Position numbers and translations under genes: made by a program. Below are positions 1-33,850 of a stretch of 33,850 nt of DNA, one piece after another. Position 1 is the first letter of the stretch. Each line of letters opens with the position of its first letter. Origin of the DNA: Methanotrichaceae archaeon (lineage in GTDB: Archaea; Halobacteriota; Methanosarcinia; Methanotrichales; Methanotrichaceae); the NCBI GenBank assembly GCA_963803145.1, contig CAWDLW010000009.1:1-33850 (forward strand), read 5' to 3'. The notes under the pieces were generated by a model. That model was not told the DNA's origin. It saw only the letters and a list, made by a program, of their open reading frames with translations, and did no database searches.

Positions 1-2
1 TA

Positions 3-221
3 GGTCTGCCTATAAACAGAACTATGGATATAAGAAATATCACAGTGAACGCAGAGCACAGGAGAAACAGGTACCCCGATGCTGTTGAGAAGGGCATTAT
101 CTCGGCATTCGTCTGGGAGTATGATGGGATCGATTGGAGCCATCTTGGGGAGAACGAGACTCTGCAACCAGGGAAAGCTTACCTCGTCGAAGCAATGAAC
201 GATTGCAGACTTGAGTTCTGA
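3..221 (+). CDS. C-terminal fragment of a protein starting before the window (possibly a surface protein)
   Basis: Frame is open from position 3 (GLPINRTMDIRN...LQPGKAYLVEA...) to TGA at 219-221, so ATG 24 is probably internal. Confidence 0.6.
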   Translation, partial: GLPINRTMDIRNITVNAEHRRNRYPDAVEKGIISAFVWEYDGIDWSHLGENETLQPGKAYLVEAMNDCRLEF

Positions 222-233
222 AGGTAGAAAACC

Positions 234-271
234 TTTTGATTTTACGCGATGATCATCGCGTAAAATCAAAA
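234..271. terminator. 38-bp perfect palindrome between convergent genes, probable bidirectional terminator
   Basis: TTTTGATTTTACGCGATGA|TCATCGCGTAAAATCAAAA, centred at 252/253, with T-tracts on both strands. Confidence 0.55.
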
Positions 272-282
272 AGGCTTTCCGA

Positions 283-1194
283 TTATCTTTTGCGCCTATA
301 GAATTCACGCATTGATTCTCTATGCAGAGATGCCATGACATCCCCGAGGATTCCTATAAGAAACAGTTGGAAGCCTACTATTATCAATATCGCAGTGAGG
401 ATCGTCAGGGGTATATGTTCTATTCTGCCATTGAGCCAATCCCTCACGACATAAAGGCCCGTCAAGAAGCCTGCCATTCCGAAGAGTGAACCTATCAGAC
501 CAAAATAGATCATAGGATTGTGAGTTTTCGCCATGCGATATATCGTGAGAACGATCTTTGGGCCATCTCTTATGGGTCTGAGCTTTGTGTGCGTGCCCTC
601 TGCTCTGGGGAGGTAGGTTATAGGCACCTCGATTATGCGCAAACCCTTCTTAACGCTCTCGATTGTCATCTCCGATTCTATCTCAAAGCCAGGCGTCGAG
701 AGATCAAGCATACGCACGCTATCGGATGTGAATGCCCTGTATCCTGAGAGGATATCTTCGAGCGGTATGCCATATATTGAGACAAAGAAGCGGTTGATTA
801 GCTTATTTCCTACAAGGTTGAGACGCTTAAGGGCGCCGCCACTCAGGCATCCGAACCTGTTGCCTACGACATGATCTGCTCTGCCATTCATGACTGGCTC
901 AAGGAGATTATCGGCCTCAGAGGGAAGATAAGTTCTATCGCCATCGATTAATAAAATATATTTATCCTCGATGAGGTTGAACACCTCTTTGAGCGCTTGG
1001 CCTTTGCCCTTTCCAGATTGGATGATCACGCGAGCGCCAGCCGCCTCAGTCCTGGATACAGTCTCATCAGTACTGTGACCATCAATCACAAGGATGTTCT
1101 CAAAGCCCAGGTCCTTGAACTCCTTTATGACCGACCCTATGGATTCCTCCTCGTTGAGGGTCGGTATCAGAACGCAGACATCTTCATAGCTCAA
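283..1194 (-). CDS. aglJ: GT2 glycosyltransferase, AglJ-like (dolichol-phosphate sugar transferase)
   Basis: IPTLNEEE, VIDGHSTD, GKGQA, DGDRTY, SGYRAF and GFEIESEM motifs plus two C-terminal TM helices. Confidence 0.8.
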   Translation of the reverse strand: MSYEDVCVLIPTLNEEESIGSVIKEFKDLGFENILVIDGHSTDETVSRTEAAGARVIIQSGKGKGQALKEVFNLIEDKYILLIDGDRTYLPSEADNLLEPVMNGRADHVVGNRFGCLSGGALKRLNLVGNKLINRFFVSIYGIPLEDILSGYRAFTSDSVRMLDLSTPGFEIESEMTIESVKKGLRIIEVPITYLPRAEGTHTKLRPIRDGPKIVLTIYRMAKTHNPMIYFGLIGSLFGMAGFLTGLYVVRDWLNGRIEHIPLTILTAILIIVGFQLFLIGILGDVMASLHRESMREFYRRKR

Positions 1195-1257
1195 ACTAGT
1201 TCAGCCCATTTGTTTATAGATGATAAAAGGAGGATGACATTAAAATAGGTTTGCAGA

Positions 1258-2570
1258 TTATGCCTTCATTGCCCCCTTTATAATACGCTCAAAACGATTT
1301 GCGAGCTCCTTAAGATCATCGCCAGTTGTCTCTATGTACAACCTCAGCAATGGCTCTGTATTTGAGGGCCTGATAAGAACACTGTAGATGTCTGTGGTGA
1401 TCTTGAGGCCATCAAGAGTATCCGGGTTCATATCCGCAAGCTGCTCTTTTAGATTGAGCATCACGCCCGCCGGGTCCTCCTTTAGCCTGATGCTCTTCTG
1501 CACATAAGGATAATCTGGTATCTCATCTGCGAGCTCAGAGAGCTTTTTATCTTCTGCGAGTATCTCTCCAATAGCCAGGCTCATTACGAATGGATCGTCA
1601 GAATACTGAAACTCGGGGAGGAAAAAATGACCGCTGCGTTCAACGCCCAGGACAGCGCCTGAGTTCTTTACAGTATTGGCGACGAAGACGTCACCTACAC
1701 GTTCGCGCTTTACTCTTATGCCATCAGGCTCAAGCTGCCGCTCGATGATCATTGAGCAGTCGAATCCGGCGATTACGAGATCACCCGAATGATACCGCCT
1801 TCTGGCGAGAATTATGGCCACCTTCTCCGGCGGGACTATGCGGCCAAGATCATCGATAACTATACCGCGATCAGCATCAGGATCAAAGCCTACGCCGTAA
1901 TTCGCCCTGCTGCTTCTAACTAACTCTGATGCGCGCTTAAGCGATTCCTCTGTCGAGCCGGCCCGCGGCCAGGAAATTTGCCATCCATTTCGCCATTGAG
2001 AACTTGAGAGTCAAAGCCCATGCTATTGTAGAGAGGTCTCATAGTACAGGCCGAGCCGTTGCCCATATCCAGAACAATTTTCAGAGGGCGCTTGATATTC
2101 AGCTTCTCAGAGACATAATCCGAGTATCTGGCAATAGCATCTTCAGATCGCAGTTCAACCAAGTGCCCTTCGCCCGACCTAAAGTTGCCCTCGTTATAGA
2201 ACTTCATCATCTCTGTCTCTTTATAGAGCATGCCGTAGCCATCGCCAGTCCTGAACCTGACTCCATTGTACTCCGGGGGATTATGAGAGGCAGAGATATA
2301 GGCCGCTGCCTTGAGCGATCTCGCACAGGTGACATAACTTAGAACGGCAATTGGGATTATCCCGTAACTGTAGACTTCACAGCCTGTACTAAGAGCGCCC
2401 TCCAAAAATGCCTTCTCAAGAGATGGGCTGCTATTCCGTGTATCCCTTCCAAGCGATATGGGACTACCATCTGCATAAGAACCAAAGGATGCGCCTACTC
2501 GCCTGACTAAATCTTCAGTGATCTCCGTGCCATAGATACCTCTAATATCGTAAGCCTTGAATGCCGTCAC
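1258..2570 (-). pseudogene. Phosphomannomutase/phosphoglucomutase split by a 1-nt deletion near 1955 (pseudogene or sequencing error)
   Basis: The N-part has FKAYDIRG and SASHNPPEYNG. After FPGRGPA the protein continues in another frame as TEESLKRASELVRSSRANYGVGFDPDADRG (metal loop) and runs into ORF 1258..1821 (GVERSGH, IRPSNTEP). Confidence 0.85.
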
Positions 2571-2656
2571 AGTATGCGAATAAGATTTTCACATTTAAAA
2601 TTGTTCCTGTAGGCGAATGGAGAGCACGTGTTTGAGTATATAATAATAAGACCGGC

Positions 2657-2683
2657 TTTATGCTACTGATTTATGCTACTGAT
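2657..2683. repeat. 13-bp tandem duplication TTTATGCTACTGA x2
   Basis: Seen directly in the albA-PMM intergenic region. Confidence 0.6.
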
Positions 2684-2745
2684 GTTACAGAAACAAAGAA
2701 AAGATATTATGGCTTCAGTAGGAAGCGATACAAAGCGAGGCGGGA

Positions 2746-3021
2746 TCACTGCTTCATCAGCACAATCTCCATTGAGGATACGTTGATGTTCCTGCCCTGA
2801 TCATCCGGAATGCTCTCGGTCCCTATAGTTATCCCTTGTATCATCAGGTTGGGCATGAATCTGTTTCTGGTGATCTCTGCCGTATCTACGGCGCGTGAGA
2901 TGGACCTGCCCCTTGCCTTCAAAGTAACTGTGCCCACTGTTTTATTGAACTGAGTTAGAACCGCTAGCACGTAATTCATGACAGGCTTATCGCCTATAAA
3001 GACCACCGCATTATCTTCCAT
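2746..3021 (-). CDS. albA: DNA/RNA-binding protein Alba
   Basis: VFIGDKPVMNYVLAV, LKARGRSISRAVD and VSSMEIVL motifs; ATG 3021 preferred over the TTG at 3033. Confidence 0.95.
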   Translation of the reverse strand: MEDNAVVFIGDKPVMNYVLAVLTQFNKTVGTVTLKARGRSISRAVDTAEITRNRFMPNLMIQGITIGTESIPDDQGRNINVSSMEIVLMKQ

Positions 3022-3059
3022 ACCGTCACCCAATCACTTTAGTTTTCTTTAATAGGTTA

Positions 3060-3830
3060 TTAATCCTTTCTATCAAGGATATTTGCAAAGGCGAAGTTCT
3101 GCTTTACAGCACTTATCTTTATACGAAGTTTTTCACCTAGCTTAGCGCTCTTGACAATCACGGCAAAGCCATCAACTATTGCTATTCCATCGCCTGATTT
3201 TCCAACAGATTCTATCTGAACATCGCGAACATCGCCTATGCGTACTGGCGCAGACAGAAGCTTCTTGGCGATAATATATATCTCAGCGCTCTCTTTTCTG
3301 GATGCAAGCGGCGAGTGTGCCTGTACGCGAGAGAATTCATGCCTGACGTCCCTGAGATAATCATTGAACATATCGCCCTGAAAAACCTTTACCAGGAAGC
3401 TGCCTCCCGGTTTCAGGAGTTTTTTCGCAATCATTAGAGCAGATCTTGCCAGATCTATGGATCGGGCATGATCTACGTCCCAAGTGCCTGATAAATTGGG
3501 AGCTGCATCGCAGATTACCACATCTGCGCTGCCGCCGATAGCATCTTTTGTCAGATTAACGGTTGATTCTTCAGTTATGTCCGCCTTGAAGGTGATCACG
3601 CCGGGAATTGGCTCTATCTTCACCAGATCAACTCCCACAATCTTCCCGCCTGATAGCTGCTGGGCAACCTGCAGCCAGCCGCCGGGAGCCGCGCCAAGAT
3701 CGACGACAGAGTCTCCCTTTTTGATTAGATGGAACCTTTGGTTTATTTGCAGCAGCTTATAAGCAGAGCGTGCGCGGTAGCCCTCTTCCTTTGCCTTCCA
3801 GTAGTAATGATCTCTCTGATCTCTGGCCAT
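3060..3830 (-). CDS. rlmE: 23S rRNA 2'-O-methyltransferase RlmE/FtsJ with C-terminal TRAM domain
   Basis: YRARSAYKL, DLGAAPGGW, CDAAPNLSG, KVFQG and SRKESAEIY motifs; TRAM signature VGKSGDGIA. Confidence 0.95.
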   Translation of the reverse strand: MARDQRDHYYWKAKEEGYRARSAYKLLQINQRFHLIKKGDSVVDLGAAPGGWLQVAQQLSGGKIVGVDLVKIEPIPGVITFKADITEESTVNLTKDAIGGSADVVICDAAPNLSGTWDVDHARSIDLARSALMIAKKLLKPGGSFLVKVFQGDMFNDYLRDVRHEFSRVQAHSPLASRKESAEIYIIAKKLLSAPVRIGDVRDVQIESVGKSGDGIAIVDGFAVIVKSAKLGEKLRIKISAVKQNFAFANILDRKD

Positions 3831-3938
3831 CCTTTATAGCAGGGCATATAAGGAATATAGCTTTGGCCCCGGCGAAGGCATTGTGACTTTCTCCCCGGCA
3901 TTTAGGCCGGGGTTTTCTTGGCCCATACACCCCATATC

Positions 3939-3946
3939 TATAAATA
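3939..3946 (+). promoter_or_regulatory. TATA box for rnpB
   Basis: TATAAATA about 25 nt upstream of the RNase P RNA 5' end. Confidence 0.55.
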
Positions 3947-3969
3947 TCGTGAAACAAAGTAGCAGCAGA

Positions 3970-4273
3970 CGAGAGAGGAAGGGCGGCCGCCGCTGGCCTT
4001 TTGAGGTCGGTGTGGAAAGTCCCCCCACCTCTGGACGCACAGACATCCCAACGGATGTGGGGCGAGAGCTCCGGCTCTGGCACAGAAACGATACCGCTCG
4101 ACGCTAATGCGATGATGCTGCAAGGCTGAGGTCACGTCGAAAGCGGATGAAACGGCGAAACCCTGTGGGTGCAAGCCAAAATAGAGCAAAATAGTTTGGT
4201 TGTCCAGCCAAGCTCGGGTATGGCGCTAAGCTAAATGCCGCCGAAACAGAAGGGGGCTTACTCTCCTCACTCG
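3970..4273 (+). ncRNA. rnpB: Archaeal RNase P RNA
   Basis: Conserved GGAAAGTCCCCCCAC, ACAGAAACG, TGAAACGGC, GTGCAAG and AACAGAAGGGGGCTTA; termini CGAGAGAGGA and TCCTCACTCG pair (P1). Confidence 0.93.
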
Positions 4274-4362
4274 TTTAATATTGCTGATTTGTATATAATT
4301 ATAGATGGATATCCTCTTCAAATTAAGAAATTGTTCATTTTGTCCTCATCAACTATATCGCC

Positions 4363-4399
4363 TATGTTTCCAGAAACTTTCCCCGAAGAGGGGTGAGGG
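4363..4399 (-). repeat. Partial copy (terminal segment) of the GC-rich interspersed repeat
   Basis: TATGTTTCCAGAAACTTTCCCCGAAGAGGGG is an imperfect inverted repeat of 4587..4617. Confidence 0.6.
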
Positions 4400-4504
4400 T
4401 GTTATTTTTTCAAGCCGCTATCCGCAGGCGGAATCCGTAAGTGATGTAATTGCTGTTAGCCTGAGGAACTCATTGCAGCAGTATGCAAAAACAAACTGCT
4501 AACT

Positions 4505-4615
4505 TTCTGGGGTGCCGCGCGTCTGTGGATCTCGCGCGCTAATGGTTAACGGGGCGCGCTCAGTCGCCGCGCAGGCTGCCCCTGGCCCCTCTTCGGGGGA
4601 ATGTTTTGGAAAACG
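4505..4615 (+). repeat. GC-rich multi-hairpin interspersed repeat, copy 1
   Basis: Core CTAATGGTT...GCGCGCTCAGTCGCCGCGCAGGCTGCCCCT..CCCCTC..GGGGGAA..TTTTGGAAA is shared with 16905..16995, 26176..26270 and 32257..32333. Confidence 0.8.
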
Positions 4616-4691
4616 TATGAAATAAGGTTGAAGAGCATACGATGATTTGAGATTATGCTCGCTATTTTCAACGTTATAGCATACCGGGCCA

Positions 4692-5261
4692 TTATTTCTC
4701 GTTCTCATGAAGCGCTGCCCTGGCAACCAATCGAGCCACGCGCACAGGCTCGGGAATTCTGCCATCAAAGGTGAACTTATTGATCAGAACCCTGGCATCT
4801 TCAGAACGGATGCCGAGAGTTCGCACATAGACCTCGTAGCCAGTCTTTAGCATTATTTGCTGGCGAGACCCCAGTCGTTCGTAGCTTCTGAGCTTCTCAT
4901 TCATATCAGGGAAATACTCCCGGATATATTTCTCAAGACCTGGTGACTCCTCATATGTCAGGCAGATCACAGGCTTCTCTGTTCTTTCGAAGACCTCCTG
5001 AAGGTCTATGATGTTGAACCAGCTTATCACAGCGCCACTCAAGAGGATTGCATTCACGTCTGCGCGATCAAGTTCCTCATATATATTTAGAACAGCGCGA
5101 GTAGCATCATCGCCACCAACTGTTGCGCTTGCTAGAGCTAATCCATCGATTCTGAGGTCGGCCCGCATGACCACGCCGGCCAAACGAGATACAGGCATCG
5201 CACGCACAAAGCTCTCTGCTATGCCGAGCACACGCAAAGCGGGCTTGTTGAGATGAAGCAT
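4692..5261 (-). CDS. DUF99/UPF0215 endonuclease V-like protein
   Basis: RVLGIAESF, TVGGDDAT, GAVISWFNIID and RIPEPVRVARLVA motifs. Confidence 0.85.
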   Translation of the reverse strand: MLHLNKPALRVLGIAESFVRAMPVSRLAGVVMRADLRIDGLALASATVGGDDATRAVLNIYEELDRADVNAILLSGAVISWFNIIDLQEVFERTEKPVICLTYEESPGLEKYIREYFPDMNEKLRSYERLGSRQQIMLKTGYEVYVRTLGIRSEDARVLINKFTFDGRIPEPVRVARLVARAALHENEK

Positions 5262-5748
5262 TTGAGAATATCATTGCTATTATGGGAAAAATAATTTTTG
5301 ACGCCTACAGCGGGCTCTAACATTGATCTAAATCAGGTAGTCTACCTATGTTGCGTTGATGAATACAGAAATCATTGTATTTTGCGGCTTCGCTTGAAAA
5401 TGAGAATGGTCGCGCGAAGCCGCGAAGGACGCGAAGGGATTCATCAACTCAATTATGGTAGACTACCCGTCTTCAAGCTCTAATCTTTTCTCAGGATAAC
5501 TGTCATAGAACTATTTCCCAATTGCACTTATTCAGCCTGGCAGTTGGATGTAGCAAAATATACAACTTGCAAAAATAGCTCAAAATCGAGCTAGCACGTA
5601 TTCAAATTGACCGTTCATTCCATAAACTATAAGCATGGACGAACTATCACACCTGATATCGGTCAATGTGGCTACGGAATAACGAAAATTACAAAGTAAA
5701 ATCTGATGCGCCGACCTATGCCTTTGCAATCAGAGAAAGTATTTATAA

Positions 5749-7282
5749 CCTTAACTCCGCAATTTAGGGAATAACTATTTTTTCCTTAAATTATTGGAAG
5801 GTAACGATTTTTAGGCGTTTCTTATAAATAATAGTTATCCCCTAATACTGTATACATGGAAGATTGGGTAAAGCAGTGGTTAAAGGATGAACGAAGTAAA
5901 GGCATAAAAGGATTAGAGATTAAGTATATTAATAGTAATTATTATGTATATTCTTCAACAACGTTTTGGGATAAAAAGCTTAAGAAAAGGCGAAAAAAGT
6001 CGAATTATTTAGGAAAGCTTGATCCCATAAAAGGATTAGTTGAAGCCACGAAAAGATCGTTGAGTTGTAAGAGAATTACATCTATAAAAGAATATGGCAA
6101 CTCTGTACTTCTTGATTTTTTAGCTTATGATCTAAGAGTCCTCCTTGAGCGATCATTTAAAGATGTATGGAAGGAAGTATATGCTTTAGCTTTGGTACGT
6201 ACTATTGGTTACACTCCACTTAAGAGAGTTCAATCACTATGGGAAAAACTATATGATATTCATAACTTAAATCCCAATTTAGATCCTAAGAATTTGAGCA
6301 GGATTCTAAAGGTCGTTGGTTTAAACCGGCAATCTCAGAATGAGGTATTTAGATCTTTATCCAAAAGTGATAAAGATCTGATTTATGATTTAAGCGTGAT
6401 ATTGACTAATTCATCCTTAAATTTCGCAGAATACGGATATAATAAGGACAAAATCTACATTCCGCAAGTCAACTTGGCATTATTTTGCTCGATTGATACA
6501 GGTTTGCCAACTATGATAAGGTTGATTCCCGGCAGTGTCCGTGATATTAAGAGTCTTTATAACAGTTTGTTGGAAATTGATACAACCGACAAAACGTTAG
6601 TTATTGATAGAGGATTCTTTTCAAGTGATGTAATTGGATTTTTGCTAGAGAAGAAGATGAATTTTGTACTGCCAGCAAGACGTTCAAGCGATTATTATAA
6701 AGTTGACATAAAACTGGTTGGACATTTCTTTTATCACGAACGCCTAATAAAATACGGGAGAACAGAAGTCGAGAGCCTATTTATTTACCTATTTGAAGAT
6801 CAGGACTTATCATTAGAGGAAACTAAGACAATTTATAGATTGATAGACAAAAATAAAAAGGACCCTCAAAAGCTAAAACAAAATTTAGAGAAGGCAGGCA
6901 AGATTATTATTTTATCTAATTTAGATCGAGATGATGAAGAAATATTTCAGTTGTATAAAAGTAGAGATCGAATTGAAAAATTATTCGATTCCTACAAAAA
7001 TATCTTAGAAGCAGATAGATTGTATCTCCAGGATAATGATACCGTATTTGGTCACATCTTTGTATCTTTTTTATCACTATTTGCTTACTCGAAATTGGAG
7101 ATTATGCTTAAAAAGGCTGAAATCCTTGATAGATATTCACCCAAGGATTTACTTCTTGAATTCAGTAAGATATATATGGTAAAAATAGATACCGGTAATA
7201 TTATATCCGATATACCTAAGGAAATAGAAAGGCTTGAAGAATCACTTAAACTAGACTTATTCCCTAAAAATCGGAGTTAAGG
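5749..7282 (+). mobile_element. IS1634-family insertion sequence
   Basis: 26-bp TIRs, 23/26 identical: CCTTAACTCCGCAATTTAGGGAATAA (5749..5774) and the complement of 7257..7282. Low GC; no target-site duplication evident. Confidence 0.85.
5856..7280 (+). CDS. IS1634-family DDE transposase
   Basis: LIYDLS, YGYNKD, QVNLAL, VIDRGFFS and YKSRDRIEKLF motifs. Confidence 0.9.
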   Translation: MEDWVKQWLKDERSKGIKGLEIKYINSNYYVYSSTTFWDKKLKKRRKKSNYLGKLDPIKGLVEATKRSLSCKRITSIKEYGNSVLLDFLAYDLRVLLERSFKDVWKEVYALALVRTIGYTPLKRVQSLWEKLYDIHNLNPNLDPKNLSRILKVVGLNRQSQNEVFRSLSKSDKDLIYDLSVILTNSSLNFAEYGYNKDKIYIPQVNLALFCSIDTGLPTMIRLIPGSVRDIKSLYNSLLEIDTTDKTLVIDRGFFSSDVIGFLLEKKMNFVLPARRSSDYYKVDIKLVGHFFYHERLIKYGRTEVESLFIYLFEDQDLSLEETKTIYRLIDKNKKDPQKLKQNLEKAGKIIILSNLDRDDEEIFQLYKSRDRIEKLFDSYKNILEADRLYLQDNDTVFGHIFVSFLSLFAYSKLEIMLKKAEILDRYSPKDLLLEFSKIYMVKIDTGNIISDIPKEIERLEESLKLDLFPKNRS

Positions 7283-7476
7283 TTCAATTTATAGATTTAT
7301 CTCTTTCGATTATTGTAACCGCTCTCTGGATAGACCATGTTAGCCGAAAGCATCTACAGCATCTGTTACTAAAAATAGGTGTTCTATCATTCTTATTTGG
7401 GGTTAGAATTCGAATACACGTAAATTATTTATTGGATATTCTAAATCTTAAGTCCTATGTTTATTGGAGGGGATGA

Positions 7477-7629
7477 ATGAAAAGAAGTTATTGCCCATCT
7501 TGCGGAAGATGCTATATCGTGTCTGCTGACAATCGCTGTACTGAATGTAATAGAAAGTTAGTGCCATATGAAAGGCAAAGGAATCCTGGAAAAACATTTG
7601 AACAGAATGGGCGTGTCTTCGCAATATAG
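7477..7629 (+). CDS. 50-aa CPxCG zinc-finger microprotein (not in ORF track)
   Basis: MKRSYCPSCGRCYIVSADNRCTECNRKLVPYERQRNPGKTFEQNGRVFAI*, with GGAGGGG just upstream. Confidence 0.65.
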   Translation: MKRSYCPSCGRCYIVSADNRCTECNRKLVPYERQRNPGKTFEQNGRVFAI

Positions 7630-7748
7630 ATCCTATAGCCCTGCCCGGTCGTTTGATATATTCAAACCAATCAACTTAAGGTTCTTAACCATTGGTTGAA
7701 GATAATACAATAAATCCTGAAAAATTAGAACAGGTCTTATGAAAGATA

Positions 7749-8231
7749 TTAAGATCTTAACGCGCCTAGGAAAGGCTTGATTGCTTCACCGGCTGAGAGC
7801 ACTGCAGCTACTTTAATCTGTGATGTTATGGTCTTGCAATCTACTCTTATCTGACCGGATTTCTCGGCCTCCTTATAGGCTTCTATAGGATCACTAGCAG
7901 CAAGAACATTATTTATTGCATCTTCGGTGGCATATACAGCTATTGTCGGATTTTGAAGACCACCATATGCAGACCTGACTATCACAGCATTCTCCATCTC
8001 CATACCCCACCTCAGACTGTTCCCGTTTTTCAGAGCTATGGTTAAGTCTACATTTTCATTTCCCACCAGATTTCTTATAATAGGCGAAGCGTACTCGATT
8101 TTACTGTTATAAAGGTTCACGTATTTTGGCATGCTGTTGAAATCCATTGCGCATGTGACAGATGCAAGAAGAAAAAGCGATATAACCACAGAGAGTATTG
8201 GTCTCATAAGGGTTGGTAAGCCGGCTCTCAA
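7749..8231 (-). CDS. Hypothetical secreted protein
   Basis: 160-aa ORF with a signal-peptide-like N-terminus (ILSVVISLFLLASVTCA). Confidence 0.7.
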   Translation of the reverse strand: MRAGLPTLMRPILSVVISLFLLASVTCAMDFNSMPKYVNLYNSKIEYASPIIRNLVGNENVDLTIALKNGNSLRWGMEMENAVIVRSAYGGLQNPTIAVYATEDAINNVLAASDPIEAYKEAEKSGQIRVDCKTITSQIKVAAVLSAGEAIKPFLGALRS

Positions 8232-8304
8232 ATATATCTTTTCCCTGCACTGTTTTGATTGCTTAGAGATTGATAAATAGCCCAGCTAGATTATAACCCT
8301 GAAT

Positions 8305-8376
8305 ATGTATTATTACTGCGAAGGGGTGTAATCCGCGATGAGCGGATTGTAGGAGGGCTATCCCTTCGCAATACAT
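8305..8376. repeat. Nested hairpin element
   Basis: TGCGAAGGG...CCCTTCGCA encloses AATCCGC-GATGA-GCGGATT; outer ATGTATT/AATACAT pair. Confidence 0.5.
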
Positions 8377-8622
8377 CAATCATAACAATAAGGATATCTA
8401 CTTTTTGCTATAAGTAGAAAAGAGCATTGCTGAAATCAGGAGTCTTTCTATTTCATCTTCTCTACGCTTCGCGAGGATAAGACTGGTAGATACTAGTAAA
8501 TTTCACAGAATCTCAGGTTAGATAAGCATGCCAGCTTTTGGGATGGGTTCCATTATCACTTAATTTTTTAGCAGTATTCCTAAGAGCTTAGGAAAACTAA
8601 GAGGAATAAATGGGACTTATTC

Positions 8623-8763
8623 CTACCAAGGCCGCTCCCAGGGTTCCTTGTAACCCCAATCAAGGCCATAGTTGGCGATCATTTGCATTTCCCATTGCCA
8701 AATCGAGATCTGCATTGCGGCTGCCTTCAGGATATCCAGAACAACGGCTGTAAATTTACCCAT
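8623..8763 (-). CDS. Possible 46-aa Trp-rich small protein
   Basis: MGKFTAVVLDILKAAAMQISIWQWEMQMIANYGLDWGYKEPWERPW*, read manually; no homology evidence. Confidence 0.3.
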   Translation of the reverse strand: MGKFTAVVLDILKAAAMQISIWQWEMQMIANYGLDWGYKEPWERPW

Positions 8764-9122
8764 ATGCTATATAGTAATAATACTAGTAGAAAAAGATTAT
8801 CTCTGATCAAAGAGTCAGCCAAGATTCCATTGATTTTACAATCAACGTATAAATACCCCAATATATCTTTCATCGCTAGAGCTTCTATATCTCAGAAATA
8901 GACCGGCCCGCTAATCCGGAGATAGATGGTCGGCTAACAAACATCCATACTCCTAAGATGCTATACATTTTATACAAATTTTCAAGATTCATATTCTTTG
9001 CAGATTTCCTTTATCTAATATTCCGAGTGCAATTCCATAGGATTAAAGAGCAGGTAAGATTGAATAGGACATGGGATTATCGATGTTGACCATGAATCCT
9101 GGATATATCAGTAAGCCCAAAA

Positions 9123-9719
9123 ATGGTGGTCCAAGAAACCCGATGGAGGCATAAGTTGAAAATCGCCGTGGATATTGATGGCGTTCTGGCTGATCAAGTT
9201 GGAGCAGCCTTGAAGAAAATCGAAGAAAAATATGGACTAAGATACTCCAAAAACGATGTCAACTGCGCCCATTGGATATTTGGGGGAAGAGACATATGGT
9301 CAGAGATATCCGAGCTTTTGACCAATCCTGAATATGTGATGGGATTATCAGTGATTGAAGGTTCGCAAATCGCACTAAGACAGCTCGCTAATCATTGTGT
9401 ATGTGTTGTTACGGCCAGACGACCTGAAACGGAAAAGGCTACAAAACAATGGCTGAACGCATATTTCCCATACCTAAAAGAGTACTATCACGCAAGAACA
9501 GGCACTAAGCATGCAATACCCTCAGATGTGCTGATCGATGACTTTGATTTAAATATAGTGGAATTTGTTAAGAGCGACCCTAATCGACATGGGATTTTAT
9601 TTGTGCAGCCATGGAGCATAAATGGCGCTGAGATCGAAAAGTATGCCGACAGAATATATTATTGCCATAAATGGCAAAGTGTAGTTGAGGCTGTGGGCGA
9701 AATAGACGGCGCCACTTAA
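9123..9719 (+). CDS. HAD-superfamily 5'(3')-deoxyribonucleotidase (NT5C-like)
   Basis: IAVDIDGVLAD, VVTAR and DVLIDD motifs; the true start may be the TTG near 9156. Confidence 0.8.
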   Translation: MVVQETRWRHKLKIAVDIDGVLADQVGAALKKIEEKYGLRYSKNDVNCAHWIFGGRDIWSEISELLTNPEYVMGLSVIEGSQIALRQLANHCVCVVTARRPETEKATKQWLNAYFPYLKEYYHARTGTKHAIPSDVLIDDFDLNIVEFVKSDPNRHGILFVQPWSINGAEIEKYADRIYYCHKWQSVVEAVGEIDGAT

Positions 9720-9891
9720 TGATCTCACATGGCTTCGTCTTACCAGTATTAATGCAAATTAGGTCATTAAAGTGGAAAGATGGGCGCACTAACGAGAATC
9801 CAAGAACCACCGCAAAACAAAGAGATATAATGGTACCAGAGCGCTTGAGCCTGTAGCGCCCGAGCCTGCGGAGATCTTACTATCCATCTGA

Positions 9892-10134
9892 TTAGAACTT
9901 CAGCTCCATCCCTAGGATGGTTTGAGTATACGTTACTCCATTGATTTCTCTGATCTCGAGCACTGCCCTGTTGAGGTCGGATATGCTTTCTACGTCTGCT
10001 ATGGCTATGAAATCACGCTCGCCATAGACCGGGACGACCTCACGAATGCCCTTGATCTTCATCAGTGAATCATGGACCGATTTCTCGGTGCCTGGCTCAA
10101 CGTTGATCATAACGAACCCCTTCAACAGGAACAC
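9892..10134 (-). CDS. Lrp/AsnC ligand-binding domain protein
   Basis: GFVMINVEPG, VYGERDFIA and IREINGVTYTQT motifs. Confidence 0.85.
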   Translation of the reverse strand: MFLLKGFVMINVEPGTEKSVHDSLMKIKGIREVVPVYGERDFIAIADVESISDLNRAVLEIREINGVTYTQTILGMELKF

Positions 10135-10194
10135 CTCTCCTGAGTATTTTGGCCCTAATAGTATTAGTAATATCTCCAGCGTTAGTAATAACGT

Positions 10195-10677
10195 CTACTG
10201 AGTAAGGCCTTCACTGGGCTCAATCATCTGCCTCAAGGTTTCTATCTCGTCCTCAAAACGCTGTATAGGTTGGGCCTTGACAGCCAGAAGCATGCAATCA
10301 AGGGCCTCTTGAATTCTACCCATACCTACGAGAGCTGTTGCCTTTGATTCCATATCCCCAGGCTCTCCTCCTAACCGCAGCACATTTTCATAGCATTCTA
10401 ACGCCTCATCAAGCCTTCCAGTGCTCAGGAGCAAAACGCCCTTATTCCTTAAGGCTTCTAGGTTATTAGGATCAAGGCTTAGGGACCTGCTATAGCTTTC
10501 GATCGCCTCATCGATTCTGCCCAACTGGAATAGAGCAACACCGCGATTATTCCAGGCCTCAGGGATATCGGGGCTTATTGCTATAACGCGATCAAAGATC
10601 TCAGCGGCCTCCTCATACTGCATCCGTCTGACCTTATCTATGCCCTTGTGGAGCAAGACTTTTTCTTTGGTGTTCAT
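10195..10677 (-). CDS. TPR-repeat protein
   Basis: AWNNRGVAL and ALRNKGVLL TPR motifs. Confidence 0.85.
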   Translation of the reverse strand: MNTKEKVLLHKGIDKVRRMQYEEAAEIFDRVIAISPDIPEAWNNRGVALFQLGRIDEAIESYSRSLSLDPNNLEALRNKGVLLLSTGRLDEALECYENVLRLGGEPGDMESKATALVGMGRIQEALDCMLLAVKAQPIQRFEDEIETLRQMIEPSEGLTQ

Positions 10678-10684
10678 TGAAACC

Positions 10685-11026
10685 TCACATATAGCCCTGG
10701 ATATTTGTTGATTCGCTCGCCTGAACTGTTGCGCCTGCGGAAGACCGCGCTCCGGGCTTTTTTATCTCGCCGAAAAGCTTCTCATAATCCTGTATATGGG
10801 CATGAAGCCAAGTCGCGAGTTCCTTTGCTGCCAGGGGAGATAGTATGATCTCCGCCTCAATCTTCCTCTCCATGACAGTCATCTGGTTCCCTCCCTCCGC
10901 TATAGTCTTCGGTGAATCGTTGTAGAATGCAATTCTAAAATCGTATGGGCTATGTCCGCCTATCGCGCCTATGGCATAGATCTGTCTGAACTGCGGGCTT
11001 CGGGTTAATTCAACTGAAACTTCCAT
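10685..11026 (-). CDS. DUF3467-like protein
   Basis: YAIGAIGGHSPYDFRIAFYND and EIILSPLAAKELATWL; start placed at ATG 11026 to avoid overlap with carA. Confidence 0.7.
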   Translation of the reverse strand: MEVSVELTRSPQFRQIYAIGAIGGHSPYDFRIAFYNDSPKTIAEGGNQMTVMERKIEAEIILSPLAAKELATWLHAHIQDYEKLFGEIKKPGARSSAGATVQASESTNIQGYM

Positions 11027-11132
11027 GCGAGTTGCATTTGAACTCAAGCTTAAAATAGGTGATGATATTTGATTGACCGTATTTGCTATCGAAACGTTTT
11101 TAGGTGACTTAGCTACTTGTGTTGCCGATACT

Positions 11133-12242
11133 ATGATTGGGGTCCTAGGGTTAGAAGACGGCACAAAGGTGGAAGGAACCGGTTTTGGCGCGCCCGGCAT
11201 TGTCTCTGGGGAGCTGGTATTCACAACGATCATGTCCGGCTATGAGGAGGCTCTAACGGACCCCTCATATCACGGCCAGATGCTCATGTTCACATATCCC
11301 CTTCAAGGCAACTACGGTGTGAGCGGCGATAATTTCCAATCAAATAAGATGTGGCCAAAGGCAATGGTCTGCAGGGAGATATGGGATCGCCCTACGCATC
11401 ATCGCTCATCAAGAACAATAAATCAGTTTCTCATAGAAGAAGGCAAGCCTGGAATATGTGGAATAGACACAAGAATGCTCACACTCAAGGTCAGAGTACA
11501 AGGATGTATGAGGGCAACGCTTGCCGTAGGCGAGAAGAAGGATATATCTGGAATAGATGTCGTTGAGATGGCCCGCGCTCAGCCGGATATTTCCGCGCAG
11601 GATTTGTTGGGTGATGTCACATGCGAGGGCCCATATCGCATAAAGGGAAGTGGCCCTCGTGTTGCCATGATCGATCTGGGGATCAAGCGACATATATTGA
11701 ACAGTCTAACAGCCAGAGGATTCGATATTCACGTCCTGCCTGCACATGCCGGCATATCGGATATCGAGGCAATAGAGCCCGATGCTCTCTTCCTCTCTAA
11801 CGGCCCTGGAGACCCCGAGAGGGCTTATGAGGCAATTGATGCAGTCAAACATTTTGCTGGACAAGTTCCTATCTTTGGAATATGCCTTGGTCACCAGATT
11901 ATCTCGTTAGCATTGGGCGCGAAGACCTTCAAACTTAAGTTTGGCCACCATGGAGGCAACCAGCCTGTGAAGGATATTGCCAAAAAAATCGTCTATATCA
12001 CGTCTCAAAATCACAACTTCGCAGTAGTCCCGAGTTCAGTGGATGGGACTGATATTGAGATCACTCAATTCAATGCCAACGACAACACCGTAGAGGGAAT
12101 AAAGAGTGATTATCTAAATGTCTTAGCCGTACAGTACCACCCTGAGGCCCACCCTGGCCCCCTCTGTACCGAGGATCCGTTTTTCAGCGCAGTTTCAAGA
12201 ATTATGAAGCCTAAAATCTCTGTGAGCGGGAGGGGATATTGA
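11133..12242 (+). CDS. carA: Carbamoyl-phosphate synthase small subunit
   Basis: GELVFTT, LTDPSY, SNGPGDP, GICLGHQ and QYHPEA motifs; ATG at 11133. Confidence 0.97.
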   Translation: MIGVLGLEDGTKVEGTGFGAPGIVSGELVFTTIMSGYEEALTDPSYHGQMLMFTYPLQGNYGVSGDNFQSNKMWPKAMVCREIWDRPTHHRSSRTINQFLIEEGKPGICGIDTRMLTLKVRVQGCMRATLAVGEKKDISGIDVVEMARAQPDISAQDLLGDVTCEGPYRIKGSGPRVAMIDLGIKRHILNSLTARGFDIHVLPAHAGISDIEAIEPDALFLSNGPGDPERAYEAIDAVKHFAGQVPIFGICLGHQIISLALGAKTFKLKFGHHGGNQPVKDIAKKIVYITSQNHNFAVVPSSVDGTDIEITQFNANDNTVEGIKSDYLNVLAVQYHPEAHPGPLCTEDPFFSAVSRIMKPKISVSGRGY

Positions 12243-15200
12243 TGCCAAAGCGCACCGATATTCACAAGGTTCTTCTCATAGGATCTGGCCCAATTCTTAT
12301 AGGGCAGGCAGCAGAGTTCGACTTCTCAGGCTCACAGGCGTGTAAATCTCTCCGTGAGGAGGGAATAGAGGTCGTCCTTGTCAACTCCAATCCAGCGACA
12401 ATTATGACAGACCCGGATATGGCTGAGAAGGTCTATATCGAGCCCCTTGTTCCTGAGATAGTTGCAAAGATCATAGAAAGAGAGAGGCCTGACGGGATAA
12501 TTGCAGGCATCGGCGGCCAGACCGGCCTCAACATAACAAGCGAACTTGCAGAGATGGGCATCCTGGAGAAGTACAATGTGGAAGTTCTCGGCACCTCAGT
12601 GAAATCCATCAGGGAAGCTGAGGACAGGGATTTATTCAAAAAGGCTATGCAAAGAGTTGGAGAGCCTGTTCCAAGAAGCGTAGCAGTAAACTCGATGGAT
12701 GAGGCAATGGCCGCTATAGTGGAGCTTGGACTCCCTCTGGTCGTAAGGCCCGCATACACGCTAGGCGGAACTGGCGGAGGAATAGCTCACACACGTGAGG
12801 AGCTTATCAAAATATGCGATCTTGGACTCAAGAGATCGAGGATCCACCAGGTGCTCCTTGAGGAGAGCGTCGAGGGCTGGATTGAGCTCGAGTACGAGGT
12901 GATGAGGGATTCGAATAACACCTGTATCACCATCTGCAACATGGAGAACATGGACCCCATGGGCATACATACAGGCGAGTCCATTGTCGTCACACCCATA
13001 CAAACCCTTTCAGATCAAGAAATACAGATGCTCAGAAGTGCCGCCATAAACATCATCCGCGCCTTGGGCATCGAAGGCGGCTGCAATATTCAGTTCGCTG
13101 TCAAGGAGGGAGATTACAGGGTTATAGAGGTCAACCCAAGAGTCTCTCGATCATCTGCACTGGCCTCAAAGGCGACCGGCTATCCAATAGCCCGTGTGAC
13201 CGCCAAGATTGCCATCGGAATGACCCTTGATGAGATCAGAAACGATGTTACAAAGGAGACGCCTGCATCGTTTGAGCCGACTGTAGATTACGTTGTCATA
13301 AAGATTCCCAGGTGGCCTTTCGATAAGTTCGTCAAGGCTGATAAGAATCTGACTACGGCCATGAAATCCACAGGCGAGGTCATGGCAATCGGCCGCAGCT
13401 ACGAGGAGGCTCTGATGAAAGCCATCCGATCCCTTGATATTGACAAGGAGTTCGGATATGCCGGCAAATATACTACATGGACCGATGAGGAGATCGTTGA
13501 GCTTCTGAAGCATCCGACTGATGAACGGCTATTTACGATTTACGAGGCACTCCGTCGTGGAATGAGTCCTGATGAAATTGTCAGGCTCACATCTATCGGA
13601 CCCTATTTCATCTACAGAATCGAGAATATCATAGCTATGGAGGATGAGGTCAGAAGAGATGGCCTGAATCCCGATACGCTGTGCAAAGCCAAACGCATGG
13701 GCTTCACTGACGAGCGCATAGCAAAGCTCACAGGAAAGACTCGGGAAGAGGTAACTGATTATAGGATTGCACAGTGCATCATCCCAACATACAAGATGGT
13801 GGATACGTGCGCAGCCGAGTTCGCGGCTAAGACGCCTTATTACTATTCCTCATATGATACCGAGTGCGAGCTGAATCCAACCAATAACAAAAAGGTCCTG
13901 ATACTTGGATCTGGGCCCATCAGGATCGGCCAGGGAATAGAATTCGATTACTGCACAGTTCATGCGATCAAAGCCCTCCGTGATCAGGGGATAGAGGCGC
14001 AGATCGTCAACAACAATCCTGAAACAGTCTCTACGGATTACGACACCTCTGACAAGCTCTTTTTCGAGCCGGTAACCCTCGAAGACGTCATGAACATAAT
14101 CGAGAAAGAACGGCCTTATGGAGTGATGGTTCAGTTCGGAGGCCAGACGGCCATAAATCTGGCGATACCTCTCGAAAAAGAGATCGCCCGCCGTGGCCTT
14201 GATACAAAGATCCTTGGAACCTCGCCCGATAACATAGACCTCGCTGAGGATAGAGAAAGGTTTAATGTGCTCATGAAGAAGCTGAACATATCCCAGCCAG
14301 AGGCAGGTATCGCCTTTTCGCCTGATGAAGCAAAGGTAGTGGCTGCCAGGATAACTTACCCTGTCCTTGTGAGACCGAGCTATGTCTTAGGCGGAAGAGC
14401 GATGGAAATTGTCTACGATGAGGCAGGTCTTGAGACATACATGCGCGAGGCAGTGCGCGTATCGCACGAGCATCCTGTGCTCATAGACGATTTCCTGCAG
14501 AATGCTGTTGAAATCGATGTGGACGCAGTATGTGACGGCAAGGATGTCCTCATAGGCGCTATAATGGAGCACATAGAGGAGGCTGGAATCCATTCAGGTG
14601 ATAGCGCCTGCATGATTCCTCCACAGACGCTTCCGAACGTGGTTCTGGAGGTCGTGCGTGATTATGTTAGGAGGATTGCCCTGGGACTGCAGGTAAAGGG
14701 AATAGTGAATTTGCAATTGGCCTACAAGGACGGCGTGGTCTATGTCCTTGAGGCTAATCCGAGATCAAGCAGGACTATACCCTTCGTCTCAAAGGCAGTT
14801 GGCCTGCCCCTAGCTAAGATCGCTGCAAGCGTAATGATTGGTCATTCTCTGAAGGAGCAGGGCTATACGGAGGAGCCAAAAACACCCTATGTCTCCGTTA
14901 AAGAGGTGCTTCTGCCCTTTGATAAGCTTCCAGGTGCCGATGTTCTCCTGGGACCTGAGATGCGCTCTACGGGAGAGGTAATGGGGATAGACTACAACCT
15001 CGGCCTGGCCTTCTTCAAGGCGGAGCTAAGCGCAGATAACCCACTTCCGTTAGAGGGAGTCGTCTTCATCTCTGTGAGAGATGAGGATAAGGCAGCTGTG
15101 GCTGTAGCAGCCAAGAAACTGACGGATAGCGGGCTTGAGATCATAGCCACTGATAACACTGCAGAATACCTGAAGAGATCTGGAATACCTGTTGAGAAGG

Positions 15201-15463
15201 TGAATAAGATCTTCAACGGCAGCCCGAACATTCTGGACTATGTGAAACGCGGTGAAGTCAAGCTGATAATAAATACACCGACGACGAAGCAATCAGTGAA
15301 GGATGGTTATCAGATCAGGCGCAGCGCGGTAGACTATCATGTGCCATATGTGACTACCGTCCAAGCTGCTCAGGCTGCTGCAGATGCAATTCTAAAGGCG
15401 AAGAAGGACAAAATAACCATAAAGGCACTTGATGAGTACCATAAGGAGGTAATATATACCTAG
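12242..15463 (+). CDS. carB: Carbamoyl-phosphate synthase large subunit
   Basis: MPKRTDI, GQAAEFDFSG, two ATP-grasp halves and an MGS domain; TGATG overlap with carA. Confidence 0.98.
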   Translation: MPKRTDIHKVLLIGSGPILIGQAAEFDFSGSQACKSLREEGIEVVLVNSNPATIMTDPDMAEKVYIEPLVPEIVAKIIERERPDGIIAGIGGQTGLNITSELAEMGILEKYNVEVLGTSVKSIREAEDRDLFKKAMQRVGEPVPRSVAVNSMDEAMAAIVELGLPLVVRPAYTLGGTGGGIAHTREELIKICDLGLKRSRIHQVLLEESVEGWIELEYEVMRDSNNTCITICNMENMDPMGIHTGESIVVTPIQTLSDQEIQMLRSAAINIIRALGIEGGCNIQFAVKEGDYRVIEVNPRVSRSSALASKATGYPIARVTAKIAIGMTLDEIRNDVTKETPASFEPTVDYVVIKIPRWPFDKFVKADKNLTTAMKSTGEVMAIGRSYEEALMKAIRSLDIDKEFGYAGKYTTWTDEEIVELLKHPTDERLFTIYEALRRGMSPDEIVRLTSIGPYFIYRIENIIAMEDEVRRDGLNPDTLCKAKRMGFTDERIAKLTGKTREEVTDYRIAQCIIPTYKMVDTCAAEFAAKTPYYYSSYDTECELNPTNNKKVLILGSGPIRIGQGIEFDYCTVHAIKALRDQGIEAQIVNNNPETVSTDYDTSDKLFFEPVTLEDVMNIIEKERPYGVMVQFGGQTAINLAIPLEKEIARRGLDTKILGTSPDNIDLAEDRERFNVLMKKLNISQPEAGIAFSPDEAKVVAARITYPVLVRPSYVLGGRAMEIVYDEAGLETYMREAVRVSHEHPVLIDDFLQNAVEIDVDAVCDGKDVLIGAIMEHIEEAGIHSGDSACMIPPQTLPNVVLEVVRDYVRRIALGLQVKGIVNLQLAYKDGVVYVLEANPRSSRTIPFVSKAVGLPLAKIAASVMIGHSLKEQGYTEEPKTPYVSVKEVLLPFDKLPGADVLLGPEMRSTGEVMGIDYNLGLAFFKAELSADNPLPLEGVVFISVRDEDKAAVAVAAKKLTDSGLEIIATDNTAEYLKRSGIPVEKVNKIFNGSPNILDYVKRGEVKLIINTPTTKQSVKDGYQIRRSAVDYHVPYVTTVQAAQAAADAILKAKKDKITIKALDEYHKEVIYT

Positions 15464-15567
15464 ATAGGCATATTTACCTTTTATAATTTATGTCGCATAC
15501 TAAAAAGGCATGCGTTCGTCAGACCGAAGCCTTTATCTTCGAAAAGGAAAAGGGAGAGGTGCTTCGC

Positions 15568-15641
15568 GGGCTCGTGGTCTAGGTGGTTATGACGTCGCCT
15601 TGACATGGCGGAGATCATGCGTTCGAATCGCGTCGAGCCCA
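15568..15641 (+). tRNA. tRNA-Val(GAC)
   Basis: Acceptor GGGCTCG/CGAGCCC, anticodon arm TCGCC-TT-GAC-AT-GGCGG, T-loop GTTCGAATC. Confidence 0.95.
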
Positions 15642-15646
15642 TTAGT

Positions 15647-15719
<73 letters not shown>

Positions 15720-15944
15720 TATTATCACTAAGAACTCAAATTTTTCTTAATTGTGATATTTCCATAATAGTAGACCTATTCTTAATCGCTGGTCCATAAC
15801 TCACAAAGAAGTGGCAATAGAATGACTCAAACAGATTAACCTAAGCCGTCGCAACAGAAGCCCGGCCAATCAGATTTTCGTTATCCTATACCATCTCCAG
15901 AGTGCAAGTGTAGTATTAATATGGAAAGGTTATAAGCTACAACT

Positions 15945-16700
15945 ATGGAAAGGGCGGTAATACGGGCAGTGTTATTAGCTGCGATTATAATTTCCATAGG
16001 AGCTATACTGGCACCCCTTTGGATATTTGGTTATGGTAGAGTTGAGGTTTGGAATACCGTAGCAGCTTCGCTTGCTGTTATTACAGCAGTAATTTCTGCA
16101 TGGATAACACAAACTCTATTCGAGCGACAAGAAAATGCTCTACGCCCATATCCCTATCCAATCCTTGATCCCTATAGTAGGACGAATCTTTTTCAACTAC
16201 GAGTTGCCAACATGGGTGGTAGTACAGCTTATGATATTAGCCTTAAATGGGATAAACCATTACTGGATGTGGAAGGTAATCCAATTCGGTTTTCTCAAGT
16301 AGATCCTGAGATACCAATATTACTTCCAAACGCGAGTGTAGCGGTCTTAATTGGAGTTGCAAATCAATTCTTAAATAAATATAAGAATGGGGAATATTCT
16401 GGCGAAGTTGAATTCAAAGAGTATCCAGGATCAAATAAAGTTCTTAGACATAAATTTTTCATTAGTTCCGAGATGTATCGAAGACAATTAGTATATACGA
16501 GTGAGGAACAAGAAACACATGACAAATTGCAGAAACTTCCAGATGAGATTTCAAAAATTACTTATGAACTTAAGGAGTTGCGACATGACTTAAATAAATC
16601 TTTCAAGCCAGCAGATGATGATAAAATGCTGAGGGATGTCCTAAAAAAGGCTAAAGAGCTGGGCGATCCTATACCTAATCTCCCTGGAACGCAAGATTGA
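15945..16700 (+). CDS. Hypothetical membrane protein (two N-terminal TM helices), low GC
   Basis: 251-aa ORF with a hydrophobic N-terminus. Confidence 0.75.
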   Translation: MERAVIRAVLLAAIIISIGAILAPLWIFGYGRVEVWNTVAASLAVITAVISAWITQTLFERQENALRPYPYPILDPYSRTNLFQLRVANMGGSTAYDISLKWDKPLLDVEGNPIRFSQVDPEIPILLPNASVAVLIGVANQFLNKYKNGEYSGEVEFKEYPGSNKVLRHKFFISSEMYRRQLVYTSEEQETHDKLQKLPDEISKITYELKELRHDLNKSFKPADDDKMLRDVLKKAKELGDPIPNLPGTQD

Positions 16701-16904
16701 TATAATATTTTTTCCTGCATAGCCTTAGCCTCAGGCTCCATGCCCTCGATGTCTAGCCAAGATAAGGCCCTCTTTACTCAAGTTGTGGGCCTGCTCTTTG
16801 AGTTCCCTAGCCTTTTGCCGCGATGGCGTATCGTGCAGTCCTCTAGGGCTCCGGCATAACAGATAGAGGGAATCGTTATTCTAATCCCTTCAACCGTATG
16901 CATG

Positions 16905-16995
16905 CGCTTTCCAAAACCTTCCCCCAGCGAGGGGTTAGGGGCAGCCCGCGCGGCGATTGAGCGCGCTAGGAAAACCATTAGTTTTAGCCCCGGAA
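16905..16995 (-). repeat. GC-rich interspersed repeat, copy 2 (unoccupied candidate IS110 target at 16980..16989)
   Basis: TTCCCCCAGCGAGGGGTTAGGGGCAGCCCGCGCGGCGATTGAGCGCGCTAGGAAAACCATTAGTTTTAGCC aligns closely with 32271..32336. Confidence 0.85.
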
Positions 16996-17225
16996 GAAGC
17001 ATAGAGCCAATGATTATTTTCATTCGGGCGCACTTCAACACCTACTTGAAAATCATGATGGTTTATGATTGAATTTCATTCGTTAGGTACAATAAAGTCA
17101 AACGGCGGCACCCCGCAGCAAGCTGGTATATTCACTAAAAATGAATCGTTATCAATAAACACTTTCGGCTCACGAAGGACTAGTTTATTAATGCGTATGG
17201 GTATTTACCTTATGCCGGAAGAACC

Positions 17226-17504
17226 ATGGCCTATAAGCTCAACATCGATCCAAGAGCTGAGAGATTCCTAAAGAAGCTCAAAAAGAAAAATCCCAATGCT
17301 GCTTCAGTGATAGCGAATCATATTCTTGAGCTGAAAAGAAATCCTCACACTCCGCGCCCCATGTGCGATATTGTTAAGATTGTAGGCCGTGTTAATGAAT
17401 ACAGATTGAGGATAGGAAAAGTCAGGGCCGAATATACCGTAAATGGTAACGAGATAAATATCACAAATATATTTATAAAGAAACGCAGATCTGACTATCG
17501 ATGA
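17226..17504 (+). CDS. RelE/ParE-family toxin, copy 1
   Basis: Basic 92-aa protein: YKLNIDPRAERFLKKL...EYRLRIGKVRAEY...FIKKRRSDYR. Confidence 0.85.
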   Translation: MAYKLNIDPRAERFLKKLKKKNPNAASVIANHILELKRNPHTPRPMCDIVKIVGRVNEYRLRIGKVRAEYTVNGNEINITNIFIKKRRSDYR

Positions 17505-17543
17505 TCGATGCAGATATATATCAATGACGCGAGTTTATAAAAG

Positions 17544-17723
17544 ATGGCTTCGGTTGGAATCATAAAGGATAAGGAAATCCGAGAGCTTGACGCCTTCATA
17601 GATTCCTTAATAGATGAGGAAATAGATGAGCTGAACACAGATGAAGGCGGCGATGAGGAGACTATGCCTTTCGAGGAATTTTGCAAGATGGAAGGCATTA
17701 AGCTTCGAAAACCATCGGCTTAA
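17544..17723 (+). CDS. Acidic 59-aa putative antitoxin, copy 1 (not in ORF track)
   Basis: MASVGIIKDKEIRELDAFIDSLIDEEIDELNTDEGGDEETMPFEEFCKMEGIKLRKPSA*; follows the toxin and is intact in both copies. Confidence 0.7.
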   Translation: MASVGIIKDKEIRELDAFIDSLIDEEIDELNTDEGGDEETMPFEEFCKMEGIKLRKPSA

Positions 17724-17755
17724 CACCGCAGCATTTCCAATTTCGGTATATTGAT

Positions 17756-17916
17756 CTAGTCAACCAGAGATGGCTTTGCTTTTTTTCGGCATGCCTCGAC
17801 TTCATCAAGTAAGCGATTAACGATTTCATTGAATGTCTCTTTCTTTTTCCAAATCCGACTAGCCTATCCCTTGTGAAAGGCTTAGCCCTAATAGGGGTTG
17901 GCATTTCATCCGGCAA
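17756..17916 (-). pseudogene. Frameshifted small archaeal antitoxin/DNA-binding-like gene
   Basis: MPTPIRAKPFTRDRLVGFGK continues in another frame as ETFNEIVNRLLDEVEACRKKAKPSLVD*; the shift lies in a T-rich run near 17845. Confidence 0.5.
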
Positions 17917-17972
17917 AATTGATAATATCGTTTATTCTTATAGGTCGTTGTAACTGATCAATCGCTAGAATC

Positions 17973-18134
17973 TCATGTCTCTTTCTGGGCAGGGTATCCT
18001 CTTTGATCCAATTCTTTGTTTATGATCTCCTCAAGGAATTCTCCCATTTTCTTAGTGCTGCCTTGAGTCTCTATCAGGTATAGCCTGAGTCTCTTCAAAG
18101 TGCTATCGGATACTTCACCGGTGATCCTAGCCAT
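17973..18134 (-). CDS. 53-aa ribbon-helix-helix-like protein (not in ORF track)
   Basis: MARITGEVSDSTLKRLRLYLIETQGSTKKMGEFLEEIINKELDQRGYPAQKET*. Confidence 0.6.
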   Translation of the reverse strand: MARITGEVSDSTLKRLRLYLIETQGSTKKMGEFLEEIINKELDQRGYPAQKET

Positions 18135-18237
18135 AAAGCCCACTTTGTTGCCTCATTGTATTTATACCTAATATCTTTGAGTATTTAGTACTTTAATGCG
18201 TAAAGCATTTATACCCTAAAGCACTATAAGAAATATC

Positions 18238-18372
18238 ATGGCAGGAAAACTTAAACCCAAAATCACAAATCCCCAAACTCAAACAATCAAGAGCGGTAAA
18301 TCCCTTGTAAAGCTCTCAGTGCTCAAGCTCGAACTCTTCGGACCCAAGCCATCCAAGCCAGTCTTGGAGTGA
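18238..18372 (+). pseudogene. In-frame internally deleted paralog of 20095..20478
   Basis: MAGKLKPKITNPQTQTIKSGK...LELFGPKPSKPVLE keeps both termini but lacks about 83 central codons. Confidence 0.75.
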
Positions 18373-18938
18373 TTTTCATGGACTCCCCGATCTCCCAAGG
18401 CACGGATCGTGTACTGCCCAAATATCCAGCGCCTTTGCCCATAGCAGAGATTAATAATACACTAGGAGATCTTCAGCCCTTGGCGCCACGAATCCATGAG
18501 CTGAACAGGGAGATTCTTGAGAAGGAAGGCGAGGTATTAAAGGCAATCCTGGAGAAAATTGTACCTCTTATACCACTCATCGGCGAGGAGCTCGAAGCCT
18601 GCTATAGACGCAATCTGGTTATCCTCAAAAATACTCAAAGGGTAAATTTTGAAGGGGATGCTGCTTTCTATTCTGAGCATCAGCTGATTTTATACGAAAA
18701 TGGCGCGCTGGTGGATCAGCATAGATATGGAGAGAACACAATCAGCAAACGCATAGGATGGGAAATTACTGATGAGCATCACATAACACCTGCAGAGGCT
18801 ATAACCGCTTTCGGCTTAGGGGCTATTTCGGAGGGCTTGATAGCCGCGATTAAGGAGGCATCGCAGGTATTCATCCTGAAGGAAGAGCTGGAAAGCAAGC
18901 TAGATGATTTGATCGATGCCATGGACTCTCTCAAATGA
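18369..18938 (+). CDS. Hypothetical protein, paralog of 20475..21044 (~83% identity by manual count)
   Basis: Two intact 189-aa paralogs. Confidence 0.8.
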   Translation: MIFMDSPISQGTDRVLPKYPAPLPIAEINNTLGDLQPLAPRIHELNREILEKEGEVLKAILEKIVPLIPLIGEELEACYRRNLVILKNTQRVNFEGDAAFYSEHQLILYENGALVDQHRYGENTISKRIGWEITDEHHITPAEAITAFGLGAISEGLIAAIKEASQVFILKEELESKLDDLIDAMDSLK

Positions 18939-19256
18939 GGCCATCAAGAGCAAATGAAGCGGAGTGAGTGCACTCTATCGCCAGGCTGAAGGCTTGAAGA
19001 GTTGACAAAGGGCGGCGGTTTGATTATCGGTCAGACCCGGCCTAAATGCTCCCATATGTGGGAGGTCATCCGAAGATATGGAAAGCGTGAACTATTCATC
19101 TTGTGAGTCTATCATGTTAAGATCGAGTATGAGAGGAACTCAAATGATAATTAAGACCTTATGAAATATCCTTAAATAGCTATCAATAAACACTTTCGGC
19201 TCACGAAGGACTAGTTTATTAATGCGTATGGGTATTTACCTCATGCCGGAAGAACC

Positions 19257-19535
19257 ATGACCTATAAGCTCAACATCGATCCAAGAGCTGAGAGATTCCT
19301 AAAGAAGCTCAAAAAGAAAAATCCCAATGCTGCTTCAGTGATAGCGAATCATATTCTTGAGCTGAAAAGAGATCCTCACACTCCGCGCCCCATGTGCGAT
19401 ATTGTTAAGATTGTAGGCCGTGTTAATGAATACAGATTGAGGATAGGAAAAGTCAGGGCCGAATATACCGTAAATGGTAACGAGATAAATATCACAAATA
19501 TATTTATAAAGAAACGCAGATCTGACTATCGATGA
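19257..19535 (+). CDS. RelE/ParE-family toxin, copy 2
   Basis: Two amino-acid differences from copy 1. Confidence 0.85.
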   Translation: MTYKLNIDPRAERFLKKLKKKNPNAASVIANHILELKRDPHTPRPMCDIVKIVGRVNEYRLRIGKVRAEYTVNGNEINITNIFIKKRRSDYR

Positions 19536-19574
19536 TCGATGCAGATATATATCAATGACGCGAGTTTATAAAAG

Positions 19575-19754
19575 ATGGCTTCGGTTGGAATCATAAAGGA
19601 TAAGGAAATCCGAGATCTTGACGCATTCATAGATTCCTTAATAGATGAGGAAATAGATAAGCTGAACACAGATGAAGGCGGCGATGAGGAGACTATGCCT
19701 TTCGAGGAATTTTGCAAGATGGAAGGCATTAAGCTTCGAAAACCATCGGCTTAA
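19575..19754 (+). CDS. Acidic putative antitoxin, copy 2
   Basis: Two amino-acid differences from 17544..17723. Confidence 0.7.
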   Translation: MASVGIIKDKEIRDLDAFIDSLIDEEIDKLNTDEGGDEETMPFEEFCKMEGIKLRKPSA

Positions 19755-19851
19755 CACAGCAGCATTTCCAATTTCGGTATATTGATCTAGTCAACCAGAG
19801 ACGGCTCTGCTTTCTTTCGGCATGCTTCAACTTCATCGGAAGTATTGACCA

Positions 19852-19998
19852 TCAATCTTTAGCATGACGCTCTAAGTACTCCTCTATTGCTTTCGCGGCT
19901 ATATCGCTGGTTTTATTCGACTTTCCAGTACTCTTTAACGCGTATTCCTTGAGCTTTGCTTCCAATTCATCGCTTAGGTAAACTCCTATGCGGCCCAT
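19852..19998 (-). CDS. 48-aa CopG/ribbon-helix-helix protein (not in ORF track)
   Basis: MGRIGVYLSDELEAKLKEYALKSTGKSNKTSDIAAKAIEEYLERHAKD*, a classic beta-alpha-alpha pattern. Confidence 0.7.
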   Translation of the reverse strand: MGRIGVYLSDELEAKLKEYALKSTGKSNKTSDIAAKAIEEYLERHAKD

Positions 19999-20094
19999 GC
20001 TAGTGTACTACATCTCACTGGGTTTAATATGTTATGGCAGATTATCACTAATATACCAATAAGCTTATAAGCTTTAGGGCTAATAGTATTTAGC

Positions 20095-20478
20095 ATGGCA
20101 GGAAAACTGAAACCCAAAATCACAAATCCCCAAACTCAAACAATGAAGAGCGGTAAAGTCTTTGCAAAGTTCTCAGGGCTCAAGGAAGAGATGCCAAAGA
20201 TAATAATGCTCGCGGATAGTACAGCGCTTATCCTTTCCTCAAAGGCTGATCTCTATTATTATACGACTCTGAATAGCTGCAGCTGCCAAACCCGCGAAAA
20301 TCATACGATCCGCCATCTTATTCGTAATCTCCCCCAGGCAACCCGTGAGGCCTCGAAAAACTCAGAGCCGGGGTTGATCCGCATGATTCAGGCAGCTGAG
20401 GAGGATGCAAGCTCAAAGCTCGAGCTCTTCGGGCTAGAACTCTTCGGACCCAAGCCATTCAAGCCAGTCCTGGAGTGA
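20095..20478 (+). CDS. Hypothetical protein with degenerate SWIM-like motif
   Basis: YYTTLNSCSC...RH; the expected third Cys is absent. Confidence 0.55.
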   Translation: MAGKLKPKITNPQTQTMKSGKVFAKFSGLKEEMPKIIMLADSTALILSSKADLYYYTTLNSCSCQTRENHTIRHLIRNLPQATREASKNSEPGLIRMIQAAEEDASSKLELFGLELFGPKPFKPVLE

Positions 20479-21044
20479 TTATAATGGACCCTCCTATCTC
20501 TCAAGGCACGGAGCATGTACTGCTCAAATATCCAGCGCCTTTGCCCATAGCAGAGATTAATAGCGCTCTCGGAGATCTTCAGCCCTTGGCGCCGCAAATC
20601 CATGCGCTGAAGAAGGAGATTCTTGAGAAGGAAAGCGAGGTATTAAAGGCGATCCTGGAGAAAATTGTACCTCTTATACAACTCATCGGTGAGGATCTCG
20701 AAGCCTGCTATAGACGCAATCTGGTTATCCTCAAAAATACTCAAAGGGTAAATTTTGAGGGAGATGCCGCTTTCTATTCTGAGCATCAGCTGATTTTATA
20801 TGAAAACGGCGCGCTTGTAGATCAGCATAGATATGGAGAGAATACAACCATCAAACGCATCGGATGGGAAATTATCGATCAGCATCACATAACGCCTGCA
20901 GAGGCCATAACCGCTTTCGGCTTAGGGGCTATTTCTGAAGGCCTAATAGCGACAATTAAAGGGGCATCGCAATTATTCATCCAGAAGGAAGACTTAGAAA
21001 ATAGACTTAATACTCTAATAAATACCCTGGAGGCATTGAGATGA
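20475..21044 (+). CDS. Hypothetical protein, paralog of 18369..18938
   Basis: GTGA overlap with the upstream gene, as in the other unit. Confidence 0.8.
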   Translation: MIIMDPPISQGTEHVLLKYPAPLPIAEINSALGDLQPLAPQIHALKKEILEKESEVLKAILEKIVPLIQLIGEDLEACYRRNLVILKNTQRVNFEGDAAFYSEHQLILYENGALVDQHRYGENTTIKRIGWEIIDQHHITPAEAITAFGLGAISEGLIATIKGASQLFIQKEDLENRLNTLINTLEALR

Positions 21045-21401
21045 AAACCTCAACTTTTTAGACGACGACACCCGCCAATACTGCTAGCGGAAAATAGCTG
21101 CATGTGTGTGATTTTGCAAGAGTTTTCAAAAGCAAAAAGCAAAAGATCGCCGTATCCTCGTTGAAGTCTTTGGCATCAAGGTTTGATGCTGAAGTTATGG
21201 CAGACTATATTGCTAACTTCTAGATTCTTGTAACGGCCTGAAAGGAAAATCATGGATAGTGGGGATTATTCTGCCACCTGTCTCTTTATAATTATGGCAT
21301 CTGCCTTTAGACTCGCCTATATAGGGATATCCTAACTTTAGAATTGGAAACGCAAAATATATTATAGTAGACTTCCTTATTGCCTGTCTAAAGGTGATTC
21401 T

Positions 21402-21767
21402 ATGGCTACAGAACAGTTATCAATAGCAGATATCCCAAGCTTTACAGGTACTTGGACGGGTTCTTTTAAGGGATATGAACCTGGTAAGGGCTATGTGGAA
21501 GGAAATTTTACTTTAGAAGTCTCTGAGCAAAAGGGCCGGGCCTTCACTGGCACCTTCATAAAAAATTCGAGCGCAACTCAGGGTAAAGGACAGTTAACGC
21601 TAAGTTTTTTCGGTGTAATTGGTTTTGATAATAAGACCTTTTATACCGTTGATAGTAATGGACATAGTATAGGTAGCATCCTCTCAAATGATAACCTCCA
21701 AGTGGTATACCTGGGAAATGGAAAGAATTCTGGGGCGTATTTCGATATCGTTTATCGGAAAAAATAG
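21402..21767 (+). CDS. Hypothetical beta-rich protein
   Basis: 121 aa with FTGTWTGSF; GGTGA RBS upstream and T-tract downstream. Confidence 0.65.
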   Translation: MATEQLSIADIPSFTGTWTGSFKGYEPGKGYVEGNFTLEVSEQKGRAFTGTFIKNSSATQGKGQLTLSFFGVIGFDNKTFYTVDSNGHSIGSILSNDNLQVVYLGNGKNSGAYFDIVYRKK

Positions 21768-22091
21768 CGTTCAATTATCGAAATCAATCTTTTTTTGGCC
21801 TCAATTTATCTTAGGCAAATTTAGTCTGCAATCCTAATCGTAATCCTGTAACCCTGAAACTTCAGCATAGCTCGTTTTCTTTACACTGCCAAGATACATC
21901 TCCAGACCTGTTCGAAACGGAGGCAGCTTTAAATACGGTTGCTCAACTACCTGTCTACTAACAGGGGTTCAGTCCCAAATAATGGGTAAAAACCAGATAA
22001 AAGATGTTATAGGCAGGGATCACCTGCCTAAATTGGATTCTCACTAAGTTGAGCTCCCAGCAGCATTCCTGATATTGGAAGCATTTGTGGC

Positions 22092-22760
22092 TCAATTTGC
22101 GGACGTGTCACCGGATACAGAATATTGCGTGATGTAGGTACTGCCATCCTCGTTAACATTTACCTTATCGGTCTGGACTCCGAATAGTAAGCCGTCTGTC
22201 TTTCCATCTCCATTGCTGTCTAGAGCCAGAACTGGAGCTACTTCTTCATTAGTTAAATGCAGGTTATAGGTCCCTGGGGATATTGAGAGCTCCTTCTGTG
22301 ATAATGGTACCCAAAGGGCGTCTGCCTTTTTATCTCCATTCAAGTCGACAAGGTAAGCAGACAGTTGTATTCCGCTAATGGTAAATTTAGTCTGGGACTC
22401 TGATGAAGAAGTTGATACTGGGTTTGATGCTGAAGTTATGGCAGATGTTCCGGCAGCGTTTGCTCTTAGATCATCATCTGAAATCACTAGAATGGTACTA
22501 CCAGTGGCGGTTGTGGAGTTAGATTGACCAAGTGGCTTTTGGGAACCAATGCCGGATGTGGTATCAAGTGGCTTTGGAAAACCAATGCCTGATGTAGTAT
22601 CAAGCGGCTTTGGGAAACCAGCAGAGTTTTGGGTCGATACATTCGGGGACTCCTGTGATTTTATATGCCCACCACCACCCAGTGAATCCTGAGCCAAGGC
22701 ATCGACTGCCAGTCCTACGAGGAAACAAATAGCTAACGCTATTAAAAGTGCTTTTCTCAT
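22092..22760 (-). CDS. Secreted Ser/Thr-rich protein with 12-aa repeats and DxNGD motifs
   Basis: Signal peptide; GFPKPLDTTSGI repeats (36-bp units, 22529..22620); DLNGDKKAD and DSNGDGKTD; GGAGG RBS. Confidence 0.8.
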   Translation of the reverse strand: MRKALLIALAICFLVGLAVDALAQDSLGGGGHIKSQESPNVSTQNSAGFPKPLDTTSGIGFPKPLDTTSGIGSQKPLGQSNSTTATGSTILVISDDDLRANAAGTSAITSASNPVSTSSSESQTKFTISGIQLSAYLVDLNGDKKADALWVPLSQKELSISPGTYNLHLTNEEVAPVLALDSNGDGKTDGLLFGVQTDKVNVNEDGSTYITQYSVSGDTSAN

Positions 22761-22949
22761 ATTATAACGCCTCCTTTTGTTCTCAAAATATCCCTAATCA
22801 TTAATGTTATAAAAATGTTTGTAATTTTTGAACGATGAAACTTAATTAATGCGGGCTTCGACGACTTTTAAAAGCTAAAATATGAAAAATCCATATATAT
22901 TATTTAAAAGATTCTTGATAAATATTTTTAATAAGAATGAAAGATGAAA

Positions 22950-23014
22950 TAGAAAACAAACTTAATACGCTTATAAATACCCAGGAGGCATTGAGATGAG
23001 AGACTCAACTTTTT
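22950..23014. repeat. Orphan copy of the 3' end of the 189-aa gene (matches 20995..21059)
   Basis: TAGAAAACAAACTTAATACGCTTATAAATACCCAGGAGGCATTGAGATGA..CTCAACTTTTT versus TAGAAAATAGACTTAATACTCTAATAAATACCCTGGAGGCATTGAGATGA..CTCAACTTTTT. Confidence 0.85.
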
Positions 23015-23034
23015 GTTCATGAAAATATCGAAAC

Positions 23035-23490
23035 CTAGACAACCGTTTCGCCCTTCAGTTTTTTCCATTCTTTATACAGCGCCTGAATTTGCCTGTCCTT
23101 GATCATAAGGAGGGTCTTTACATCGGGAATTAAGAAGGTTATGCCGCCAATTGTGAGCGGATCACAATGGGCCGCTTCCAGAAGCTGGTATTCGTCACCC
23201 ATCCATACGTCTTTGATGAAGATTTGCAACGCGAACGATGCCAGATATATTCTGAGAAATATAATATCGTTGATTCCCGTGACAGTTTCCATCTTGCCGA
23301 ACGTTCTGAGCGCATGCACGATCCTGTCAGCCTCTTCATACGAGCAGCAGATATCGATATCTCTAGTGGCATCCTTCAAGCCATGCCACAGAAAAGCAGC
23401 ACCTGCGAATAAGTACACGTTGGTTGGGGCTTGAACTTTTGAGCCGATGTAGGCCAGGTCGGCCAATAGCTGCGCTTTATTCTCAATCAT
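23035..23490 (-). CDS. DUF6036-like (Pol-beta superfamily) nucleotidyltransferase
   Basis: YLFAGAAFLWHGLKDATRDIDI motif and LLMIK. Confidence 0.65.
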   Translation of the reverse strand: MIENKAQLLADLAYIGSKVQAPTNVYLFAGAAFLWHGLKDATRDIDICCSYEEADRIVHALRTFGKMETVTGINDIIFLRIYLASFALQIFIKDVWMGDEYQLLEAAHCDPLTIGGITFLIPDVKTLLMIKDRQIQALYKEWKKLKGETVV

Positions 23491-24258
23491 ATTCCCACGA
23501 CCCAAATCTTATTGTACCGATTCGTCCCTGTGCTTCAGAGCACTATGCCCTCTGCAATAATTGATGTTGGCGAGATGCAGGTTCATCTGGCGATCCAATT
23601 TCCCTCCAAACCAACAATCTTTCATGATATGCGGTTGTTATCCCGTTTACAGGCCAAATTTTGTCGTTCAAGATCATTTAGATGTTGGTCCATAATTCAT
23701 CATTTATTTCCAGAACTGCCACCCAGTCCTAGCTTTGGCTCCCGTCGATGAATGCGAAAGCTATTTTAACCTAAACCTTGAAGGCGTTACCTATCTATAT
23801 AGGCGGCGAATGAGCGTAGGTCAAACCTCCTTTGGGTTATCAATAGTTCTTCTTACGCCTGCGCTCCGCTCTAGCCTTTCGGGGCCGGTTACCAGGAGGA
23901 TTCAGTTGATCAACTTTATCTGAACCACCCCTGCTTTTATGTAATTCCTCGAATTCCTTGCTGCAAAAAGCTTTACTGCTATCAGTTCAGGTTGTTCTAT
24001 CTGGATATGCCGGTTCAACCACTCATCTCAACAACAAAGTTAATATTTTAGAACAGTAAATGATGCCATAGCCAGCAAGCTATGGCAAAAGCCTCGTTTT
24101 TAATTCACCCGGGTCTTCCCGGCTGGTCGGAAGGCCCATGAACCCTTTCAAGCGGTACATACTTTGAGGCGTCCCTCTTCCCAATCAGCAGTCCTAAATG
24201 TAGGAATTGGGTAGAAATTCAAGCCTAACTAACGCCGCAAAACTTCAATCCCCAGCCC

Positions 24259-24897
24259 TCAGATTGCCTTGTTAAATATCGCCGCGACCTCAGAGCGCAT
24301 CATATCTTTTCCTTTTATCCGCATCTTCCAGCAGTGAGATGAAACAGATAACGGTTCCAGGCCAGGAAAAAGTTCCGCGATTTCATCTTCAGTGAAGTAG
24401 TGGGTTATCACACCATGGCCACGTCTGAACGTACTCAGCTCGACCTCTTTGCCTTTGCCCAACCTCATGTCTTCCGCTCCGAACTCCCTGAGAAAGAGCT
24501 TGCCTCCCTTTCTCAATACCCGTGTAGCTTCAGAGGCAGCACTCTCACGATCGGCCAGAAGAAGATGGCCTGTAACATGAAATGCGAAAATAGCATCGAA
24601 TGATTCATCCCGAAACGGCAGGCGTCGGGCATCAGCTAAGAGGAGAAAAGCTTCCTGCATGGTTATTCTGCTCAGCCTCAATGCTTCTGCCGAGATATCC
24701 AGAGCAGTTATCCTCCAGTCTCTGCCCGCCATTGCAGAAAGCGTTTTGCCATCGCCGCAGCCGAGCTCAAGCACTTCTGAGCCCTCTCGCAAATCTGGAA
24801 TATCCTTTGTGGCGCTGCCCCACAATCGTCCACGGCTGCGATAATCCTTATCCCATGCGTCCAGATTGCTGTCCACATGCTTTGATTGAATTTTCAT
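24259..24897 (-). CDS. Class I SAM-dependent methyltransferase
   Basis: VLELGCGDGK, LPFRDESFD and RVLRKGG motifs. Confidence 0.9.
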   Translation of the reverse strand: MKIQSKHVDSNLDAWDKDYRSRGRLWGSATKDIPDLREGSEVLELGCGDGKTLSAMAGRDWRITALDISAEALRLSRITMQEAFLLLADARRLPFRDESFDAIFAFHVTGHLLLADRESAASEATRVLRKGGKLFLREFGAEDMRLGKGKEVELSTFRRGHGVITHYFTEDEIAELFPGLEPLSVSSHCWKMRIKGKDMMRSEVAAIFNKAI

Positions 24898-24929
24898 GAA
24901 ATAATCCTTTGGAGACTTTCAATGACTAC

Positions 24930-24966
24930 TATGACTGCTATCACTAATATGATTGCTATCACTAAT
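24930..24966. repeat. 18-bp tandem duplication in a divergent promoter region
   Basis: TATGACTGCTATCACTAA TATGATTGCTATCACTAA. Confidence 0.6.
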
Positions 24967-25004
24967 CCAATGATTATTAGTCTCAGAATATCCTGTGCAT
25001 ATCT

Positions 25005-25955
25005 ATGGACGTTCTGGACAGGTTCAGAGGCTGCTTATTGGGCTTGGCAGTAGGCGATGCCCTAGGGATGCCGGTCGAAGGCTACACCTCTGAGGAGATA
25101 AAAGCAAAGTTCGGCGAAGTCAGAGATATGATGCCTGCCCAGGAGGGCCATTTCCATGCCGGCATGAAGGCAGGTCAGTATACGGATGACACTCTAGAGA
25201 CTCTGCTTCTTGCTGAGTCTATGATAGAGTCATCAGGCTTCTCAGCTGAGAGATTTTCAGAAAAGTTAAGGGCGTGGGGCAGTGCCTGGCCTCTGGATGA
25301 GAGCACTAGCAGGGGAGTGGGCTTAGCCACGAAATCCTCAGTTGAGAGTATGATCGCTGGTGCTTCTTGGAAGGAGTCCGGTGCCATGATACCAACATGC
25401 GGATCAGCAATGAGAACTGCGCCTATAGGTCTCGTTTATCGCTGCGATCTGAGCTTAGTCGGCAGATACGCCGATCTTCAATCTCTGCCGACTCATTGCA
25501 GTCCAGCCGCCAGGGCGGGAAGCATAGCCGTGGCTGTAGCCATAGCCCTTTGCACTAGCGGCTTTCCAAAAGAGACTGTGCTGCATACTGCCTGCAGTCT
25601 CGCTCGAAAGGTTGATAAGGGATTTGCAGATCGCCTAGCGGGACTCGAATCTCTTATGGGCATTGAGCCTTCAAAGGCGTTGGCAGCTATCGGCAACTCG
25701 CCCGAAGTCTCTGAGACCGTGCCTGCAGCATTCTACTGCTTCCTTAAGTTCGATCCTGAGGAGGCGCTGATTATGGGAGCGAGTAGCGGGGGAGATACAG
25801 ATTCCATAGCCTCCATCGCAGGCTCCCTCTTTGGAGCATCGCAGGGAGCTTCATGGATTCCTGAGCGCTGGCTGACATGTGTTGAGAACAGGGATCATAT
25901 AGAGAAGGTTGCTGAAGGGCTGGCACACTTGAGTTCTGTCCTGTGCGGATGCTAA
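25005..25955 (+). CDS. ADP-ribosylglycohydrolase (DraG/ARH family)
   Basis: GLAVGDALGMP, YTDDT, GSAMR, TH and GGDTDS motifs. Confidence 0.92.
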   Translation: MDVLDRFRGCLLGLAVGDALGMPVEGYTSEEIKAKFGEVRDMMPAQEGHFHAGMKAGQYTDDTLETLLLAESMIESSGFSAERFSEKLRAWGSAWPLDESTSRGVGLATKSSVESMIAGASWKESGAMIPTCGSAMRTAPIGLVYRCDLSLVGRYADLQSLPTHCSPAARAGSIAVAVAIALCTSGFPKETVLHTACSLARKVDKGFADRLAGLESLMGIEPSKALAAIGNSPEVSETVPAAFYCFLKFDPEEALIMGASSGGDTDSIASIAGSLFGASQGASWIPERWLTCVENRDHIEKVAEGLAHLSSVLCGC

Positions 25956-25981
25956 GGCGAGCGAATTTATAGAAAGCAGGC

Positions 25982-26159
25982 AGAAGACCCGCTCCCTTTT
26001 AAGAAGAGTTAAGGCTGGAGATAAACCAGGCTATCCTCGATTCAAAGGTTAAGGCTAGTTTAGTCGTTCAGGTATCCACAGGCCGGTTTCAAGCTTGAAG
26101 GCTCAAAGCTGACTCTTCCCAAGATAGGTTCTATCAGGATCTTCAAACACCGAGGTTAA
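25982..26159 (+). pseudogene. IS200/IS605 TnpB remnant with an end-like motif
   Basis: Translates LRRVKAGDKPGYPRFKG*G*F/SFRYPQAGFKLEGSKLTLPKIGSIRIFKHR (2 stops, 1 frameshift); preceded by AGAAGACCCGCTCCCTTT. Confidence 0.8.
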
Positions 26160-26175
26160 CTTTACACCCCTCTAA

Positions 26176-26270
26176 TTCCGGGGCGCCCGCGAGTCGCTTC
26201 GCTCCCGCGCTAGCTGTTTACGGGGCTGTCGCTCAGTCGCCGCGACGGGCTAACGCCCTCCGGGATGGTT
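26176..26270 (+). repeat. GC-rich interspersed repeat, copy 3 (diverged)
   Basis: TTCCGGGGC..CGCGCTAGCTGTTTACGGGGCTGTCGCTCAGTCGCCGCGACGGGCT; compensatory stem GTCGC/GCGAC. Confidence 0.7.
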
Positions 26271-26463
26271 CATGCGAGAAGAGACTACAGGTTGATTGAT
26301 TGCTTGTCTCCTCGCCTGCCAGCCAGCCCTTTGTGATCATGGCCTCCTTTCACCAGATGTCATGATAGATATAGATTATGACGTTCTCGATTCAGTCAAA
26401 TCCCCAAACAGAAATGTTAATAGTGATGAATGGCAGATACGCCAATAGAGGAGGAAAATTCAA

Positions 26464-26808
26464 GTGGATTATCCCCTGGCGATCTCGCCCGACCTGCAAA
26501 TAGATGCCAAAGAGTTCACGTCTGCCTGGAACCAGCAGCCTGAGAGCAGCAAGATAGCCCACGCCCAAATGGCCACAGCCGCCAAAGAGAGCTATCCTTT
26601 CATAACTCCAGAGATGATTAATCAGGGTTTGGTGCTGCTGGCGGGAGTTGCAGGTACCATCGCCATTGATGTAGTTAAAGATGTGATTAAGGAGCGCATT
26701 TCGAAGATGCTTTCTGCCCGATTTGGCTCCAAAGCTCTTCCGCCTTTTGAGGTTATAGTTATCCAGCCTGGTGACAAAACCATGATCATAGTCAAGCCCA
26801 CTGCCTGA
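26464..26808 (+). CDS. Small protein with a central Gly/Ala-rich hydrophobic helix (EACC1-like), partner of the CHAT-STAND gene
   Basis: GAGGAGG RBS (26448..26454); GLVLLAGVAGTIAIDVVKDVIK; C-terminal beta hairpin; ends 20 nt upstream of the CHAT gene. Confidence 0.7.
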   Translation: MDYPLAISPDLQIDAKEFTSAWNQQPESSKIAHAQMATAAKESYPFITPEMINQGLVLLAGVAGTIAIDVVKDVIKERISKMLSARFGSKALPPFEVIVIQPGDKTMIIVKPTA

Positions 26809-26828
26809 TCCAACTCAGAGGATCTCCC

Positions 26829-29800
26829 ATGACACTTATAACCATCCGTGAGACTGGCAGTATAACTGATAGCCCAAATGCCTTTGTAAGCTTTGACCGT
26901 CAAGGTGAGTATCCTATCACGATCACCAATCCCTTCTCAAAGGATGATGAGAAGGACCTGGAGTGGTACTTTGAGAAGTATCTGCGGTTCCCTTTTCTTG
27001 AGGGCGTCAGGGTTGACAAAGCCGAAAAGAGCATTCTCGCATACGGTCAAGCACTCTTCGAACAGGTATTCAAAGACAGAGATGCCTATGGCCAGTACGC
27101 TCAGGCTCGACAAAACGGCATAGAGAACATCCAGTTCGAAATCGAGGGTTCATCAGGGTTCTTCCATCAGATGCATTGGGAAGCTCTTAAAGATCCGAAA
27201 TGGCCCAATCCTTTCGTGCTCGAGGCACCCATGGTTCGGAGCATCAAAAAATCATCTGTTATACAAGCTCAATGCCAGCCCTCGCCTACAATCAATCTTC
27301 TTATAGTTACTGCCAGGCCGGATGGCAGACAGGATGTTGGCTACCGAACTATATCCCAGCCTCTTGTCGAGAGCCTGCAACAGGCCAAAATACCCGTGAA
27401 TATAGATATACTGAGACCGGGGACCTATAAAGCCCTGACAGATCATCTTGATTCAGTTCGAGATAAACACGGCAAGGGCTATTACCACATAATTCACTTC
27501 GATTTACACGGCGCCCTGGAAACATACGAACAACTCAAGCAGGATGCTAAGGCCGATAGACTCCTCTTCCAGAAGCGCTATGGTCGAAAGGACTATCCTT
27601 CTTTTGAGGGTCAGAAGGCCTTTCTGTTCTTCGAGACGGATAAGTCTGGCCAGGCCGATCCTGCTGAAGCTACCGAGGTCGCAGAGCTGCTTATAAGCCA
27701 CCAGATACCTATTGTAGTTCTTAACGCCTGCCAGTCAGGCAAGCTCACGGAATACACAGAATCCAGCCTTGGCAGCAGGCTGCTTGAGGCCGGAGTGCAG
27801 ACAGTCGTGGCTATGAGCTATTCTGTTACTGTCAGCGCAGCATCTCGGATGATGTCTGAGCTATACAGCAAGCTGGTCGACAGGGCAGATCTAGCTCATG
27901 CTCTATGCCATGCTCGTAAGGCTCTGGCTGATGAGAAGGATCGTAGAGCCTATTTCAACCAGACCATAAACCTCGAGGACTGGATGCTGCCTGTAGTCTA
28001 CCAGAGCGGCGGAGCGAAGGCCAAACCGGCTCTGAACCTTAGGGATTTCAAGCCTGTAGAGCAGGCAGAATACTGGGAAAGGCTGGCTGAACTTTATGAA
28101 GCTCCCGAACCGACTTATGGGTTTGTTGGCCGGGACTTGGATATTTTGGAAGCTGAGCGACGGGTTCTGAGTACAAGCGAAGGCAAAAGACGAAATATAT
28201 TGCTTATCCAGGGCATGGGCGGATCAGGCAAAACCACGTTGCTCAAGCATTTGATGGAGTGGTGGCAGACAACTGGGTTCGTGCAGGAGATGTTCTACTT
28301 CGGGTATGATGAACGAGCCTGGAGCCTGGAGCAGATCATGTATGAGATAGCTCAGAAACTGCTTGCTGACAAACCTCATGCGCCCAGGACCTTTAGGCTG
28401 GAGAGCTTCATGGGCATGAATCAGGCAGCCCAGGGAAAGATGCTAGGCAATAAGTTGCGCAGCGAGCATCATCTGCTGGTGCTGGACAATATGGAATCCA
28501 TAACTGGCACGAATCTCGCCATAAAGAATACTCTGAAACCCGAGGAGCAACAGGCTCTACGTTCGTTCCTTTCAGATCTTCTGGGAGGCGAAACTATAGT
28601 GCTTCTTAGCTCACGCGGCAGTGAGGAGTGGTTGGCCGAAGGCTCAAATGCGCCACTGAGGAAGAACGATATTTATAGCCTGCCCGGTCTGGATACTGAG
28701 GCAGCTTCTACCCTTGCCGAGAGGGTACTCGAGAGGCATATCGGCGATTCCGAGAAGAGGAGCAAATATCGCCAGAGCGATGATTTCAAGGAGCTTCTGA
28801 AGATTCTGGATGGCTATCCTTTGCCCATACAAGTGGTCATGGCTAACCTGTCTTCCCAAGAGCCTTCGGAGATTCTGAAAGCCTTCAAAGAGGGAGGGAT
28901 GATTCAGGATGGGACCATCCCGAGCAAGACAGAGAATATCATGCTCTGTATCGATTACTCGCACGGCAACCTCGCTCCAGAGGCCCAGAGGCTTCTGATG
29001 TGCCTGGCGCCATTTACAGGAGTCGTATATAAGCTTCTTATAGAGAAGTATACGAAATACCTGAAGGCCCAGCCTGCCCTGGCGGATCTGAGGTTCGATA
29101 TGTGGGGTGAGGTGTTCAAGGCCACTGAGGCCTGGGGACTAATCACGCTATATAAAGAGCCTGGATATGAAGTGCCTGGGTATCTGAGGCTTCAGCCCGT
29201 TCTGCCCTACTTCTTGCGAATACGTCTCAACCAGGAGCCTCAGATGCGTCAGGCAATTGAAACTGCCTTTAGGCAGATCTATGATGTTTTTGGATATCAA
29301 ATGAGCGATATAATGCAATCCAAACAACCTGACCCAAAGCAGGCAGGCCAGGCACTCGCCATGTTGGAGTACGAGAACTTGATAACAGCTCTGGAGCTGG
29401 ACCTAAAAGCACAGGTGTCTGTTAGCGGACCCTATTCTGCTCTTTCTCGTTATTTAGATATCACAAAGGACCAGAGTCGAGGTCTGGAGCTGGGTGAAAA
29501 GATCATGGCCGGGCTTGAAGGCTATCCGCCTGCGATCCTGGAAGGGCAGATCGGATTTGATATCGTGGCTGTCATGAGTAATGAGATAGCCGAACGCCAG
29601 CTCAAGCTCAAAAAATTTTCAGAAGCCGAGGCGTCATATCAGAAGGCCCTGAAGCTGCTCGATTGTTTGATGAATATCGATGAGAAGTCAAAAGCCGATG
29701 CAAAAGCTGTGATATACCATAATCTGGGCAGGGTGGCTCAGGAGCAAATACAATGGAACCAGGCTGAAGACTACTACAAGAAGGCTATCGAGATCAAAAT

Positions 29801-30659
29801 AGAGCTCAACGATCGCTATAATCAGGCCTCAACTTACCATCAGCTAGGCATAGTGGCCAAGGGGCAAAGACAATGGAACCAGGCTGAGGACTACTACAAG
29901 AAGGCTATCGAGATCTACATCGAGTTTAACGATCGCTATGGTCAGGCAATGCCATACCTTAGTCTGGGTGTGATGGCCCAGGAACAAAGACAATTGAAAC
30001 TGGCTGAGGATTACTACAAGAAAGCTCTCGAGATCTACATCGAGTTCAACGATCGCTATGATCAGGCCGGAACATACCATAATCTGGGCATGGTGGCCCA
30101 GGAACAAAGACAATTGAAACAGGCTGAGGATTACTACAAGAAAGCTCTCGGGATCTACGTCGAGTTCAACGATCGCTATGATCAGGCCTCAAATTACTAT
30201 CAGCTGGGTACAGTGGCCCAGGAACAAAGACAATGGAACCAGGCTGAGGATTACTACAAGAAAGCTCTCGAGATCTGCGTAGAGTTTAGCGATCGCTATA
30301 ATCAGGCAAAGCCATACCATAATCTGGGCATGGTGGCCCAGGAACAAAGACAATTGAAACAGGCTGAGGATTACTACAAGAAAGCTCTCGAGATCTGCGT
30401 AGAGTTTAACGATCGCTATAATCAGGCAAAGCCGTACCATCAGCTGGGCATGGTGGCCCAGGAACAAAGACAATTGAAACAGGCTGAGGATTACTACAAG
30501 AAAGCTCTCGAGATCTGCATAGAGTTCAATGACCAACCAAGCGGCACAGTCGTTCTTAGTAGTCTATCTCGCTTATGGAAGGCCACCACTGACGAGCGGA
30601 TACTTGCTGAAATCGCACAGATTTTGAGTATCTCCCAAGAGGATGTGAAAGAACTATAG
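26829..30659 (+). CDS. CHAT (caspase-like) protease - STAND/NB-ARC NTPase - TPR protein
   Basis: His-Cys dyad in IIHFDLHG and VVLNACQSG; FVGR; Walker A GMGGSGKT; Walker B LLVLDNME; GYPLPI; 40-aa TPRs. Confidence 0.92.
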   Translation: MTLITIRETGSITDSPNAFVSFDRQGEYPITITNPFSKDDEKDLEWYFEKYLRFPFLEGVRVDKAEKSILAYGQALFEQVFKDRDAYGQYAQARQNGIENIQFEIEGSSGFFHQMHWEALKDPKWPNPFVLEAPMVRSIKKSSVIQAQCQPSPTINLLIVTARPDGRQDVGYRTISQPLVESLQQAKIPVNIDILRPGTYKALTDHLDSVRDKHGKGYYHIIHFDLHGALETYEQLKQDAKADRLLFQKRYGRKDYPSFEGQKAFLFFETDKSGQADPAEATEVAELLISHQIPIVVLNACQSGKLTEYTESSLGSRLLEAGVQTVVAMSYSVTVSAASRMMSELYSKLVDRADLAHALCHARKALADEKDRRAYFNQTINLEDWMLPVVYQSGGAKAKPALNLRDFKPVEQAEYWERLAELYEAPEPTYGFVGRDLDILEAERRVLSTSEGKRRNILLIQGMGGSGKTTLLKHLMEWWQTTGFVQEMFYFGYDERAWSLEQIMYEIAQKLLADKPHAPRTFRLESFMGMNQAAQGKMLGNKLRSEHHLLVLDNMESITGTNLAIKNTLKPEEQQALRSFLSDLLGGETIVLLSSRGSEEWLAEGSNAPLRKNDIYSLPGLDTEAASTLAERVLERHIGDSEKRSKYRQSDDFKELLKILDGYPLPIQVVMANLSSQEPSEILKAFKEGGMIQDGTIPSKTENIMLCIDYSHGNLAPEAQRLLMCLAPFTGVVYKLLIEKYTKYLKAQPALADLRFDMWGEVFKATEAWGLITLYKEPGYEVPGYLRLQPVLPYFLRIRLNQEPQMRQAIETAFRQIYDVFGYQMSDIMQSKQPDPKQAGQALAMLEYENLITALELDLKAQVSVSGPYSALSRYLDITKDQSRGLELGEKIMAGLEGYPPAILEGQIGFDIVAVMSNEIAERQLKLKKFSEAEASYQKALKLLDCLMNIDEKSKADAKAVIYHNLGRVAQEQIQWNQAEDYYKKAIEIKIELNDRYNQASTYHQLGIVAKGQRQWNQAEDYYKKAIEIYIEFNDRYGQAMPYLSLGVMAQEQRQLKLAEDYYKKALEIYIEFNDRYDQAGTYHNLGMVAQEQRQLKQAEDYYKKALGIYVEFNDRYDQASNYYQLGTVAQEQRQWNQAEDYYKKALEICVEFSDRYNQAKPYHNLGMVAQEQRQLKQAEDYYKKALEICVEFNDRYNQAKPYHQLGMVAQEQRQLKQAEDYYKKALEICIEFNDQPSGTVVLSSLSRLWKATTDERILAEIAQILSISQEDVKEL
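29701..30540 (+). repeat. Seven tandem 120-bp coding repeats (40-aa TPR units)
   Basis: Units start at 29701, 29821, 29941, 30061, 30181, 30301 and 30421, with high nucleotide identity. Confidence 0.95.
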
Positions 30660-30722
30660 TTAATCATTGAGCTTATTGCCCTATAGATACATTTAATAAT
30701 TAATGCGTGAAAATACATAGGC

Positions 30723-31220
30723 ATGGGTAGAAAACCTATAATAATTAGGCATATATCAAAGATAGACCTTGATAAATTATATAAAAAAGAGACTGATCTA
30801 AGGATTAAGGAACGGTTATTGGCAATAATACATTTATATGAAGGGAAAAACGTATATGAGGTAGCTGATATTTTAAAAAGGGGCGAGAGGACAATAAAAT
30901 ATTGGTTAAGCAGATGGAATAATCAAGGCTATAATGGATTGACACCAAAGAATAGAAATGGCAAAAAGCCAAAGATGTCTCTTGATGAATGGGATAGAGT
31001 TATTAAAGAAATTGAAGACAAAGGAATGACGATAAAAGACGTATTAAAATATGTAAGGGATACAAGAGGTATAGATTTTTCATATAAATATGGCTGGCGA
31101 ATTTTAAGAGTAGTGAAAAAAGTTAAGTATGGGAAACCATACATCAGAAATGAAAAGAGGCCTGCAGATGCAGAAAGTTTTTTAAAAAAGGATAAAATCA
31201 GTGCTGACCACTGTTACTGA
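30723..31220 (+). CDS. IS630 transposase OrfA (HTH)
   Basis: RIKERLLAI...VADIL...WLSRWNNQGYNGL. Confidence 0.85.
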   Translation: MGRKPIIIRHISKIDLDKLYKKETDLRIKERLLAIIHLYEGKNVYEVADILKRGERTIKYWLSRWNNQGYNGLTPKNRNGKKPKMSLDEWDRVIKEIEDKGMTIKDVLKYVRDTRGIDFSYKYGWRILRVVKKVKYGKPYIRNEKRPADAESFLKKDKISADHCY

Positions 31221-31728
31221 TCCTGTTATAGGATTTCTTGATGAAAGCTCTTTACAACAGCGCCCTAATACACGTAGAGTCTTAAACACTCATTTAATAA
31301 ATTATAAACCTGGAAAGGTTAGATCAAGAACTATTTTTGGATTTATAGCATTAAATGGCAATGATGAGGTTATGGTTTCCAACTCCTCTAAGAAGGAAGC
31401 GTTGATGGCATTTGCTCAAAATATAAGAAATAATAATATTATGAGGCCAATTTGTATACTTTTAGATAATGCTAGAATTCATTTGGCCAAGAAATTTAGA
31501 AAACTAGCTGAGGAAATCGATATTCACTTAATTTATAATATCCCCTATTCACCAGATTTGAATCCTATAGAATTCGGTTGGAAGGATTTCAAAAGAGAGA
31601 TCGCCAAATACACTGATTTCGATGAAGCTATTATAGCTAGCCAAGATTGCGCTTTAGAAATATTTTATTCCAAAAAGGATGGATATTCAAAGTCCTGGGT
31701 GGAGCGATTTCTTAGTGCAAAAAGCTAG
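31186..31728 (+). CDS. IS630 transposase OrfB (DDE), reached by frameshift at the T6A6G run
   Basis: FLDES, LLDNARIH and PYSPDLNPIE motifs; frame is open from 31186. Confidence 0.85.
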   Translation, partial: KRIKSVLTTVTDPVIGFLDESSLQQRPNTRRVLNTHLINYKPGKVRSRTIFGFIALNGNDEVMVSNSSKKEALMAFAQNIRNNNIMRPICILLDNARIHLAKKFRKLAEEIDIHLIYNIPYSPDLNPIEFGWKDFKREIAKYTDFDEAIIASQDCALEIFYSKKDGYSKSWVERFLSAKS

Positions 31729-32256
31729 GAGATTAACTATATTTGAGGAAGCGACCAAGCAATAAACCTTCCTTGTTATAATTTAAGTTTCGTCAGTCAT
31801 GGGGAAAACCGGACTACTGGCTCATGCTGGCGAGAGTTGCCATCGCATGTCATAAAATTGACATATTACGACATTATTAACAGGCAAAGGTGCTCTTGGA
31901 GGCACCATTAATTCCTAAAGGCAGATATAAAAACCGCACATATGCAGTAATATCTTTTTAGATATATTTATGTTATAATCACTACAAATCGTGGATCGCA
32001 TGATATCGCCACTGCATGCAAGGACAATATCAAGAATGCTATTAGAGTGAAAGACCTCATATGAGTCATTATTGAAATCGCTAAACAGATGCAATGAGAT
32101 TCTAGTGCACATTCAAGTTAGATTCGCCCCAAAACCCGTTAAAATTGGTATGAAAATTCTTTGCCACGAAAAATATTAGATTATTAGTGGCAAGGCGATC
32201 ATTTTATCTTTCAGCCACGATTCATTCCTCTTGCGCTCATCAGCCTTATTGACTAT

Positions 32257-32333
32257 CGTTTTCTGAAATCTTCCCCCAGCGATGGGTTATGGGTAGCCCG
32301 CGCGGAGAATGAGCGCGCTAGGAAAACCGCTAG
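32257..32333 (-). repeat. GC-rich interspersed repeat, copy 4, interrupted by IS110
   Basis: Matches copy 2 up to TAGTTT, then IS sequence begins. Confidence 0.85.
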
Positions 32334-32374
32334 TTTCCCATGAAAAACCTTCATCAATTAAAAGAAATGGGGTG

Positions 32375-33634
32375 CTATCCACCCCCTACCGAATGTCTAT
32401 TCTTCAAGTGATAAAAGGCGTCTACGATAGCAGCCACTCCATCCTTTAATCGGTCATCTTTTGATAGATAGAGGAGGTCCCTTTTGACTGGTTTTGATGC
32501 AGCTGTAGTGCATTTGTTCTCTTGATATAGCTCTTGATTGATCAGCAGATGATAAATTATTGTGATTAATTTCCGTGCTAAAGCAGTGATCGCTACATTG
32601 TAACTCTTTCTGGCCGATAATCTATGGAAGTACCTTGAGAGCTTGTTCTTGTTATTTCTCATCTTAGCTATCACTTGAGCTATCTCGACAAGCATAGTTC
32701 TGAGACTCTTGGACCCCTGTTTCGTAATACCACATTGCTTCTTTTTCCCTGCAGATTCGTGTAGTCCAGGAACCAATCCACACCATTTAGCGATTTGTTC
32801 TGGGGTTTGGAAATCGTGATAGTCACCGATTTCTGCCAAGATGGTCGACCCTGATCTAAAACTTATTCCTGGAATTGACATAACTATTGCCAGATCTTTA
32901 GCGCTTTTCTGAAATTTGCTAAGCACTTCAAGACTTGTTTTATCTATCTTCTTTTTCAGAAGATCAAGGAGCTCTAGATTATCCTTAACAAGCATTCTCG
33001 AAGTATCATCAAGACCGTTTGCAAGAGCCGCTTTGATGACGTCTCGCTTTTTCTTGATCTTCTTTGAAGTGATTCTGTCCAGGATCGAGTCTGCATCCTT
33101 GCCTTCAACCAGGCCGTCCAAGATAATCCTGCCTGATTTACCAAAGATGTCTGAAATACAAGAACTCAGCTTTATGCCGCAAAGTGCTAGATACTTATGA
33201 ACTCTGTTTCTAAGTTGAGTTTGAGTCTTTATATATCCTGATCTGGCACGGGTCATCATTCTGAGGGCTCTATCCTCATTGGAAAAGACTCTTGATCTCT
33301 TGATTTTGCCATCCAAGCAGTTACCTGCAATCCTCTTAGCGTCATGAGAATCCGACTTATCCCCTACAAGTCCTTTGACCATCCATGGATTTGCTACAAT
33401 TGTATCAATAGAGGGACTCAGGCAATCGTATACTGGAAACCAGTAAACACCTGTAGCTTCGAATGCTACTTGCTCGCAATTATTGGCTATGAGCCAATTC
33501 CTGAATCTCTCTAGCTCAGAACGAGTCGTGCCAAACTGTTCCTGGATTTCAGTCCCATCTGCATCTTCGATCGTGGCTACTATGAGATCTTTATGGACAT
33601 CTGCTCCGCAAACTCTATCTCTTCGTTTGCCCAT
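32375..33634 (-). CDS. IS110-family DEDD recombinase/transposase
   Basis: GADVHK, FEATG, KSDSHDA, SIPGI, AEIGD, catalytic-Ser loop HESAG and ALARKL; frame intact. Confidence 0.95.
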   Translation of the reverse strand: MGKRRDRVCGADVHKDLIVATIEDADGTEIQEQFGTTRSELERFRNWLIANNCEQVAFEATGVYWFPVYDCLSPSIDTIVANPWMVKGLVGDKSDSHDAKRIAGNCLDGKIKRSRVFSNEDRALRMMTRARSGYIKTQTQLRNRVHKYLALCGIKLSSCISDIFGKSGRIILDGLVEGKDADSILDRITSKKIKKKRDVIKAALANGLDDTSRMLVKDNLELLDLLKKKIDKTSLEVLSKFQKSAKDLAIVMSIPGISFRSGSTILAEIGDYHDFQTPEQIAKWCGLVPGLHESAGKKKQCGITKQGSKSLRTMLVEIAQVIAKMRNNKNKLSRYFHRLSARKSYNVAITALARKLITIIYHLLINQELYQENKCTTAASKPVKRDLLYLSKDDRLKDGVAAIVDAFYHLKNRHSVGGG

Positions 33635-33639
33635 ATATG

Positions 33640-33826
33640 TCGCTATCCTGATATGGGCAGATGATTAAGATTAAACCCTCATAAGGGGCAATTTCCCATA
33701 CGCGTTCAACGACGCAGCCCCGTATTCGCGGGATTATTGGCCAGTTTTAGCCGCGAGATCATGATCTCAAAATTAAAGCTGCCTTCACTGCCCATATCAG
33801 ACTAAACATAGTTGGCCATGAATGTG
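33640..33826 (-). ncRNA. Putative IS110 bridge/seek RNA
   Basis: 13-bp enclosing stem CTGATATGGGCAG (33648..33660 and 33788..33800), internal hairpins, and segments matching target and donor junctions. Confidence 0.7.
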
Positions 33827-33850
33827 AGGTTTTTCATCCGCCACGTATGA

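Follow-up and report, generated by a model that had tools for sequence, protein, structure and literature searches.

In this study, we analysed a 33,850-nucleotide stretch of DNA from a Methanotrichaceae archaeon (GCA_963803145.1, CAWDLW010000009.1:1-33850), referred to here as the window, and describe two adjacent genes which, by analogy with bacterial systems, probably constitute a self-contained protease-effector module of the EACC1-caspase type. The first gene encodes a 114-aa protein that would be a latent substrate and effector, and the second, with which it would be co-transcribed, encodes an NLR-like CHAT sensor of 1276 aa. Because the window module resembles bacterial EACC1-protease modules, we regard it as the archaeal representative of a system whose kind is known, and the locus as a new and rare archaeal member of an already described type. 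The features of the locus are collected in Table 1.

Table 1. Features of the two-gene locus and its flanks (positions counted from the first nucleotide of the window)
Feature	Position	Strand	Basis
TnpB N-terminal remnant, stop-broken, outside the module	26003..26154	+	blastn
Dispersed repeat, about 160 bp, between TnpB remnant and module	26155..26314	.	blastn
Shine-Dalgarno-like GGAGG upstream of the small gene	26450..26454	+	read from sequence
EACC1-like small protein (114 aa), putative latent effector	26464..26808	+	ORF, GTG start
Putative cleavage loop of small protein, residues 38-49, with aromatic-x-[D/E]-P motif (Y44...T48-P49 in the window protein)	26575..26610	+	AF2, alignment
Hydrophobic segment rich in small residues, 55-87 (strand 56-61, turn AGVAGT, helix 68-87)	26626..26724	+	Kyte-Doolittle, AF2
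C-terminal beta-hairpin of small protein, strands 95-100 and 107-112	26746..26799	+	AF2 models
CHAT-NACHT-TPR protein (1276 aa), putative sensor/protease	26829..30659	+	ORF, Pfam
CHAT caspase-like protease domain, residues 94-378 (H227 27507-27509, C301 27729-27731)	27108..27962	+	PF12770 E 3e-19
NACHT/STAND NTPase, residues 458-635 (Walker A 28212-28235, Walker B 28473-28490)	28200..28733	+	PF05729 E 9e-10
TPR sensor array, residues about 935-1250	29631..30578	+	TPR_12 E 2e-69
Flanking transposase, an HTH ORF overlapping a DDE_3 ORF	30723..31728	+	Pfam HTH_23, DDE_3
IS110-family transposase, flank	32375..33634	-	Pfam DEDD_Tnp_IS110, Transposase_20

The two genes and their pairing

Judged from its homologues, the 114-aa gene is genuine. 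An earlier note on this DNA had placed it, with a strong ribosome-binding site, 20 nt before the 1276-aa gene, and this holds: a GGAGG lies 9 nt before the GTG, and 20 nt separate the stop of the small gene from the start of the large one. The small protein has 23 homologues of 101-130 aa with 60-79% identity and belongs to a large, unannotated family (210 representative clusters with E<=1e-3); it matched nothing in Pfam, PADLOC or NCBIfam. A fusion to EAD7 (PF19960, E 6e-20) occurs in one member of the family, and Ktedonobacteraceae and Anaerolineae MAGs are recorded as sources of members, both of which we treat only as leads towards EACC1.

The earlier note had made its reading depend on the small gene occurring together with a protease, and the gene neighbourhoods bear this out. 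A homologue of the large gene, with 51-66% identity, lies directly downstream in 6/6 of the further archaeal loci that carry the small gene, and the N-terminus of a large-protein homologue follows directly on the same strand, at a distance of 4-374 nt, in 46 of the 54 testable metagenome loci (those, out of 61, whose sequence continues for 150 nt or more past the small gene). In local alignments (tblastn/blastp), the large protein shares 47-57% identity with the downstream genes of the metagenome loci. A CHAT domain is present in 21/21 of the downstream ORFs of at least 344 aa and a NACHT domain as well in 17/17 of those of at least 668 aa, that is, the architecture is constant within the subfamily of the window protein among ORFs of sufficient length. 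The archaeal loci have these two genes alone in common, while their neighbours all differ. On comparative sequence grounds, the small and the large gene form a conserved module. This module is carried by 7/105 genomes of the host's order, and among 401 genomes sampled from the host's phylum it was found in the window's own genome alone.

The CHAT-NACHT-TPR protein

The intact CHAT His/Cys dyad, STAND Walker A/B motifs and TPR array that had been noticed in the large protein were confirmed by Pfam, by motif positions and by alignment. The CHAT domain matches PF12770 with 69.9 bits (cut-off 24), and the match contains both the His-Gly and the Ala-Cys of the dyad, within HFDLHG at residues 223-228 and NACQSG at residues 299-304 (C301). 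Across 24 aligned homologues, H223, H227, G228 and C301 do not vary, and A300 is nearly invariant (>=90%). The NACHT domain matches PF05729 with 39.1 bits (cut-off 26.7) and has the NLR-like order of Walker A (GMGGSGKT, 462-469) and Walker B (LLVLDN, 549-554) followed by a repeat sensor; residues G462-T469 are nearly invariant in 24 aligned large-protein sequences. The DNA encoding the TPR array holds a 120-bp tandem repeat at 29714-30529 (6.8 copies, 86% match; TRF), and the number of TPR repeats varies among orthologues.

Antiviral STAND proteins of the Avs and bacterial NLR-like (bNACHT) kinds consist of an N-terminal effector, a central STAND NTPase and a C-terminal repeat sensor. The large protein is likewise tripartite; however, its N-terminal domain is a protease, which is proposed to act on a separate effector protein. 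For the large protein, PADLOC returned only generic TPR and weak chat matches, and we have therefore given it no specific Avs type.

Predicted fold of the small protein

The small protein is confidently predicted to fold as an alpha+beta domain in which a Gly/Ala-rich hydrophobic segment is buried. The AF2 models reached a pLDDT of 84.5 with 24 aligned sequences and of 89.8 with 110 aligned sequences, the latter with a pTM of 0.82 and five models all at 85-90. The order of elements is strand-helix-strand, loop, helix-strand-helix and hairpin, giving a five-stranded alpha+beta arrangement. Residues 57-75 (VLLAGVAGTIAIDVVKDVI) have the top 19-residue Kyte-Doolittle mean of the protein, 1.85, which is borderline for a membrane helix. 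The earlier note had described a small amphipathic effector with a Gly/Ala-rich hydrophobic helix; in the model, the protein is a folded domain that buries the hydrophobic segment, and not simply an amphipathic helix. In the hairpin, the position of G104 (in relatives, part of a QPDG-type turn) shows a conservation of at least 90%.

The loop proposed as the cleavage region, on the model of Asp49 in the EACC1 protein of Ktedonobacter, coincides with the least confident stretch of the 110-sequence model (residues 41-50, lowest block pLDDT, 78). In the 110-sequence alignment, the column of T48 is occupied by D in 66 sequences and by E in 17 (D/E 83/110), the column of P49 holds P in 89/110, and column 44 holds F or Y in 97/110. 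The window protein itself has Thr48, in contrast to the Asp/Glu of most relatives, and its close relatives are split between D (11), T (8), S (3) and P (2), which makes the putative cleavage site or its specificity uncertain. A cut after residue 48 was computed to give fragments of 5.3 and 7.0 kDa.

Comparison with EACC1 and other known systems

An EACC1-caspase two-gene system has been predicted by Kaur et al. (2020; PMC7159879), according to whom the product of the 5' gene has one conserved hydrophobic helix with a central small-residue patch, flanked by short alpha+beta extensions, and the product of the 3' gene has an N-terminal caspase followed by variable domains including STAND NTPases and repeats; these systems were found among actinobacteria and, sporadically, among proteobacteria. 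In a later study, the EACC1 protein of Ktedonobacter racemifer was cut at Asp49 by caspase-Avs12 into 5.7 and 7.1 kDa fragments, of which the C-terminal one was toxic and pore-forming, with liposome leakage only after cleavage, and the N-terminal one was modelled in a sheet with two C-terminal strands; it was shown that bacterial EACC1-protease modules kill infected cells via pores (Evans et al., 2025; bioRxiv 10.1101/2025.11.14.688446). Nowhere in the main text of this preprint is the word 'archaea' used. The novelty implied by the earlier note was thus overstated, the two-gene system having been described in 2020 and tested in 2025, and the mechanism that it had put forward (sensor oligomerisation, CHAT cleavage and a membrane-damaging fragment) matches that shown there for Ktedonobacter EACC1/caspase-Avs12 (Evans et al., 2025). 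Its interpretation is in part supported, for a system type already described.

The features named by Kaur et al. (2020) are found in the window pair. A small 5' gene, whose product falls in the size range of about 105-120 aa, directly precedes a gene for an N-terminal caspase-superfamily peptidase followed by a variable region, here a STAND NTPase (NACHT) and repeats (TPR); a hydrophobic helix with many small residues at the centre of the protein (GLVLLAGVAGTIAIDVV, Kyte-Doolittle mean 1.85) has strands and helices on either side in the AF2 model, although in this globular model the segment is buried and not a free membrane helix. As in Ktedonobacter EACC1, the family conserves an acidic residue around position 48-49, within a loop that is exposed, the N-terminal part is modelled in one sheet with the C-terminal strands, and the predicted fragments of 5.3/7.0 kDa compare with 5.7/7.1 kDa as reported (Evans et al., 2025). 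Unlike the EACC1 systems of these two papers, the window module is hosted by an archaeon, and unlike Ktedonobacter EACC1, the window protein has Thr in place of Asp at its putative P1 position. The sensor is of the NACHT-TPR kind, and the catalytic Cys, C301, is preceded by a longer N-terminal region than the catalytic Cys at residue 152 of the Ktedonobacter protease (Evans et al., 2025), which suggests that the two proteases may not be close relatives.

The EACC1-like character of the small protein, as claimed in the earlier note, is favoured by architecture and synteny but not by the Pfam model. PF19953 (Pfam EACC1, cut-off 23.6 bits) did not match the window protein at E<=10 or anything in the whole genome, and it matched 0/97 representatives of the family at E<=0.01 and 0/110 members at E<=10. 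The best named clusters in a protein atlas were those of PF19953 EACC1 (score 0.88 for the window protein; 0.89, 0.88 and 0.88 for its relative P0181), which is a lead only. Since clusters labelled EACC1 in this atlas have a Pfam match in only 19-46% of their members, the PF19953 model is insensitive. With 0/110 matches to it, membership in EACC1 rests on architecture, synteny and the language-model lead.

Proteases adjacent to bacterial gasdermins are reportedly fused in some cases to an NLR-like sensor, and activation is said to be the proteolytic loss of an inhibitory part. The window pair is similar to bacterial gasdermin systems (Johnson et al., bioRxiv 10.1101/2021.06.07.447441) in that a proposed latent pore-former lies beside a caspase-like or CHAT protease; however, the small protein has only 114 aa and an unrelated alpha+beta fold, and its inhibitory part would be N-terminal. 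An identity as gasdermin was rejected: Pfam and PADLOC gave no gasdermin match, and the best structural matches of the model, eL22 (Z 7.7) and POTRA (Z about 5.5), are generic. With the Pepco and Trypco systems described by Evans et al. (2025), the module shares a small non-enzymatic effector gene 5' of a protease-STAND sensor and, as proposed here, a single activating cut. In contrast to these families, the window protein is modelled as an alpha+beta monomer, and a Pfam search with it gave no match to Trypco or Pepco.

Proposed mechanism and alternative explanations

In the mechanism that we propose, a trigger, probably a viral protein, would bind to the TPR array and the NACHT domain would oligomerise, which would bring the CHAT domains together. 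CHAT may then cut the small protein within its exposed loop (residues 38-49), separating an N-terminal beta-alpha-beta cap (about 5.3 kDa) from a C-terminal part (about 7.0 kDa) that would keep the hydrophobic Gly/Ala-rich segment and the beta-hairpin. The freed C-terminal fragment would oligomerise and permeabilise the membrane, resulting in cell death or arrest and hence abortive infection. A bolder version, which we put forward as doubtful, holds that the small protein represents a distinct family, as yet without annotation, of membrane effectors released by a caspase, which would either be a sister of Pfam EACC1 or have no tie to it and would be locked to one CHAT-NACHT-TPR partner across bacteria and archaea, that the module entered a single methanogen lineage once, that it would have to act on the ether-lipid membranes of archaea, and that its putative cleavage site has drifted from acidic to Thr/Ser. 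Such a drift would suggest that the specificity of the protease co-evolves with its substrate, and if this version were true, the module would for the first time allow inflammasome-like cell death by pore formation to be studied in an archaeon.

Strict synteny would suit any obligate partnership, and the small protein might instead associate with the membrane as a sensor, an adaptor or an anchor and serve to activate or localise the caspase-NLR, which would then cleave itself or other cellular targets. Kaur et al. (2020), who originally proposed this role for EACC1, suggested that the small-residue patch points to a membrane-associated sensor activating the constant caspase domain, and Evans et al. 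(2025) cite PCaspase, caspase-like prokaryotic proteases, as characterised defence-associated systems. We nevertheless consider this role unlikely, as the AF2 model is compact and soluble with its hydrophobic segment buried, and deletion of the tested EACC1 is reported to have abolished toxicity while the C-terminal fragment alone was toxic (Evans et al., 2025). An inhibitor, antitoxin or chaperone that silences the caspase-NLR, and whose loss or cleavage frees the protease onto other substrates, would also agree with the tight linkage and conserved synteny. The small gene comes first in the pair, which is a common order in toxin-antitoxin-like pairs. A purely inhibitory role would, however, leave the conserved hydrophobic core and hairpin unexplained, and with no precedent in the EACC1 literature consulted (Kaur et al., 2020; Evans et al., 2025) it seems to us very improbable. 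Amyloid-like motif signalling, as in bacterial BASS and fungal HET-s, would require that a motif at the N-terminus of the NLR be matched by the C-terminal strands of the small protein. Strand-rich ends (FEVIVIQPGDKTMIIVK and MTLITIRETG) and the position of the small gene immediately upstream of the NLR speak in its favour; yet the C-terminal strands belong to a confident globular fold in the AF2 model, the NLR N-terminus is occupied by a protease domain, and local alignment of small-protein C-termini with NLR N-termini gave a mean score of 17.3 across the 24 true pairs, as against 17.45 among non-pairs and 17.05 (sd 3.6) after shuffling. With true pairs scoring the same as shuffled ones there is no matching motif in this comparison; the pair was rejected as a BASS/amyloid-signalling pair, and this disfavoured explanation is hardly credible.

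The module may also function as proposed in a cleavage-activated manner, but serve cell death that is triggered by stress or is part of development, or else conflict among kin where the host is colonial or filamentous, and not defence against viruses. Against this, its repeat-variable TPR array and patchy distribution (7/105 genomes) resemble defence genes, for which repeat-variable sensors and patchy distributions are typical. Inspection of the neighbour genes revealed no defence island around the window locus, whose flanks are mobile elements, or around the other archaeal loci, and this lack of flanking defence genes would fit a role outside defence. Also in line with such a role are the listing of 650 multicellular organisms among 671 with EACC1 systems (Kaur et al., 2020, Table 1) and fusions of EACC1-proteases to DnaK-like chaperones, in connection with which stress responses have been raised (Evans et al., 2025). 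The sole EACC1 system tested responds to phage tail connector proteins (Evans et al., 2025), and we judge a purpose other than defence to be quite unlikely.

Genomic surroundings

The TnpB remnant, repeats and IS elements that had been reported to flank the pair were found again by blastn and Pfam. At least 16 further copies of the dispersed repeat at 26155-26314, with 82-92% identity, are present on 12 contigs of the same genome; the repeat matched no Rfam family and has a fold z-score of -0.07. The TnpB remnant shares 72-85% identity (blastn) with three sequences of the same genome (C12:19901-20048, C15:12701-12853 and C8:511929-512099), each located about 230 nt upstream of an OrfB_IS605 domain in a full frame of 373-391 aa.

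The gene pair and its conservation

An earlier note, made from the sequence alone, had proposed that a small amphipathic effector and a CHAT-STAND-TPR protein are encoded here side by side and form an inflammasome-like abortive-infection module. The pair of open reading frames, the CHAT, NACHT and TPR domains (Pfam) and the His/Cys and Walker motifs are all present, as had been claimed. Across 24 aligned homologues of the large protein, there is no variation at H223, H227 or C301 and hardly any in the Walker A residues. The DNA encoding the TPR array is itself a tandem repeat, and the number of TPR repeats varies among orthologues, which suggests that the sensor region has recently expanded or been homogenised. 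A PDB sequence search with the CHAT region found nothing. The small protein has neither a Pfam match, even at E ≤ 10, nor a PADLOC match, and an NCBIfam match to a response regulator (E 0.04; 13.6 bits, where the cut-off is 119) lies far below threshold and is evidently spurious.

Features of the module, its two proteins and its flanks
Feature	Position	Strand	Remarks
Methyltransferase and ADP-ribosylglycohydrolase genes			Upstream of the module
TnpB N-terminal remnant	26003-26154		Stop-interrupted; found by blastn
Dispersed repeat	26155-26314		About 160 bp, GC-rich
GGAGG	26450-26454	+	9 nt 5' of the small-gene start
Small ORF	26464-26808	+	114 aa, GTG start
Large ORF	26829-30659	+	1276 aa; 20 nt past the small gene, same strand
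CHAT domain, large protein	residues 94-378		Pfam E 3e-19, 69.9 bits (cut-off 24)
HFDLHG motif, large protein	residues 223-228		
NACQSG motif, large protein	residues 299-304		Contains C301
NACHT domain, large protein	residues 458-635		Pfam E 9e-10
Walker A GMGGSGKT, large protein	residues 462-469		
Walker B LLVLDN, large protein	residues 549-554		
TPR array, large protein	residues ~935-1250		TPR_12 E 2e-69
Tandem repeat encoding the TPR array	29714-30529		120 bp, 6.8 copies, 86% match
Two-ORF transposase	30723-31728		Downstream; HTH ORF and overlapping DDE_3 ORF
IS110-family transposase			Downstream flank
AF2 elements, small protein	residues 2-112		Strand 2-7; helices 15-31; strand 32-37; loop; helix 49-54; strand 56-61; helix 68-87; hairpin 95-100/107-112

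Gene-neighbourhood conservation had been proposed as a check on this pairing, and the pair is indeed kept elsewhere. In the order to which this archaeon belongs, the small gene occurs in 7 of 105 genomes, representing 4 of 16 genera and including the window's own, and at all six other archaeal loci it is followed directly, on its own strand, by a gene for a homologue of the large protein (51-66% identity). Four of these six downstream genes extend far enough for CHAT and NACHT to be seen, three of the four being complete with TPR, and the other two end at a contig edge after 174 and 273 aa. The two genes are the only constant part of these loci; the genes around them differ from one archaeal lineage to the next, with CLC channels, IS110 with CDC48, or genes of tryptophan synthesis.

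With a 30-sequence alignment of non-archaeal members, 61 metagenome loci were retrieved, and from the source names of the family and the taxa of the protein-language-model atlas we assume most of these contigs to be bacterial. Seven loci with less than 150 nt beyond the small gene were left out of the pairing count. In 46 of the other 54, tblastn places the N-terminus of a large-protein homologue 4-374 nt downstream on the same strand, mostly at 47-57% identity (the shortest partial matches go down to 38% and one is at 60%). No such downstream N-terminus was detected by tblastn at the remaining eight (L032, L055, L056, L066, L069, L072, L073 and L076), three of which match the small protein only partially. 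ORF calling gives 36 loci with an ORF of 120 aa or more downstream, and 34 of these ORFs match the large protein by blastp; CHAT is found in all 21 downstream ORFs of at least 344 aa, and NACHT also in all 17 of at least 668 aa. At locus L032, a small gene closely follows the C-terminal TPR region of a large-protein homologue (positions 1-300), an arrangement suggestive of tandem modules. The small genes of L044, L048 and L074, whose ends deviate from the consensus of the family, may be frameshifted.

The small-protein family and its modelled fold

A word-indexed search, with 32 candidates, gave 24 proteins at E ≤ 0.01, that is the window's own and 23 relatives of 101-130 aa with 60-79% identity; a profile of these, run on 1.84 billion representatives, matched 210 clusters at E ≤ 1e-3, of which 42 reach 1e-10 and 3 reach 1e-30. 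Family members are nearly all 100-125 aa long. They share an N-terminal block M-x-Y-x-I-A-L-x-P-x-L...F..AWN, an aromatic-x-[D/E]-P motif near residue 45-49, a Gly/Ala/Ser-rich hydrophobic stretch followed by a DLIK-like motif, and a C-terminal PDG turn followed by LLVV. In a 110-sequence alignment of the family, the column of T48, a residue in the putative cleavage region, has D in 66 sequences and E in a further 17, the P49 column is P in 89 of 110, and 97 of 110 have F or Y in column 44; among the close relatives of the window protein the T48 column reads D in 11, T in 8, S in 3 and P in 2. Named sources of family members are Ktedonobacteraceae and Anaerolineae MAGs. Longer, fused forms of the small protein were sought and none was found, in a search that we rate as weak evidence. 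Viral contigs yielded no relative, tblastn with two family members yielded no match among plasmids, and a PDB sequence search with the family profile found nothing.

It is in the shape of the small protein that we depart from the earlier note, which had described a small amphipathic effector with a Gly/Ala-rich hydrophobic helix. AF2 buries this segment, which is modelled as a strand-turn-helix within a soluble alpha+beta fold rather than as a free amphipathic helix. With the 24-sequence alignment the pLDDT was 84.5 (five models at 52.7-84.5), and with the 110-sequence alignment it was 89.8 with a pTM of 0.82, all five models lying at 85-90 and having the same elements. The blocks of lowest pLDDT are residues 41-50 (78) and 61-70 (79), and the first of these loops bears the conserved aromatic-x-[D/E]-P motif. 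Foldseek found no match to the model in the PDB at E ≤ 0.001. The best matches of a wide VIA search, ribosomal protein eL22 (Z 7.7) and POTRA (Z about 5.5), reflect a generic alpha+beta likeness and fall within the range to be expected with no true relative.

Comparison with the EACC1 system

The window protein fits the published description of the EACC1 system point by point. In that system, the 5' gene product is a small domain that has alpha+beta extensions and a single conserved hydrophobic helix bearing a small-residue patch; the 3' gene product has at its N-terminus a caspase-superfamily peptidase, to which any of some 50 domains can be fused, STAND NTPases and repeats among them (Kaur et al., 2020, PMC7159879). 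EACC1 is at times fused to EAD domains (PMC7159879), which is paralleled by one member of the small-protein family that is fused to EAD7. For the Ktedonobacter racemifer EACC1 and caspase-Avs12, it has been reported that EACC1 and the catalytic Cys are both required for toxicity, that caspase-Avs12 cleaves EACC1 at Asp49 into fragments of 5.7 and 7.1 kDa, that toxicity is confined to the C-terminal fragment and that EACC1 causes liposome leakage only once cleaved; in the authors' model, the N-terminal fragment and two C-terminal strands make up one sheet (Evans et al., 2025, bioRxiv 10.1101/2025.11.14.688446). A predicted cut after residue 48 of the window small protein would give fragments of 5.3 and 7.0 kDa.

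There are also differences. The putative P1 residue is Thr in the window protein, whereas it is Asp49 in the tested EACC1, and the catalytic Cys is at position 301 rather than 152, which points to a longer N-terminal region and possibly to a different protease subfamily. The partner is fixed as NACHT-TPR in the window's subfamily. The host here is an archaeon, whereas Kaur et al. name only bacterial groups in the text, describing the system as widespread in actinobacteria, found sporadically in proteobacteria and strongly tied to multicellularity (PMC7159879). Likewise, the word 'archaea' is absent from the main text of Evans et al. (10.1101/2025.11.14.688446). The supplements of both papers may include archaeal members or the small-protein family itself.

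The Pfam EACC1 model, PF19953, does not match the window small protein at E ≤ 10 or anything in its genome. It matched 0 of 97 among the best 150 representatives at E ≤ 0.01, 0 of 110 aligned family members at E ≤ 10, and nothing above cut-off in 401 genomes of the phylum, where seven weak matches were judged to be noise. In the protein-language-model atlas, the nearest named clusters are PF19953 (score 0.88, rank 16, for the window protein), and for a relative, P0181, the top three named matches are all PF19953 (0.89, 0.88 and 0.88); with all scores below 0.9, we take these as leads only. The atlas clusters are mostly from Actinomycetota and Chloroflexota. A Pfam PF19953 match is present in only 19-46% of the members of those PF19953 clusters, which indicates that the model is insensitive even for its own clusters. 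The small protein is thus a probable member, as a candidate, of the EACC1 family in a broad sense.

From these comparisons we predict, with reasonable confidence, that the locus works like an EACC1-caspase module. The small protein might possibly be a sensor or adaptor, as in the original idea about EACC1, or possibly an inhibitor; both readings fit less well with the tested precedent and with the modelled fold. A complex prediction with CHAT residues 1-420 and the small protein gave 0.60, 0.06 and 0.22 in separate runs and is counted neither for nor against. Amyloid signalling was rejected, as the similarity of the small-protein C-terminus to the NLR N-terminus (17.3) is not in excess of that of shuffled sequences (17.05, sd 3.6). 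With regard to the biological role, some other form of regulated death in place of virus defence is possible.

The observation is real, and its interpretation in the earlier note was largely right. Systems of this type are already known and have experimental support in bacteria; the novelty lies in an intact member in an archaeon, rare within the phylum, and in a small-protein family that is unrecognised by Pfam. As this CHAT-NACHT-linked family of more than 200 clusters escapes Pfam, it would be missed by domain-based defence finders. Caspase-activated pore-forming effectors with NLR-like sensors tie prokaryotic defence to the logic of the eukaryotic inflammasome, and such couplings have so far been described and tested in bacteria only. 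The archaeal copy, with its orthologues in a few related methanogens, offers a concrete system in which to ask whether inflammasome-like logic operates in archaea and against their viruses, and whether a small effector of this type permeabilises ether-lipid membranes.

Distribution and genomic setting

With the family profile, a sample of 401 genomes from across the phylum gives only the window's own genome and, weakly, one stop-containing sequence. A quick, unrooted maximum-likelihood tree built from 24 large proteins places the five archaeal sequences on one side of a branch (SH-aLRT 99), which would fit a single acquisition by the archaeal lineage, the tree carrying no direction of transfer. 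The small gene is single-copy in the window's genome. Two further CHAT proteins are encoded there (contig C25, 10563-11444 and 53735-54301; open frames of 671 and 913 aa), and no copy of the small gene accompanies them.

The TnpB remnant, repeat and transposases that had been noted around the pair were recovered. The TnpB remnant has 72-85% identity to sequence lying about 230 nt 5' of the OrfB_IS605 domains in full-length genes elsewhere in the genome, which has about ten full-length TnpB copies above the OrfB_IS605 cut-off; it was missed by the PF01385 profile because it lies N-terminal to that domain. The dispersed repeat next to it has at least 16 further copies (82-92% identity) on 12 contigs of the genome, matches no Rfam family, has an ordinary fold energy (z -0.07) and may be a MITE-like element. 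The downstream transposase is split into HTH and DDE_3 ORFs, a pattern to be expected if it is read by programmed frameshifting or if the copy is broken. The module has no other defence gene next to it.

The remainder of the window contains housekeeping genes, such as those for carbamoyl-phosphate synthase, RNase P RNA and tRNAs. A phosphoglucomutase/phosphomannomutase is apparently divided into two ORFs on the minus strand (1920-2570 and 1258-1821; domains I-II are in one and III-IV in the other), which may reflect a frameshift or an assembly error. From 15945 to 23505 there is a series of ORFs of 121-251 aa without a Pfam family and with lower GC (0.39-0.45); as it comes after two tRNA genes (15568-15719), it may be an integrated element.

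Follow-up and report, generated by a model that had tools for sequence, protein, structure and literature searches.

Bridge (seek) RNAs are known from bacterial elements, among which IS621 of the IS110 group and several IS1111 elements offer the closest comparison with the locus considered here. As far as the cited accounts of IS621 go, a recombinase with DEDD and serine residues acts with an RNA that derives from a long non-coding stretch at the left end, ahead of the gene. This RNA has two loops with a distal stem-loop in each, a bottom-strand guide serves left of the core and a top-strand guide right of it, both extending over the core, the donor guide agrees in sequence with the right end, and in nature insertion occurs into an interspersed repeat (PMC11208160, PMC11208158). 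In each of these points our locus resembles IS621. It lies at the end of the window, by which we mean the whole stretch of 33,850 nt that was analysed, and it suggests that the known bacterial RNA-guided mechanism occurs here in an unusual archaeal layout that can be decoded from sequence alone. We believe, with a probability of roughly 0.85, that the region is one of nine IS110-family copies whose upstream bridge (seek) RNA guides insertion into a repeat.

The element and its target comprise the following features.

32334..33850, minus strand: IS110-family insertion sequence, 1,517 of its 1,536 bp lying within the window
32334..32343, minus strand: right end of the insertion sequence, TCATGGGAAA, consisting of TCATGGG (32343..32337) and the A-run AAA (32336..32334)
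32375..33634, minus strand: recombinase gene, 419 aa, with DEDD RuvC-like domain, Tnp domain and serine motif
33828..33839, minus strand: left-end box GGATGAAAAACC, conserved, with the basal stem ~30 nt downstream
32257..32333, minus strand: right half of the target, CTAGCGGTTTTCCTAGCGCGCTC..., being the right arm of the interspersed repeat that the element interrupts
16971..16990, minus strand: empty target GGGCTAAAA/CTAATGGTTTT, an uninterrupted repeat copy with the predicted insertion between 16982 and 16981

The element ends were set by comparing the eight other genomic copies with empty repeats, which read GGCTAAAACTAATGG. In full the element measures 1,536 bp and is present in nine copies; its left-most 19 nt fall outside contig C9, which stops at 33850. 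In all eight other copies the 19 nt past this position are CGCCCATGA(T/C)CCTTAAGGG, beyond which lies the flank GGCTAAAA, and the left boundary, read from the flank into the element start, is GGCTAAAA/CGCCCATGA... The initial annotation had predicted GTTTTAGCC directly after 33850; this sequence does occur beside the eight other copies, 19 nt further out than predicted. The right terminus TTTTTCATGGGAAA was found in 9/9 copies. A subterminal inverted repeat of 7 bp, CCCATGA/TCATGGG, begins 2 nt inside the left end, and 3 nt follow the right TCATGGG. The earlier statement that an upstream RNA occurs together with subterminal inverted repeats is thus correct as such, the repeat itself being another than the one then named. 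The left non-coding end comprises 235 nt (216 in the window and 19 beyond), and 41 nt separate the stop codon from the right end.

The left junction reads AAAA/CG and the right junction AAA followed by C, G, A or T across the other copies and homologues, and the stretch in common is AAA. Insertion site and orientation were identical in all eight repeat-borne copies, the two junctions shared the A-run only and target duplication was absent, that is, insertion is site- and orientation-specific without duplication, a trait by which membership of the family is judged. Seven copies, with DNA identity of 97-100%, retain the intact 419-aa ORF. Contigs from four DNA runs, set against the copy on contig C27, were considered as a possible IS-free locus; contigs in X1, X4 and X9 join 1479/1482 to 3027-3032. 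Because 11-24 foreign letters lie between the joined positions, these joins were taken to represent further members of the repeat family. The contigs contained no circle junction, nor would one be expected to be visible in them. Among 21 sequencing runs listed for the sequence, none is recorded as RNA.

The host is a Methanotrichaceae-like archaeon, its archaeal nature having been proposed before: an archaeal RNase P RNA is present in the window, and the closest homologues were found in Methanotrichaceae MAGs. Given this host, the sigma-70 junction promoter of IS621 cannot apply here. The box GGATGAAAAACC was found in alignment to be retained even in homologues of 38-40% identity (L036 and L037), and it may represent an archaeal promoter element.

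The recombinase can be assigned with confidence from its sequence, in agreement with the IS110-family identification of the initial annotation. The ORF matched PF01548 (E 1.1e-18) and PF02371 (E 2.4e-23), reached 252 bits with NF033542, the 'IS110 family RNA-guided transposase', whose cutoff is 140, and aligned with the IS621 transposase 8wt6 (E 1.8e-12). Identity of 37% to IS5075/IS4321 over the last 121 aa and the IS621 match give partial hints as to the subgroup. D12, E59, D95 and D98 align with acidic residues of IS621 and, together with S294, are invariant in seven homologues, indicating the predicted catalytic motifs. A G--P----S(t)G motif with a conserved serine is described as a feature of the IS110-family C-terminal Tnp domain (PMC11187229); in our recombinase this motif, G--P----S-G, reads GLVPGLHESAG.

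Upstream of the gene, the following RNA features were predicted.

33646..33803, minus strand: predicted bridge (seek) RNA region, ~160 nt, with a basal stem around target-binding and donor-binding loops
33785..33800, minus strand: 5' strand of the basal stem, CTGATATGGGCAG plus TGA, partner 33648..33664
33648..33664, minus strand: 3' strand of the basal stem, TCA-T-CTGCCCATATCAG, partner 33785..33800
33769..33778, minus strand: right target guide CUUUAAUUUU, 5' side of the target loop, complementing the top strand of the A-run and right flank
33755..33768, minus strand: hairpin GAGAUCAUGAUCUC at the distal end of the target loop, helix 3, with both-side changes in 3/4 pairs
33743..33752, minus strand: left target guide GGCUAAAAC(U) on the target loop's 3' side, with the same sequence as left flank and A-run (top strand)
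33685..33721, minus strand: donor-binding loop, stem GGGGC (33721..33717)/GCCCC (33689..33685), inner hairpin 33716..33701 and a guide on the 3' side
[quoted passage not shown]

The RNA region shares the strand of the recombinase gene and closely precedes it. Its minimum free energy was -60.4 kcal/mol (z -4.39), and none of 200 shuffles folded as well. Among 69 distinct homologous sequences the proposed pairs form in 94.0% of cells, compared with 30-46% in slid controls of the fold, and both partners had changed in 12/36 pairs, where shuffles gave 2.9 (0/500 reaching 12). These figures argue firmly for a conserved RNA fold. The basal stem (helix 1) contains 16 pairs with both-side changes in 7 of them, and the perfect 13-bp stem noted earlier as closing the upstream region forms part of it (CTGATATGGGCAG at 33800..33788 with CTGCCCATATCAG at 33660..33648). 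In the donor loop, pair 102/134 of helix 5 occurs as A-U in 46 sequences and as G-C in 20, helix 6 is paired at 99%, and the 5' side consists of one nucleotide. G-U pairs are numerous, with U-G at one pair in 69/69 sequences, and the many G-U pairs fix the RNA strand. A search of Rfam returned no family at gathering score, and the left end gave only chance-level snoRNA matches (E 2.1 and 9.7). A role of such a region as a leader and a role as a guide can coexist.

The two target guides occupy the two sides of an internal loop and thereby surround a small distal hairpin, the guide for the top strand being the 5' one. In total 88 elements were examined, of which 83 with RNA anchors formed the basis of guide covariation; L046, L059, L066, L070 and L084 were without RNA anchors or had too little upstream DNA, and the partial loci L038-L040 were excluded from every count. 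Alignment of the flanks of genomic copies and homologues revealed that the left target guide matches the left flank at 4.48 of 6 positions (56 unique pairs; 2.44 when permuted), the right target guide scores 2.74 against the right flank (61 unique pairs; 1.64 permuted), and the left donor guide 4.82 against the right end (11 unique pairs; 3.86 permuted); in each case 0/2000 permutations reached the observed value, counts that overstate independence since the homologues are related to one another. At the four positions adjoining the A-run, identity of the left target guide was 0.89, 0.91, 0.98 and 1.00. The donor guide variants GGG, GUG, GCG, GAG, ACU and AUU each agree with their own right end, a covariation which comprises few independent variants and is partly confounded by common descent, as guide and end are located on the same molecule. 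The right target guide of the window copy pairs at 7/10 positions with AAAACTAGCG; its fit to the repeat is imperfect in general (7-8/10), the C that follows the A-run being mismatched throughout. All three predicted guides clearly covary with flanks and ends, and the natural re-programming of the proposed RNA is visible over about 80 relatives.

Much of the earlier decoding is consistent with this picture, including an upstream bridge RNA with left target and left donor guides, which both the conserved fold and the covariation favour. It had recognised GGCTAAAACT (33752..33743) as identical to 16989..16980 of the uninterrupted repeat copy, and this segment acts as the left target guide in our decoding; likewise ATGGGAAATT (33699..33690), matching the right end CATGGGAAA (32342..32334), is the left donor guide. 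The remainder of that scheme, namely a left end at 33850 recognised by UAUGAG, a CT core, CCAAUA as the right target guide and a compact layout that places the two target guides within a single hairpin loop, has in our opinion next to no chance of being right. It is true that most right flanks carry CT after the A-run, and that CCAAUA pairs 5/6 with TAATGG. However, 33850 is the contig end and not the element end, as the further 19 nt of the other copies demonstrate, and for this reason the pairing of UAUGAG with (C)TCATA was dropped. CT is not a core in common, because the left junction has CG and not CT after the A-run, and the right flanks of other target classes begin with G, A or T. The segment GCCAAUAAUCC, containing CCAAUA (33740..33735), is constant among elements with differing right flanks, and CCAAUA is thus not considered a guide. 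Finally, the target guides occupy opposite sides of an internal loop and not a single hairpin loop.

Our reading comprises three guides. For left-end positions 2-6 the search for a right donor guide by mutual-information and complementarity scans was negative; the left end varies little, and where positions 2-5 do vary (G/A, C/T/A) no RNA column compensates. Two candidates were rejected. The left-end terminal hairpin ATGATCC..GGGTCAT shows compensatory changes and is indistinguishable from a plain 5' stem-loop. A reading of both ends by CAUGGG through the inverted repeat was discarded, as the GUG, GCG, GAG, ACU and AUU variants are not mirrored in the left end.

Matches of this kind do not by themselves tell a reading by RNA from one by DNA, and the recombinase might find its site via protein-DNA contacts alone, the internal target-like and end-like copies being protein binding sites in the manner of subterminal repeats. 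We consider this very improbable. The segments fall where the fold is single-stranded, a fold that compensatory changes and G-U pairs specific to the strand show to be maintained, and the target guides, one sense and the other antisense with both overlapping the A-run, reproduce the pairing scheme described for IS621 and IS1111. Moreover, the flanks follow the guides across at least nine target classes in which the protein is still 60-95% identical.

The proposed guide RNA can further be examined at its targets. The target repeat is interspersed and ~110 nt long, and since it folds no better than shuffles (z +0.58) it was not called REP-like or palindromic. Both the repeat as target and an empty site within the window (16980..16989), as initially suggested, were borne out. 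The exact GGCTAAAA was present in 8/8 occupied repeat copies and in 13/59 empty ones (Fisher p 3.1e-5), which strongly indicates that the element prefers repeat copies with this sequence. The ninth copy, on contig C25, lies in non-repeat DNA; its left flank is nonetheless GGGCTAAAA, and the copy's own guide variant CUUUAUUUU is perfectly complementary, over 9 nt, to the right flank TAAAG together with the A-run. This site also bears on the suggestion that the structured region is solely a 5' leader regulating translation or stability of the recombinase mRNA, with the flank matches as by-products of site preference. The distance of 12 nt from the end of the basal stem to the recombinase ATG would suit a leader, but such a role accounts neither for loop nucleotides that track DNA outside the element nor for guides that match the non-repeat site perfectly over 8 and 9 nt, and as the sole function it appears very unlikely to us.

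Taking the region as a guide RNA, the following mechanism may be proposed. A basal stem of 16 bp would enclose the two loops of a ~160-nt RNA from the left non-coding end. [quoted passage not shown] The recombinase (DEDD + Ser), bound to the RNA, would then join the junction of an excised circle, ...CATGGG-AAA-CGCCCATG..., with the target ...GGCT-AAAA-CTAATGG... The expected circle junction is ...CATGGGAAA/CGCCCATGA..., that is, ...TTTTTCATGGGAAA/CGCCCATGATCC... Strand exchange inside the A-run would result in insertion into the ~110-nt repeat with a fixed position and orientation. By analogy with IS621 and IS1111, we infer that the RNA is produced and bound by the recombinase, that transposition would proceed through a circular intermediate with the corresponding strand-exchange chemistry, and that the crossover position would lie within the A-run.

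A sister clade was found inside CRISPR arrays at 20/41 loci examined. Its predicted guide, (G)AUUGAAAC, corresponds to the conserved 3' end of CRISPR repeats, and at the right flank the CRISPR-targeting clade shows a good match at the first position only. We tentatively suggest, at somewhat less than even odds, that the archaeal lineage is an undescribed IS110/IS1111 hybrid with an A-run core and a single donor guide, re-aimed at host repeats including CRISPR, which would amount to RNA-guided invasion of CRISPR memory. For methanogens, the clade suggests that RNA-guided transposons and CRISPR immunity stand in biological conflict, or in a safe-harbour relation, with each other. Preferential insertion in CRISPR arrays is also described for Tn7-like transposons; these constitute another transposon family, whereas in the IS110 sister clade the repeat match lies in the guide RNA (PMC11837452). 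Several copies of an IS110-family element within one interspersed repeat family are likewise reported for ISPpu9 of Pseudomonas putida, in a bacterial host (PMC12288879).

Compared with IS621 as described in the cited accounts, the archaeal element differs in several respects. [quoted passage not shown] The core is an A-run instead of CT, the subterminal inverted repeat has 7 bp against 2-3 bp in the IS110 group, and the donor loop, with a single nucleotide on its 5' side and no right donor guide found, is unlike that of IS621. With an A-run core requirement in place of CT and possibly a simpler donor loop, the enzyme is a candidate compact recombinase. [quoted passage not shown] According to the same account, however, the RNA region of IS1111 is located downstream of the gene and not upstream as here, and the inverted repeats are usually of 11-13 bp with 7 nt beyond on the left, compared with 7 bp and 2 nt in the archaeal element (PMC11187229). 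The layout appears to be a hybrid, with an upstream RNA as in IS110/IS621, the guide order of IS1111 and subterminal inverted repeats that recall this group but have only 7 bp, and it may have precedents, given rare exceptions with an upstream non-coding region such as ISMtsp17 (PMC11187229). Such a mix of features links the IS110 and IS1111 groups, and bears both on the movement of the RNA gene between element ends and on the mechanistic coupling of guide order with RNA position.

The 419-aa recombinase of the element is matched by the NCBIfam model NF033542 'IS110 family RNA-guided transposase' (252 bits, cutoff 140), in addition to both Pfam domains of IS110-family recombinases, and aligns with the solved IS621 transposase (E 1.8e-12). 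Residues D12, E59, D95, D98 and the serine S294 of GLVPGLHESAG were found to be invariant across seven homologues, the nearest relatives being encoded in MAGs of Methanotrichaceae, Methanocella and Methanoregula. The RNase P RNA identifies the window as archaeal. As 662 archaeal IS110 recombinases are counted in the available part of a preprint (10.1101/2024.06.21.599552), the protein family is not new in archaea. The respective features of the window are:

3971..4272, plus strand: archaeal RNase P RNA (214.8 bits)
15568..15719, plus strand: two adjoining tRNA genes
16893..17006 and 32257..32333: members of the interspersed host repeat (~110 nt)
32375..33634, minus strand: recombinase ORF, 419 aa, with PF01548 (1.1e-18) and PF02371 (2.4e-23)

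The assembly consists of 51 contigs and the window corresponds to C9:1-33850, so that position 33850, proposed in the initial annotation as the left end of the element, is the contig end. The genome carries nine copies, seven with an intact ORF and seven with a measured or projected length of 1,536 bp. All eight other copies extend 19 nt further, reading CGCCCATGA[T/C]CCTTAAGGG before the flank GGCTAAAA, and the right terminus is ...TTTTTCATGGGAAA in all nine. Comparison of these ends with host repeat copies without insertion (...CTTCTGGGGCTAAAACTAATGGTTTTCCTAGCGCGCTC...) places the element between GGCTAAAA and CTAATGG. The left junction is A|CG and does not support the CT core suggested earlier; donor and target share nothing at the crossover but an AAA stretch (A-run), and the circle junction would read CATGGG-AAA-CGCCCATG. 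A 7-bp subterminal inverted repeat is formed by CCCATGA and TCATGGG, which are set in from the left end by 2 nt and from the right end by 3 nt, respectively.

Two copies, on contigs C15 and C25, are interrupted by other insertions. The C25 copy (C25:147828-150577), the sole one outside the repeat family, is split at about position 855 by ~1.2 kb, while the ~1,090-bp insertion in the C15 copy has more than 20 near-identical genomic copies and is probably another insertion sequence. Two overlapping ORFs of 165 and 175 aa were also observed at 30723..31728 (plus strand) of the window, and the second ends in 10 residues, WVERFLSAKS, that equal the translated 3' end of the C15 insertion.

The region 33803..33646 (minus strand) folds at -60.4 kcal/mol (z -4.39) and is assigned to no Rfam family. 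Seven full homologues from genomes, 80 from metagenomes and one own-genome copy were gathered, and two conserved RNA anchors were present in 83 of these 88 elements. The structure tested has six helices, with a 16-bp basal stem, a first loop comprising a closing stem and a distal hairpin, and a second loop comprising an outer stem, an inner stem and a hairpin. Across 69 distinct sequences pairing was found in 94.0% of cells, falling to 30-46% once the helix partners were slid, and 12 of 36 pairs had changed on both sides (2.9 +/- 1.1 in shuffles, with 0 of 500 as high). G-U pairs, impossible on the opposite strand, are frequent, indicating that the RNA is read from the strand of the recombinase gene. 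The first feature of the left end is a hairpin that compensatory changes have preserved, and a highly conserved box, GGATG(A/G)AAAACC, comes next; our guess is that the former is a 5' stem-loop and the latter an archaeal promoter element. The box and the guide segments discussed below are located as follows:

33828..33839, minus strand: conserved box GGATGAAAAACC in the left end, ~30 nt before the RNA basal stem, kept in homologues down to 38-40% identity
33778..33769, minus strand: right target guide CUUUAAUUUU, first loop, 5' side; complement of the A-run and right flank
33752..33744, minus strand: left target guide GGCUAAAAC, first loop, 3' side; identical to the left flank
33699..33692, minus strand: left donor guide AUGGGAAA, second loop, 3' side; identical to the element right end

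The covariation of guide and DNA among homologues, for which the initial annotation proposed a test, was observed for both target guides and the left donor guide, three single-stranded segments that track DNA; when partners were permuted 2000 times, the observed value was never reached in any of the three tests. The left target guide agrees with the left flank at a mean of 4.48 of 6 positions (permuted 2.44; 56 unique pairs), and over the four positions adjoining the A-run the identity is 0.89, 0.91, 0.98 and 1.00. For the right target guide the value is 2.74 (permuted 1.64; 61 unique pairs), the match being strong in CCCT-AAA (3.7/5) and ATAT-AAA elements (4.3/5) and weak (2.2/5) where a CRISPR spacer forms the right flank. 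The left donor guide scores 4.82 against the right end (permuted 3.86; 11 unique pairs), and each of its variants GGG, GUG, GCG, GAG, ACU and AUU agrees with its own right end. Two guides named previously have to be abandoned: CCAAUA, taken for the right target guide, lies within GCCAAUAAUCC, which is unchanged among elements with differing right flanks, and the pairing partner of the presumed donor guide UAUGAG is the contig end. No right donor guide was found in the RNA. Left-end positions 2-5 vary without a compensating RNA column, and a single U makes up the 5' side of the donor loop.

A right-arm anchor search revealed 101 members of the host repeat family genome-wide; the repeat is matched by no Rfam family, shows no fold signal (z +0.58) and is polymorphic at the target position (GGCTAA[A/C/T]A). 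Exact GGCTAAAA occurs in 8 of 8 occupied members and in 13 of 59 empty ones with a recognisable site (Fisher p 3.1e-5), the majority of the latter reading GGCTAACA or GGCTAATA. The ninth copy, C25, lies in non-repeat DNA, and its left flank is still GGGCTAAAA; the A-run and right flank there (AAAATAAAG) are the exact complement of its guide variant CUUUAUUUU. Two RNA variants coexist in the genome, one in copies C34, C8 and C25 and the other in the remaining six. They differ in the right target guide, CUUUAAUUUU or CUUUAUUUUU, and in the base preceding the donor guide, U or C, and the CUUUAUUUUU variant better fits the right flanks of C8 (9/10) and C25 (9/9). The repeat agrees with the right target guide at just 7-8 of 10 positions, and thus may be a tolerated near-cognate site.

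Among the homologues, a clade at 73-83% amino acid identity carries the guide CCCUAAAC and is inserted at CCCCACCCTAAA|GGGATGGGG (loci L031-L033, L043, L053, L082 and others), which seems to be another host sequence that recurs in Methanothrix MAGs. A sister clade with 63-69% identical protein and the guide (G)AUUGAAAC was found in CRISPR arrays of metagenomes and MAGs (L034, L074, L079, L080, L088, L090, L094, L095, L105, L109 and others). The left-flank 30-mer recurs with a period of ~72-75 nt in 20 of the 41 sister-clade loci whose left flank is 30 nt or longer. Tandem Repeats Finder returned 37-nt repeats of period 72-73, which flank the element on either side in L079 and lie upstream of it in L109. 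At least four CRISPR repeat families are struck, all ending in ATTGAAAC, with insertion after ATTGAAA, one nt short of the repeat 3' end. The sources searched, including PMC10883916 in its accessible sections, did not describe any IS110 element that is guided to CRISPR repeats. In the available text of PMC11837452, CRISPR repeats are targeted by a Tn7-like family, and the Sulfolobus IS110-family element ISC1229 is described, in the excerpt available, as bearing binding sites of Cbp1, a CRISPR-repeat-binding protein.

The initial annotation was therefore partly confirmed in its observation and right in kind in its interpretation, while erring in the particulars of core, left end and two guides. 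We believe, with a probability of about 0.85, that the element moves by RNA-guided recombination; that the RNA is transcribed and bound by the protein, where it ends, and that a circle forms are inferred from work on IS621 and IS1111. In the sections available of PMC11208160 and PMC11208158, IS621 has its RNA in the left end, a CT core and inverted repeats of 2-3 bp, and each of its loops has, in this order, a stem, the left guide for the bottom strand, a stem loop and the right guide for the top strand; bridge RNAs were predicted for most ISfinder entries by Durrant et al. (PMC11208160). According to the accessible part of PMC11187229, IS1111 elements have the RNA region downstream of the gene and a guide order reverse to the IS110 type, with exceptions including ISMtsp17 having an upstream non-coding region. 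Our element shares its RNA position with IS110 and its guide order with IS1111, and also has a short subterminal inverted repeat; it is thus a hybrid, and this layout, along with the CRISPR-directed relatives, adds to its interest.
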